A stretch of DNA of 62,984 nucleotides, counting the filler, from Stramenopiles sp. TOSAG23-3 (Eukaryota), in the NCBI GenBank assembly GCA_900128585.1. It is 10 parts of 10 records of this genome, joined end to end, with 100 filler letters (N's around TTAATTAATTAA, not from the genome) between each part and the next. Parts side by side here need not be neighbours in the genome. Positions count along the whole stretch, not along the records: positions 1 to 10,742 come from LT642791.1; 9 more parts are not named here. One strand, 5' to 3'. Each line of letters begins with the position of its first letter. The stretch's first letter is position 1. The notes under the pieces were generated by a model. That model worked only from the letters and a program-made list of their open reading frames with translations, ran no database searches and was not told the origin of the DNA. This document shows, piece by piece, positions 1 to 62,984 of this stretch. The position numbers and the translations under genes were made by a program.

Positions 1-257
1 TCCCATATAACCCATTGAAAAGTTTTTCTCACTCACGCACAGCTCCCAGAAAATCCCAACTCCCAACAATCCCATCTGGTCTGGCCACACCCTAGTACAC
101 ACATAGTACACACCGTTATCCCGCCACCCGTCGGCTCCCATCTACTGACATACCAAATAATTAAAAACCATTACGAAATACATATAGAATAATAAAAACC
201 AACTAAAAACATTCTATAATCAAGAACAAAACAACTACCACACCCAATTCATTCACC

Positions 258-1211
258 ATGTCGCTCAAACGCTCCATCTCCGAAGTATTCTACCCCCAAC
301 AAGTCGCACTCGATTTGCGCAACCAAGACCCTGAGGCCAAACGCGCCCGCATCGTGGACCATAACAACGTTATCGACCTGTCCCGCTCGCAATCAATGGA
401 AGTGCCTACGTCATTGCCGTCACAGAAAGAGAAATCAACTACGGAAGCCCCCGCGACTCCAGAGCGCAAAGAAATCCAACCGCAATGCCCGTCCGCTCCA
501 CGCAAAGTGCACAAAGAAATCGATTGGGACGAGTTTGCTAAGACTCACACACCCGCGGAAGTCTTAAAGGCGTACAGCGAGACACACGTTATCGAAGACC
601 ACGTACTCGAGACTGAAAATGTCGGAAACGACGTTGTAGTCACCGGTGAAAAGGAAGTCATTGTCGTGCCCATGATCCCATTTACTCAAGTGGAAGACGA
701 CGATCCAGTGGATCAAGATGAGCTCGTGATTGAAGAGACTCCAACTCAAGCTGTCGAAACTCAAGCTGTCGAAACTCAAGTTGAAGCCACTCAGCCACTT
801 GAAACTCAATCCACTGCTACTCAAGTTGATGATCCTGAGCCGATTATCACCGATCAACAGGTCGAGACCACGCAACAGCTGGAGACCATTGTCGAAGAAC
901 CTGAAGAGGAGGAAGAAGGCAAGCCCAAATGGACTCCAGAACGGTTCGAAGAAGCCTATAACGGCGGTGAAGACCTATTTTTTCGCTATGAAACGATGGA
1001 CCCCAACATGCCCCAATTCACTCACAGTGGCGTCTGGAATGGTTTGAGCAGCCTTGAACTGGAGAACATGGACATGTTCATGACGAACCTTCGCGAACAG
1101 TTCCTCAGCATTCCAATCTCCAAAGAACATGGGATCACCATGGCGCACTTCGAAGACGAGTCGGTTCGCATTGTTGGCTGGGCGATTTCGGACTCTATGA
1201 TAAATTTCTAA
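258..1211 (+). CDS. Acidic, largely disordered protein with NLS-like AKRAR, TP..CPSAPRK motif and TQ-rich repeats
   Basis: 317-aa ORF with A/C-rich leader; motifs read from translation. Confidence 0.85.
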   Translation: MSLKRSISEVFYPQQVALDLRNQDPEAKRARIVDHNNVIDLSRSQSMEVPTSLPSQKEKSTTEAPATPERKEIQPQCPSAPRKVHKEIDWDEFAKTHTPAEVLKAYSETHVIEDHVLETENVGNDVVVTGEKEVIVVPMIPFTQVEDDDPVDQDELVIEETPTQAVETQAVETQVEATQPLETQSTATQVDDPEPIITDQQVETTQQLETIVEEPEEEEEGKPKWTPERFEEAYNGGEDLFFRYETMDPNMPQFTHSGVWNGLSSLELENMDMFMTNLREQFLSIPISKEHGITMAHFEDESVRIVGWAISDSMINF

Positions 1212-1235
1212 GCTATATTTTTTTTTGATGTCAAT

Positions 1236-1266
1236 GGTCCTCAGATACGACCTTAAACTGTCTGGG
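1236..1266 (+). ncRNA. Predicted H-type pseudoknot (copy 1) heading a structured ~500-nt non-coding tract
   Basis: GGTC-CTCAGATAC-GACC-TTAAAC-TGTCTGGG: S1 GGTC/GACC, S2 CTCAGATA/TGTCTGGG; same layout as 7106-7131(-). Confidence 0.6.
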
Positions 1267-1739
1267 GTAGTTTGCCATACTGCCCTGCTTGTGTAAATCT
1301 ACAAATGGAGACATTCGACTAATGATGGCTGATAAAAGTGCTTTTTGATATTCGCTAAATAGGCACGGCTTAGGTCCTTTGTGACAGTGGGAGAGTTCTC
1401 CAGCTCTATTGCACGATTGTTTGCCCACTTAAAAATAATAGAGAAACGTGTGCGGATCGGCTCCTTTCCTTCTTGAGTTAAGAAGGACAACCGTGATACG
1501 GTACATAGGGATTCGTAAAAATTAACTCACTACTTACCACCGAACAAAAAAGCTGACACAACAGCTGAAACAAATGGAAAAAAAACAACGAGAAAGTAAA
1601 CGATTGCATATACGAAGGATACAGAATAAGAAGAAAAAAAGAAGAAGCAAGCGCAAACAACGCAATGAAAAACGAACAAAGGAGGGCTTACAAGGTAAAC
1701 CATTGAATAACCTTATCGCATTGTTGGCTGGGCGGTTGC

Positions 1740-1852
1740 CTAAGCGTTTAACGTTCTTTCCATTCCGAACAGGTTAACTAAGGTTAACACATGAAGCGTA
1801 ATGCTATCATTATATACATAAACTCATTATCCTATACTTTCCTTAATTAATT
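1740..1852. repeat. 113-bp dispersed element, copy 1
   Basis: Starts with invariant CTAAGCGTTTAACGTTCTTT; colinear with 1908-2019 and 5067-5179. Confidence 0.9.
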
Positions 1853-1907
1853 ATTATACCTCTATTTAGCTTTGATGTACTTTCCTTATCTCTTACTAGC
1901 CTGAATT

Positions 1908-2019
1908 CTAAGCGTTTAACGTTCTTTCCATTTTGATCGGCTAATCTAAGGTAAATACTTCATACGTAATGCTATTATTATATTGATAAAATCATTGGTA
2001 TTAAAATACCTTATTATTT
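1908..2019. repeat. 113-bp dispersed element, copy 2
   Basis: Same 20-nt head and shared blocks CTAAGGT, GTAAT, ATAAA-TCATT, CCTTA. Confidence 0.9.
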
Positions 2020-2049
2020 CGTTACGAATATACTCTCAATGTACTTCAC

Positions 2050-2505
2050 TTACGAACGGTAGACATTGCGCTTGCCATTCTCCCACTCGTTATCGACGTC
2101 CCAACCGCATTCTTTTAATGCTGTGTAATGTTGCTTGAGGACGGACCGTGGAAAATAGTGGTGCATTTTGTTGATAATCTTCTCAGGATTGAAGCGAATT
2201 ACCACTTCTTGATCCAAGTCATCGTCATCGGGAATTTCCGTGAGATCTTCGCCATCTTCATCTTCCAATATCACGTACTTTTTCTTGATTCCGGGCAAGA
2301 GCTTTTTGCGAATAAAATCACCGTTGTTAGTAGAGCATTGATCGAATGCTCCTTCGTAGAAGACTCCATCTTCCTCCTGTGCGCCCGGAAACTCATTGTC
2401 CTCCCAGTTCTTGAACCAGAACATAAATAGATTCCGGTTCGCCCTCTTCCTCAGGACCTTTTTGCTTGGCGCGGCTTGTTTCGTTTGTCTTGTCGTGTGC
2501 GGCAT
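2050..2505 (-). CDS. Hypothetical protein (basic N-terminus, acidic middle)
   Basis: 151-aa ATG ORF with A/C-rich leader. Confidence 0.75.
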   Translation of the reverse strand: MPHTTRQTKQAAPSKKVLRKRANRNLFMFWFKNWEDNEFPGAQEEDGVFYEGAFDQCSTNNGDFIRKKLLPGIKKKYVILEDEDGEDLTEIPDDDDLDQEVVIRFNPEKIINKMHHYFPRSVLKQHYTALKECGWDVDNEWENGKRNVYRS

Positions 2506-2583
2506 CGTGTAGTTGATTTTCGTTTGGTATTGGCTTTCTTTTGTAATTTGTATTGTTTGGTTTACTTTACTTTTATTATGTTA

Positions 2584-3135
2584 TTAATTTGCTTTTATTA
2601 CTTTTAGTACAAGGTCTTCCAGCACGCTTCCAACTTGTCGGTGTGTGCTCTTGCGTTTGCGTTTATAAGCCACTACGTGAGAGGAGTGGCCTCGTTTTCT
2701 TTTTCTTATTGGAAATTGTGGCGGCGTGGGTGGAGTTGGAAATTGTGGCTCAGGTGGACCCATTGGTGCTGCCACTGGTAAATCAGGTATTGTGTTCGTT
2801 AGCCCTGTCAGCCCTATCATAGTTATACTCTCCGAGCGATCGATAGGCTTAAGGACAATGGTTACCTCCCTCTTGGCTAGTATTACCTTTATGGTGACTT
2901 CTTTCTCCAGTTCCATTCTCAAATCCTTCATCGCATTGAGAAATATGGCCGGAAATTGTTCGTTCAGTGCGTAGCCTACGTCCTCCTTGAAGTCCTGTGC
3001 GTCCATTATGTGTCTATATAAATCGCCCGCATTGGTAATTAGCACAAGGTGTAGTTCCTTTCCTTTGAGAAATACAATAAGCCTTCCCTCTGCAACAGGG
3101 TAGAGAACCGGCAAATACGTTTCTAAGTTATTCAT
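2584..3135 (-). CDS. Hypothetical protein with Pro-rich linker and basic C-terminal tail
   Basis: 183-aa ATG ORF, RKRKR clusters. Confidence 0.75.
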   Translation of the reverse strand: MNNLETYLPVLYPVAEGRLIVFLKGKELHLVLITNAGDLYRHIMDAQDFKEDVGYALNEQFPAIFLNAMKDLRMELEKEVTIKVILAKREVTIVLKPIDRSESITMIGLTGLTNTIPDLPVAAPMGPPEPQFPTPPTPPQFPIRKRKRGHSSHVVAYKRKRKSTHRQVGSVLEDLVLKVIKAN

Positions 3136-3153
3136 AGTTGTTATTCTTTACTA

Positions 3154-3777
3154 TTATGCTTTGTTTATCCATTTATTTCCATTCCATTCGCGATTGTATA
3201 TTATTTTATCCTTTTTACTCATGTTCTCGGTACCCCACATGGGCTGGAGGTTGGTGTAATGAAAACATCGTCTCTGCTGTTCGGGACAGCTCAAGTCGAA
3301 GGAGGCACATGGCATCATGTGATCAACGTGCCATTTCCCTTGGTTCTCCCATGTCATTCCGGGCTGGAATTGCTTTTTCATATGATCCATTAAATGGGGA
3401 ATGCTACAGCCCACTAACTTCATGGTTCGAGCGCTCTTACTTTTGCCTTTGAGTGCTTTGAGTAAACGGGAGCTTAAATTACACCGAAGTTTGTACTGTG
3501 GATCGGTCTTTCTACGTTCCCTTTGCCACGCATTTTTTCGTTTCTTGACTTCCGGGCGTTGGCTGCTCTTCCTGTCAGATGCACGTATTTTCTCACGGTT
3601 GTTTTGTTTCCATTTCCTGCTATATGCATTGTGTTTCTCCGGGTTGTCTTTGCGGTACTTCTTTCTAGATGCACAACGACACACTTTGCATCGGTATTGG
3701 AGTCCATCGGGTGCTCTGGATAGCTTGCTAAACTCCGTGAGCTCTTTGCTCTGGTTGCATCCGGTACAGGTCTTCAT
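3154..3777 (-). CDS. HNH/endonuclease VII-like free-standing homing-type endonuclease with N-terminal Zn finger
   Basis: CxxC..CxxC N-terminus; GMTWEN..WHVDH..PCASFDL..CFHYTNLQPMW..EN..K C-terminal nuclease motif. Confidence 0.85.
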   Translation of the reverse strand: MKTCTGCNQSKELTEFSKLSRAPDGLQYRCKVCRCASRKKYRKDNPEKHNAYSRKWKQNNREKIRASDRKSSQRPEVKKRKNAWQRERRKTDPQYKLRCNLSSRLLKALKGKSKSARTMKLVGCSIPHLMDHMKKQFQPGMTWENQGKWHVDHMMPCASFDLSCPEQQRRCFHYTNLQPMWGTENMSKKDKIIYNREWNGNKWINKA

Positions 3778-3932
3778 TTTGATGACAATTGTGGCTATAA
3801 ATACTCTTGTTTAATTTCTGGCTAGCCGTTTTACAATTCCCAATGGCATCGGATAGTTCTAGCCACAATTTTTGATACTTTATTGATTCAATTCCATTAT
3901 TATAATAGTATAGTATTATAATATTAGACCAA

Positions 3933-4022
3933 CATCCCAACAATCCCATCCTCCCAACAATCCCATTTGGTACACAGCATCGTACTATACTATGGTACTA
4001 TATCCCTCCATCTTCCAGTCGG
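3933..4022 (+). promoter_or_regulatory. TCCCAACAATCCCAT upstream module (related copies at 54-135 and 7226-7290)
   Basis: TCCCAACAATCCCAT twice here and once at 61-75; each cluster lies ~170-370 nt upstream of a plus-strand ORF; function inferred. Confidence 0.55.
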
Positions 4023-4131
4023 CCATAAAATTGTTTGTACAGTATTTAATGTTCTAGTTAAATAATAACAATCAAACCATAAAAAGTATATGTAAAGAAT
4101 CTACAAAACAAACTACAAATCACTATTAATC

Positions 4132-5070
4132 ATGCAAGCTACTACTATTCTAGTTGCTACCATCTGGAAGCTCATGGGCTACCGAGACGATACTGACGAG
4201 CGTATGAGTAAGGAAATGCTCTTTCGTATCGCTAAGGATGATGAACTGGAAGCGGCAATGGCACAGGGTTTTCTACTCATTGACTCTGATTTACATCGTA
4301 GATATGTGACCTTTGATGTCGTTAAATCACTGGCAGATAAAGCCATGTTGGACACCGAACTGAACTTGCCCAAGCTCTGTAAAGCCATCTTGGACCTTGA
4401 TTGTTTTGAACACGAAGAGTTTATCAAACAGGCCCTCGATCTTCAGGACTATGGCGACAAGTACTGTTCGCACTGGGATTTCCCGGTGATTGAAGCGAAC
4501 AAAGAGACAAAGATACCAGCCGGACCGGAGGAAATGAAGCAGCTGTTTGATCAGTGCTTTACGATATTGAAGACGATGAACTTCCATGCGAACTTTTTTA
4601 GTATTGACAAGCGCAGATCACTCACCAAGATGGCAACGAAACTTGAGATCTTCAAAGACCACAGGCCTTCCATCGGCAACTCCATTCGAGTTCGTATCGA
4701 TGTGGCTAAGCTCCAGACCATTGGGCAAGCGTGTGAAAGACACGACAGTGTGGCAACCATGGCGTTACATTGTAACGAAATACTCAGTGATTACGGCTCT
4801 GATACGGATACGGACGAAGAGGAAGAGTGGGCAACCGGTCCTACAGGTCCGTTGTGGCATTCTGAAGGTCGGCATAGAGCTGGAAACCGCTGTTCCGCAT
4901 GCGACACCTACTGTGGCGTTGCTGAGACGTGTGAGCGATGCATGCAAGGCCCTGAAACACTGGCTGTAAGTGATTCTGGGTCCGATACAGATACCGACGA
5001 GGACGAACTCATGCCAAATCAAGAACACAACGAACTCTACCATCGGCCATTGAAACGAATGAGGGTCTAA
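4132..5070 (+). CDS. Hypothetical protein with duplicated SDTDTDE motif flanking a CxxC..CxxC cluster and C-terminal NLS-like RPLKRMRV
   Basis: 312-aa ORF; its TAA stop lies in the head of the 113-bp element. Confidence 0.85.
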   Translation: MQATTILVATIWKLMGYRDDTDERMSKEMLFRIAKDDELEAAMAQGFLLIDSDLHRRYVTFDVVKSLADKAMLDTELNLPKLCKAILDLDCFEHEEFIKQALDLQDYGDKYCSHWDFPVIEANKETKIPAGPEEMKQLFDQCFTILKTMNFHANFFSIDKRRSLTKMATKLEIFKDHRPSIGNSIRVRIDVAKLQTIGQACERHDSVATMALHCNEILSDYGSDTDTDEEEEWATGPTGPLWHSEGRHRAGNRCSACDTYCGVAETCERCMQGPETLAVSDSGSDTDTDEDELMPNQEHNELYHRPLKRMRV

Positions 5071-5179
5071 GCGTTTAACGTTCTTTTCTGATCGAACAGT
5101 TTATCTAAGGTTAATACTTCAAGTGTAATACTATTATTATGTACATAAAATCATTAATCTTAATATTCCTTAATAATTT
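5067..5179. repeat. 113-bp dispersed element, copy 3
   Basis: Aligns to copies 1 and 2; lies between convergent ORFs. Confidence 0.9.
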
Positions 5180-5204
5180 ACTATTATTATGGTCTTAATG
5201 TTAT

Positions 5205-5621
5205 TTACAACTTCAGATCTCTTGGATTCGTCGTTGCTTGCCCACTGACCGCGTTTCTATCTACCTTTTTGCTGGACAATTGAAATAGTATCCTATTATC
5301 AGGAGGCTTTTCCCCAAATTCACCGAATTTCTTAAAAATTTCTCCCATAGTATCTGTCAGTTTTACTGGCACGCCATTTCCATTTACATCCACCAAGTAG
5401 TCGTAGGTTTTTCCACTCATCTCTTTCCTCCATTGTTCGTTACTTTCTATTATGTAATCAATACATCTTTGTAATGTGACGGTAGTATAAAACTTCGTTG
5501 GCAATACGTATTTATCTGTTAATTTTACTGGTATTTCCATCACAGGGTCCATGCGTACATTCCTGAATTCATTTGGAAATACTATTTGAAAACGTAGGAT
5601 AAATACTTTCACCATATACAT
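5205..5621 (-). CDS. Hypothetical protein (PVKLTD twice; ends DLKL)
   Basis: 138-aa ORF preceded by TATATATAAAA. Confidence 0.7.
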   Translation of the reverse strand: MYMVKVFILRFQIVFPNEFRNVRMDPVMEIPVKLTDKYVLPTKFYTTVTLQRCIDYIIESNEQWRKEMSGKTYDYLVDVNGNGVPVKLTDTMGEIFKKFGEFGEKPPDNRILFQLSSKKVDRNAVSGQATTNPRDLKL

Positions 5622-5651
5622 AATATAAACTTTTATATATACTAAATCTAT

Positions 5652-6068
5652 TTACTTAATCGCTCTACGGCACATCGCGCATTTCGGACTTACTTGAGTC
5701 TTCAAATGGTCTAGGCACGCTTTACAGTACTTGTGACCGCACCCTGTAATTGCCAGTTGTCCAGTTGGTATCTCTTCTAGGCAAATAGGGCATTCGAGCT
5801 GCTTTTTGAGTTCATTGACCATCTCCTCGATTTCTGTAGCGAGGTGCTGTGGAACGTTCTCAACCCCTTCCCCATTTTGTGGACTTGAGTGATTTTGCGC
5901 AACCAAAAGGTTAAGACTTCGGGCAGTCTGTAGCATGTTCATAAGCGTGTGATGGTGGTCATTGCACTCGCCAAAATACTTCCCCCATGCGTACTTACGA
6001 GCACGTTCTTTGCGGTCAATTATTCGTTGCGCGATAACAGGGATGGGAACTCGGTTGGTTCGTGGCAT
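5652..6068 (-). CDS. C3HC4 RING finger protein (putative E3 ubiquitin ligase)
   Basis: CPIC..CGHKYCKAC..CAMCR. Confidence 0.9.
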   Translation of the reverse strand: MPRTNRVPIPVIAQRIIDRKERARKYAWGKYFGECNDHHHTLMNMLQTARSLNLLVAQNHSSPQNGEGVENVPQHLATEIEEMVNELKKQLECPICLEEIPTGQLAITGCGHKYCKACLDHLKTQVSPKCAMCRRAIK

Positions 6069-6107
6069 AGTTGTTTTTAGATTGCTTTTAGAATGTTTTT
6101 AGTTTTA

Positions 6108-6284
6108 CTAAGTTATTACTGTGCCTTTTTGTTTTCCACACCATCCGCATAATCTAAAACATATTATAGTTTTTGCACAATCGTTACATAAAATGTAAAA
6201 CCATCCTGACATTTTAGCGGGCTCCAGAGGAGTAAAGTTTTCACGAGGAGTTCTGTCCATTTTTATTTGATACACTTCCGTCAT
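6108..6284 (-). CDS. Small Cys-rich protein (58 aa, not in ORF track)
   Basis: Manual translation MTEVYQ..LCNDC..LCGWCGKQKGTVIT*; CxxC..CxxC. Confidence 0.5.
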   Translation of the reverse strand: MTEVYQIKMDRTPRENFTPLEPAKMSGWFYILCNDCAKTIICFRLCGWCGKQKGTVIT

Positions 6285-6345
6285 TTATAGCCATAAAAAA
6301 ATGACCTCCACTACACATTTTTAACACATTTGTGTACAAGGGCGA

Positions 6346-6417
6346 TTACATCGACTGGAGTCGAACCAGCTACCTCCGCGTTATGAATGCGGTGCTCTGC
6401 CGTTGAGCTACGATGTA
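6346..6417 (-). tRNA. tRNA-Met (CAT), elongator-type, no encoded CCA
   Basis: TACATCG/CGATGTA acceptor stem, GCTC/GAGC D stem, loop TTCATAA, GGTTCGACTCC T arm. Confidence 0.9.
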
Positions 6418-6691
6418 TGAAGAGAAAGCGAACACTGTAAGAGGGTGGGATAGGAGTGGGGTTTTTGGGCATTTACCATTACCAGCGGAGAGACATTTGA
6501 AAGAACTATTTTGCATAGTAGTCCTACAGAGTCACGACCTCTATTACTCTTTAAGCTTCACGCTAACGTCATTGGTATTGGTATTCCAACAAACCTTATT
6601 ACTCGCATAACCTATATGATTATACATTTTTATGTACTTCCTATCTCCGGTATTAGATGAGAGATAAAGTAACACTGTTCTAGGCTCTTTT

Positions 6692-6741
6692 TGGTGGTAC
6701 GTACTGGAATCAAACCAGTATTTCAGTTATCAAACCATACC
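6692..6741 (-). ncRNA. 50-nt anticodon-less tRNA-like minihelix ending in ACCA
   Basis: GGTATGG-15nt-ACTGG TTTGATT CCAGT-ACGTACC-A-CCA: 6-bp acceptor-like stem plus perfect 5-bp T arm. Confidence 0.55.
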
Positions 6742-6927
6742 TTGCAGCGTTTTAAAACCTCTCCTTACTACATCCCACGCTTTCTCCTTACCGATAGTCG
6801 ATCTAATTATTTCAAGCTCTTACTGAATTGCCACTCCTTTTCCGCCGACATGGGTGCCACCCACCTATTTGTGTACGGTACTACAGATATCCTTTATAAT
6901 TTTGGCTGAAATTACTTGGGATAACCG

Positions 6928-7025
6928 GGGAATGAAGAGGAATCCAACCTCAATTGGCGGTGCATTGTAACCTACTGAAGAGGAATCCAACCTCAAATGC
7001 GGTGCCTAAGACAACAGACCATTCC
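6928..7025 (-). ncRNA. Second tRNA-like element with duplicated T arm
   Basis: GGAATGG/TCATTCC 7-bp stem enclosing two GAGG TTGGATT CCTC hairpins (21-nt exact repeat at 6933-6953 and 6976-6996). Confidence 0.45.
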
Positions 7026-7105
7026 TTCTGATCACGTTTTTACATGGTATCAGCATGTATTTCTTATTATTGTTAAGGGTTTTTTTTTTTGCTGTGAGTG
7101 ATCGA

Positions 7106-7131
7106 GGCAGTTTAAAGTCGTACCAAGGACC
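7106..7131 (-). ncRNA. Predicted H-type pseudoknot (copy 2)
   Basis: GGTC-CTTGGTAC-GACT-TTAAAC-TGCC: S1 GGTC/GACT, S2 GGTA/TGCC. Confidence 0.55.
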
Positions 7132-7225
7132 TTGGACCTCGCCGCGCTCCATTCATTTACTCATAACTTTGACATATATAGTCCATTTTTATTTTTGATG
7201 TCCATTTAGAAATTGTATTAAAACT

Positions 7226-7287
7226 GTACATCCCATTTGGTACATCCCATTTGGTACATCCCATTTGGTACATCCCATTTGGTACAT
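7226..7287. repeat. Tandem 14-mer GTACATCCCATTTG x4
   Basis: Four perfect units read directly; ATCCCATTTGGTAC also at 3960-3973. Confidence 0.95.
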
Positions 7288-7493
7288 ACATGGATACAGC
7301 ATTAAGATGGGATTAATTGGGATTTTTATGGATAGAAATTATATTAGTCGAAAATAACATACGAATAGCAGCCGCATGGGTCATTTTTTAATCATTATTT
7401 GAATTACCATAGGGACAGCATGAAAATAACAAATCTTATTTTTTTTAATTTAAATTTAAATGCCCGTCGGGGGTCCTAACACATCCCGGTACC

Positions 7494-7573
7494 ACTAAAC
7501 CAAAACTAAACCAAAACTAAACCAAAACTAAACCAAAACTAAAAGTAAACTAAACCAAAACTAAAAGTAAACC
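7494..7573. repeat. Tandem 11-mer ACTAAACCAAA array in the leader of ORF 7594
   Basis: About four perfect units plus degenerate copies. Confidence 0.9.
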
Positions 7574-7593
7574 GAAAACACCGATATATTATT

Positions 7594-8190
7594 ATGGTGC
7601 GCACAAAAAAATGCAAACGACTAAGCAGCGAAGGGGGGCGAATGTTACCACCAAGACCGAAGACGATCAAAGACCTGCAAGAGGAGGCAGACGATATGAA
7701 GTACAACCTCAAACTCGTAACAGATCAGATCAATGCGATGCAAAAAGCGGAAAGAGTACCACAAGACGGTGATATTTGGTGTCGCAAAGACAACTCAAAG
7801 GAGCGTTACTTCGTCATTCCCACACCCGGTGGGGTCGAAATGAAAAAGGGAGGCGCATTAAACTCGTTTACGGTTTCAAGGAAACAATTCGAAAAGCACT
7901 ACACGCTCGCTGTGCGTGGCAAAAACCTTATGACAGAGGGGAAGATCACCATCAAAGAGTGTACCTTTGCCGAATGGTACGGGGGCAACGTAAACACCTT
8001 GTGGATTCAGGAAGCGGAGAAGGTTCGGATTTACATGGTAGAAGGGGAAGACGATCTCTCTCTGGAAGACGATACGCATTGGGAAGAATACAAAGCAAAC
8101 TACTTGTATTTCGGGAACCCGAAATATGGCGAGATCGCACCCGGGGAACTACGAAATATCAGTAAAGACTGGGACATTCAGGTATCTTAA
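7594..8190 (+). CDS. Hypothetical protein
   Basis: 198-aa ATG ORF with basic N-terminus and short coiled coil. Confidence 0.8.
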   Translation: MVRTKKCKRLSSEGGRMLPPRPKTIKDLQEEADDMKYNLKLVTDQINAMQKAERVPQDGDIWCRKDNSKERYFVIPTPGGVEMKKGGALNSFTVSRKQFEKHYTLAVRGKNLMTEGKITIKECTFAEWYGGNVNTLWIQEAEKVRIYMVEGEDDLSLEDDTHWEEYKANYLYFGNPKYGEIAPGELRNISKDWDIQVS

Positions 8191-8639
8191 AATTTTAAGT
8201 GATACGGATTTACATATAAATCGTTCCTGTAACCGGTAGACTGTTCCATTTCATCTAAAATAAATCTATCGTACAACCATTCTGCCTGCTCTATCCAATC
8301 GTCGTCATCAAGACGATCACTCAGAAACAGTTGTTGCAATTTCTTGAAGTCTTTTTGGTTTACTTTAGACTTCATCTTTTTAAGTTTGTATTGGATGTAA
8401 TCCTCTTCTTTTCTATAGGTTTTCCCATATTTAAAATTTTGGTGTTGATCCCAAATATATTTGAGTAAATACAAGTACATTTTGATATCGTCCTCATTAT
8501 CTTCGTACGGTACAAGATTTACAACAACGCGGACGCGGCACTGCCTATTGCACACCTTTGGATTGTTCGCTCTATATATTGCGTCGGAGATGACAAAATA
8601 TAATCTTTCTCGTGCGTTCTTCGCGTATTGTGCTTCCAT
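8187..8639 (-). CDS. Hypothetical protein (ends HLKF)
   Basis: 150-aa ORF; stop overlaps convergent gene; TATATATA upstream. Confidence 0.75.
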   Translation of the reverse strand: MEAQYAKNARERLYFVISDAIYRANNPKVCNRQCRVRVVVNLVPYEDNEDDIKMYLYLLKYIWDQHQNFKYGKTYRKEEDYIQYKLKKMKSKVNQKDFKKLQQLFLSDRLDDDDWIEQAEWLYDRFILDEMEQSTGYRNDLYVNPYHLKF

Positions 8640-8667
8640 TATTACTACATATTAAAATTATATATAC

Positions 8668-8841
8668 TTATTTTATCCTGAACCGACAGATCGGGCAACT
8701 CATGTCTTCTTTCAACCATGTCGTGATACAGTAGATATGAAAATAGTGGCCACATTTTAATTTGAAGCCGCATTTGATATCTTCCATGCATATACAGCAC
8801 CAAAATTTTATTTTTCCATGTTCCCTAAGCAGAGTGTACAT
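8668..8841 (-). CDS. Minimal RING-H2 protein (57 aa, not in ORF track)
   Basis: MYTLLREHGKIKFWCCICMEDIKCGFKLKCGHYFHIYCITTWLKEDMSCPICRFRIK*. Confidence 0.85.
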   Translation of the reverse strand: MYTLLREHGKIKFWCCICMEDIKCGFKLKCGHYFHIYCITTWLKEDMSCPICRFRIK

Positions 8842-8842
8842 C

Positions 8843-9307
8843 TCAAAGTAAATCGTTTGCTATATATATACAGATGGAAAATATGAGCCCGATTACGTTG
8901 AAGGCGTTGTCGAATCCGTTGTTGAGCCACTGTGGTGGTGAAAACAGTAAAATTGTGGTCAATATTAAGTGAATGGAATTCAATGTAAACACGGAGAATT
9001 TCTCTTGGATATAGTACACCAGAGCTCCCAAGAAGTAAAATTCAATTGGGAGTGTCAATTCGTAGGAGTTGGTCCATTGGTCCCATGAGCCGGTAAAGCA
9101 TGCACCCCAACCAAATACCTCATTTTCCTGACCACAATTTTTCTGGTAGATACGACCTTCACCATAAATGATGTGCCAAAGATGGCTCATGGGCGCGACC
9201 AAAAGAGCAGTGGCGTAAAGTAGAGTGTACCCGAGCCCATTACCTTCTTTCCGGGCTAAAATGAAAAGAATAAATATTAGTAAGAAAACTATAGTTGCGA
9301 TAATCAT
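8843..9307 (-). CDS. Multi-pass membrane protein
   Basis: 154 aa with about five hydrophobic segments. Confidence 0.75.
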   Translation of the reverse strand: MIIATIVFLLIFILFILARKEGNGLGYTLLYATALLVAPMSHLWHIIYGEGRIYQKNCGQENEVFGWGACFTGSWDQWTNSYELTLPIEFYFLGALVYYIQEKFSVFTLNSIHLILTTILLFSPPQWLNNGFDNAFNVIGLIFSICIYIANDLL

Positions 9308-9344
9308 TTTACAGGCTCTACAGACGTTTATATACTTTAAAAAG

Positions 9345-9626
9345 ATGATCGGTGATATTTTAATTCAAAAAAGCAAAAATACCTACTTGAAGCCCCGTCT
9401 ATGGACGGTGGTGTCTAAAAATGAAGTGGACCATGGTGGGAAACGAGTTCGCTTTCGGACCGTGGAAGGAAAAGTCTACATACAGACTGAAGTCGGCTAC
9501 AACAACTATCTTGAAGTCCCATTTAATGAAGACAAAGGCTATGAGGTTAATCTCATTTTAAACCCGAACGACCCCATCGAGGCCAGAATACTCTCGTCCA
9601 TAATTGTGGATACGCATTGTGTTTAA
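9345..9626 (+). CDS. Hypothetical protein (start at MIGDIL)
   Basis: First ATG clear of the divergent gene; shared TTTATATA box at ~9327-9334. Confidence 0.6.
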   Translation: MIGDILIQKSKNTYLKPRLWTVVSKNEVDHGGKRVRFRTVEGKVYIQTEVGYNNYLEVPFNEDKGYEVNLILNPNDPIEARILSSIIVDTHCV

Positions 9627-10187
9627 TTAATAATAATTCGTATACGGGTAGCCCCATTTTTTATCACACTCTTTTAAATCTTCCTCTAACGCCGGTAACC
9701 CCACTAAGTGGTGAGAATGTTTTGCCATAGTGTGCGCATAGAAATACAGCTTCACGTATTCTTGTGCGTGTAAATCTGTAGTAAGAAGTTCCAATCCATC
9801 TTCATCCGTCAGGTAAAGCCATTGATTGTTGATACCTACCTGAATGGTGTACATTCCATACAGTTCCTCTACAGCTGCCCATTTGCCTTCCGAGAAGACA
9901 TTTTCTGTAAAATTGTGTTCAGCAAAGTGGTCAAACCAGAAGAAATACATGTGATTTTTACAATGAATTTGCAAATAATCGATCCTGTTTCCCCCGAAGA
10001 GTTTTTTGACGGGAAAAGTATTATTACTCTTGTAGATTTTGGCCGAGGAACTGTCCGCTTCAAAACATATGCCAAACACAGGTACACCCATCATGGAATT
10101 TCGTGTTACTGTATTTTCACTCGAGGGGAGTATAGGGCCCGTACATGTGAAAGTTACAGATTGTGGACGGAAGGAGACTTGAACCAT
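9627..10187 (-). CDS. Hypothetical protein (first ATG at MVQVSF)
   Basis: Long ORF abutting the convergent gene. Confidence 0.7.
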   Translation of the reverse strand: MVQVSFRPQSVTFTCTGPILPSSENTVTRNSMMGVPVFGICFEADSSSAKIYKSNNTFPVKKLFGGNRIDYLQIHCKNHMYFFWFDHFAEHNFTENVFSEGKWAAVEELYGMYTIQVGINNQWLYLTDEDGLELLTTDLHAQEYVKLYFYAHTMAKHSHHLVGLPALEEDLKECDKKWGYPYTNYY

Positions 10188-10742
10188 GTCTTTACCAGTG
10201 TTATTCAATATTGTCCACAAATAATTCAAAAATTATGTAATACTGACCAAGCCATATTATGCTTAACAGAAGGTTGACCTATCAAACTAAAACAAAATAA
10301 ATTTTATGCAGGTAAATACATCTGACTTGTAGTGCAATTTTGTATACTCTATTTTACCTGATGTGTCCCCCTAGCTATAGGGTAGAGCACCTACTACGAC
10401 CCCCCCCTAGTCATTTTATAATTATTAATTTTACTTTTTTTTTTATTTATATATGAAATACAAGCATGGAAGGTATAGGGGGTTTTAAAGGGGGCATAGC
10501 AAGGGATGACGTTGCAAAACGCTATTTTGGAAAAACACGAGTGTGATTCTGGGAGAGGGGGGGTATCGTTTTTCCCACTCTGCCCTGTAGTCCTCATATA
10601 CACAGCAGCTAAAACGTTTGTATTCGGTTTTTTGATTAAGTACGTATTTGGAGTTTGATAGGTAATGGTGTGTGGTGTAACGTCTCCATGCTGTGTGGTG
10701 CAATGCTGTGTAGGTCACGTTTTAGTCTATAGTACGCTCCCG

Positions 10743-10842
10743 NNNNNNNNNNNNNNNNNNNNNNNNNNNNNNNNNNNNNNNNNNNNTTAATTAATTAANN
10801 NNNNNNNNNNNNNNNNNNNNNNNNNNNNNNNNNNNNNNNNNN
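10743..10842. other. Artificial contig spacer (also 21566-21665, 32378-32477, 43186-43285, 53992-54091, 55793-55892, 57593-57692, 59391-59490, 61189-61288)
   Basis: N44-TTAATTAATTAA-N44 with stops in all six frames; contigs in descending length order. Confidence 0.99.
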
Positions 10843-10939
10843 AGCCAAGACCAAGCGACAAGGGTATATCGATTAGTAAAACCACAAGAGCAAAGATAAG
10901 TTCGCAGTTCATGAAGGAATGGACACCTAGAATGTCTAA

Positions 10940-11008
10940 ATCTAGATTTCAGTTCGCAGTACATTAATTTTAATTACTTTAAAGAAAATAACAGCCAATT
11001 TTCTTGTT
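10940..11008 (-). mobile_element. End of dispersed host repeat (AACAAGAAAATTGGCTGTTATTT family)
   Basis: Core at 10986-11008; subterminal ACTGCGAACTGAA shared with ~38454-38466. Confidence 0.6.
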
Positions 11009-11028
11009 TAATGCATTACCGACAATCG

Positions 11029-14000
11029 TCAGGCTTTCGGACGCACGTACGTCGTGCCGAACTCTGAGTGGTGGAAATACTCAATCCCCTTTTTCTCGTC
11101 AAAGTGACGACTCCAGCCCTCCGGCAAACCGACGCCAGAAAAGTCATACTTTTTGTCGAGGTCCGGATGCAAGGACGCTACCCCCAGGGGCGCGTCGGAC
11201 GCGGCCTTGAACAGGACTGCCTCTTGCAACACGGACGCAATCAGGTCTATAAATTTGTCCAGGTCCATTGGGTCCCTGGTGGTGGACGAGAACGTGCTTT
11301 TCATTACTGCGCTCAACATGTAAGTATCGTTGAGGCAGGGCAGGACGGCCCGAATGCTGGGGGGAATTACCGCAGGGGCAGTCCAGATGTGCTCGAATAC
11401 GTTTTTCATACGCTCGGTGATTTCGCTCAAATCGCCCAACGAAATTTCAATCTCGAGCTGCTGCAACTGTCTATCAAAACCGAGGAGCTCCACGTGGCGG
11501 TTGCTTCTTACTTCCGTCAAGACTTTCTTCTTTTCCATGCACACTTCAATCGCTTCGTCGAGCTCCGTGCGGCACCGATTTACGTCGTCTTCGGCACCAC
11601 TTAACTTGTCCTCCAGGCCCTTGATTTCTTCGTCGATTTGCTCCAGAAAGTAAATCCGGTCGGACAATTTTCGAATAATATTGGTGAACTCCCGAACCTC
11701 CTCGTTCTCTTCCCCATCGAGAATTTCCAATTTTTCTTCGAACCATTCCTGCACGACTCTCATCGTGCTATTCACGTCCTCGGTTACCATAACGGAGTTG
11801 ATCTGCCCCCGCTTTAACTCTATCGCGTTTTCTCGTTTGAATATTGTCTTGAGGTTGAAGTCGTAGTCAGAAAGCTGGCGAATAGCGCTGGCCGTTTCGT
11901 TCCCCCTTTCCTCCAAGTCGTCTACGTGGACAATCTGCCGCCGCCGGGGAGGCGGAGACTGAACGACCTGGTCGGCCAAATTTTTGACCTTGACAATTGC
12001 CAACCTCTCGTCGTCATAAACTTGTTTCCTTCGATTTCGCCGCTCCGTTCGCTGCTCAACTTGGTCCTTGTTGTCCACAAGCTCCTCTCTCATCGCATTT
12101 ACCCCCCCCTTTCTTCGAGTGTAACCCGCACGCGCGGCAGCGCTCTCGATCCCCCGCTTGATCCTGTTCATCTGCGAACGGGCATCGTAGAAAAACTCAC
12201 GCTTATCCCGTTCCACCAACCCAACGATATCGTACTCGGTCTTATGAAAATTGACAATTGAATCGTGCATTTTCTTTGCGTTTGCACGTTTGATCTGTAT
12301 GAAAGACCCTTCAGCGCGCAGGTCGTCGGCTACCGCCCCCATTTTTTCTAGTACGTCCACAGTCCGGTTTTCGTCTTGGAGGGCCCCTGAGGCTATCATA
12401 TCCAGTACGTCGTCATAAAAAGCCGATTCCAACAGTCTCGGTTCTTGGATGTATAAGTTTCGGTAGGCTAAGCTGATCTGATACGCCGCCATTTCAGAGG
12501 AGTGAACGTTCGTGCTGAACGTGCGATTGACCCACCTCACCAATTTATTCGTGCGGTGAACGATCAAGGCTCGCCACGACCTCTCCTCCAAGGTGGGGAT
12601 TTTCTTCTTCCACCATTCTGGGAGTCGATTCGCACCAGGAATGTCAAATTCTCCATCTGAAATGCTTCGCTCCGTGACCAGCGATGACTTTATCGCTCGA
12701 ATTTTGGTTGTAGTCGGGGCTGTTCTTTTCCATGCGCGCATCGGGCCGCCCGCGAGGGAGGAAGTCTCGTCGGACTTCTCAATGCGGACAATCCCATAAT
12801 TGCGAAAAAATGTGCGGTACATAGGAATTCTCGAATATTCACCCAGAAGGCCGAACGGTGTCTCTCGCTCAGGAAGCCCACCGTGGGCAATGCCAGACAA
12901 AGGCCCAACAGCCAGGTGCCGTACTGTCACCCCGGTTCTCACGTGCCTCAGCAGCGCCTCCCCAGCCGCGGCAATAAATGCCGTCCCAGTGATCAGCTGA
13001 ACGGTTCTTCCCTTGGATGCACTTGTCCAGTCGTTTAGTTTCTTCAACAGTTCAACAAACTCTGTTTCGCGGCAGGACCACTCGTCGTGCTTCCAGCTCC
13101 GCCCCTTGAGTGTGGCAACCTGGTCAACTTCAGCCGGTGTGCGCCCAGTGAACGGCATGTCCATGAAGACGAGCAGGGTGTCTATGTCTTCGTTCCATTG
13201 AAAGGCGTCCGTGATAAAATCCCACTGCTTTGGCGAGATCAAGTCTCGGTCAGGGCAGAAACGCCCGTCCAGTGAAATTCGGTTGCTCCATGTGTCAATG
13301 AACAGGGCACATACTTTACCAAAGCGATGGATTCTGCCTTCGTGCCCTTGAAAGGTCCCGCGAAGGTCCAACGGCCCCGGCTGCGGGGCGTTCCGGTTTA
13401 CTGTACTGCCCTTGTGAGACGACTTGTCCCAGAGCTGGCTTTGATACTCCCAGCAGACCTGTTTCGATATTCGCATCAAAACGGGTCCGTATGGGGACTG
13501 AAGCAATTCCCCACAGAGGTCCGCACCGCCATGAATCATGTACTGGGGACAGTGGGCGATGACTTCACGAACGTATGGACGGTTCCAATGCAACCGGTAT
13601 CTCTGCCTAAATTTTTCGGCAATGGTGTCCTCTAATTCGAGGATTCTTTGCTCAATTTCATGAATCGGTAGCGCTTTGCTTTTTCTGGCAAGGGAATTAA
13701 GACTATCATCCCACAAAGGACCGCGGGCTAAAGCGACGCAGTCAGTATTGGTGTTTCCATCGACTCGGGCCAACCCTTTGTTGTCTCTGGTGGCAAGTTT
13801 ATACTGGTTCAACTCCACATAAAGGTCTTCGTGCTTCTCAAGCAATGAGCGGAGCTCCTGGACAATATCGCCCCGCAAGTGGACCTGCCCCCCGAGACGA
13901 AACATTGCATCTGCCCCCGACCATTGCTCACAGAATTGATCTTCCCAGAGCGACTTCCATATTTCTGGTTTGTTCTCCGGCGAAATTTTTAGAATCGGGT

Positions 14001-16986
14001 CATCGGCACTCCCGACGATAAAACGCAACATTTCAGGGTCAGTTGGCAATGTGGTAAAGCCGCCACGACGAGACATCTCGTTCTTTATCCCCTCGAAATG
14101 CACCGCATACCTACTATGAGGATTCAAGTCTTCGAATGGAAATGCAGTGGGCCGGTTTTTTTCGGCAACGCGAGTCAATATGCGTCTTTGAGACGTTACT
14201 ACATTCGTCGCGACGCACGTCAAGGGACCTTTTGCATTGATCTCTGCCAAGACTATTGCGGTTGTGCTCGTAACTGTCCCAATAACGGGGCCAACAATCA
14301 CCGAAGGGTCTGGGCCGTGCGTGGTCTCGATAGTAACTTCCACGTGGGCCTGATTAACCGAATCGCCGATTAGTTTTTCTGGCTCATTTTCGTCCCTTAT
14401 TTTTGTGTGTGCCTTCACCGTCTTGCCACAAAAGATTCGCATAATAATGTAATTTCGTCGGTCCCAAATTTGATCACCGAGCCAATCGACTTGATGAATT
14501 TTTAACGTGGAATTGATGGCTTCTCTGGCCAATATTCGAGTTGGGGCGGGTAGGCCATGACGAGGACACCTAAGGTCCCCTTCCGGGGGAAGTGAGAGAC
14601 ACCGACCAGTCATTGGTCCCACCGTGACCTGGTGCAACACTCGGTTCCTCTCTTTATCTTCGAACAAAGCTTCGCCAGTCGCAGATATCTCATTGGCGCC
14701 TGCTAAGAATTGAAGGTTTCGACCAGGTTTTTCGGACGCCCATTGAAACAGGATACCCATTAACTTTGCATACTCACCTTCATAGGTCGACCAAACATCG
14801 ACCCCAGTATCTATGTATTCGGCTCTCTCTTCCACAGAGTGCAATCCCGCAATTCGCCCTGTATACGGAGTACACGCACAGAGAATCACGCACTGCAAGT
14901 CCTCTGCGAGCAAACTGTTGACTATAAACTGAAATTGCTTGTCGTTAAAAAGTTTTGCGCTTGCAATAAACGAACCATTTTCTATGGCACGGGAAGACCA
15001 CACATCTAAAAACAACATGCCAATGTGCCCGTACCGGTGAAAGTGTCCTTCATGGGTTGGTATGCTACGGGTTACTGCCTCTATTTCTGATCTTTTAAGA
15101 CTCCAGTCCCCCATTTGATCCGCCAATAAGATCTTAAGCGGAGCTGCACAATCAGGGTCCCACAACTGCCTTTGATATTCCCAATAGACAACTCTGGCAC
15201 AGCGAGACAAAAACTTTCCAAAGTTCCCGTCCAGGATTTCCTGCTCCACGGCCAGCTCTGCGGCACCCCATTGCATGACATTTGAACAATGCGCCAGCGC
15301 TTCCCGTTTGTGAGGCAAATTCCAAGAGACCCTATAAGCGTCACGAAAGTATTCAATCACTTGCTCCTCTAGGGCATTCCTTTCTTTAATGTTGGGGTTT
15401 CGGTACCATTCCGGTTTAATCCCATCGTTCACAGACAACGGTGGCCTTTCTCCCTCTTCTAATTCTGGCCGATACATTGGCGGGGATTCCGAAGACTCGA
15501 ACCTTCGCATAAGACTATGCCCTTTCTCGACGGCCCCCTTTATCGACACTTGGTTCCCTACGTGAACAATTGCATCTACTCTTCCCGGACGAACTGCTGT
15601 ATCCCATATCCGCTTCCACAGACAAGGCTCGGACGGCGGAGAGAGACTGTTCCCCCCGTTGGACGATCCCTGGTCATCTTTTCCGGACACGGCCACCCCT
15701 GCATCGCCACTTACCACAATCACTGAAAGGCCTTCATTCAAATCCCCTATTGCACTCCCACCATTTGATACCGCCTCTGCAAATGCCCCAAGATGGTATC
15801 TGTTCGAATAACCTGATTTCTGTAATAAATGGCCCACACCAGAGCCTTCCCCAGCGGCCAAAGTTCGAAACGAACCCGTCCGGGCGCTCGAGTCATCGGG
15901 GCTGACACCGCTCAGAATAACCCTGTACGTTGTGCTTGGCTCCAGTCCATTTATGCGGACGCTTTTTGGTCTCCTTGCAAGCATGTCTACAGTCTCTGTT
16001 CGCACCAATCTCTCCCGTTGTTGTCCTGCCCGAGATGGCCCAAAACCCAAGGAGTCTGGTGGCAAAGGAACCATCGGAACCTCGTCCCCATCATACCCCC
16101 CGGCGATACACACTTGGAACCCCACGGACGCATTTGCGCTTGTTTCTAGTAATACTATTGCGCTGTCCTCTGTTACCGTGCCAATGACCGGCCCAACCAA
16201 AATACGGACAGCCGGTTTAAATTTAAACGCTTCGATGGAACTGTAAGGCACTTTTCCATTATCATCATCATCATCAGTTGTTGTTCTATTGTTGTCAAAC
16301 TGGTCAGTGACTTCCATCGTTTTTGCCTCGATCTTTGCCAAGATGGATTCAATTATAGGCACGCAATTCAACATTTCCAACAATTCTAATGGTGCAGGGG
16401 CAGTTTTGGCCCATTCGGAAAATTCCTTCAAAGACACGTATTCTTTTGACCCACTAAAATCATCTTCAGTAAACAGCCAGCCTGAACAAAATTCTAACTC
16501 TTCGTCAGACGGCATGACAATTAGGCCTAGTTTTACGAACGAGCTACAGACGCACTCCATGGCCAAAGTCGCCTCGTCTTCCGTCACGTCGCCCTTTTCA
16601 GAAAAATCAAAAATGGAGAATAAAAATTGCACTTTGTCTTCAACAGGCGCTTCTGTTATTACTGCCATCCCAGCAAATACTTCCAATAAGTCTGCGACCC
16701 CGTTTTGCTTTTCAAACCGTTTGAAGAGCTGAACAATATGCTCGTCTGTCGGTTTCCCACGAAACGTTTCAGCAAAGTTTGGCAACGTCGCACCCCACAA
16801 AGTTGGCGCCTTCCTTGGATTTACAAAGTTGCAGTACCATCTGTAAAAATACTTCAGCTCGTCTAAATTGTAGTGCGTCATTGCCCTGAATTCATCCAAC
16901 GCATCAAATCCATCCTCTTTCATCCTTGCAATATGGGCTTTTTTGGCAAGCGCTACCACGTCTGGGTTGGTTGGAGCCAGAGCCAT
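11029..16986 (-). CDS. EF-hand + two PhoD-like phosphatase modules + coiled coil + WW domain protein
   Basis: FSIFDFSEKGDVTEDE EF-hand; two VGPVIGTVT FN3-like starts followed by HVGNQV / LGGQVH; LPEGWSRHFDEKKGIEYFHH WW. Confidence 0.8.
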   Translation of the reverse strand: MALAPTNPDVVALAKKAHIARMKEDGFDALDEFRAMTHYNLDELKYFYRWYCNFVNPRKAPTLWGATLPNFAETFRGKPTDEHIVQLFKRFEKQNGVADLLEVFAGMAVITEAPVEDKVQFLFSIFDFSEKGDVTEDEATLAMECVCSSFVKLGLIVMPSDEELEFCSGWLFTEDDFSGSKEYVSLKEFSEWAKTAPAPLELLEMLNCVPIIESILAKIEAKTMEVTDQFDNNRTTTDDDDDNGKVPYSSIEAFKFKPAVRILVGPVIGTVTEDSAIVLLETSANASVGFQVCIAGGYDGDEVPMVPLPPDSLGFGPSRAGQQRERLVRTETVDMLARRPKSVRINGLEPSTTYRVILSGVSPDDSSARTGSFRTLAAGEGSGVGHLLQKSGYSNRYHLGAFAEAVSNGGSAIGDLNEGLSVIVVSGDAGVAVSGKDDQGSSNGGNSLSPPSEPCLWKRIWDTAVRPGRVDAIVHVGNQVSIKGAVEKGHSLMRRFESSESPPMYRPELEEGERPPLSVNDGIKPEWYRNPNIKERNALEEQVIEYFRDAYRVSWNLPHKREALAHCSNVMQWGAAELAVEQEILDGNFGKFLSRCARVVYWEYQRQLWDPDCAAPLKILLADQMGDWSLKRSEIEAVTRSIPTHEGHFHRYGHIGMLFLDVWSSRAIENGSFIASAKLFNDKQFQFIVNSLLAEDLQCVILCACTPYTGRIAGLHSVEERAEYIDTGVDVWSTYEGEYAKLMGILFQWASEKPGRNLQFLAGANEISATGEALFEDKERNRVLHQVTVGPMTGRCLSLPPEGDLRCPRHGLPAPTRILAREAINSTLKIHQVDWLGDQIWDRRNYIIMRIFCGKTVKAHTKIRDENEPEKLIGDSVNQAHVEVTIETTHGPDPSVIVGPVIGTVTSTTAIVLAEINAKGPLTCVATNVVTSQRRILTRVAEKNRPTAFPFEDLNPHSRYAVHFEGIKNEMSRRGGFTTLPTDPEMLRFIVGSADDPILKISPENKPEIWKSLWEDQFCEQWSGADAMFRLGGQVHLRGDIVQELRSLLEKHEDLYVELNQYKLATRDNKGLARVDGNTNTDCVALARGPLWDDSLNSLARKSKALPIHEIEQRILELEDTIAEKFRQRYRLHWNRPYVREVIAHCPQYMIHGGADLCGELLQSPYGPVLMRISKQVCWEYQSQLWDKSSHKGSTVNRNAPQPGPLDLRGTFQGHEGRIHRFGKVCALFIDTWSNRISLDGRFCPDRDLISPKQWDFITDAFQWNEDIDTLLVFMDMPFTGRTPAEVDQVATLKGRSWKHDEWSCRETEFVELLKKLNDWTSASKGRTVQLITGTAFIAAAGEALLRHVRTGVTVRHLAVGPLSGIAHGGLPERETPFGLLGEYSRIPMYRTFFRNYGIVRIEKSDETSSLAGGPMRAWKRTAPTTTKIRAIKSSLVTERSISDGEFDIPGANRLPEWWKKKIPTLEERSWRALIVHRTNKLVRWVNRTFSTNVHSSEMAAYQISLAYRNLYIQEPRLLESAFYDDVLDMIASGALQDENRTVDVLEKMGAVADDLRAEGSFIQIKRANAKKMHDSIVNFHKTEYDIVGLVERDKREFFYDARSQMNRIKRGIESAAARAGYTRRKGGVNAMREELVDNKDQVEQRTERRNRRKQVYDDERLAIVKVKNLADQVVQSPPPRRRQIVHVDDLEERGNETASAIRQLSDYDFNLKTIFKRENAIELKRGQINSVMVTEDVNSTMRVVQEWFEEKLEILDGEENEEVREFTNIIRKLSDRIYFLEQIDEEIKGLEDKLSGAEDDVNRCRTELDEAIEVCMEKKKVLTEVRSNRHVELLGFDRQLQQLEIEISLGDLSEITERMKNVFEHIWTAPAVIPPSIRAVLPCLNDTYMLSAVMKSTFSSTTRDPMDLDKFIDLIASVLQEAVLFKAASDAPLGVASLHPDLDKKYDFSGVGLPEGWSRHFDEKKGIEYFHHSEFGTTYVRPKA

Positions 16987-17630
16987 GTCTACTTTGCACT
17001 ATTCCCACCGACCTAAATTTCGCATAGAATGAATCTGTGGTAAAGTGTAAAAAAATCTTTTCAATTATTCTCTTTCGTTTTTACAAATCTATAAATATCT
17101 CCAGGCATATCTTATGGATGATCTCGTTTACATAGTTACAAACCTCAACAGTGTTTGTTTTCCTTGGGGGTGGTGAGCTAGCGAATTATGTAATTATTCA
17201 AGTTTTTTAATTTGGTTCTTCGAATGCAACAACAACAACGGAATTCAACAGAAATTTTTTTTTTATAATAATAATAAATAACTATAAAAAAAATATTGTA
17301 TACCTATATAATAATAATAATATAATAATAGAGAGTTTTGTGTGTGTGTAGACTACGAGGACCAGCAAATATTTCCATTATTAATATAGGAATTTTGTGT
17401 AGAAAAAAAGTGTCATTTTATCTCATAGTCGTTGTTCCAAAAAATATATTGTTTTTTCTTTTCTCGTTTGCAAGTGCATGAAAATAAATTCAAAATTAAA
17501 TCGTCAATATTAGACTATGAGATGTGATAGGAGAGAGTATTGTACTCTACCAATTAAGTATGAAATACCAGCGGGAGAAGAAGTTTTTGTTGTATAGAAA
17601 ACTATATGATGCTCTGTTTGCTGATATTTT

Positions 17631-17760
17631 TAAAAACAAAAAATTGGCTGTTATTTAAAAAACAAATTATATAGTATGCTTGAAGACTCTCATTTCTAAA
17701 GGCTGTTATTTAAGTAAATTAAAATTTAGCTTTCTCATGTACCGCGAAAATGAATGTGTT
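17631..17760 (+). repeat. Two partial copies of the TTGGCTGTTATTT host repeat
   Basis: 17631-17656 and 17701-17740; the second nearly matches 37847-37882. Confidence 0.7.
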
Positions 17761-17954
17761 CTTTTTTTATAATAAATAAATTATTAGTTCGTAAACTTAC
17801 CTGTGCAGTTGTGTAGCTTTGAGTGGGCTTGGTTTTGGTACGACTCTGATAAATACACCGAAGCACACAGGAATATAATAATTTAGTTGGAGCTTTCCAA
17901 CAACAGACGACGCCGAGGCCTCACACAGGGCCCTGGCACAATAACGTGAAAGTT

Positions 17955-20900
17955 TTACATTTGTTCTGCCAGCAAAACGTTCATTTCATCAAGACTCTTC
18001 TTTGCGTCGCCAAGCCACATATCAGTATTGTCTTTGTAGAACACTGGGTTATCAACACCAGCATATCCAGATGCCATACTTCGCTTCATGAAGAGCACCT
18101 GTTCGGCATTCCATACTTGAATAACGGGCATACCACCAATGGCACAATTGGGATCATCCTCGGCCAAGCAATTAACGGTATCGTTGGCACCAACGACAAG
18201 GGCGACTTGGGTATCCGCCATTTCTTCGTTAACCTCTTCCATTTCATACACAATATCGTATGGAACACCGGCTTCGGCAAGAAGAACATTCAATTGCCCG
18301 GGCATACGGCCAGCAACTGGGTGAACACCAAAGGTGACATCTTTCCCCATCTTCTTCAATTTGGTGGCAATCTCTGCTACCGCATTCTGGGCTTGCGCGA
18401 CCGCCAACCCGTACCCTGGAGTGATCATAACTTTCTGAGCATCAAGCATGGCTTGGGTCGCCTGGGCACTGTCGACTTCGGTGTGGACGAGGCCTTCCGC
18501 GGTTTGGACCGCTCCAGCTTCGGTACCGAATCCACCCATGATGACACCGGTCAAATCACGGTTCATACCATCACACATGATCTTGGTCAAGAAAGCACCG
18601 GAGGAACCAATCAAAGCACCAACAATGGTCAAGACTGGTTGGTCAAGAATGAAACCTTCTGCGCAAAGAGCCCAGCCAGAGTATGAGTTCAACAAAGTGA
18701 CGACAACGGGCATATCTGCACCACCAATACTGGCGGTCATGTGAAAGCCCAAGGCACCACTACTCAATACACCGTACCCAAGGGCGGTGCCAGCAACCGT
18801 AGGAGACGACGAGCCCATGAACGCGAGCATCGAAAGAGCAGTGGTACTGCCCAAGCCCATGTTGATGTAATCTCTGCCCGCCAACTGAAGCGGTTTCGTG
18901 TCCATAACCTCTGCAAGTTTCCCGCATGCAATGACTGAACCGGTGAATGTGATACTCCCCATCCAGGCGCCCAAATAAATGGCAGCACTGTGGAAGCCAT
19001 CCATGTGGCTCATGTCATGCACGAGGAAGTCTCCCACGGCAGTGCTAGCCGCAGCAATACCTACTAGGCAATGGAACCCAGCAACGGCTTGCGGCAAAGA
19101 CGTTGGCTCAATGCGAGCAGCGAGTTGATGCCCGACTGCCCCCCCAAGAAGCGAAAAGAGGCCAAGTTGGGCCCACACAGCCTTCGATTCAGGGGCCATG
19201 GTGCCCATGGCCGCCAAAATACCGAGACCAACACCCCCCATACCAACGGAGACGCCGGCACGTGCGGTTTTTTGGTCGCTGAGGCATGCGATTCCCCCAA
19301 TGCAGCCTAGACCAGAAATCAGCGCAACAGTGGGAGTCAAACTCGCTGATGCGGCGCCGGTTGCACTGGCTAGTACGTAGCCTCCACCAATGACGCCAAA
19401 CGGAGCCATGTAGTAGTGCCAGTACTCAGGTGGATCGTCTGGGCGACGAAACAAGTCGAGCATTTTCTGAGTGACCATAAAACCACCGGTCAAGTTCACT
19501 GCGGACAGAGTGACTGCGGTAGTAGCCAAGACCTGGGCACTGTTGTGTGGCATAACACCACCGCCAAGCTGCAGCATACCCCCAATCATTGTCATCCCAC
19601 TGATGGCATTGGTGACACTCATCAAGGGAGAGTGCAAAGCGTGCGTTACGCCTTGGACCGCACCACTCCCAACCCAAACGGACAAGGCCAGGGTCGAAAG
19701 CATCGGTGCGTTTGGCACTCCAGCGCCCATAAGGGTAGCGGCACTACCAAGCACAGTCATATTTTTGGCGCTTGACATCATTTCCTTTTGTGGGTCGACT
19801 TCTTCCACAACAACTTCCACAGCGGCGGCAGTCTCGGTGACTTCGGGTGGTGGTGGAACGTATTCGTCCAGCTTCTTGCCCTTGTGGACAACGCACATGC
19901 TGCGGACCGCCTCGTCATTCTCCAAATCAACGACGTACTCGCCTTCTCTCTCCATGCTCAGCAGGAACTTTGTGACGTTGTTACCGAACAAAGTACTCGA
20001 CGTGGTTGACATGCGACTGGGCATGTTCGTGTATCCAACTGCAGTGACACCGTTGACGTCGACGATTTTGTCCTTCTCTGTAATATCGCAGTTTCCACCG
20101 TTCTCGGCAGCGAGATCGATGATAACACTCCCTGGGGCCATTGCGTCGGTGTGGTGCTTCTTGATCAGCACCGGTGCTGGCCGCCCTGGGATCAGCGCGG
20201 TCGTAATGATAACGTTGGTCCTTTCCATTTCTTTCAAAAGCATTTTGTCTGCGGCGTCGAACCACTCTTTCGACATTTCCTTCGCATACCCTCCGGCGCC
20301 AGAGCCGTCTTCTTCGAACTCAACCTTTAAAAATTGAGCGCCCATACTTTCGACTTGCTCTGCCGCAGCGGCACGCACGTCGAAGGCTGTCACAATTGCA
20401 CCCAAGTTCTTTGCGGATTGGATCGCGGCTAGACCGGCAACACCAGCGCCTACAACCATCACGCGGGTGGGTGGAATTTTTCCGGCGGCAGTCATTTGAC
20501 CGGCGAAGGGGCGCTGCATGAAATGCCCGGCCTCGATGACAGCACGATACCCTGCCATGTTGGCCTGAGAACTGATAACGTCAAAAGTTTGCCCACGGCT
20601 CAGCGTGCGCAGAAGCATGGTCAGGTCGAAGCAAGTGGCGCCCTGTTGGGCGAGCTGATCTCGCAGCTCAGGATTGATGCGAGTGCCCAAACTGTTGATC
20701 AACGTGCGGTTCTCCAACTTTTTCAACATGTCCGGGGTTGGCTCTCTCAACTTAAGCACCATGTCTTGTTTCCAGACCTCGTCGCCAGATACAATGGAGG
20801 CGCCTGCGTTTTCGTACAGCGCATCGGAAAATCCACTCTTGCTTCCTGCTCCTTTCTCCACCGAAACGACAGCGCCTTTCTTAATCAGCTGCTCTACGTT

Positions 20901-21056
20901 CGTCGGAGTTATTACAACGCGAGCTTCCCCCTGGTCGACTTCCTTGCAAACACCCACCCGCAAGTTGTTCAAATTCCTTGATTGTTGCAAGTGTTGACCC
21001 TGCCGTCTGAGAAGTGCCTTCGGGAGCGCGTTGGTCTTGGAAAAACTGCGCAACAT
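17955..21056 (-). CDS. NNT: Mitochondrial NAD(P) transhydrogenase, alpha-beta fused
   Basis: Presequence, GAGVAG, SVTNAISG, LLNSYSGWA, HPVAGRMPG, GANDTVN, KRSMASGYAG. Confidence 0.97.
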   Translation of the reverse strand: MLRSFSKTNALPKALLRRQGQHLQQSRNLNNLRVGVCKEVDQGEARVVITPTNVEQLIKKGAVVSVEKGAGSKSGFSDALYENAGASIVSGDEVWKQDMVLKLREPTPDMLKKLENRTLINSLGTRINPELRDQLAQQGATCFDLTMLLRTLSRGQTFDVISSQANMAGYRAVIEAGHFMQRPFAGQMTAAGKIPPTRVMVVGAGVAGLAAIQSAKNLGAIVTAFDVRAAAAEQVESMGAQFLKVEFEEDGSGAGGYAKEMSKEWFDAADKMLLKEMERTNVIITTALIPGRPAPVLIKKHHTDAMAPGSVIIDLAAENGGNCDITEKDKIVDVNGVTAVGYTNMPSRMSTTSSTLFGNNVTKFLLSMEREGEYVVDLENDEAVRSMCVVHKGKKLDEYVPPPPEVTETAAAVEVVVEEVDPQKEMMSSAKNMTVLGSAATLMGAGVPNAPMLSTLALSVWVGSGAVQGVTHALHSPLMSVTNAISGMTMIGGMLQLGGGVMPHNSAQVLATTAVTLSAVNLTGGFMVTQKMLDLFRRPDDPPEYWHYYMAPFGVIGGGYVLASATGAASASLTPTVALISGLGCIGGIACLSDQKTARAGVSVGMGGVGLGILAAMGTMAPESKAVWAQLGLFSLLGGAVGHQLAARIEPTSLPQAVAGFHCLVGIAAASTAVGDFLVHDMSHMDGFHSAAIYLGAWMGSITFTGSVIACGKLAEVMDTKPLQLAGRDYINMGLGSTTALSMLAFMGSSSPTVAGTALGYGVLSSGALGFHMTASIGGADMPVVVTLLNSYSGWALCAEGFILDQPVLTIVGALIGSSGAFLTKIMCDGMNRDLTGVIMGGFGTEAGAVQTAEGLVHTEVDSAQATQAMLDAQKVMITPGYGLAVAQAQNAVAEIATKLKKMGKDVTFGVHPVAGRMPGQLNVLLAEAGVPYDIVYEMEEVNEEMADTQVALVVGANDTVNCLAEDDPNCAIGGMPVIQVWNAEQVLFMKRSMASGYAGVDNPVFYKDNTDMWLGDAKKSLDEMNVLLAEQM

Positions 21057-21980
21057 TTTTGTTCCTCTTTCTTTTGTTGTTTAAAGTTAAAAACTACGTA
21101 CGTAACACTAACTTTTTCAATTGTGTAGAGTTTTCTGGTGTTGTTATTCGCACACAAGAGACTATCAATTGAATTTACCGTTACCTACGTACGGAACGAA
21201 AGGCATTGCTAATGAACTAAAAGATCCCAAGATCGCCTTCCTTTCATTCTTCACTCCTTGTTACCTCCCCCAACAACAAACAACCGGCGGACGAATATCT
21301 TAAAAAACATGAAGCTTCTCCTATTCTCTTAACTAATTTCCCCACTGTGTTCTGCTTATTTGAGAAAATAAAAGATCCAAAAAAAGCAGCCAACTAATAA
21401 AATACTCAAACAAAAACAAAATTATGTTGTTCATTTGGAGAATATTAAAATTATATACAATTTGTTATACTGTACTTTATATATAATTCTTTTTTATATT
21501 ACTATATTATGTATAAAACAGAATTAATTTGGATAATTGGTTTTGAATAAGATTGTATCATTTTTNNNNNNNNNNNNNNNNNNNNNNNNNNNNNNNNNNN
21601 NNNNNNNNNTTAATTAATTAANNNNNNNNNNNNNNNNNNNNNNNNNNNNNNNNNNNNNNNNNNNNATTTACCTGCTATGTGCCTATATTCATCATCACAT
21701 CGAATCAATAATAAAAATAACAACCGAACCTCCTCCTCCTTCTTTCTTCTTCCTCTCTTCTTAATTTATTATTATTATTATTTGGAAATAAATAATCACA
21801 TCTATTCCAAATAACAAATTAGAATATCATCATGGAAACAATCAAACAAATGTAAGGAAGGAAGCAGTTCCAATTCTTCAATTCCATTGTTTGTGATCAG
21901 ATTAGATCAGACGAAGAAAAGATTATATTTTAGACTGTGATACATACAGATACGTACGTACGTGCATACCACTTTGAAAG

Positions 21981-22343
21981 ATGGCATTTCGTAGGTTGTT
22001 AACGCAACAGGTCAGGTCCCAAGCAGCTCGCTTCTCCGCGCGCCCGGCCGCCAGGGCAGCGGCCCCTGCGCGGTTCAACCCTATGTTCGCCCAACGTCAG
22101 TTTTCCGTAGCGAAAAAGGACGGTGCAATGGCACCATTGTACGACCTTATCATGAAAAATAACGCAACATATGTTTTCTCCATCGTTGTCTTTGCCGCAG
22201 CTGCCGGAGTCATTTTTAACGAAGGCGTCGACGCCATATGGGAAACGTCCAACAGGGGAAAGTTGTACCACCACGTCAACTGGGACCAGTTTGCGGAGGA
22301 AGAAGAAGAGGATGACGACGATGACGACGATGATGATTGGTAA
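21981..22343 (+). CDS. QCR9: Cytochrome bc1 complex subunit 9 (QCR9/UQCR10) with N-terminal extension
   Basis: LYD..MKNNATYV TM ..D.IW..SNRGKLY. Confidence 0.85.
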   Translation: MAFRRLLTQQVRSQAARFSARPAARAAAPARFNPMFAQRQFSVAKKDGAMAPLYDLIMKNNATYVFSIVVFAAAAGVIFNEGVDAIWETSNRGKLYHHVNWDQFAEEEEEDDDDDDDDDW

Positions 22344-22982
22344 GCTAGCATGAAGATGGACCTTGCTCCACGATCAGTTGTCGTTTTGAATGAGTTTGCG
22401 GGACGGACGGACGGATATTATTTCCAAGAACATGGCCAATCCAATTGTAGTGGTACTCATGGGAACATTTCTGTAGTATACTTTTAGTACAAATATTAAA
22501 TACATATACCTATCTAAAAAATGAAGAATTTGTAGTTGATAATGATATTATATTTGGTATTTTATAAATGTATACTTATACATACGATGATCAAAGCAAA
22601 GTGTAGTTGTTAGTATACTGATTATTCATAATAGGACTACGTTATTAAAATATGTGCCGCTGGGGGATTGGGTAGAGGTAGAGGTAGGGTACATGTATTT
22701 ATAAGTATAAGGAGGAAGGAGGGGAGGCAAATAACAAATAACAAAACAACATTTGAATTCATTCTTCGTTCCTTATTATTACGATTACAATGACCAACGA
22801 GACGAATAAAATAAATAACCCATTCGGTATTTGTTGGGTGCGTTGGAGAAAGGTTCTTCTCCTTTACGTTCTCGTTCTCTTCTTCTTACGAAATTTGTGT
22901 CTTATGAGGGGAGGGAGGGAGGGAGGTCTTCTGCTTTCTTCCCTGTTGTTTTTTTATTCACCGCCGTCCCCACTATCATCCC

Positions 22983-23600
22983 TTACGTTCTCCGGCGTTT
23001 TCTGGCACCGCTGCCGTTTGCAACCCCGGGTCCAGAACTACCACTCGCAGCCCCACTGCTTCTGCTGTTGTTGCCCCTACCACCACCACCATGTCGTCCC
23101 CTGACTCCTGCCACTGGCGCGGTCGCAGGGGGTGCCACGGCCCCGCCCAACCGTTTGAGGTTCCCCGCGGTCAACAGCATGATCCCGCGCCGAACGAGGA
23201 CATTCTGCACGGCAAACTTGGTCCCGTGCGCAATGTCGGAAAGCTTCAGGTTTCGCAATGGTTCGAATTCGACCCCGACCACGTCTTGGGCGCCATCCGT
23301 GAAACAAAACATAAGGCTGCGCTTTCCTCGTGCTAGGTCGCCCTTCTCTCGCTCTTCCTTGGAGGCCCCGACGTTCTTGACGCTCGTCACTTGCAACACG
23401 TACAGGCCTTTCAGGGTCTCCAAGTGCCTGGATGCCATCCCCGACGGCAGGCAAGGCAACGCACTATCTTTCATATCGCTCTTCAAAAATTCATTATACA
23501 CAGTTTGTACATTATTCCCTCCCCCACTTTGCAACCGCGCAACCCTCTCTCCGAATGTTGGCGACGTTCGTATCCCGTAGGCCGACAACAACGCCGACAT
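22983..23600 (-). CDS. RMI1/TDRD3-type N-terminal OB-fold protein
   Basis: YVLQV..V.NVG, R.L...TDG...V.G.EF.P, GTK..V.NV.VRRG..LL..N...LGG. Confidence 0.8.
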   Translation of the reverse strand: MSALLSAYGIRTSPTFGERVARLQSGGGNNVQTVYNEFLKSDMKDSALPCLPSGMASRHLETLKGLYVLQVTSVKNVGASKEEREKGDLARGKRSLMFCFTDGAQDVVGVEFEPLRNLKLSDIAHGTKFAVQNVLVRRGIMLLTAGNLKRLGGAVAPPATAPVAGVRGRHGGGGRGNNSRSSGAASGSSGPGVANGSGARKRRRT

Positions 23601-24206
23601 CAGCCAAACACCTACTGACCCAATGTCAACGGCTCGGCTCCCCTCTCCCGCACCGACAGACGCACAGGGCTCTAAATGTGCGCTTCGCCAAAGAAAAAAC
23701 CTTCCCTTCGCCAACTTTACAAATGGGTGTCGAGTGAACGGTATGTTTAGAATGCTATTGCAAAGCCAAGGATCAAAAATAGGGAGTAAAAAAGAAGTCC
23801 TTTCTAGAATAATAATAAGATTCAACAATCGATTTTGAAAATAATATAGTAGAAAAGAAGAAGAAGAAGAAAAGAAGAAGAAACAATGATGATGATGAAT
23901 AATAATGAGATGAAGAAATTTTATTATATATTTTAGTACTGTAAGTCCTTAGTAGCAGAGAAGAAAAAAAAGGGAAGAAGAAGAGATAATGAGTAAGACT
24001 AGAAGAAAAAAAGGAAACAATAAGTACGTATATTATGTAGTGTAGTATCGCCATTATACCTATACCGCTTAAATTGTAACGATTTGAGTCGAAAGAGAAG
24101 AAGAAGAAGGAAGGGGAGGAGGAAAGGGGAGAGGGGCGGCTTCTTTAAAATATAAAAGCAACATGTACATAATCATTATTATCATTTTCCTCGCGTTTCC
24201 TCATTC

Positions 24207-25196
24207 CTACCTTTTTTTCTTGCGCCCCCGCTTTTTGTTCATGTTCTTCATCTTTGCCCGTTGTGCCAGCTTGCGATTGACCTGCTGGCGGTCGCGAAAC
24301 CCCCGGTAGACGCGCTGAATGTTGGTCGCCTGGTCGTTCCTGTACTTCTCCAAAAGCAGCGTTCGCTCGAGGTCTCGTTGGACAAACTTTTCGTCGACCA
24401 CCCTCTTGGCCTGCCTTCGCCGGGCGGCTGCTTGAAGCCTCGTGGCCGCCTTGCGTCGCCGTCGGTTGATCTTTTCCATGATCGGACCTTTGCAGGCCCG
24501 CATGTTCTTCCACATTGCCTGCATCCTTGCCGCCGCCACGTGCTGGGCCTTTTGGCGCAGGAACATCGTTCGGGTCCGTGCCACGCGGCTGCGGGCCATG
24601 CACTGGATCAGTGTGGCGGAATTCTGCCGTCGCATATACCTCTGGTGCCGCTTCTCCCGCTCCATTGCTCGTCGCTCCTTCTTCTCCTCAATCGCAACTC
24701 TCTGCCGGAGCTCGAATGCCTCCTTCTCTATAGCGCGCTTCTTAACGTACTCCCGGTGGTACTTTCGCCGAAGTTTCTGAACATTTGGGGAGTTCAAACT
24801 AGTGTCGCTGTACATTCCCGAGTTTTTGAATGAACTTGTGAAGGCGCTGCATTTCATTTCCCGTGCGTTTGGTGTTAGCAGCATGCCGGAGGCTGTCCCG
24901 TAAAAGTGCCCAAGCTGCTGCGTGGTGGTCTTGTACAGCTTTGCTGCCCCGCTGTCTTTCCTCCAGCTGTTATCTGGCAAGTTCTTCGGGGGGTTCGTCC
25001 AACTGTACGATTTCTTCAGTCCTGGGCTCGAGAACATGGCGCCGCTACTAATCCGTTTTTGCCCCGGGCTCGACACGGACGCGTTTGAACCTATGCGGGG
25101 CAAGTATGTCGCGGAGCCCGATGCCCCGTACGTGTTGAACACGGACGAGGTCGTGTTCAATAACTTGAGAAGGCGCAGAGACTCTTGGCTTGACAT
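24207..25196 (-). CDS. IQ-motif coiled-coil protein
   Basis: Four IQ-like repeats (ATLIQCMAR, AARMQAMWK, ATRLQAAARR, ATNIQRVYRG). Confidence 0.75.
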   Translation of the reverse strand: MSSQESLRLLKLLNTTSSVFNTYGASGSATYLPRIGSNASVSSPGQKRISSGAMFSSPGLKKSYSWTNPPKNLPDNSWRKDSGAAKLYKTTTQQLGHFYGTASGMLLTPNAREMKCSAFTSSFKNSGMYSDTSLNSPNVQKLRRKYHREYVKKRAIEKEAFELRQRVAIEEKKERRAMEREKRHQRYMRRQNSATLIQCMARSRVARTRTMFLRQKAQHVAAARMQAMWKNMRACKGPIMEKINRRRRKAATRLQAAARRRQAKRVVDEKFVQRDLERTLLLEKYRNDQATNIQRVYRGFRDRQQVNRKLAQRAKMKNMNKKRGRKKKR

Positions 25197-26046
25197 GATG
25201 GTCGGGAGGAGGAGAGGCGGGCAACAGCGTGGTGTTCTGCTAGACGGTTGCAAGAACGAAACGTGTTGAGTCGAATTTATGCTGTGTGGACTTCGATTGT
25301 TGCTGGCAGTGAACAAGTGAAAATCAAACCATCTTGGTCGGGGAACAAAATGGTGACTGAAAGTGTTCCATACGTATACGTGTACATACGTTTGCTAGTG
25401 TAAAAAAGATAAAAGTTCAATGAAGAAGAAGAAGTGTTGTTGTTGTTGATGTTAGTTCATCGTGTGTTCCTGTTGTTGTTTATAATGATGCATTTTTTTT
25501 TTGTCAAGTTGGTTCAATCTAGCGAGCAGTCCGGAATGAACTTCATATATTAAGGGTATCTGTTTTAACATAAATAATATATGAATATTATACTATACAA
25601 TTGTTTCTATCAATAATTATTTTATATATAAGATACCTTAATTATCAAAGAGATTTTTCCGTTTTTTATTTTAGATTGAATCCCATCCTGTGTCCCTTAG
25701 AAATGTCCTCCTCCTTCCGCCTCCCTCCTCGCGCAATTATTAAAACACCAAAACAAATCCCCTATCACAATTTACTTGTATAAGTATATTATTTTCGTAT
25801 AAAAATGGGATCGGGTCGTCCAAAGTCCCAACAAGAATTTACAATTCGTATTTCAGAACATATCATGATAATAATTTTTAGTTACTCCTCCGTATTTAAA
25901 AAAATTACCTAAAAAAGAACAAGTTGAAAGAATAATATAAAAATGGTGTGTGCTGCGTTTTATCTGTTTCGTTGATAAACTTGTGTGCAAGAATGGTGCA
26001 ATCGACGGGCGGTGGGTACGGAACCGGGATTGGAAACGCGGACGGT

Positions 26047-27540
26047 TTAGTAGTCCTCCCCTGCGGCCGAGATCTTAATGTTCTGAATGGTGCCTTCCTC
26101 GTCGTCGGAGCTTTCCTCGTCCTCGTCCGGCTCGTTCCCGTTGACCAATTCGACGCTTTCCCCGCTGGTCAGCAAGTCCAGCTGGCGCTCGAACTGGTTC
26201 AGTGGGGACCCCCCACGGCTGTACTGTTCGCGCCACAAGATGGTCCCGCTTGGGTCCACAATGTAGGCCATGCCGACGGGCAGGGCCATGATCATACTAG
26301 TTTTCTGCAACTCCGAACCGACAGCGGTGTCCGGGTCGAAGGCCAGCGGGAAGTTGGCGCCAAGGGTGATCCCGCGCTCGCCGAGCTCGCGCATGAACGA
26401 ACCCAGGCGGCTGACGAACTTGTCCACGTCCCCCTCCTTGCGGTCGCGGGAGACGCCGATGAACTGGACGCCCTTGGGACCGTACGTTCGCTGCAAGTGG
26501 CTCCAGGTGTTGAGCGTGGTGTAGTCCCCCTTCGCGAACTTTCCCCAGAACCCGAGGACGGTGAACTTCGCATCCGAGTACTTGTGCGGCCCGTCCTTCT
26601 TGTACACGAGCCCGTCGATGGCGGGGGCCTTCTTCCCGAGGGCCGCGTCATCGTCGTAGATCATGTACTTGGACTTGTCGAGGCGCTGGGCCAAAGCACT
26701 GGAGGATTTGGCGATCTTCTCGTCGTCGGCGGCGCGCTTGGCCTCCTTCTCCTCGTCGCTCATGCCGACCTTCCCAGCGGACGCGGCGGCGGCGGGGGCG
26801 GCGGGGGCGGCGGGGGCGGCGCTGGCGTCCCCGGACTTGCTCTCCTCGGCCCCCCCTCGGTTCCGGGCCATCGGGTTGACATTGGACTGCAAGCCGCTGC
26901 CGTCCACGGCGGCGTCGAAGCCTGCCTTGTCGGTCCACGGGTTGCTACCGTACGCCTCTACGACGTCGGACAGCTGCTCCTTGGTGAGCACGCCGACCGC
27001 GAGGGCGTCGCAGCCGCAGGCCACGATGGCCTCGACGAGGATCGTCGTGGTGACCACGTCGCTCTCGGAGGCGACAAAAACGGTCCCCGTGGACGACGGG
27101 CCGATGCTCTCCTTGGTCATGAAACCGTCTACGTTCGCGAACCCGTCCCCGACGGAACACGACGCACGGAAGGACTTGTCGAAAGAGGATCCCTTGATGG
27201 CCCCTCCCTCGGCGTCGAACCCTTCGGTAAGGCCGATGGTGGTCGCTACCCAGACGCCCACGGGCTTCGCGGACTGGCGGGCCTTGAGCGCGAGGAGGAC
27301 GCCCTCGTAGAAGAGCGGGTTCGCCAAATCCTTCTTGGAGAGGTACTTGTGCTTGCAGCGCTTCTCCAACACCCCGGCAAACGCCCCGACGGCGCTGTTT
27401 GGATCCTGCGACGCCACGGCGGTGGCCGCGGAGTCGTCCCTCCCGTCGGCCCGCCCCCACGCAAAGGATCCTCCCCCCGCGCGCTTGTCACTATCGTTCC
27501 GTCCGGTCCCGGACGCTCTGTCTTTTTCACGCTTCGGCAT
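26047..27540 (-). CDS. Protein with C-terminal AhpC/TlpA-like thioredoxin fold lacking CxxC
   Basis: GKKAP.I, VLGFWGKFAKGD, GVQFIGVSRD, FPLAFD, LP..AYIVD..G.I.W. Confidence 0.7.
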   Translation of the reverse strand: MPKREKDRASGTGRNDSDKRAGGGSFAWGRADGRDDSAATAVASQDPNSAVGAFAGVLEKRCKHKYLSKKDLANPLFYEGVLLALKARQSAKPVGVWVATTIGLTEGFDAEGGAIKGSSFDKSFRASCSVGDGFANVDGFMTKESIGPSSTGTVFVASESDVVTTTILVEAIVACGCDALAVGVLTKEQLSDVVEAYGSNPWTDKAGFDAAVDGSGLQSNVNPMARNRGGAEESKSGDASAAPAAPAAPAAAASAGKVGMSDEEKEAKRAADDEKIAKSSSALAQRLDKSKYMIYDDDAALGKKAPAIDGLVYKKDGPHKYSDAKFTVLGFWGKFAKGDYTTLNTWSHLQRTYGPKGVQFIGVSRDRKEGDVDKFVSRLGSFMRELGERGITLGANFPLAFDPDTAVGSELQKTSMIMALPVGMAYIVDPSGTILWREQYSRGGSPLNQFERQLDLLTSGESVELVNGNEPDEDEESSDDEEGTIQNIKISAAGEDY

Positions 27541-27789
27541 AATAATTATTAAAACACTGGTGTTGCTGGTGCTGCTAAGTTAATATTCTATACGTAGATG
27601 TATGTATATGTTTATATAATTGTGTGTTTGTTTCCTTTTATATTTCACACTTGTTTCTATTCTACTTGATTGTTTTGCTTTTGCTCTTCTTCTTTTGCTT
27701 GCGTGGGTCGGTCGATCGGTCGGTCGGTAGATGGTATTAATTGTATATTATTATCATCATCTTCTTCTTCAATTTGGATTTTTCAGAAG

Positions 27790-27993
27790 TCAGAAGAAGA
27801 AAGAAGAATGAAGAGAAGAAAGAAAGAAGAAGAAGAATGAAGAAGAAGAAAGAAGAACGAAGAAAGAAGAAGAATGAAGAGAAGAAGAAGAAAGAAGAAG
27901 AATGAAGAGAAGAAGAAGAAAGAAGAAGAATGAAGAAGAATGAAGAGAAGAAGAAAGAAGAAGAAGAAAGAAGAAGAATGAAGAAGAATGAAA
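27790..27993. repeat. Compound GAA/GAAA/GAAT microsatellite (similar tracts at 28190-28400, 36712-36845, 54778-54940)
   Basis: Read directly. Confidence 0.95.
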
Positions 27994-28210
27994 GTATCTT
28001 TTTTTATTTTATATTTTTTATCTATTATTTAAATAGAACATTTATTCATAGTTAATTCTACTTTAGTATACAATTATTTCCTTCCTTTCTTTCCATCCAT
28101 CCAATTAAACTATATGATAGACTATGATATAAGAAAAGGAATATATATAATGATGGCTATATAATAGTAAGAATTAAATTAATAAATATATCTTTCTTTC
28201 TTTCTAGTTC

Positions 28211-28253
<43 letters not shown>

Positions 28254-28985
28254 CATTCTTTCTCATTCTTTCTCATTCTTTCTCTTCTTTCTTCTCTTCT
28301 TTCTTTTCTTTCTCTTCTTTCTTCTCTTTCTTTTCTTTCTTTCTTTTCTTTCTCTTCTTTCTTTCTCTTCTCATTCTCCTTCTCCTTCTCTTTCGTCTCT
28401 TTCTGATTGATACTTTTATTATATTTTATAAATGTACGACTGGATGATGATGGATTCTTCATTTTCTTTTTTTCTTTCTTTCTTTATTGATTGTGAATGA
28501 ATTATGATGGTTGGATTGAAATAATAAATATTATACCTATATATTAACTACGGTACTTCATATTCGTAGACTATATATTAATATAGTAGTAATAAGTATA
28601 ATAATAATACAATTTAGAAGAAAAGAAAGAAAGAAGAAGAAGAAGAAGAAGAAAACGAAAAAAAATAAGAAGAAGAAGGAAAAGAAGAAGAAAGAAAATA
28701 ATAATACTACCTCTATATACTAATACTATTATATAAAATACTACACAACAACATCAACAACAACAAAAAACAATAATAATAATAATAAAAATAATAGATT
28801 TATATATTATAAATTCATAGATACTACACGTAAAGTATGTAATCACATTTTAATGCAAATCATATCCCAAACAAATATTATTTTAGATAAGAACACCGCA
28901 CGCATGTACATACACACATACATAAATACATACCCATACACTTTTACGATTCCCCCCCTTGTGTTTCACCCACCAACGCACCATC

Positions 28986-30572
28986 ATGGCAGCATCGGCG
29001 GAAGTGTGGGGCACGCTAAAGGGGTCGAACGGGGCGAGTAGCGGCGGTGGCGGCGCCAGCACTAGCAATGCGCCGGGCGCGTCCTTACCCTCCTCTGACA
29101 CTAACGTCAACGCCTCGACACATGGGTTGGGGACGCTTGGAGTGAGCCCGGCAGCGTCTTTCCCGGACGCCCCGGTCCCGGAGAACGGCCACGACGAACG
29201 GCAGAACAAGCGGAAGCGACGGGACGGCGGGGAGCAGGGCGAGGGGGGCAGGGAGGCGTCCGACCGGGAGAAGGAGCTCGAGACCCGCCTGATCAACGAG
29301 GAGTACAAGATATGGAAGAAGAACACCCCATTCCTCTACGACATGGTCATGACCCATGCGCTCGAGTGGCCCTCGCTCACGTGCCAGTTCCTCCCAACGG
29401 TGTCCTCCAGCGAGGGAAGTTGCTACAAGACCCACAAGCTCCTCCTAGGGACGCACACCTCGGGGGCGCAGAACTCCCTCTTGGTCGCGTCCGTGCGCTT
29501 GCCCAAGGACGAGGGGTCCGTCGGCATCACCGCAGCGGAGCAGATGCGCCAGGGGGAAGATTACCGGTCCGTCGACGAAAAGGTCACGATCGACCAGCGG
29601 ATAAACCACCCGGGCGAGGTCAACTGCGCCCGGTATATGCCCCAGAACACGTCCATTGTGGCGACCAAGGCCGTCTCCTCGGACGTCCTCGTCTTTGACC
29701 TGCGGGAGCACCCCGAGGAGCCGGCCGACAAGATCGTCCGCCCCCAAGCCGTCTGCAAGGGGCACAAGTCGGACGGGTACGGCCTGGCGTGGAACCCGAA
29801 CAAGGCCGGCCAGCTCCTGAGCGGCGCCGAGGACCACCTCGTCTGCATGTGGGACAACATTGCCCAAATGTCGTCCGGCAGCACCGTCGGCCACGGGGCG
29901 GCCAGCGGGCTGGACGGCGCCCGGGAGGTCCAAGGGACGCTGTACAAAGGGCACCAAGGGGTCGTCGGCGACGTGGCCTGGCATAAGATGACGCCCTCCA
30001 TCTGTGCGTCCGTGGGCGACGACAGGGCTTTGCTGTTCTGGGACATTCGAAGCAGCGGGGGCGGCCGAAGCAGCAAGGGGGCGAAGGGCCCGACCTTGCA
30101 GAAGCAGGGCGCCCACGACAAGGAAGTGAACGCGTTAGATTTCTCCCCCTTCGACGAGCACTTCCTCCTGACCGGCGGGAGCGACCACGTCGTCAAGCTA
30201 TGGGACACGCGAAAATTGGAGGCCCCCGTGTACTCGTTCCGCGGCCACGCGAGCGAAATTTTCAACGTTCAGTGGTCTCCTCACCTGGAGAACATGTTCA
30301 TGAGCGGGTCCTCGGACCGCCGGGTGTACGTGTGGGACATTGCACGGGTCGAGACGGAGCAGAGCGAGGTGGACGCGGAGGATGGCCCCCCGGAGCTATT
30401 GTTCATCCACGGGGGGCACACGAGCCGGGTCTCGGATTTGGCATGGAATTTGAACGAGGAGTGGGTGGTGGCCAGCGTGGCGGATGACAACATATTGCAA
30501 GTCTGGGCCATGGGGGAGAATATCTACAACCCAGAGTACGACCTGGGCATTGCAGGAAACGTGGGGGACTGA
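28986..30572 (+). CDS. RBBP4: Histone-binding WD40 protein RBBP4/MSI1 (CAF-1 subunit C)
   Basis: INEEYKIWKKNTPFLYD..MTHALEWPSLT; DAEDGPPELLFIHGGHT. Confidence 0.97.
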   Translation: MAASAEVWGTLKGSNGASSGGGGASTSNAPGASLPSSDTNVNASTHGLGTLGVSPAASFPDAPVPENGHDERQNKRKRRDGGEQGEGGREASDREKELETRLINEEYKIWKKNTPFLYDMVMTHALEWPSLTCQFLPTVSSSEGSCYKTHKLLLGTHTSGAQNSLLVASVRLPKDEGSVGITAAEQMRQGEDYRSVDEKVTIDQRINHPGEVNCARYMPQNTSIVATKAVSSDVLVFDLREHPEEPADKIVRPQAVCKGHKSDGYGLAWNPNKAGQLLSGAEDHLVCMWDNIAQMSSGSTVGHGAASGLDGAREVQGTLYKGHQGVVGDVAWHKMTPSICASVGDDRALLFWDIRSSGGGRSSKGAKGPTLQKQGAHDKEVNALDFSPFDEHFLLTGGSDHVVKLWDTRKLEAPVYSFRGHASEIFNVQWSPHLENMFMSGSSDRRVYVWDIARVETEQSEVDAEDGPPELLFIHGGHTSRVSDLAWNLNEEWVVASVADDNILQVWAMGENIYNPEYDLGIAGNVGD

Positions 30573-30750
30573 CCGATTGGATTATTATTAAGACATAACG
30601 AGTAATTTATGATAATCACAAAAAATAAATTTATCATATGATATCATATCTTCTGAAAAAACAAATTATATATCATCATACGATATCATACGAAAAGTTC
30701 AGAAAACAAAATATAATGCCCCCCCCCCCCCCCCTCCCCCCCTTCTAAGC

Positions 30751-31815
30751 TTATCGCTCGGTCGCCTGGCTGAAGACTAACATTTGTAGCCACAATCGGT
30801 GTTCTGCCTCCGTACTGCACCGGTACTCTCTTGCCCGCAGGCTTTGGTCCTCGTCATCCAACGGACGGAGTATAAACTGGTGCTGGCCCGCTTGCCCGAC
30901 TTCTACGAATGCCTCGTACGCGGCAACGGAGTAGGTCTTCGTAGCGCTAACATTCGCCGGGGACAGGGTAGTGCCGTGCTTGCGAACGTGCTTAGCGTAA
31001 GTGTTCTCGTTTTTGAACTCGTACATTGTCCCAGACTGAAGGGCAAAATACCGCGAAGTCCACCCCCCAGTCCGCCGTCCACGCTTTTCCAACTTCCCTT
31101 TGTGCCCCGAGCACAATAGAAGGGGGCCGGTGTCCGCTTGCGTTGTCCCCGTCACCCCAATTCCATTTGACGAGCCCTCCACGACCTCTGAGGTGGCATC
31201 GCCACTGGTTGTCACGCTGATCGCCGCATAGTCTTTCTCCAGGTTCCTTAGCGCAGTTTTGTCAAACTTCAATTTACGCCGCATCGACACAATGAACCAA
31301 GTGCTGGTCATAAAACACAGCAGGATGGTTACGCTCGTGGAAATTTCCAGCGCAAATCCCTGACTCGGCTGCTGTGTCTTGTCGTGGTTCATGTACCAGA
31401 ATATGGACATAAAATGGCACATAAAACTGCCAATGCAAATTAAGTATGATCGCATCACGTGCTTGCTTTCTTTCTTGAGGCCGTAATACGCCTTCAAAAC
31501 GGAGCCCTTCGGGCCGCGCAGCGACAGCCCCGCGCCCCAAATGGACGCAAACGTAGAGTTCAGTGAAGTGTGAATCCCCGTGGTGAGTGTGACTGCTGCA
31601 GATATTTCAAATATGTACACCCATGTAAGCGGCACGCCGTCCTCGGCCTGGGACTGAAAGTTTGCAATGCTCCCGCACGTAAAGAATAAAAGAAATGCGG
31701 TCTGCGACCCGACGGACGAAAACCGGTCGGAAAAATACTCCACCTCCTGCCTGCGCAAGTCCAAGGCCGTACGGACCACCTCGGACTCGAGCGCATAGTG
31801 CTCCGCGGAAAGCAT
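30751..31815 (-). CDS. 4-TM membrane protein (possibly Orai-like) with C-terminal PH domain
   Basis: Four hydrophobic helices with GAGLSLRGP.GS loop; GKLEKRG..GWTSRYF.L..EHRLWL PH motif. Confidence 0.7.
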   Translation of the reverse strand: MLSAEHYALESEVVRTALDLRRQEVEYFSDRFSSVGSQTAFLLFFTCGSIANFQSQAEDGVPLTWVYIFEISAAVTLTTGIHTSLNSTFASIWGAGLSLRGPKGSVLKAYYGLKKESKHVMRSYLICIGSFMCHFMSIFWYMNHDKTQQPSQGFALEISTSVTILLCFMTSTWFIVSMRRKLKFDKTALRNLEKDYAAISVTTSGDATSEVVEGSSNGIGVTGTTQADTGPLLLCSGHKGKLEKRGRRTGGWTSRYFALQSGTMYEFKNENTYAKHVRKHGTTLSPANVSATKTYSVAAYEAFVEVGQAGQHQFILRPLDDEDQSLRAREYRCSTEAEHRLWLQMLVFSQATER

Positions 31816-32477
31816 TCCACCCCCACACAACAGACCAGAGCAAACAAACTAGGAAAACGAAACCGTGAATCTAACGTTGTGGTCGTCGGTGTTTTTGTAA
31901 GACTACAGTATTATATGTTCCTACACTCTTTGTTCTATTCTTTCTTCTGTAAACATAATTGTAAAAATGTAAAAATACATATGTCGTATAATAAGTTCAA
32001 TAATAATATTATTATTATTATTATTATATTTTATAATATGATGAAGAAGAATTGAAAAAGAATGATGAATCCAAATTTTAAATATAAATAATGTTTTTAT
32101 GTTTTTATTATATTATTATTTTATAGTCTTAAAACATACTATATATTTTTTTTTTTATTTTATAGTCTACTATTAGCCTATTATTATATGTGATGATATT
32201 GACATTATAATACTACTCTATGCTGTGTCTTCTATTTTTCTGCTGAGGAGGAATGAGGAGTGAGGAGATATTATTTATTATTATTATTAATTAATATATA
32301 GAAAGAAAATTATTATTCATCAGAAGAATGAAGAAAATGGGGGGAAGGAAGGAGAGAGAGTCAGCACAAAAAAAAAANNNNNNNNNNNNNNNNNNNNNNN
32401 NNNNNNNNNNNNNNNNNNNNNTTAATTAATTAANNNNNNNNNNNNNNNNNNNNNNNNNNNNNNNNNNNNNNNNNNNN

Positions 32478-32556
32478 CTTTCTTTCTTTCGACTCTTTCT
32501 TTCGACTCTTTCTTTCGACTCTTTCTTTCGACTCTTTCTTTCGACTCTTTCTTTCT
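32478..32556. repeat. 13-bp minisatellite TCTTTCTTTCGAC
   Basis: About five tandem units at contig start. Confidence 0.9.
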
Positions 32557-33406
32557 ATATAGGAAGAGAGAAAGGCTATTGCTATGTTGTATAATTTAAA
32601 TTATAAGAGGTTACTACGACGGGCGTTGCTATTTTTTTATTAAATAATAATAATCACAAATTTGATTCAAATTTAATAATAAAATATTTATGAGAGAGTG
32701 AATTACCACTACTATTGTATTATAATAATAAATCTATTTGAGTCTTCTATTTCTGCTTTGCTGGGATAACTAGTATATAATTCCTTCTTCTTTTTTTTCA
32801 TTTTTTGAAAATATTACATTTTTTTCTTCTTTTTTTTTTGTTTCGTTTCCTTCGTACTTCTTTTTTGTTTTATTGTATTTAGTCTAGCATAGTATTACAG
32901 TAGTAACGAAGTCGTCCACTTCTTCTACTTTCTATTAATAATATTTTATTTATTTTTAGATCGAAGAAGAAGAAGGTAGAAAAAAGATGTCGTCTATTTG
33001 TATGATGTATGATGTATGATAAAAACTAAATAAAATATAACGTAGTCTATTATATAAATATTATACTCTTAAAATATTTAAATAGGAAAGAAGAATATAT
33101 ATATTATTCGGGGAGAGGAGAGAAGAGAGGAGAGAGGAGGGGGGGGGGGTATAAAATTATTATTACGGTTATTTGTAGCTAGAGTAAGATAGGCTATTTT
33201 GGACTGACGAGGAATAAACAACAACGTAAAATATTTTATGATACTTCTTTTTTTATTACTCTCAAAAAACTAAAAAGATAGATGACGATCCCCATCATTA
33301 AAAGTGACTCGATAACAAATCATACTTTTTTCTCTTTTTTCACGTTTCTTTCAACACAGCTATGCGTGTTTTACGTCTCACATATTTATTACTCTCCTAA
33401 AATCTA

Positions 33407-35770
33407 TCAAGCAAGATAGCGGTACTGTTGAGGGTTGTTCTCCTCTCGTTCCAAATACTCTCTATCGATAAGAGATTCAATTCTCTTTTTAATATCCGAG
33501 CCTTGGGCAGGGAATTTCAACTGGCTCATCGTCTCGGACATCAAGTCCGAGTGCGACATGGTCTTTCTTGTCTTCATGATCCGGACAAGGATGGCATCGA
33601 CAGCGTGCAGCCGGTCGCGAAACACTTTCTCGTTCGTTTCCTTGTTCTCTGCTTTAGTCTCTTTGATCTGGATCTGGTTGATTTTTAGCTTGAACCGACT
33701 GTTCTTAAAGTCGTGCGCAACGATGAAGGAGTCCGAGTCGGCCACCTCCTTCCCCTTAGGGCGCTTCTTGAGCGGGCGGATTTTCCCGCAAGCCAAGGAC
33801 TGCAACGTCCGCTTCAATTCCGCCGGGGTTAGCTTGACCCGGCTCAAAATGTCACCGTACGACATACGGTCGCCCTCTTTGTGCCCGTGGAACAGGAGCA
33901 GGACACTCGCCTGAAACAACGAGACGTTGAACTCATGCCGTTTCCGCCCAAACTGGGCCTTCACCACGCACGTCCCAAGGGAGTGCTGCCAGTACAGCTT
34001 TCGACCCTGGTAGTTTTCGTTGTAAAAGGTCTCGAACACGCGCCGGCCTTCAGCGACGGCCAGCGGAAGGCTCATGTCCAGCGGGGGGTACGTCGGCCAA
34101 AACCCCGTCCGCAGCACGTGCACGTACATCTCGCACGGGGAGCCGGACTCCGTCTGGGACTTGCTGTACTCTTCCGAGTATTTCGAACGGGTGAAGTTTT
34201 GCATCGTTTCCGTCGACAGTGTCATGTCCTTGAACATTCCTTCCAGCTTGGTGGTGAACGCTGCGCCGCACTCCGTCTTTAACTTGCTCACCATGCTCTT
34301 CTCCATTTCCTGAGAGGCTGACTTGTTCAGCAGCAAGCGCTTGGCCAGGTCTTTCTTGTAAAAGGCCTCGAACACGTCCTTTCCGTTGATGTAGCGAAAG
34401 AGGACCATGATCCTGTCCAGCAACGTCTCCATGTCGATCTCTTCGCTTGCCCCCACGCTGAAGGGCTTGGCGTCCTTGGGCGATGGGCCGAGCATGCTAT
34501 CGCTCGAGGAGGACGGCAGGCTTGCCTTCGGCAGGTCAACCCTGCCTGTGCGCAGCCGCTCGTCGATGTACTTGGCGATCATCTCGGCCGGGGTGTTCGC
34601 CCGGCTGTTGATGAACCTCTCGAAGGCACCCTTCAAGGTGTGCGCAAAGGTCTCGTCGCCCTGGAAGGCGGCGGCCAGGATGCGGTCGAGACGGTGCTTG
34701 AAGTCCAGCAGCGACTGAACCATGGCCTTGTCTCGGTGCGGGCTGTTGACGATCTTCCCCCCTGCATTCTCGATGTAGACACCAAATGCTTTCCTCTCCA
34801 GATCGACCCCGTCCACCCGCGTAAACAGGGTGTGCATCAGGCACAGGTCTTCGACTCGGTTCTGGTCCAACAAACTGGAAAACCCTTTCTCGATGATGGT
34901 CTTCGTGTGCTTGCCAAGGAGCTGCTCTTCGACCGAGTGGACCAGGCTTTGCCGGGAGCTCGGGTCCAAATACGTACTTACGCGGTCCACCTCCTCGTGG
35001 AGCCGTTTGCTAACATGCGCTAAATAATCTGGGACGGTCATATGTGACATGCACCGTAGCCCTTCCTCGCCATAAAAGGTGCCCGAGTGCTCCAAAAATG
35101 TTTGCTGAAACAGGCTGTGGTAAATTCCCAGCGTAGAGAGCACTTGGGAAATCCGTCGCATCAGCGTCCGATTCACGCTCTCTCCTTTCCGTTCCCCACG
35201 AATCAGGGCCAACATACTATCGACTAAATATTTTTCTACGTCCGGGGCCCCCGCCAACGACCCCCGGAACAGCGACACTACCATCTCCCAAATCGACCGC
35301 ATCCCTTCGCTACAGTTCTGCAATATGTAAGTGCGGTCTAGGTACAAAAATATCGAACGAATGGCGGCGCTGTGCTGGCAGTGCTTCGACCACATGCTTT
35401 CGAATTGCTGTAAAAAAGCCTCCTCGTCCCCGCCGGAAGCTACTATATCGCCCAGCACGCCGCTCAGTCGTTTCATGATCTCCGACGTTTCTCGCTCAAA
35501 CTCCGTTTTCAGTCTATCGTAGAGGCGGGCGGACATCTTGTGCATGCAAACGTCCTCAGCAGTTCTGTACAAATCTTCCCTACTCGTTTGAATCGGTTTT
35601 TCTTGGAAAATGGCGTCGAGGGCCGACCGAAGCAAGGTCCACGACTCCTCCTCGAACGTTGGCGGGAGCTTCGGTGCACGTTTCAGCGCCTTTATCGTAA
35701 GTTTCTTCACCTTCGTCTTCCCCCCCCTTCGGGACACGGAGTGTTTGTTTGAAAATGAAAGACGGCTCAT
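33407..35770 (-). CDS. CUL4: Cullin-4
   Basis: IRSIFLYLDRTY, GKDVFEAFYKKDLAKRLL, LQSLACGK, IVRIMK-type neddylation site, IKKRIESLIDREYLER. Confidence 0.95.
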   Translation of the reverse strand: MSRLSFSNKHSVSRRGGKTKVKKLTIKALKRAPKLPPTFEEESWTLLRSALDAIFQEKPIQTSREDLYRTAEDVCMHKMSARLYDRLKTEFERETSEIMKRLSGVLGDIVASGGDEEAFLQQFESMWSKHCQHSAAIRSIFLYLDRTYILQNCSEGMRSIWEMVVSLFRGSLAGAPDVEKYLVDSMLALIRGERKGESVNRTLMRRISQVLSTLGIYHSLFQQTFLEHSGTFYGEEGLRCMSHMTVPDYLAHVSKRLHEEVDRVSTYLDPSSRQSLVHSVEEQLLGKHTKTIIEKGFSSLLDQNRVEDLCLMHTLFTRVDGVDLERKAFGVYIENAGGKIVNSPHRDKAMVQSLLDFKHRLDRILAAAFQGDETFAHTLKGAFERFINSRANTPAEMIAKYIDERLRTGRVDLPKASLPSSSSDSMLGPSPKDAKPFSVGASEEIDMETLLDRIMVLFRYINGKDVFEAFYKKDLAKRLLLNKSASQEMEKSMVSKLKTECGAAFTTKLEGMFKDMTLSTETMQNFTRSKYSEEYSKSQTESGSPCEMYVHVLRTGFWPTYPPLDMSLPLAVAEGRRVFETFYNENYQGRKLYWQHSLGTCVVKAQFGRKRHEFNVSLFQASVLLLFHGHKEGDRMSYGDILSRVKLTPAELKRTLQSLACGKIRPLKKRPKGKEVADSDSFIVAHDFKNSRFKLKINQIQIKETKAENKETNEKVFRDRLHAVDAILVRIMKTRKTMSHSDLMSETMSQLKFPAQGSDIKKRIESLIDREYLEREENNPQQYRYLA

Positions 35771-36736
35771 GTTGGTGGTGGAGGAACCGTTGTCAGCACA
35801 AGAATATGCACCGTAGTAGACCGCGAGAAACAAGTCGTACAACACAGACAGGTGGACTTCCTTTCTTTTCGTACTTGTTCTACGTACAATGCACGCATTC
35901 GAAAGTTCTTACCATTCTTTTTGATTCCATTTTTATCTTTTGCATACAACACACACTCCGTTGTTTCCATAATAAAATACTTTTTTTGTTTTGTTTTCTT
36001 CTTCTCTTTTTTTTTTTTTTTTTTAAATAATAAAAATAATAATATTTTTTTATTATATTATTGTTTTTTTCTTCGTCGTCTTCTTCTTCTTCTCTTCTGC
36101 TTCTTCTTCTTACTACTTCTCCGCCCGCGGCCCGCGGCGTGGATGGAACAAATAATAATATAATAAATAATTATTATTATTTTCATCAATAATGGAATAA
36201 TAAAAGTACAATAAAAGTATACAATTATAAAATAATAATAGAACTAAAATAATAAAGAAACAGTAAAAGTATTACATAGGTCGTTTAAACCATATTATTT
36301 ATATACATACAGTATATCTAATATATTACCGACAGGAAACGTACTATTATAATACAAACTATATTTGAATACAACCCTAACAAATGAATGTATACAAGTA
36401 CATATAACTCGTATTCATTAACGCTAGTTTTCCCACCATTCAATTTATATAGGGATACTATTAATGCTAATTAATTACGGTACTAGTATACATATATATG
36501 TACTTATATTTCATAGCATGTATTTATTGAATTAGCGAAATACCTACAACGAACATACCAAGGTAGAAAGGGAAAGTGATTTAATTAATTGAAGAAGATA
36601 CGAATACATACATACGCTAATGCTGTATGGGCTTGTATTTTGTATTGATTTCTTCTTCAGAATTCTTCATAGTATTATTATAGAGAAGATTTGTTGTGGT
36701 TGATGAATCAATCAAGAAGAAAGAAAGAAAGAAAAA

Positions 36737-36792
<56 letters not shown>

Positions 36793-37092
36793 GTCAAAAA
36801 AAAGAAAAAAGAAAGAAAGAAAGAAGAAAGAAGAAGAAAAAAGAATAATGAGGAGTAGTAGTAGATAATACGGTGGTAGAAAGAGACTACTACGGTAATG
36901 ATTTATTATCAATTAAAATATTTGTATTGCAAAGAGAAAGAGAGTGAGACTTATATGTGTGTAGATGAACTTAACATAAACTCAGAAAGAACAGTGGAAG
37001 CAAGGACAAGATTAACCGGTGTTTAAGCGATATATACATTTCTGTACGTATTTTCAACAGTTCATTTACACAACCACAAACGAATAATAACA

Positions 37093-37566
37093 ATGGCAAA
37101 ATCTGTCGCCTGTTTTGTTGGAGGGGAGGAGAATAAAGCAACTATGGAGGGGTTCTTAATGTTCGAGCAAATCTCTGAAGATGCCCCAACGAGCATCTCT
37201 GGGGAATTGAAAGGGCTTGCCCCAGGAAAACACGGTTTGTCGATCAACGTTTACGGCAACCTTAGCCAAGGGTTTGCATCTCTTGGCTCCCACTTCAATC
37301 CGTTCGGAAAGAACCACGGTGGCCCCTCAGAAGAGACGCGTCACGTAGGAAGCCTGGGAAATATAACTGCGAACGAAGAAGGGGTCGCAAAGATTGATAT
37401 TTCTGATAATCTCGTCAAACTGATCGGCCCGCAATCCGTTATTGGGCGATCAATAGCCGTCCATGCTTCCGAAGACGATTTGGGAAAAGGTGGCCACGAA
37501 AATTCGCTAGTTGACGGTAACTCGGGCCCAATCGTTGGCGCCGGCATCATCGGTATTGTGGGATAA
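37093..37566 (+). CDS. Cu/Zn superoxide dismutase-like protein, predicted catalytically inactive
   Basis: SOD1 motifs HFNP, HGGP, RHVG.LGN, IGRS..VH..EDDLGKGG, but metal ligands and disulfide Cys substituted. Confidence 0.9.
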   Translation: MAKSVACFVGGEENKATMEGFLMFEQISEDAPTSISGELKGLAPGKHGLSINVYGNLSQGFASLGSHFNPFGKNHGGPSEETRHVGSLGNITANEEGVAKIDISDNLVKLIGPQSVIGRSIAVHASEDDLGKGGHENSLVDGNSGPIVGAGIIGIVG

Positions 37567-37830
37567 ATACCGGCCGGGCAACTATGCAAATACGGCGGGT
37601 GGGCGAGATGGGGGATAGGGGAGCGTTGGAGTAACGCTTGAAACCCCACGTTGAGTGATTAGGAATCTCCCACGGGGTTCACTTTGCCTAATCCATGCGG
37701 AATTACACTCGCTTTATCTTAATCTTTACTATAAGAACTTCTTGAAATAGATGCTTTCCTCAACCCCCGGCCCGGATGTAATTTTTTAAATTGTGTAAGA
37801 ATTAAATCGTACCAGTACGCACGAATAAGT

Positions 37831-38711
37831 TAAAAACAAGAAAATTGGCTGTTATTTAAGTAATTAAATTTAGCTTCCTCATAAGTTTAAATACACTTTG
37901 GTGGCGCTGAAATGAAAAAGTACGCCCACGAACAGTTTAAAAAACTATATATGCCCACAAACAGTATATAAAAAATACTAAAAAACTAATGATGATAGTA
38001 AGACATAACATATGTTTTAAGACTCTCAAGATTATCCCAATTGTAGAACTGATCTAATTTTGCAACTGCTAAAATTCATATCACTTAAAGTCGCTCGGTA
38101 CCTCCTTTGTCGTTCCTACAATATCGTATCATTCGACCCAGTTCCCAATCATAATCTTCAAAACTTCGCACAATCTCGTCTGGTTGTGTTCCATAATTGA
38201 CTTGTTCAAATGATCGAGAACTATGCTGTGACCCCGATTCTTCATTATCCGGGCTGTTAGTAATTTCCATAGGAAGGCAGTGACTTTTTCTGTTTTTAAA
38301 TTTGTCTGGTTCTGCCATCCTGTACTGGAACTTCACTATTGCCTCGGACGTCAAACAGTATATACTAAATAGATTACATGGCTCTAATATTTAAGTTTTG
38401 TCTTCTGGAATAACAGCCAAGTTTTCGTTTTAAAATAGATTTGCATTAGGTAAACTGCGAACTGAACTCTAAATTTCGAGCTTATCTTTGCTCTTGTGGT
38501 TTCACTAATCACTAGATGGACTCCATGCACAATCTGAATTGGTAGCTGGATTAGCAATGCTGTCAAATGAACCGTAATCAACTTCCTCATCCGATATCTC
38601 ACTCATAGGTGTCTCAATCCTTGTACGATTTTCCAAGCAGCGACTTTAATGTTTTTGAGTTGCTCGTTGTCTGTCTTGTAAACCAAATAACAGCCAATTT
38701 TCTTGTTTTTA
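37831..38711. mobile_element. Putative non-autonomous TIR element (881 bp)
   Basis: Perfect 27-bp inverted repeat TAAAAACAAGAAAATTGGCTGTTATTT at 37831-37857 and 38685-38711; no transposase inside. Confidence 0.55.
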
Positions 38712-38771
38712 TAATAGATTTGCATTTAATTTCTTTTTTATAGTTATATATAGATTTTATTTTGCCGTCTC

Positions 38772-41700
38772 TCATGTGCTGCCAAACACATCCATAATGG
38801 AGTTGAAATCGTATTTCATGACACGGCGCCACCCACCGTCTCCTACCAAACATCGCTCTTGCAGGTCTGCCCTTTCTTCCCACTTCGGATAACACTGCTT
38901 GTCGGCACCAGAGTAATACTGCAAAGACACTATGCCTTCTTTCGGGATCCCTTCTTCTGCAATCCACCCGGTGGGGAGCTCCCAGCCGGCCTCGGGCTCT
39001 TCGAGTATCGCGCCAAACCTTACCTTCCAGTACAGCTCGTCTTGCCAATTCTCACCGGGTTCAACGATCGCCAGCTTCACCAGCATCTTGGCAATTTGTC
39101 GCATTTCGTACACTTCCAAGCGCAAGTAGTAGTAGCGATCTGGAAATGAAGGGTTGAACAGATTTAGCCAACCGATGCGGTCCCACAGCAAGTTTTCAAC
39201 ATCCGTGTCGAAACTGGCGAGCAAGGTGTGGAAACGTTCCAGGTCAACGATGCGGCTGAACAGTTTTTGGACGGTTTGAGCCCTCACTTCGGGATACTTT
39301 GCGGGGAGTAAATGCACCGCCATGGACAGCTCGCTGCACGTTATGTACATGAAACTCAACTTCTCGTGAAGCGGGTACAGGTACTTCAACCGGATCGACT
39401 CCATCTCCGCATTTCTCCGCTTCTGTTCCTCCGACAGCTCTTTCGCCTTGAACGCCAGCTCTTCTGGGGTTTCAACGTCATCATCAGCTGCAGTGCCGTC
39501 TCCACCCTCCTCCTCGTCCGTGTCTGAGTCCAACTTGTCGTTGACCGGGTCCTTGTAGTACCATAGTCGCATGGCAAGGTCTACCGCATCGTAAAGCCCC
39601 ATTTTTTCGGAGACCGTTAGGTCTTGGATCTTGCCGACCGCATCCTCGAGGTGATTTGTTAGCATGTCACACTCGTCCAAGTGAGGTTCAAATGCGGTTT
39701 CTAGGTAGGACGTGACAACGGAGGATTCGATCATCGTTGCGTCGCCGTCTGTATCTTCGCCGAACGGGGCATCACTGGTTTCAAAAGCCTTGAGCGTGAC
39801 CAGGAAAAACAAGTTGGCCTGTTCGCTCATGTTCGTCTTGATGCGCTCGTGCACGGAGTCGCCCACCCAACCCGTTAGCGTAGCAAACCACCGAATAAAC
39901 AGGTTCCCAGATTGGTACTTGACTACGAATTCCCTTAACGTTTTCACGTCCGGCGTGCCCAAATCATCCCTTTCTGCGGGCTCCAACATTTCAAAAAAAT
40001 CCGATGTTGCCCGTTTCAGGAGAATTTGTGGCCTTTCCGACTCGTCCAGCTGAATTGCTTCGTGGAACTCAGTTATCGTCATATCCTCGACTTCAGCAAG
40101 CGACACCGACAGTATCTTGTAGACTATAGATAAAACCTGGTGGACGGTTGGATCTGCTGCATTAATGCTGTGTCCAAGAAGTTTCTCCTTCTGCTCGGCA
40201 ACGTGTGCTGCGCGTCGACGGCCAATTTTACCGCGGATGATAGTCGCAATTTTTGTTGCCGCCCATTCCTCTTCCGTCATTATCCCTAAATCTCGCAATA
40301 GGTTGGTGAAATACTTGTGCCCAACGGCCCTGGTGCCAGCATGAACGCGACGCTGCGTTACGTAGTCAAATTCAATCATTCCCCTGTGGGGAATCTTGGT
40401 TTGAAACTTTCTTGCAAGGGTCCGTGGCGGTTCTATTGCCACCTCGTTGTACACGGCGTTTCTGAAGTTTTGCCAGTCCCCGTGCTGAGAGGTATCCCTA
40501 CGCTGAGACTTCATCATTGAATACTTAACATCGTGGGAATTTATTTCGAGTAACTTTTCTAAAATTACTCGATCGTACTTTTTTGCGAGATCAAGGGTGT
40601 AATGGTCGCCTGGGTTCTTTGGAATAAAGTAAAAATACTGCCCGATTTCTGCTTTCAAGGCAGCTAAGACGTGATCGTCCAAAGCTTCGTGAAATAGAAT
40701 CATGTTGTCGGGGTCAACTATGCGTTGCATCAGCTCTATTGCCGCGTGGATCCGGTTCTCTTCTTCTCTTTTCGAAATCCGATTTACCATGTAAATGACC
40801 TGCTCCGTCGTGAAGAACATGTCGACGCACGTCAACTCCATCATTGCCCTTCTGTACCTGGCCGTGGAGGACTCGTTCAAAATGACGGACAACAGGTTCT
40901 CTAACGCCCCCTGGCTCAGCGCGTTGTCCAGCGACGCTTTATGGGGCACTTGCTGTATTTCCAATTCTATGTACCCATGGGAGTAACCTTCCCACGGCGA
41001 CCCAGCGACACACAAAGTTCGCAGCCCCTCCGTGTCTACAGAATGGTCAATTGCGATTTCTCGTTTTGCGCCAGCATCTTCTCCATAGAACACGTTCGTA
41101 ATTGTTACGCCACGGTGCCGCTCTGCTTTTCGAATGATGTCTTTCAGTACGGCCCTATCATATGGACTCTCCGTCAAGTCAAGGCTGTAGTTTTTCTGCA
41201 TCTCATTCGGTTCGAAAATCGACATATCGTCAATGTCGATGTTGCACCCTTGCAAGCTGAGGGTAGTGTCTTCCTCCCCCCCGCCAAACAAACGAAGCAT
41301 AGCCCTTGCGCCTTTTTTGCCAATTGGGTTTTGGTCCAGGATCAAGAATGCTAGGTCCTCGTTTGTTTCTAATCCGTCTGCCAACACTATTGTAGCCTCC
41401 GGACCAATATTGTTCTGGGTTAAATCTAAAGACGTCAGTGTTTTATTGTGTTCAATCGAGGTTGCGATGAACTCAGTAGCCTTGTTGGCGAAACCGTTGA
41501 AACCAAGGTTTAACGTAGTAAGTGAAGCGTTTCTGCCGATTGCATGCGATATGGCTAGTGCGCCTTGGCCCCGGATATAGTTCCAATTCAAGTTTAAACA
41601 TTTAATGGCACTTGTTGACTCTATTATTCCCGCAATTGCAGTGGCCCCCCTCTCGCCAATTTTATTCTTTGAGAGGTCTATTTCCGAGATCGATCTATTG

Positions 41701-43025
41701 CTCTCCAGCGCGGTGCATAGCGCCAATGTTTCGCGGCAGGTAAAGTTTGTCGATTGCAACACCACCGTTGTCAACGCACTCGCAGTCTTCAAAAATTTTG
41801 AAAGCGCCAAAGCGCCTTGGTACCCTATCTTATTCTCGGACAGGTTCAGCAAACGAAGCCGATCGTTGGTCCCCAGGTTGTTCAGCATGGAGACGACACT
41901 TTTTGGGGTCACGCGGTTGTTTTGTATGTTCAGCTCCTCTAAATGATCTAGCTTTGAGATACTGTTCCCAAGCCGGTGGGAGCGAATGTCTCCGAGCCCA
42001 TAATAGGCCACGTTGAGCTTCTGCGGGGTCTGTGACTTTATCATTAGGGGTTCAGGGATTAGTTCTGGTTTGGGAATATGCCCCACGACGTCGTCGACGC
42101 GCTTGGTGGACGGGTCAATGTGCCGATGGAGTCTCGTTTCCACGTCCATCTTCTTTTCAAGCGTGCAGGGGTGCAACATATGGTACCTTGGCGTTCGCTC
42201 CGGATCTTTCTTGCCCACGACCCTCGACTCCGTGAGGTGAAGGTTCAGCAAATGCTTGTGGTCTACGGCGTCTTTGATTTGCGAGGAATGTGTAAACGGG
42301 TGATTGGGGTGTAGCTCCAGGAACTCTTCGATCAGAGGGTCCATGTCGTCCATTTCCATTTTCGCGGTTGAAGCTCCCGCGAGTTCTGGTAACTTAATTT
42401 TGTTCCTAACGTGAGAGCTTTCCAGGGACCTGACTTCGTTCTTCTGGTAAGTCGAAAACTGTTGGTAATGGTCAGTTTTTCGCTTCATATTTTCTGCCAG
42501 ATTCCTTTCCGCCACGGGAGATAATTTACCCCCATGTGGATGATGCCCCGTGCGGTGTTTGGCTGCCCTGGAGAGCCTCGCCATTTTTTCCAGCTGCTCG
42601 AGCTCCTTCTCTCTTACTATCTGAACTGCTCTATTGCAATAGTCAGCATGACTCTTTTTCGCGCCGTGAAATGGTTCCACCGTCCCGCTGGCAGATGATC
42701 CTTTTGACGGCAGCTTCAAAGGGCCCATCCATCTATCCCAAAAACTCCCGTCACCATCCCCAAAGTGAGACGCAGGGCCTGCTATTTTTCCTGGGTTCAA
42801 AAATTTTGTATTTATAGAATTCACGCTATCCTGCTTCTTCTTTGCGGCAAATTCTTTTTTTCTTGCTATGTTTTCAGCATTATTCTGAAATCGCTCGATA
42901 ACTGCCACGGGATCAGAATTGTCGTCGACTTTCCCGACAAAATCGTCCGTAGTGCGTTCGGGAAGGACAAACCTTTCGTCACCAGAATCTTCTTGTGCAT
43001 CGTTTGAGGCTTCCGAGTCGCTCAT
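38772..43025 (-). CDS. Large RNI/NLRC3-like leucine-rich repeat protein with IQ-like motif
   Basis: About nine 28-aa LxLxxNxIGxxGA repeats and a duplicated Y.LDL...YDR..L C-terminal module. Confidence 0.85.
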   Translation of the reverse strand: MSDSEASNDAQEDSGDERFVLPERTTDDFVGKVDDNSDPVAVIERFQNNAENIARKKEFAAKKKQDSVNSINTKFLNPGKIAGPASHFGDGDGSFWDRWMGPLKLPSKGSSASGTVEPFHGAKKSHADYCNRAVQIVREKELEQLEKMARLSRAAKHRTGHHPHGGKLSPVAERNLAENMKRKTDHYQQFSTYQKNEVRSLESSHVRNKIKLPELAGASTAKMEMDDMDPLIEEFLELHPNHPFTHSSQIKDAVDHKHLLNLHLTESRVVGKKDPERTPRYHMLHPCTLEKKMDVETRLHRHIDPSTKRVDDVVGHIPKPELIPEPLMIKSQTPQKLNVAYYGLGDIRSHRLGNSISKLDHLEELNIQNNRVTPKSVVSMLNNLGTNDRLRLLNLSENKIGYQGALALSKFLKTASALTTVVLQSTNFTCRETLALCTALESNRSISEIDLSKNKIGERGATAIAGIIESTSAIKCLNLNWNYIRGQGALAISHAIGRNASLTTLNLGFNGFANKATEFIATSIEHNKTLTSLDLTQNNIGPEATIVLADGLETNEDLAFLILDQNPIGKKGARAMLRLFGGGEEDTTLSLQGCNIDIDDMSIFEPNEMQKNYSLDLTESPYDRAVLKDIIRKAERHRGVTITNVFYGEDAGAKREIAIDHSVDTEGLRTLCVAGSPWEGYSHGYIELEIQQVPHKASLDNALSQGALENLLSVILNESSTARYRRAMMELTCVDMFFTTEQVIYMVNRISKREEENRIHAAIELMQRIVDPDNMILFHEALDDHVLAALKAEIGQYFYFIPKNPGDHYTLDLAKKYDRVILEKLLEINSHDVKYSMMKSQRRDTSQHGDWQNFRNAVYNEVAIEPPRTLARKFQTKIPHRGMIEFDYVTQRRVHAGTRAVGHKYFTNLLRDLGIMTEEEWAATKIATIIRGKIGRRRAAHVAEQKEKLLGHSINAADPTVHQVLSIVYKILSVSLAEVEDMTITEFHEAIQLDESERPQILLKRATSDFFEMLEPAERDDLGTPDVKTLREFVVKYQSGNLFIRWFATLTGWVGDSVHERIKTNMSEQANLFFLVTLKAFETSDAPFGEDTDGDATMIESSVVTSYLETAFEPHLDECDMLTNHLEDAVGKIQDLTVSEKMGLYDAVDLAMRLWYYKDPVNDKLDSDTDEEEGGDGTAADDDVETPEELAFKAKELSEEQKRRNAEMESIRLKYLYPLHEKLSFMYITCSELSMAVHLLPAKYPEVRAQTVQKLFSRIVDLERFHTLLASFDTDVENLLWDRIGWLNLFNPSFPDRYYYLRLEVYEMRQIAKMLVKLAIVEPGENWQDELYWKVRFGAILEEPEAGWELPTGWIAEEGIPKEGIVSLQYYSGADKQCYPKWEERADLQERCLVGDGGWRRVMKYDFNSIMDVFGST

Positions 43026-43285
43026 CTTTACCACCCACCACAGAGAATTGGCCAAAGAAACGTTTTGTTAAGAAGATAAATTCAATCTGGCGTTGCCCGA
43101 AAGTGCAACTGTTGTAACTTTTTGCGGGGGGTAAGGGTTATAAACGCACGGTCAACTTTGTGCCCTCCCCCCCCCCCACACACACNNNNNNNNNNNNNNN
43201 NNNNNNNNNNNNNNNNNNNNNNNNNNNNNTTAATTAATTAANNNNNNNNNNNNNNNNNNNNNNNNNNNNNNNNNNNNNNNNNNNN

Positions 43286-46200
43286 CCCGGTCACCATCGA
43301 TATTACAGAAGATACGCAACGGGAACCAGACCCTTATTCTGGAGAACAAATAGTATATTACAAAGCAAATGTGGTCGCGAAAGGTTTGGTACCAGGTGCC
43401 AAGTACGTCATGTTTCGATATAAGTCTTTGTCTGATGTCCCAACAGCCTTGAGCGAAGTGTCAGATAGCAGGCACATTTCATCTTTGTATTTCCGGCCGA
43501 ACGATGTCACGTGGGCTGTTCGCGAGGTTATCGCTTCAAACTGTACCGCCTACTTTCGTTGCATGTTGGCAAAAAATGGAGAAACGGAGCATTTTTCCCC
43601 AGTCCGGCCGTTTTCGCCATCTGCGTCACAAAACAATATAGGCAGCAATGCCGTCAGCGGCGCTATGTTTCCGAACCCCGATGGTTCGACGATTTGGTCG
43701 GCAACCGAAGACCTAGACCACTTTCAACAATCCAACGTCGTATCCATACGAGAGCTTCAGCCGAAAACGAAACTGCGAAATATAGAAGAAAAGAACGAAT
43801 TGCCCGTGTTTATGAGGAAGAGAAAGAAATCTTCTTCCGCCGCTAGGCGGAGTAAGAATGACCGGGATCCCCCAAACTACAACATTACGGTGCATATCGA
43901 AGGGTCTGAAGTCCAGATCAATTGCGGCGAAGGCAAGCAAACGTTAAAGTGGTTGGCCTTGGCTGCTGCGGGACGAGTTGCTAGATCTGCAAAAAGCAAA
44001 GGCAGAATTCGCATTCGGGAAAAGGTGGGGGCATGCTCGGAAATAAAATCCATCTTACCAAGCATGCTTAGTTCTTCGAAATGGGATTCCGAAGCAGACC
44101 TGCAGATGTTGAATATGCGCCCCAACACTGCGACGAGAAAGCATGGGGAAGACCAATCCGCCGAGTACAATGAGGTGGGCGCTACTTACTTCGTCCCTGG
44201 GCGAACCGACATATGGACCCCCGAAAAGCTTGCGCCCCAAGTAGCATTTTTGACCAAAGTGAAGCAAGTCTCTGCGCTGAAAGTAGCTGACAAAAAGCAA
44301 AAGGCTGCAAAGCTGATGATGAGCGCAATCAAAGTAAAGAAAAAAAGCGGTGGGAGTTCTGGTAGCGTTCCGTTTCCACTTGAAAATGGGAAACCGACGC
44401 AAAAAGTCTCAGGTGGGAAAACAAAGTCTATGGAAGATGGAGACACTAGAGAGTGGGACCACTCACGCCCTGGTTCGCGTGCAAGAACCAGGAGCAGAGG
44501 CTCATCGCGTTCCGGAAGGTCACGGCCCGGGTCAAAGTCTGCTAACAAACGGTCGCGCCCCGGCTCACGTTCCCAAAACCGGAGCCGCGTCTCTCGAGTT
44601 TCAAATACGTCGGGGGATATTCCATTATCCCCGTACGTTTTGGCCAATGGTGCTCACGCCAAAAAGAGTAGTGGCGCGTTGCACGTGTCGGAGGGGCACG
44701 ATGTAAAAGCATTTTTGAACCAAGCTTTTGCAACTACGCCAACAGATGGGGGTGCACGGAGGCTGGGGGCACTGCCGCCGTTTGGTTCGATAGGCCCATC
44801 CGGTTCCGTTCCCGGCGGGCATGAAACCAACCGATCAATATCCACCACATGGAGCAGCGAAGGAGTTGGTGGCGGCAAGCACAAGGTCAACCCCACGTCA
44901 AAAATTAAGGACGTGCTGAGGCACAACAGCCATATTTGGGCCGAATTGTTCGAAGGCAACGAGGGCCAGGTATCCACCTGGATGGACGACGCATTTTATC
45001 ACGGGAAAAACACTATCCGAAACGAAAAGATTATGAAAAAGGCACAGGCAATCAAAGTCAAAGAGCAGGCCTTCTGGGCGGTGATAGCGGCTAGAAAACG
45101 CGTTGACAAAGCCAAATATTACACGAGCACAACAGAATCGTTAATAAACGATGGGGTGGTAGAAATCGTCGATAAGATATCCCAAATAGCTGTTCACTTT
45201 GGGAAAATGTTAAAGCGATTCATGAAAAAATTTCTAAAGTTGACCCAGACAGAGACGGCCGACGTGCAAATAGCCGAGGCGGCCATGGTCACTCTCGGGC
45301 TTCTTCCCGACGCGATCGCTCACATGAAAGAAAACAAAAATATGGCAAACGCCATGAAAACCCTTCGCCTCGTGGAGCACTCCGTAGTTCAATCGGCAAA
45401 ACTTGTCAATATGAAAAAGAAGTTCAACGACCCTCCAACTCATACCTTGGACGAACTGTTGCAAGATTTGAAACCGTTGATAAAAAGCGTAACGAATTGC
45501 GACGAGGCAATTTTTCAGCCTGAGTCGGAGGAGCAAGCATGGAACGCTGCCAAAGAAGCGGACGAAACGGCCGAACGGGCTGCAACACTGATGACAAAAG
45601 TTCGACGGCGAGCGAGTACCTTTCAAGTTTGGATCGCGGATTGCGAGAAAAAGTTTTATGAGCTGAATGATGGGATTGAAGATTTTGTCGAGAGCGAGTG
45701 GGAGAAAGAAAAGGAACGGATGGGGGCGTTGACGTCATTCGACCATGACTGGGAGCGAACGAAAATTGACAGCATCGTTCCGCATCGTGAGGAATACTAC
45801 AAAATCCGAGACATTTGTCGCGATTACTATCACATACTGAAGGGCGTGTTTCAACACTTTTGCATCATCGGAAACTCTGCCAGCGCAGACGGTGATTACA
45901 CTATCAGTCTCTCCGAATTTATGATTTTTGCTAAAAAAATCAAAATTATCGATGGCACGCTCTTGCACGTCACGGACGTCCAACGTATATTTGTCCTCAC
46001 CAATGCCGGAAGACAAATAGAAAATAAAGGCGACGAAGAGTTCGAATGCCATGAATTTATGGAAGCGCTTATTCGCGTGGCGATCTTGCGCTACTCCACA
46101 GAGCACGGTGGGAATGTCGTCAAAGCCGTTGATTATCTATTCCATAAAAAGGTCGCGCACCTGTATTTTCACGCGATCTACGATCCTCACTTTCGTGAAC

Positions 46201-46736
46201 ACCTCGAAAACTACAGAGTGAAAAATGTATATAAACGGTACGATCACATCTTGGAAGATGTGTTTTACTTGGTCGGCATACCCCTTGGAGAATACGAAGA
46301 TACACTGGACATGACTGGCTTTTCAAAACTGATTTTCCAAGCGAAGTTGGTCGATGCCCTGTTAACTCGAATCGAAGTGAAAAAAGCGTTTGTCCAGTCT
46401 CAGATGAAGCCAATATCCCCTGACGCATGGATCGACGACGATGAAGTCGAAGATGTTGACACTGACGACGAGAAGGACGGCGAGCTTGGGCCCAACAAGG
46501 GTCAAGTCCGTGCAGAGGCGGAAGACTTGTCCTTACGACAAATGGATTACGATGAGTTCAAAGAGGCGTTGGGCCGTTGTGCAGTGTACAAGTGGGACGA
46601 CCAAAGCAAATATAACGACAAGACGTTAGATTGGAAGCTTGAGCAGATTCTAATCAATGTTGTAAAGTTGGATCCACTCGATTTGCAAGCCCGGCGAAGG
46701 AAAAATGCCAAGCTTGGACTTTCAGATGACGTATGA
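43286..46736 (+). CDS. Large uncharacterised protein, probably 5'-truncated, with SRPGSR repeats and C-terminal EF-hand-like region
   Basis: ORF >1100 aa beginning near the contig edge with a non-ATG start; ISLSEFM..K..KI, EFMEALIRVA, EFKEALGRCA. Confidence 0.75.
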
Positions 46737-47863
46737 TATCCTTAACATCTATTTTATTTATATCAAAATAAATACAATATGTTGTTTAAATTAAGGAAAT
46801 ATATTATATAAACACAGCAAAGAATATCAATCAAAATGGCTCGCTCATCCCGCCTACCAAGTGAATTTATTACTGTTGCCACTGGTGAGCGCTGTTGATT
46901 CCGCTTATTATTCATCTCAACACTGCTATTCTATTTATATTACATTGTATTACATTATAGTTTTTCATAACACTTCTTTTTATTATTCTTTCAATTTGTT
47001 TACAGTTAGATTTTTTTCTTTTTTTTTTTTTATTATTTTTTTATTTATTATTATAGTTTGTTTTCATACTGTATGCTATCTTCCTCTTTCATTTTATAAT
47101 TTAAACACAAATTTTATTAAAAAAAAATAATAAATAACGACAATTTACCTAAATACAATATATGCAATATAAAAGTACAAATATTTGTTATCTATTTTAT
47201 AAAATACCCTATTTGTTTTCTTTTATAGTTAATTACAAAGCGTTTTATTGCTTGCAAACACATTTTATATTAACTACTACCATTCCGGTGGTAAGCAAAC
47301 TAATCCTTCCATAGTCTAATAACATCATATAGCTATCTAATATGAAAAAATAATAAAAAAAGAAATAAAAATATTTTTAATTATTAAATTAAATAAAAAA
47401 TTTAAGTTGAAATAAGAAGAAGAAGAAGAAGAAGAAGAAAGAAGAAGAGGTGATGAAGAGGAGGAGAAGGAAGGTGAAGGTGGGTGGTCGTTTTGTAGTA
47501 TGCATTTCATTTTCATAAATATAGTGTGAATGTAGTGCGCGTCTATTGTCATTGTTAAACAAAAGAAGACGGAACCAACGGAATTGAAACGGACTTGTTT
47601 TTACTCGTCTTAAATCTGGTGGGTTTCTAATCTGATTTGTTTATCAGTTATTGGACTCTGCACGTTTCATATATACCAAGGAGAAGAACTAGAGTTGTAC
47701 CCGCGCTCTAGTCCACTGTGTCGCTGCTTCGGCCCGAGTACCCATAGACCATTGGACCGTTTTGTTTTGTTGCACGGAATATTCTGGACATAAATACTCT
47801 TCAAATTAGTTGAATTAGATAAGTGATACGGTGTTAGACGAACAAACAATATCTCAGATAAAG

Positions 47864-49612
47864 ATGGCTGAAGATAAAAGCAGTATAATCTCAGCACTCG
47901 TGTCCCAAATGAAGTCTGGGCAAATCTCGAAGAACGACCTGTTCGACCAGTTGTCGAACTTGCAACGTGGGAACCCCCCGGGTGGCGAGGACGAAAGCGA
48001 TACAAACGGCGACTTCGACGGGCGCGTAGAAGACAATGGTCCGGCGTACGACGACGAGCCGCCGCCGAAGAAGACGGTCAGCATGGCGGAGTTCATGGCC
48101 TCTCGAAACACCCCGCAGGCCGACCGCAAGGGCAGTCCCGCGGTTTCGGCGACCGCGTCCCGTGCCGAACGACGGGAGCTAGAAATTAAACAAAGGTCCA
48201 TGCAAGAGTTTACTTTTCAGCCCAGGATCACCGAACTCCCGAAAGGCTACTCGGCGTCCTCCACCAGTCCTAGGACGCAAGAGTTTCACGACCGCATGTC
48301 CAGGTGGAAAGACAAAAAGGAACAGCAGCTGCGCCGCGAGCGCGACCGAAAGGAACAGGAAAAGATGGACGACTGCACGTTCCGACCAAAAATCAACAAG
48401 ACGTCGCGGAGAACTGCCGCACTAGGCAGACGCGACTACAAGGACGTCGTAGACCGCCTTTACAATAACAAGAAAAAGTCTAAAGTGAACGAGGACGACA
48501 TTAGACAAAAGAGAGAGGAAGAATTTAGACGCACATGCACGTTCACCCCAAACCTTGGAAAGAAACAGCGTGGTAGTGGCAGAAGGAACTCATTTAGTAA
48601 CAACCGTCGCTCGTCCCAGGGCCGCTCGCGTCGCTCGGATTTCAAACCGACCGGGATGGAAGAATGCACGTTCAAGCCGAAGGTGAACAAAGTCCCCCGG
48701 AAGTTTGGTAGTGCCCAACTTTACTTGCAGAACAACGTGCACGACCGCTTGAGTACGCCGCGGGCGCCGAAGTCTGCGGAGAAGGAGAAGTTGGAGGGCT
48801 ACGTGTCTGATGAGGAACTGTCCTCCAAAACTAAGCCTGTGATGAACATGGACTCGTTCATGTCTTCCTTAAACGCAAGCACCGGCCGCGCGAGACCAAA
48901 CTCTGCCCGTCGGAGTCGGCCGGGGGACCGCACGTTGAACCAAGCCCAGTTCCAAAATTTTTTGGCAAGGCAGAACAAACGGGAGTCTCGCCGTGCGAAG
49001 AACATGGAACGGCTTCAACGCGAAGCGAAACCAACTCACCAGCCGCAGCTGTGCAAGAAGAGCATGAAGATCGCTTCCAAGACGTCCCACGGAGATTTCA
49101 TGGCGCGGTTGGCGAAGGACGCGCTGAAGAAGGAGCACGACATTCTTCGCAAAAAAGCGATGTTGGCGAAAGAGCCCGACTGCACGTTCACCCCTAATAT
49201 ATTGGCTAGCTCCAAAGCGAGGCGGTCGCGGAGTGTGACAGAGCTAAGCCGAGGCGATTCCCTAAAGAGGGAGACTGCGGCGAGATTGATGAAGTTAAAA
49301 GCGGAGCAAGACGAGCTGGAAGGCTTGACCTTCCAGCCCATGTTAAACCCAAGCAACGCCCAAGGTAGATTAAAAATATTGTCTAACCCCGATTCGTACC
49401 TTGAGCGAGTGCAGAAGCAACAGGAGATATTTAGTAACAAGCGTCGAAAGGCCGCGAAGGAACAAGAACGAAAGCAGTTTGCCGAGTGCACCTTTCACCC
49501 GAAAACGAACGATGCGCCTGCCTACATCAAACGCATTGCGAAGAGCATGGCGTTGGCCAGAAAAGCACGGCCAACACCAGAATCTCGAGCGGGAAAGCCC
49601 GATTGGAAGTAA
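47864..49612 (+). CDS. CTFxP-repeat basic coiled-coil protein (likely cytoskeletal/ciliary)
   Basis: Seven (C/F/L)TF.P repeats. Confidence 0.8.
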   Translation: MAEDKSSIISALVSQMKSGQISKNDLFDQLSNLQRGNPPGGEDESDTNGDFDGRVEDNGPAYDDEPPPKKTVSMAEFMASRNTPQADRKGSPAVSATASRAERRELEIKQRSMQEFTFQPRITELPKGYSASSTSPRTQEFHDRMSRWKDKKEQQLRRERDRKEQEKMDDCTFRPKINKTSRRTAALGRRDYKDVVDRLYNNKKKSKVNEDDIRQKREEEFRRTCTFTPNLGKKQRGSGRRNSFSNNRRSSQGRSRRSDFKPTGMEECTFKPKVNKVPRKFGSAQLYLQNNVHDRLSTPRAPKSAEKEKLEGYVSDEELSSKTKPVMNMDSFMSSLNASTGRARPNSARRSRPGDRTLNQAQFQNFLARQNKRESRRAKNMERLQREAKPTHQPQLCKKSMKIASKTSHGDFMARLAKDALKKEHDILRKKAMLAKEPDCTFTPNILASSKARRSRSVTELSRGDSLKRETAARLMKLKAEQDELEGLTFQPMLNPSNAQGRLKILSNPDSYLERVQKQQEIFSNKRRKAAKEQERKQFAECTFHPKTNDAPAYIKRIAKSMALARKARPTPESRAGKPDWK

Positions 49613-50196
49613 TCGCTTGTTCTGCTTTTGGGGTGTACGCTGTGATCCTCTCCCAAAAGATAGATGCGTAATGAATTAAGAAACCATCGTACATAACAAT
49701 TTTCAAACATAACTTCATTTTATTTTTATTAAAAAGTATACCATTTGGTAAAAATTCACACTCTAAATAATCACTTATGAACACAGCAAGGCTTTGGGCC
49801 AATTATATTATTTATGTACAGTTTGGACCTATCAAGTCGCCATCTTCACTATTGAGTATACTTGTATTGTTATAAGTATAGATATAATTTGTTTTTTTAA
49901 GTGTATAGAAAGAGTTGGATCGAGAAGAGGAACGGGCCGTATGCGAACCAAATGCACTTCTGGTGGGCATCGTCCGGGAACTATCGCAGAGATTTTCGAC
50001 GGACGAGGAAGGGGAGGGGGGGTGAAGCAGCTGGTGGTAGACAAGCAAGCCTGTACGTTTTAAAAGCTTTGTATAGTTAAGAGATATATAGTTTTACTCA
50101 CAACATGAACGTCTTCTGTCATCAAAAAATTCCTACACGGACTGCAAGATTTTGCTGCCCATACATACAGACCGACTTCTATTGCAAATGCACACT

Positions 50197-50634
50197 TTAA
50201 CTTCTTGGTTTTTCTTTCTTTTCCTTGTAGAGAGCCAACAATGAAACACCTGCTACTTTTGCTACTTTGAAACGAACTCCAGCAATATCACCCACAGAGT
50301 GACCACGACGACCGAAACCACTGATAAGAACTTCGTCATTTTCGTCAATGTAGTTCAAGCAACCGTCACGTGGTACGAAAGCTGCGATCTTCTTTCCATT
50401 CTTGATGAGTTGTACACGAACGCATTTACGGATGGCAGAGTTTGGCTGCTTGGCTTCAATGCCAATCTTTTCAAGAACAATACCTTTGGCCATAGAAGCT
50501 CCTCCCAATGGGTTGGCTTTCATGGCAGTCTTGGAGTTAGACTTGGTGTAACTTTTTAGCGCCCATCGGTTAATACGACGGTCGTTGCGCAATTTACGCG
50601 CGGCGTTGATACCAGCTGGTTTACCTTTACCCAT
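50197..50634 (-). CDS. RPS23: 40S ribosomal protein S23 (uS12)
   Basis: [23 protein letters not shown]. Confidence 0.98.
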
Positions 50635-52867
50635 GTTTTATTATATTTGTTTCAAATTTAAGACAACAAAATGAACTATATGTTTTGATGAATTGCTCCT
50701 TTCCGTGTGAATGTGTTCGATTTCGTTCCCGATTTTCTTCGTAAACGCTTCCATGATCGAAACGCAACGTACATGAACTGTTGCCTCGTCTCAATTTTTA
50801 TTATTTTTTCTTTCTTCTTCTATCGTTGTGCTCTTCTTCTTTCTCTTCTTCGATGGTTGGTTAGTGGTGTAAATTATATTAATAATAACAGGGACATAGC
50901 AGTTAGATCTGGTTCATTTTTACAAAGGAATCATAACACAATGATGATACAATGACATCTTTTCATTTTATTCTATGCTATGTCCATATTGTAATATATT
51001 CTATTTTAGAAAATGGAAAAGAGGGCCAGAGAGAGAAGAGAGGCACAGGGCAGGGCGACTCACATCTCAAATCGATTGATTTTCTTTTCTTTCGATTGAA
51101 TGGCCTGAAAAAGATTAGTGAGAATAACAGCTACACAGTATCATCATTAGCATTAATTATTAATTTAGGTGCTGTGTTATTATTAAGTTTATTATACTTT
51201 TATTGTATTTATAAACCTATATATTGTATACACAAGTAGATACTATGATTATATAAAATATAAGTACGTAATATATCTATATAATGAAAGAGAGTGCATA
51301 TAGAAGAGCCGTTCCTCCCAATGGCACAGCAAAGCCACGAATAGAATAATCATAGCATTGTCATCTTTCAATCGGAAGACATCGAATTGTTTCTTTGATA
51401 CAGTCCTGTATTGTATCCAATGGTAGAGAGCTGATACATGAATGGGTGGATGAAATGGGTGTTTTAAAGGAAATGGGATTTATTTTATTTAATAGGCGTA
51501 CAATACAATAGAATAGTCCGAACAATTACATCAATCGAAGGTTTAAAGGTTTAATATATACTTGAATGTGATTTCATGTATTGTAAATGTATTTTAAATA
51601 GATAAAAAAGGGTCACAGTTGAAAGGATTAAATTTAAGCTTTGCTTAGCGGAGCAAGTCGGTCAACTAAAACTGATCAAGTAGTAATACATCTATTACCA
51701 TGCAAATAAGAAGAGCAGGTAGGTTAGGTGAAAGAAAGAAAGAAAGAAAGAAAAAGAAAGCCAACGAACGACGAACTCTTCGAGAATTTTTTTATTTTAA
51801 AATAGTACAATATATTATATTCTAAAATATACAATCCTATTTGAAAAGCAAATCATGAATAAGAGTAGGATATAAATTCATTTATTTTACCTATTTTTAA
51901 ACGTATTGATTTTATTGTACAAGTATAAAATCATTTTTTGGATTTATATGTACTTATCTAAACCCCCACAGCATCGGATTTCTTTCTCATTCTCTGGTCC
52001 GCACATCACATCATCATCGGCATCTTTTTAATTTTGAGATTATCCTATTTCTCTCTCTCTCCTCTCTCCCTGTGTTGTTGTTTTTTTTGTTTTTTAAACT
52101 TGATTTGTTCGCTTTTCTTTCTTCGCTTCTTTAATTGCTTTGCATGCTAATTGCATAGTAATTTGTATATTATATAAACGCAGTATACGTTCCACCATCT
52201 GAAGTCGTTGTTTCGTTTGTTTTCACCGCTGCTATGTCAATGTTATTCTGGAAATCTTTCATCTCATTCCAGAATTAAATGATTTGTGAGCTATTTAGTG
52301 GTAGGAAGTATTAAGCGTTTTTACTTTGTACTTTTCCATGCTAAGTGATAGGAAGGATCATACTGTAAATTACAAAAGTTCGTTTTGTATAATTACGTTT
52401 TATATCTATTTCGGTGTATTAGTTTATTTTATTCATATATTATATATAATGTTTTAATAAAGTGATTTACATTATAAACTGATTTCCTTTGTTTTAATCA
52501 AAACTTCCAATTGATCCGTGCTGTGCTTATGTAAAATACAACCATCATTTTATTATATTTTTTTTATTGTATTTAGTGGAAAGCTTCCTTAGTAGTTGGA
52601 TGAAGTAATAAAAGTACAAGAATTCATAGAAGAGCAACAACAACACATACTAAATAGTACATGTTTGTACAACAATCGAATTTGCTGCAATGCAAATGGT
52701 TTTCTTCTTCTCGTTCCTTTTCTTCTCGTACCCAGTTTGGCAGAGTGTGGTTGATGGAAGTGGTAGAAATGCTTTTAAACGGGAATTGTTGAAATGACAG
52801 GAGAAAACAAAAGAGTTTTTGCAGATTTACTTCGACTAATTTTTTTATTTTGGATACATAATACAAT

Positions 52868-53119
52868 ATGAGTGAGATTGTTCTTGACACTGCACCAGGT
52901 GACCGCCGTTTCCCAGGCATGAACCAAAACCAACACTGCTGGATTAGTTTTAATGAGTACTTGGTTTGCATGAAATCGAACAACGATGATGCCGATGCAT
53001 GCAAATCGCGCATCAGGGCTTACCGCACTGTCTGCCCAGCCGAATGGGTAGAAAACTGGAACGAACAAATCGAAGAAGGTACGTTTCCAGGCGTCACCTT
53101 CAAAGACGGTGAAGAGTAA
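52868..53119 (+). CDS. COX6B: Cytochrome c oxidase subunit 6B
   Basis: TAP.D.RFP..NQ..HCW..F.EY..C..C....Y...CP.EWV..W.EQ..GTFPG. Confidence 0.95.
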   Translation: MSEIVLDTAPGDRRFPGMNQNQHCWISFNEYLVCMKSNNDDADACKSRIRAYRTVCPAEWVENWNEQIEEGTFPGVTFKDGEE

Positions 53120-53669
53120 GTGAACGGCCAGACGTGTATGAGAAGAAAAGGCCACTGGCACGAAGAACGCTGGGAGCGTAACCTATCCGAGGGGTCGGTT
53201 GTCTATGCTTTGGTTCTACAGCTCTGTGTTTTTACAACAGAGGTGTGTATATATGAAATCATAGTTGGTAAAAAAAATTCTTACTCGTTTCTTTTAACAC
53301 AAGTTTTGTACCTACTCCTAAGTACATTCCTTCCTTCTGTGAGCACGTTCCCGTTGTGTGATCCTGTCCCGCTTCATTGCCTGCTGTGGCCCTTCTCTCT
53401 CCCTCGATACATTTTCTATAGGGGATTTAAATGTATACTGAAAGTGATAGAAAGTACACTTTCGTTCTATTACTACAAAAAGGATGGATGGTTGAAGTTG
53501 AAAGACAACAAAACACGCACCAAATATACCAAAACACGCGATTCGTTATTGGAACTAAACGAGGAGTGCAGGTGCAGGGTAAATCAAAACTATTAATTGG
53601 GTTGTTGCTTTTCTTATATTTTACACACACTGTACACCGCCCCGCTTCCTTTTCTTCCCCAAACAACCA

Positions 53670-53990
53670 TCAATGGTTCAATGCCTTCAATGCATTCTGC
53701 AACAGATGGATTGCGTATTGATCATCCTCTTCCTCCAATGCAGCGACTGCATACCGAGCACATTCCAACGCATCGCTGCGTGATCCTCTAGTGATGTTGC
53801 TTGGGTGGATGTAATCTGTGCTACGGGTGGAATTCTGAGGTCGGCTTATCCGTGGATGGGAGTAGTCGTACTTTTGCGGCTCGGATGGGGGGAGAACCTG
53901 CCCCGTCGGGGCTGGGGCATAGCTCTCGGGGCGAATATCGACGTTGCGCGTGGGGGGGGGACTACTGTTGCCACCGCTATTGTCTCCGTA
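53670..53990 (-). CDS. VTA1: VTA1/LIP5 C-terminal (VSL) fragment, 5'-truncated, not in ORF track
   Basis: Manual translation ends DALECARYAVAALEEEDDQYAIHLLQNALKALNH* after a Pro-rich linker. Confidence 0.75.
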   Translation of the reverse strand, partial: YGDNSGGNSSPPPTRNVDIRPESYAPAPTGQVLPPSEPQKYDYSHPRISRPQNSTRSTDYIHPSNITRGSRSDALECARYAVAALEEEDDQYAIHLLQNALKALNH

Positions 53991-54798
53991 TNNNNNNNNN
54001 NNNNNNNNNNNNNNNNNNNNNNNNNNNNNNNNNNNTTAATTAATTAANNNNNNNNNNNNNNNNNNNNNNNNNNNNNNNNNNNNNNNNNNNNAAAGGATCG
54101 ATTGTGGGTTTGCCCGGCGAATAATGCTTTGGTGGCATACATTGCTGCTGCTTGTATTTGCCCTTCTTGTTGCTGTTGTTGCGGTCGTTCGAATCGCTAC
54201 CCTTTGGTAGGATGGGGATCGAAGGGAGGACATCCTTGCATTTTGTATGGCATTCTCTGCACGAGATATTGACAACAATGAGGTGGTCCCTCCTCCAGGC
54301 GAAACGGACATTCTTTAAATCTTTAAATCTTTTGTGTGTTCATTCATTCATTTGTTCGTTCTCGTTTGGTTGTACGATTGATTCGATCGATTTCTTTCTT
54401 TCTTTCTGTCGTTTCTGTTTCTTCATGAAGTAATAAATTAGTGATTACACATTTTGGTTTTGTTTGTGTTCACTCAAAAGAAGAAGAGTTCAATAATTTT
54501 TTTGTTATTTTTTGTGTAACGTTATTTTTCATATTTTGTTTTGATAGGATAATATGTATTTACATAGTACAATTGTATTGTATACTAAAATAGGAAAGGA
54601 GAATTGGCGTTGGGGCATGGGTAATGTTGAGAGTAGGGTAGGATAGGGTTAGGTATGGTGTTAAGATATAGGGTATACGAAGAGGTCCAATTGACTCCAA
54701 AGAAAGAGGAAGAGGAAGAAGGAAGGAATGAAACCGATTGACCCTTTCTTCCTATTTCAGTGCTATTCCTATATATAGAAGAAAGAAAAGAAGAAGAA

Positions 54799-54835
<37 letters not shown>

Positions 54836-55143
54836 AGAAAGAAGAAAAGGAAGAAAGAAAGAAAGAAGAAAAGATGAAGAAAAGGAAGAAGAAGAAAAGA
54901 AGAAGAAGAAGAAGAAAGTATAAGAAGAAAGAAAAAAAGAAACGGACAAGTTGATGACGATAACGAAAACGATCCAAAAGGACTTCACTACAAAACAATG
55001 AATGCGGAATGAGTATGGCGCGAACGTATTGTTTCCGGCCAACCAGACAGAACAATCAAAAACAAAATTGATCTGTTTTATCTTGTCCATTACTGTAAAC
55101 AACCCTGGCGCACAACAAACTTTTATTTCTCAACTGAAACAAT

Positions 55144-55792
55144 ATGGGAGGCGCGGCGTCCATGATGAGCGAGGAGGAGGTCCGAACGATGAAGCCTGCG
55201 CGACTGGCAGAGTACGCCTTGGAAAATGACATCTCCTCGTTCGTTGCAGAGACGATCAAAACGAACGAGATCGACGGGGACTTTGCGTACGCATTGAACG
55301 AAGAAGCCATCAGCGAGATCGCAGGCAAGAGCGTGATGCAAAAGAAAAGGCTGCTGTCGGCCATTGGCAAGCTGCCCCGGGACGGCGGGGGACCCGATTC
55401 CGTAGAGCTCATGGCCAACGCGGCGGAGGAGCGGGAAAGCGAGGCGCGCGACATTTTCGCCAGGTACGATAACGACAACGACACGTACTTGGACCTAGGC
55501 GAGTTCACCGTCCTCCTGTCGAACGAGTTGGGCATACCGCCGGACGACGTTGCCCCGGTGTTCAAGGAGTTTGACGACGACCACGACGGGAAGATATCGT
55601 TCGCAGAGTTTGTGAAGCACCACAACGCTCTCGTGGAACGGCAACAGCGGCGCACGCGGGGAACGAACCCAACCGTCACTGCCAGCCAGGCCGTGAAAAC
55701 GGGGCGAACCCTTGCCGGAATGTTCCCCAAAGGCAAGCGCATTGCCGTCGTGTTCGCGTGCGACGATTACACAGGGTCCGAGCACGACGGCA
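55144..55792 (+). CDS. SAM-like + EF-hand pair + start of a possible caspase-family (C14) domain, 3'-truncated
   Basis: NEIDG..KKRLL.AI SAM-like; DNDNDTYLDLGE and DDDHDGKISFAE; KRIAVVFACDDY. Confidence 0.65.
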
Positions 55793-55892
55793 NNNNNNNN
55801 NNNNNNNNNNNNNNNNNNNNNNNNNNNNNNNNNNNNTTAATTAATTAANNNNNNNNNNNNNNNNNNNNNNNNNNNNNNNNNNNNNNNNNNNN

Positions 55893-55971
55893 TGGCCATT
55901 ATCTCCCCTTATCTCACCCGGGCGCTGTTGGAAATTACGGGGGGTGGGAATAAAATTATTTCACAGTACTG
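55893..55971 (+). mobile_element. 79-bp repeat end, candidate Introner 3' end
   Basis: Exact reverse complement of 57514-57592; ends TTATTTCACAG|TACTG. Confidence 0.55.
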
Positions 55972-56395
55972 TGCCACCACCGTGTTTACTCTCGTTCGTC
56001 ACACCCAGTCCCCAAAGTCAACCAGGGTATTTGCCAAATTGGCGCTGTCCAGGTCGACCAAAGTACGGCTCAACGTCCTACAATGCATTTCAATTTTGGT
56101 ACAGTTTTGGCACCCGAGGGCATGGCTGGATTCTGCCGAAGAAGTAGCCGGGATCGTTAAAATTGGGATAGAAGACAAGTTTGGAAAAACAAGGGACACG
56201 GCACGGACAGCCTACCAATTTATGCATCTGCATGCGCCGGAAGTGAGCGAGAATATGAAACGAAAGCTTGGCCGACGAGCTCTGGCAAGGTTGAAACATG
56301 GAACCGTAGTAGGGCATGGGAATAACCCGCACCGACGAAGCCTTGCTGGAGCTGGCCATATACTTTTCCGAAATGCAACAGGGAACGAGGAATAA
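55967..56395 (+). CDS. CLASP/TOG-like HEAT-repeat protein, terminal exon or fragment
   Basis: LVRHT, SRSTKVR..C...L..W, GIED....R..AR.AY pattern. Confidence 0.6.
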   Translation, partial: YCATTVFTLVRHTQSPKSTRVFAKLALSRSTKVRLNVLQCISILVQFWHPRAWLDSAEEVAGIVKIGIEDKFGKTRDTARTAYQFMHLHAPEVSENMKRKLGRRALARLKHGTVVGHGNNPHRRSLAGAGHILFRNATGNEE

Positions 56396-56684
56396 TTCCC
56401 AAAGGTTTACGAATAATTAATAATCATATCTACTGACATTCACGTAAGTTTACTTTTGTTTTTCGTTTAAAAGAATTCTTACTTTTTTACGCGGTAAACT
56501 TTTAAAATGCGCCTATAAGTATTTTGAGGGGCAGAAAAATAAATTCGCAATACATTGGAAGGAAGTACAACTTTGTTCTGGGCATATAAAAAATAAACTA
56601 ACAACCAAAAATATTTTTTATTTATTTTATTTTGTTTTTTTCGATATAAAAAAGACTGTGTGTGTAACTCTTACAACAGTGATT

Positions 56685-57518
56685 TTACTCTTCGGAACGT
56701 TTGATATCCATAATGGTATCCGACATACGTATGGGCAAGAGGCTTTTTGGTATTGGTGCACAGCAGATTGAATAACAGTTCCCAAAGTACCCACGGTTGT
56801 ACGGGTTGTCGACTGCCCCGTTCGTCCCACGGCGGTACGTGTTTCGAAGGTTCTCGTTCGTGGTTTCCCCAAAGCACATTAAATAACACAGGTGGTACGC
56901 GGACAAAAACCCGACCATGACGAAGGCCGTCGCGGACAAGAGAAGGCACGCGCAGGTCGGGACGTTCTCCGCCAGGACGGACCACCAAGCCGCCCCCTTC
57001 TTCTTCCCCCCTCCCTGGGCGGTGCACTTCAGCACGAGGTCCGCAGCGCAGGCCGCGCTGCTCAGGAACGAGAACACCGCCAGGAGGGTCACGAACCACA
57101 AAAATGCACGGTAGTTTCGCGCGCCCACGTCGTTCCCGATCCAAGCGCAGTGGTGGTCGAAACGGTCGACGCAGTTGTTGCAATACCGGCAGTGCCGCGC
57201 GCGCTCCGGGCGGTCGATTTGGCACCGCACGCAGTACGTCAACCGTTGCGGGGGGGCCGGGGCGTTCGAATGGCGGCTGGCCTCCTGGTTGTACACCCCC
57301 GTCCGGCGCCGGGTCGGGCTGCGAAGCTTTATCCGGTACGTGAACTTGGACGGGGGGATGATCCCCGGCTCCGTGAACGCCGCAAACGCCAGGGAGACCA
57401 GCACGGCAACGCCGACGGCAAGAAAGCCCGCGTCGAACCATAAGCACCCGTCGAACCCCGCCAAGGCCTTTACGCTCGGGAGCACCTGCACGCAGTCAAA
57501 AACGGCGGGGGCGCAGTA
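56685..57518 (-). CDS. DHHC palmitoyltransferase, terminal exon or fragment
   Basis: TEPGIIP, C..C...RP.RA.HC..CNNCV.RFDHHC.WIG, TTNE, NPY.RG. Confidence 0.92.
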   Translation of the reverse strand, partial: YCAPAVFDCVQVLPSVKALAGFDGCLWFDAGFLAVGVAVLVSLAFAAFTEPGIIPPSKFTYRIKLRSPTRRRTGVYNQEASRHSNAPAPPQRLTYCVRCQIDRPERARHCRYCNNCVDRFDHHCAWIGNDVGARNYRAFLWFVTLLAVFSFLSSAACAADLVLKCTAQGGGKKKGAAWWSVLAENVPTCACLLLSATAFVMVGFLSAYHLCYLMCFGETTNENLRNTYRRGTNGAVDNPYNRGYFGNCYSICCAPIPKSLLPIRMSDTIMDIKRSEE

Positions 57519-57592
57519 CTGTGAAATAATTTTATTCCCACCCCCCGTAATTTCCAACAGCGCCCGGGTGAGATAAGGGGAGATAATGGCCA
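57514..57592 (-). mobile_element. 79-bp repeat end, second copy
   Basis: Exact inverted copy of 55893-55971, in sense orientation to the DHHC gene. Confidence 0.55.
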
Positions 57593-57692
57593 NNNNNNNN
57601 NNNNNNNNNNNNNNNNNNNNNNNNNNNNNNNNNNNNTTAATTAATTAANNNNNNNNNNNNNNNNNNNNNNNNNNNNNNNNNNNNNNNNNNNN

Positions 57693-57796
57693 TAAATAAT
57701 TTATATCTGTTACAGTCGGATAAGAATTTACATTACAAATTTATAACTATTACAGTCGGATAAGAATTTACTTAAATAACAGCCAATTTTCTTGTT
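57693..57796 (-). repeat. TTGGCTGTTATTT family end with 40-bp period duplication
   Basis: Core 57774-57796; TTACAGTCGGATAAGAATTTAC at 57710 and 57750. Confidence 0.75.
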
Positions 57797-57905
57797 GTTA
57801 AAAAAAATCAGTAAGTAAATTAAAAAATTAAAGTTTTTACATTGCACATATGGGGTTGATAGTGTAAAGAGAAAAGCAAATTTGGTAAAAACGAATTTTG
57901 AAAAA

Positions 57906-58694
57906 CTAAAAACGTATACTTGTTTTGCCCCTGCCTCGACGTGATTTTTTTGGCCTACTAGCTGCAGCAGCTTTCGTCCCTGCCCCGGCTTCATCACCCC
58001 CAACACTCACACCCGGCAAACCAAGCCCCAACGAAAGATCCCCACCAACTTCATTACTAGATTTGCGTTTCTTGCTTCCCGGTCCTTTCTCTTTGTCGCT
58101 TAACTGAATTAGTCCATTGTCATCATCGATCTTTACAGCAAATTTTGGCAGCGCCGCAAAAGGATTGTCGTTACTACTCTTCACTAGTTGTGCAGCAATG
58201 TCAGTGATGTCCTTTTTATCCATATCCCCGTCCAGGTTCCCAGCTGCGCCTATCTGGTACATACGAGGATGGTTGCGCAAGCCTAAAGCAGAAGACGAGC
58301 CACTACCGCCAGCATTGGCACTACTACCCGCCCCTCTTGTTATGATGGGTATCGGTGTGGTCAGTGACATGGGCGTCTTTACCGGTTTTGCTACTTCTCG
58401 GGCAATGTCACGCTTCAGTTTTTCAAGGGCAGCATTAGAAGTCTTTGACGACGAACGAGCAGGAAGCTTCGCGCCATCACCACTGCCAAACAAGGAATTG
58501 TAATCTTCATTAGTGTAGCTCTCATCAGTTTCTCCTGCTTCACTAAATTCCAGAAGAAATTTGTCAATATCATCACTGCAGTATTGCATGATTTTTCCTT
58601 CGGACTGTATGATAAGGCAGATTTGGCTGTCGCATAGCAGGCTCAGTTCCATCGTCTTCTTAAGCAAACCGTTCTTCCTTTTGTTGAAGGTATT
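57906..58694 (-). CDS. MEF2-like MADS-box transcription factor, N-terminus missing
   Basis: [25 protein letters not shown]; the MGR.KI start is absent. Confidence 0.85.
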
Positions 58695-59247
58695 GCAGGG
58701 GCCTATTCCCGCTTGGAACTTTTCCAGCATGAAGTATTTAGATTTGAGCGACAATGTGTTGTCTGGCGACATTCCAGGCAGTGTGCTGACTTTGGAGCAA
58801 TGTTATTTTCAAAAGAATGCAAACCTAACTGGATCGCTTCCACCTCTCCATCCTGACAGCCAATTGTACTGCTTGGACGTTAGGGGGACCAAACTAGGAG
58901 GGCATATTCCACAATCCTATTTTCGAAGAACCGGAGAATTCCTTTTGCCATTGCCTGGCTTTAATAGAACCTCGGTCAGGATGGACATGCCAAGCGACAG
59001 CACGATGGAGTGCCATTTCTGTGTGCACGACGATACACAGGAACTACCATCAGATACCTGTGTTGAGTTGGTTGGTAATTCAACAGCAGAAAGGCTTTTG
59101 CTCAATCCTGCTTCGGAGGATTTCGATGAATACATTTGGTGCCATTCAAAGCTTGGGCAGAAAAAGTTTTGTCGTCTATCTTTAGAAGACTTTGAAGGGA
59201 TGGATTTTTTTGATAGAGATAGGACGTCTGAATGTGATGGTATTTAG
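58693..59247 (+). CDS. Plant-type LRR protein fragment, 5' part missing
   Basis: [33 protein letters not shown]. Confidence 0.7.
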
Positions 59248-59490
59248 TTCTACTAATCGCAAAAGTCTCCAAAGATGGGAGAACTTATCAGGGACTTTCA
59301 TTGGGAATTGGCCACCAAGTCCAAACGTTTCTTTTTGTGAAACTGACTGCTGAAACCGCGTCCTCCGTATCCTACAGCTTCGTTTTCGAANNNNNNNNNN
59401 NNNNNNNNNNNNNNNNNNNNNNNNNNNNNNNNNNTTAATTAATTAANNNNNNNNNNNNNNNNNNNNNNNNNNNNNNNNNNNNNNNNNNNN

Positions 59491-59557
59491 ATTTTAATTA
59501 CTATAAAAAATAACAGCCAATTTTTCTTGTTTTAAAAATTGCCAATTTTTCTTGTTT
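59491..59557 (-). repeat. TTGGCTGTTATTT family end at contig start
   Basis: Core 59508-59531 plus partial copy 59541-59557. Confidence 0.75.
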
Positions 59558-59726
59558 AAAAATTTTAATTCTCACTACACTACCAACCCCCGATCGAAAT
59601 GTTCACGGGGGTGTCCCCGGCAGTGCTGTTAATAAAATTTGACATGAACAATACATGATAATAATGTTTTGGATTTGTGCCACCTAACCCAGTCACTTTA
59701 GCCAAAGACAGCATTTAATTGTGGAG

Positions 59727-61130
59727 TCACGCGTTGCAATCGTTGAGCAGGCTCAGCTCTTTCAAAACCGCGTCACGCAACTGTTCATACTCTTCAAAGC
59801 TGTTGTATGCCGCTACGCTTACCCTGAGGAAGAGGCGTGCTTCGGTAAAAACAGGGTACTGAATAATGATGCCTTTCTTCATCAAATCAAATTTCAAACG
59901 CTTGGCATCGTCATACGTGTTGCCAAAAGCTTCTGGCAGCCCGACCATGCAGGTCGACCCTATCATTTGGGGCGGGGTGCCGAGCGGCCCACTGCGCCAA
60001 GCCTTGGACAGCATCCCGCCGACCTCCCTGGCCATTTCACAATTCCGTCGTGCCACGGAGTCGCCGCCAATGCGGTCGTAGAACGATATCGCGTGCGGAA
60101 GGACCACAAAGTTGCTGTAGTCCCTTGTGCCGATCATGCGGCACTCCCCAGCGAGCCCACCCTCAAAGCCGTCCCTGCACGTCGTCGCCGTGTCCCCGTC
60201 GGCGTAGACGTTGTGGGATATCAGCGGGTGGTGAAGCCGTCGCTTCAAATCTATTCGTTTGGGGTGGACGTAAAACAGTGCCGACGAGGTGGGGGCAAAG
60301 TACCATTTGTGCAGGTTCGCGGTGTACATGTCGATATAAGGGCCGTCACCCTCGCTACTGCTGCAGAGACGGGGGATGGCCAGGTTCGGGATCATTCCCG
60401 GGGCATGCGCCCCGTCGCAGAAGACCGTCTGAAACCCAAAGCCTTTGCACATGGCCGCAAGCGCTCGGACGGGCAGGATCATGGCTGGCAACGATACGAT
60501 ATGGTCCAAGTACGCCAAGTGCAGGACGGCACCGGCACACTCCCGTTTCAACGACTCTAGGGCCTTGGCATAGGTTTCTACCACTTCGTTCTCGCGTGCA
60601 ATAGGGAAGGGAAGGTCCACGACCCTGATCGCGAGCTCTATTTGCCCCTGGGAAATGGAGGCCAGCCGGCTCGCCGCCCGCTCCATGGATAATTTTACTG
60701 CCCGGTAGTTGAAGTTGGTGGCTAGCACGACGACGGTGCAGGGCTGCGGCTTGGGCTCCGCGGGGGCACCCCGTGGCGCCCAGTGCTCCGTCAAAATGCT
60801 GTCGACCAACCAGTGCGAAACCATCGACGACGCCGTGGTGACGTTGTCGACCAGGACCATGTCTTCCGTGGGGCACTTTGCAACGCGCGCTGCCACACAC
60901 TCCCGCGCCAACTCTATGCCCTTTGGAATCTCCTGAAGCCACTCGCTGTCAGGCTCTGCGAACCATTTCTTCCTGATTTTGTTCTGTTCCAGCAGCACGC
61001 AATCGGGGCAAGCCCCGAAGGAGCCGTTGTTCACCCGCAAAACATTGGCAGAGTGGTGGGAGAAATGTTTCTTACGAAGCTCTTCGCCGACAAGGAGCGG
61101 CTGGCCCGCGCCGGACGCACACGCGGCCAT
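59727..61130 (-). CDS. Class V PLP-dependent enzyme (L-cysteine desulfhydrase / isopenicillin N epimerase / Egt2-like)
   Basis: NNGSFGACP, DHIVS.PA, DGAHAPG, YTANLHKW, GTRDYS, LRVS...YN. Confidence 0.9.
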   Translation of the reverse strand: MAACASGAGQPLLVGEELRKKHFSHHSANVLRVNNGSFGACPDCVLLEQNKIRKKWFAEPDSEWLQEIPKGIELARECVAARVAKCPTEDMVLVDNVTTASSMVSHWLVDSILTEHWAPRGAPAEPKPQPCTVVVLATNFNYRAVKLSMERAASRLASISQGQIELAIRVVDLPFPIARENEVVETYAKALESLKRECAGAVLHLAYLDHIVSLPAMILPVRALAAMCKGFGFQTVFCDGAHAPGMIPNLAIPRLCSSSEGDGPYIDMYTANLHKWYFAPTSSALFYVHPKRIDLKRRLHHPLISHNVYADGDTATTCRDGFEGGLAGECRMIGTRDYSNFVVLPHAISFYDRIGGDSVARRNCEMAREVGGMLSKAWRSGPLGTPPQMIGSTCMVGLPEAFGNTYDDAKRLKFDLMKKGIIIQYPVFTEARLFLRVSVAAYNSFEEYEQLRDAVLKELSLLNDCNA

Positions 61131-61288
61131 TCTTCGGAGCCCGGCTGGTGAAACGACAAGAACCAAAAATCAAAACTCCCCCCCCAGTNNNNNNNNNNNN
61201 NNNNNNNNNNNNNNNNNNNNNNNNNNNNNNNNTTAATTAATTAANNNNNNNNNNNNNNNNNNNNNNNNNNNNNNNNNNNNNNNNNNNN

Positions 61289-62642
61289 ACGCCATGTACA
61301 CTGTGTGCAGCGATACTATACTTTCGAAGCTCTTCGGAAGTGAAGTCAGCCGGTTAAAATCCATGTTTACCGACGAGAATTGCTTAGCCCTTACTCCAAA
61401 CTCATCATCCAGTGCCTTCAATGGCCCGTTCCTAATTTCGACTCTTCGCAACGCTGTCATCGAATTTACCACTGTGGGCAACCGTGTCATGTTGTGGTTT
61501 TCTATACTTATAATTGCACAGTTGCAGTCTGGCACAAAGAGATCGTTGCAAGTAGGGACTTTGGCTAGACAATTGTTCCAAATGTACTCTGCCCCCTGTG
61601 CTCTGCACTCTTTCGCCGCCACCGAGCCTGCAAATCCTATCCAAACCCCAACGCTGGCCATGAGAATTGCGTAGACTACCGTCGCGACGAAGATGCCGGT
61701 GCGGACAGGCGCAGGAACTGCTTCTTGCTGCGTCATTGCCATGTTTCTGTATCTGAGAAGAGTCTTTGAGTTGCGAACGCTCCTGTCAGCAGCACGCCTT
61801 TGTAGCACTTGCCTGAAAATTGACCGTAGTTTGGACAGCAGCGATATAGCTGGCCACAGAATAATCTGCAGCATCTCGGTTACTGGAATCCGAATACGCA
61901 ACAATTCGATGAAAATAAGAGGCGCAACTGCGTCAATCGTGTCGAGGACTGTGTCTATTTTCACTATTGAATCGCGCAACCTGGTAGTTAATTTGCGCCT
62001 TATAGTTATCGCGCTAAATATGGCTTCGAGCATAAACAGAGCGGCCAAGCTAATGTTGAACCACGGCGGTAAGGTGCACAGGTAAATTGTTGTAAAATTG
62101 AAAACCTGGACAACGTACCCGATCGTTTCAAACGAGTAAAGTTTCCATAAGAAAAATGGCGAATTAATTTGGAAAGATAATCGGATACGATGGCACCGAT
62201 GAACCGTCTGTTTAAGCGCAGAATTGATCCGCTGCAGTTTTCTTGGTTTGTGGTGGTCCTCTGAAAACCCCAAACGGTACCTGGTCGCGAGCATGCGCCA
62301 CCTTAGGGCAAAGTATACACCCAGACCAAAGTACAAGGCTGCAAGGACGAAGAATACGTACACGGCCCCCCGAGAGAAAACTCGGAAACTAGCAGTATAT
62401 AGGAATACAATGTACAACAAGACGCCACTGATGGAGAAGAGAAGCAATAAAACTAGTGCCCCGTCCAAGCCTACGTGTTTCGTAAATGAAATATTAGTGC
62501 CGGGTGTACGGACGTCCTTTTCTGAGTCATGCTTATCAATCCGCAACGGGTTTGGAGTCCGGGTCGAACCCTTCATTTCCAAAAATGTATCGTATATATC
62601 GAGTCCTATGTGAAGAATCGTTTTGGGTGATTTTCCACCCAT
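61289..62642 (-). CDS. Multi-TM protein with Cys-rich linker and LRRs, 3'-truncated
   Basis: Six to seven TM segments, C..K.P.C...P.CNC, then LRRs; architecture resembles an oomycete/stramenopile family. Confidence 0.75.
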
Positions 62643-62984
62643 CGTTCTGGTTTAAAATTAAGAAATGATACATTCTGTTTGTTCATATTGTTTGTATCTA
62701 TATAACAACGATAATGATCAATCATTGACGATTGACGGCGAGCGATATTATTATTTTATTATTATATTATTAGTTATTATAGTAGTAGTATTTTTATTTT
62801 ATTATTATTTAATATTATAATATTATATAATAAAATAATAATAATAATAAAAAAATAATATAATAAATAAAAAATTTTCTTGATTGTGTATTGTGTGTTG
62901 TGTATTTATATTGATACGGTAGCTGTTATAGTATTACACTGTAGTCAATAGTCAATGAATATTCTTTTATATACAGTATGCAAC

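Follow-up and report, generated by a model that had tools for sequence, protein, structure and literature searches.

Evidence for a conserved, expressed non-coding RNA locus with tRNA-derived top halves in giant-virus-like DNA of a marine stramenopile

The minus-strand tract from 7181 to 6295 of the window, the whole 62,984-nucleotide stretch of Stramenopiles sp. TOSAG23-3 DNA that we analysed (filler included), is best explained as a conserved, expressed non-coding RNA (ncRNA) locus within a giant-virus-like block. It holds two tRNA-like elements, E1 and E2, and the best explanation for both is derivation from tRNA genes minus the anticodon arm and the D arm (Table 1). We give about an even chance to the fuller reading, in which these tRNA-derived ‘top halves’ (acceptor stem plus T arm) punctuate a TATA-driven unit of ncRNAs and a tRNA, with processing of the mascRNA or TMER type in a new variant. 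An earlier note, made from the sequence alone, had described this tract as a candidate viral polycistronic ncRNA, and seven of its eight features were found in position on the minus strand, the exception being a pseudoknot.

Table 1. Features of the locus in minus-strand order, with positions counted along the window.
Feature	Position	Strand	Remarks
Tandem repeat, 14 nt x 4.4	7226..7287	-	45-110 nt upstream of TATA-like box
TATA-like box	7181-7173	-	C at 7181 plus TATATATG at 7180-7173; listed as CTATATAT, 7174..7181
Leader	7026..7145	-	Hairpin region 7104-7140 with GACUUUAAAC, then A11 run 7090-7080
E1, tRNA-like, two T arms, no anticodon arm	6928..7025	-	7-bp acceptor stem closes both T arms
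Spacer 1 RNA, 186 nt	6742..6927	-	Conserved blocks, three UAAGGAG-like motifs
E2, acceptor-stem + T-arm minihelix, 50 nt	6692..6741	-	T loop UUUGAUU, then ACCA
Spacer 2, 274 nt	6418..6691	-	Includes 57-nt pre-tRNA leader 6418-6474
Spacer 2 structured domain, ~110 nt	6474..6583	-	Long closing stem and three hairpins
tRNA-Met (CAU), elongator-like, CCA not encoded	6346..6417	-	ARAGORN; Rfam RF00005, 60.7 bits
T7 run	6295..6301	-	Then CTATAAAT and start of 58-aa ORF (6284-6108)

Both mimics begin alike on their 5’ sides (AAGGAAUGGUCUG and AAGGUAUGGUUUG), as the earlier note had seen. The acceptor stem of E1 (GGAAUGG/UCAUUCC) is paired at 7/7 positions, one of them G.U, and its double T arm is a 43-nt tandem duplication in which a 19-mer is present twice. 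Each copy (6976–6994 and 6933–6951) has 4/5 T-stem pairs, with one U.U, and the T loop UUGGAUU. In the related locus L009, E1 is 50 nt long and has a single T arm with a perfect 5-bp stem, but a G.G at acceptor position 6:67; in L019 both T-arm copies are present, with matching changes. E2 is paired at 6/7 acceptor and 5/5 T-stem positions. The T loops of both elements retain U54, U55, R57 and A58, the acceptor pair 3:70 is A-U in E1 versus U-A in E2, and two T-stem pairs differ between them on both sides. Taking as a minimal RNase P/tRNase Z substrate about 12 stacked bp (7 acceptor plus 5 T stem) and a 7-nt T loop with U54 and A58, both E2 (6/7 plus 5/5 pairs) and E1 (7/7 plus 4/5) qualify. 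Few positions separate the T arms of E2 and tRNA-Met, and a 10-nt identity links E1 to the anticodon-stem region of the same tRNA. The fold z-scores are weak (-2.2 for E1 and -1.2 for E2).

ARAGORN and Rfam agree that the tRNA-Met is a true one (gathering cut-off 29 bits), and it is the sole known RNA family matched in the locus. No known family accounts for the mimics in these searches: E1 and E2 had no tRNA match in Rfam up to E 10 and were not called by ARAGORN, the E2 of the clade B relatives, which has an extra arm, was not called as a tRNA either, and the Rfam model for mascRNA-menRNA gave no match at its gathering score or up to E 10. Several other identities were considered and rejected. 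ARAGORN and Rfam reported no tmRNA, and the acceptor strands of E2 are just 50 nt apart; the strand order is normal, unlike that of a permuted or split tRNA. Weak Rfam matches to manA-II (27 versus 100 bits) and snoR11 (21 versus 80), and to BSR0626, snR95 and Plastid-ycf2 (antisense to the tRNA and far under their cut-offs), were taken as chance. Readings as SRP RNA, snRNA or snoRNA had no Rfam support, a hammerhead suggested by CUGAUGAG in the third clade-B element had no Rfam match in L007 or L012, and a telomerase-template reading of CCCAAAAACCCCA (6470–6458) is not conserved in clade B.

The acceptor-plus-T-arm shape by itself is at chance level: a strict descriptor found 2 sites in the window versus 1.17 expected, and a relaxed one 16 versus 15.4. 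Three things do go beyond chance: the clustering of a motif, the conservation and covariation seen among relatives, and the cover by RNA contigs. The motif GGTTNRAYTCC occurs five times in the window versus 0.66 expected, a count reached in 0 of 100 shuffles, and four of the five sites fall on the same strand inside a 640-nt stretch, two of these four representing one duplication and one the true tRNA.

The TATA-like box proposed earlier marks the 5’ edge of the tract. The same box precedes the array in L009, L008, L010, L007, L012 and L005, and every lineage seen has a single box at this edge whatever the content of its array; tract length is about 125 nt for L005, 190 nt for L010 and 760–800 nt elsewhere. 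Over the whole window the motif occurs 18 times versus 3.5 expected, an enrichment that includes the cellular part. At the place equivalent to that of the upstream tandem repeat, L008 and L005 have a different tandem repeat and L009 has none. The leader is identical to that of L009 at 115 of 118 aligned bases (97%), and the coding flanks of L009 at 74–86%. In clade B, GACUUUAAAC is shown in the loop of another hairpin, and no convincing alignment of the clade B leader with E1 and spacer 1 was obtained. For the pseudoknot placed by the earlier note at 7131–7106, tools predict a nested hairpin only (z = -1.1; matched by 24 of 200 shuffles), and the stretch is identical in all relatives that carry it and hence gives no covariation signal. 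Indels of 1, 4, 5 and 12 nt between close strains support the non-coding nature of the tract.

The search for homologues that the earlier note had proposed yielded nine related contigs. Among IMG/VR DNA, patterns made from E2, tRNA-Met (two patterns) and the spacer 2 domain had no match, those from the E1 T arm and the 5’ part of E2 retrieved only unrelated, mostly coding sequences (L003/L004 and L013–L018), and a 21-mer of the tRNA was without match in a prokaryote genome collection. The comparison of E2 spans clades with flanking genes too diverged to align. Across them the clade B orthologue keeps 5/5 T-stem pairs, three via double-sided changes, and in its acceptor 6:67 goes from G-C to A-U and 1:72 from G-C to G.U, with no pair broken. 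Its T loop is identical to that in the window, an additional arm is present, and neither the T loop nor the 5’ flank GCAAGG varies across clades. These relatives and this covariation, drawn from two or three lineages, indicate that the mimics are genuine tRNA-like top halves whose pairing is maintained by selection. The ACCA end of E2, part of the original description, proved strain-specific: L009 has ACGG, clade B GCCG, and a variant among the RNA contigs ACCC. Six loci (the window, L006, L019, L007, L008 and L012) have E2 and spacer 2 both intact, and in three (L009, L010 and L005) both are lost or broken; the two are never found apart (9/9 loci) and act as a single module.

The same comparisons bear on a reading that we regard as improbable, namely that the two mimics are tRNA pseudogenes in decay, within a tRNA locus undergoing rearrangement, where only the adjoining conserved RNAs function. 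The locus does generate and relocate tRNA pieces. Its tRNA-Met is intact in 8/10 loci and has lost its anticodon arm in L009 and L019, where it is now an anticodon-less acceptor-plus-T-arm element, so the conversion is seen in progress. In L009, a 3’ piece of tRNA-Met and foreign DNA are inserted after E2, which has itself lost the 5’ strand of its T stem; in L010 E2 is deleted. The recent duplication in E1, the unconserved ACCA end and the chance-level shape also favour decay. Pseudogenes would leave unexplained, however, the double changes that preserve the E2 stems between such distant clades, the concordant loss of E2 with spacer 2, and the unvarying 5’ flank and T loop of E2.

The two spacers, noted earlier at about 185 and 270 nt and found at close to those lengths, are conserved and structured RNAs in their own right, and probably the main products of the locus, an aspect overlooked in that description. 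Spacer 1 is 83% identical to that of L009 over aligned bases, with some blocks fully conserved. The pre-tRNA leader at the end of spacer 2 is identical at 56/57 positions (98%), again versus 74–86% in the L009 coding flanks, and its final bases (UUCGCUUUC...) are common to all lineages. The fold of the spacer 2 domain is the RNAalifold consensus, and one of its hairpins consists of a 6-bp stem and an invariant 7-nt loop, GUCGUGA. In the model of E2 with spacer 2, 12/54 pairs are compensatory between clades versus 0–1 with slid partners, a count made on the same alignment from which the structure was predicted. An RNA-contig variant that played no part in model building keeps 6/8 of the pairs it touches, four by double changes.

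Contigs assembled from RNA libraries (four runs from two studies, strand not given) cover 6446–7008 at depths of 5 to 575; the tract is thus present in RNA libraries, unevenly and locally at very high depth. Depth is highest over spacer 1, at 575 for 6824–6976 and 205 for 6881–6988 (one sample); a contig of the other study covers 6744–7008 at 8.7, and the structured domain of spacer 2 is covered as well. Depth is 0 over 7020–7300 and about 3 at the neighbouring gene, which argues that the cover is not DNA carry-over. The lack of cover over the leader (7020–7300), tRNA-Met and 6097–6380 is no proof of silence there. In one sample the contigs terminate at 6741 (G1 of E2), and that of the other study does so at 6744, matching the predicted RNase P site of E2; the DNA contig L006 continues through this point. 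These are contig ends rather than RNA ends, and since strain indels at 6746–6750 and 6756 can break assemblies, we take them as a hint. The earlier note had expected read ends at 6741, 6692 and 7025: the first fits a cut 5’ of E2, but at 6692 the contigs are uninterrupted, as they are at 6928 on the 3’ side of E1, so no tRNase Z-type cut is visible. The contigs thus give no sign that spacers or mimics are released as free RNAs. Three RNA contigs end at 6446–6450. Ends at 6824, 6881, 6976, 6988 and 7008 match strain indels or duplication edges and were rejected as RNA ends.

We suggest that the top halves are most likely processing marks. RNase P and tRNase Z recognise the acceptor/T-arm top half of a tRNA. 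From a TATA-type promoter at the 5’ edge, one modular unit would be transcribed in the order leader, E1 with spacer 1, E2 with spacer 2, and terminal tRNA-Met. E1 and E2 would have kept the coaxial acceptor-stem/T-arm half after losing the anticodon and D arms, and RNase P would cut 5’ of both top halves and of tRNA-Met, parting upstream from downstream RNA and setting the 5’ end of an E2–spacer 2 RNA of about 300 nt. Counting against such marks are the U.U in the E1 T stems of the window, the G.G in the L009 acceptor and the dispensability of E2, broken in L009 and deleted in L010. Perhaps the top half is also a tRNA-like handle at the 5’ end of the structured RNA, which it could bring to export factors, the CCA-adding enzyme, an elongation factor or the ribosome; the anticodon-loop-like GUCGUGA hairpin could even supply the missing bottom half.

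The pattern of RNA contigs could instead reflect separate transcription, and we give a minor share of our belief to a model in which each tRNA-like element is the internal (B-box) Pol III-type promoter of its own unit, as in gammaherpesvirus TMERs, tRNA-derived SINEs and BC1 RNA. The mimics would then be 5’ promoter domains, not cutting marks, of one unit running from E1 through spacer 1 to a T4 run at 6756–6753 and another from E2 through spacer 2 and tRNA-Met to the T7 run. RNA contigs do form two groups, 7008–6744 and 6741–6446, with none bridging them, and they keep E2 joined to spacer 2. E1, E2, the third clade-B element and the tRNA all contain the B-box-like GGTTNRAYTCC, but the A-box region of E1 and E2, judged by eye, is poor. 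While the T4 run lies 12 nt ahead of E2, clade B has two T4 runs about 40–50 nt past E2, ahead of the conserved domain. The uncovered leader (7020–7145) agrees with initiation at the mimics, yet the conserved TATA box and the 97%-conserved leader are then left roleless. The first run of five or more Ts downstream of the TATA box is indeed the T7 run after the tRNA, but the lack of T5 runs before it has no statistical weight, given an estimated expectation of about 1.5 over 880 nt. The T7 run, present as the earlier note had it, is not conserved as a terminator: clade B is missing it and has no T run soon after the tRNA, and in L005 the block GGAGGTCATTTTTTT..CTATAAAT lies about 220 nt farther from the tRNA, beside the ORF start. 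Since the block moves with the ORF, it is likelier to be the promoter region of the next gene than a tRNA terminator.

Least credible, and in our view very improbable, is a decoy or sponge role, in which the mimics would draw off host factors that bind tRNA or defences that cleave it (anticodon nucleases, the CCA-adding enzyme, exportins): many tRNA-binding proteins read the top half, and one sample holds part of the locus in great abundance, but anticodon nucleases require the anticodon loop that the mimics lack, the abundant contigs are half of E1 plus spacer 1 rather than a free mimic, and the ACCA end is not conserved.

A viral nature of the locus, proposed from the start, is plausible. 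The locus lies in an ORFan-rich block of 40% G+C with giant-virus-like relatives, which favours it; the window also holds intact cellular genes (a cullin and an NAD(P) transhydrogenase), so ‘viral’ is unproven. Pfam searches of ten ORFs in 2050–10229 and of ORFs 258–1211 and 4132–5070 found a RING finger only, and thus none of the Nucleocytoviricota hallmarks (capsid, polymerase, packaging ATPase) among the window ORFs scanned; ten ORFs of L008 and L009 likewise gave no hallmark gene. The RING protein has two distant relatives on IMG/VR contigs, which carry no tRNA; one of these contigs encodes a ribonucleotide reductase small chain, and contigs of up to 375 kb carry an HNH-like ORF family, which lends a giant-virus origin indirect support. 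The neighbouring ORF 7594–8190 has no IMG/VR relative. In a protein atlas, ORF 3154–3777 has feature-level ‘viral hypothetical’ neighbours only, and the 1985-aa ORF yielded nothing usable.

Known cases of tRNA-like processing marks come from lncRNAs of vertebrates, one lncRNA of a plant, the mitochondria of plants and a single group of herpesviruses. In plant mitochondria, t-elements and tRNA punctuation mean that tRNA or tRNA-like folds bound neighbouring RNAs for RNase P and RNase Z. The locus resembles this in having tRNA-like folds at the ends of neighbouring RNAs in what would be a multi-gene transcript, but the mitochondrial system is organellar and its folds flank mRNAs and rRNAs, whereas those here flank uncharacterised structured ncRNAs. 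The tRNA clusters of chloroviruses are co-transcribed, and a TMER is the non-decoding tRNA-like 5’ end of a longer ncRNA matured by host tRNA enzymes, with a complete cloverleaf that contains the A and B boxes of Pol III and precedes hairpins of about 60 nt. The TMERs of murine gammaherpesvirus 68 are summarised as viral tRNA-like RNAs linked to pre-miRNA hairpins (PMC4337559). In contrast to TMERs, the locus has top halves only, a poor A box, structured RNAs of 186–274 nt and a TATA box at its head. mascRNA and menRNA, at the 3’ ends of MALAT1 and NEAT1_2, are outlined in one source as tRNA-like folds in lncRNAs with an upstream promoter (PMC6152437). The proposed unit likewise sets a tRNA-like fold within a long non-coding transcript from an upstream promoter, but E2 is without any anticodon-like stem, each locus has two or three elements, these precede structured RNAs and a real tRNA instead of sitting at the very 3’ end, and the setting is virus-like DNA of a marine microbe, with no Rfam match. 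In the same outline, GUT15 of Arabidopsis is tRNA-like with a non-canonical anticodon region, cannot be independently transcribed, and comes from an RNA polymerase II transcript, out of which the enzymes of tRNA maturation cut it (PMC6152437). Unlike the locus, it is a single cloverleaf-like element in a plant nuclear intron, with no array and no virus-like DNA. Clustering of tRNA genes in large DNA viruses (chloroviruses, tupanviruses) is likewise reported in summary (PMC11946776); the likeness lies in tRNA genes of a large DNA virus that possibly share one precursor, but those tRNAs are complete and decoding, and the summary describes no anticodon-less elements or interspersed structured RNAs. 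A literature search, mostly at summary level, found no comparable tRNA-like marks described in large DNA viruses of protists.

The locus offers a conserved and abundantly expressed family of new structured RNAs, a direct view, in two natural alleles, of a tRNA turning into an anticodon-less mimic, and an exact prediction of cut sites. A broader and tentative idea, which we hold to be rather less than an even prospect, is that these are mobile ncRNA cassettes of marine giant-virus-like elements, in which tRNAs are repeatedly stripped to top halves that serve as cutting marks for host enzymes; it would amount to a virus-encoded polycistronic ncRNA operon matured like a mitochondrial transcript. 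If the reading of the top halves as processing marks is true, a top-half mimic beside a tRNA would be a search handle for similar cassettes, and viruses or virus-derived elements would mature their own ncRNAs with the tRNA-processing enzymes of their hosts.

The earlier note had read this minus-strand tract as a candidate viral polycistronic RNA punctuated by two tRNA mimics, E1 and E2, each an acceptor stem plus T arm (the 'top half' of a tRNA) with no anticodon arm. We located the box, both mimics, both spacers, the tRNA-Met and the T7 run where it had placed them, and the observation is real except for the pseudoknot, for which the tools predict only a nested hairpin, no better than shuffles. 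The ARAGORN and Rfam searches that it had called for recognised the tRNA-Met as the sole known RNA of the whole window; E1 and E2 matched no tRNA-like family in Rfam at E values up to 10.

Features of the RNA locus, depth of RNA-library contigs over it, and cellular genes of the window
Feature	Positions	Strand	Evidence or value
TATA-like box CTATATATG	7181-7173	minus	sequence
E1, 7-bp acceptor stem closing two T arms	7025-6928	minus	sequence, folding
Spacer 1, 186 nt	between E1 and E2	minus	sequence
E2, compact acceptor stem + T arm, 50 nt	6741-6692	minus	sequence, folding
Spacer 2, 274 nt	between E2 and tRNA-Met	minus	sequence
tRNA-Met	6417-6346	minus	ARAGORN; Rfam 60.7 bits
T7 run	6301-6295	minus	sequence
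RNA contig	6446-6741		depth 5-16
RNA contig	6744-7008		depth 8.7
RNA contig	6824-6976		depth 575 (same sample as 205)
RNA contig	6881-6988		depth 205 (same sample as 575)
No RNA contig	7020-7300		depth 0
RNA contig	neighbouring RING gene		depth about 3
NAD(P) transhydrogenase, fused	17955-21056		
Cullin	33407-35845		
LRR protein	38772-43055		

Relatives were sought with the 3' 21-mer of the tRNA-Met, which returned eight metagenome contigs, and with a word from spacer 2, which returned one further contig, L019, from a prokaryote genome collection, where it is filed in a bacterial bin; IMG/VR held no relative of the RNA locus. They fall into four groups: close strains (L006, L011 and L019, about 95% identity); L009, syntenic with window 146-10208 at 73-86% identity; clade B (L007, L008, L010 and L012), whose flanking genes are no longer alignable with the window except for a mobile HNH-like ORF; and L005.

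The conserved RNAs of the locus are the spacers. Against L009, the leader (7026-7145) is identical at 115/118 positions and the pre-tRNA leader at 56/57, with coding flanks at 74-86% identity. Between strains, spacer indels of 1, 4, 5 and 12 nt occur, and one hairpin loop sets L007 apart from L008 by 4 nt, so the tract is non-coding. The spacer 2 domain (6583-6474) combines a long closing stem with three hairpins. An RNAalifold model of E2 plus spacer 2 has 54 pairs, 12 of them changed on both sides between clade A (the window side) and clade B and none broken, a count biased in the model's favour since those same four rows had served to predict it; slid controls gave 0-1 compensatory pairs. 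An RNA-library contig from a third lineage is independent of the model, and its 20 substitutions touch eight modelled pairs, keeping six (four by double changes) and breaking two. In one spacer 2 hairpin (6529-6547, minus) a 6-bp stem carries a 7-nt loop that does not vary, GUCGUGA, with U at the second and a purine at the sixth place as in an anticodon loop. Spacer 1 holds three UAAGGAG-like motifs (6760-6835, minus: AAAGGAG, UAAGGAG, UAAGGAG), the latter two kept in L009, and UAGGAGA precedes E2 in clade B.

The fold of E2 is under selection, judging from its clade B orthologue, which is bounded by homologous sequence (GCAAGG upstream, GUUACUUU downstream). There, 5/5 T-stem pairs are kept, three via two-sided changes; acceptor pair 6:67 goes from G-C to A-U and 1:72 from G-C to G.U, without any change in the T loop UUUGAUU, and an additional arm without a 7-nt anticodon loop lies between acceptor and T arm. 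E1 has a U.U mismatch in its T stems in the window, and in L009 a perfect T stem with G.G at acceptor pair 6:67, both of which tell against E1 having a fixed role. The two T arms of E1 stem from a 43-nt tandem duplication. Window and L019 disagree at two positions, which are the same in either copy (window 6933-6999; L019 3880-3963; GCACC vs GTACC; loop TTGGATT vs TTAGATT), so the copies undergo concerted evolution. From their common 5' starts and T-loop type, plus paired changes between them, E1 and E2 look like paralogues. Two details of the earlier note are not conserved: the ACCA after E2 is ACGG in L009, GCCG in clade B and ACCC in an RNA-contig variant, and the position of the T7 run relative to the tRNA varies. 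In L005 the run, with its following CTATAAAT box, stays beside the 58-aa ORF about 220 nt from the tRNA, and clade B has no T run shortly after the tRNA.

E2 and the spacer 2 domain come and go together. Six loci (window, L006, L019, L007, L008, L012) retain both of them intact, and three have them missing or broken: L009 (5' T-stem strand of E2 deleted, spacer 2 replaced), L010 (both deleted) and L005 (both absent); among these nine, neither occurs without the other. E1 with spacer 1 is limited to the window group and L009, and in clade B a third T-arm-like element precedes the tRNA. Every lineage, at any tract length, has one CTATATAT box at the tract's 5' edge, preceded in three lineages by a lineage-specific tandem repeat. 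CTATAWAT occurs 18 times in the whole window against 3.5 expected, mostly between genes and in virus-like and cellular parts alike, and probably serves as TATA box throughout this genome. Flanking the non-coding tract, about 1.4 kb apart, are a tandem repeat of an 11-nt unit (ACTAAACCAAA x 6.5) and its imperfect inverted counterpart (7494-7580, 6071-6102). A 100-nt non-coding piece (7351-7449) matches L009 12740-12839 at 86% identity, some 10 kb away from the RNA locus of that contig; Rfam gives it a weak manA-II-like match (27 bits, cut-off 100), and a low-depth RNA contig overlaps it (7347-7412).

The locus stretch was found in 20 public runs from 12 studies, six of the runs being RNA libraries; the contigs we examined come from four RNA runs, which represent two studies and no more than three samples. 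Their depth is uneven a hundredfold, which speaks for RNA and against carry-over of DNA. Position 6741, where the E2 acceptor stem begins, is the end of two RNA contigs from one sample, and one from the other study ends at 6744; the DNA contig L006 is continuous through 6741-6744. The pattern agrees with a break where RNase P is predicted to cut, with the reservations that contigs can show neither ends nor strand and that strain indels lie close by (6746-6750, 6756). No 3' cut was seen in the four RNA runs, whose contigs are unbroken across the 3' sides of E1 and E2.

The acceptor-plus-T-arm shape alone is not beyond chance: a strict descriptor found two sites in the window (E2 and the real tRNA; 1.17 expected from shuffles), a relaxed one 16 (15.4 expected), and fold z-scores were -1.2 for E2 and -2.2 for E1. 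Clustering of the B-box-like word GGTTNRAYTCC is beyond chance, with five occurrences against 0.66 expected (five reached in 0/100 shuffles) and four of them on one strand within 640 nt, of which two represent one duplication and one the tRNA. The case therefore rests mainly on the relatives and the RNA data. A doubtful alternative is that the locus is made up of Pol III-type units whose internal promoters would be the mimics.

The tRNA-Met is intact in 8/10 loci. In L019 (about 3280-3350, minus) 13 nt stand in place of its anticodon arm, and in L009 (2872-2920, minus) loss of this arm and part of the D arm leaves a 49-nt acceptor-plus-T-arm element; these two alleles, though from different lineages, have a common junction, AGAGCGCGC. 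Directly after E2, L009 (2490-2760) carries an inserted tRNA-Met 3' piece and a small ORF for a membrane-type peptide, homologous to DNA downstream of the tRNA in L005 (1566-1794; 77% over 241 nt), a pattern resembling recombination or integration at the 3' end of a tRNA. The truncations and the 3' piece support a tRNA origin of the mimics; they fit simple decay equally well. It is unlikely that the mimics are functionless tRNA remnants adjoining functional RNAs, and the decoy role that the earlier note had also suggested is highly improbable.

The window is a mosaic of a virus-like block (1-10700) beside cellular genes. Its first ~10.7 kb have 40% G+C and short ORFs without families; the rest (11000-62984) carries intact, intron-free cellular genes with A+T-rich low-complexity spacers between them. 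Relatives of the RING protein lie on two IMG/VR contigs, one with a ribonucleotide reductase small chain. ORF 3154-3777 (minus), probably a mobile endonuclease gene, belongs to a large marine HNH-like family (2048/2088 candidates at E <= 0.001, on contigs of as much as 375 kb); a bacterial member bears the name HNH endonuclease, and a relative lies elsewhere in clade B (L008 14423-14746, ~50% identity). 'Viral', as the earlier note had it, is thus no more than plausible, whether the block is an endogenous element or was placed beside the cellular genes by an assembly join.

Such elements are not described for large DNA viruses of protists in the portions of the literature consulted (including parts of PMC6152437 and PMC11946776). 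The locus would resemble in its working the processing of mascRNA (from MALAT1), GUT15 (Arabidopsis) and the TMERs of murine gammaherpesvirus 68, and belongs to none of these families. The reading we favour, with about even confidence, is that the TATA box would drive a unit of non-coding RNAs plus a tRNA, which tRNA-derived top halves would punctuate as RNase P/tRNase Z marks.
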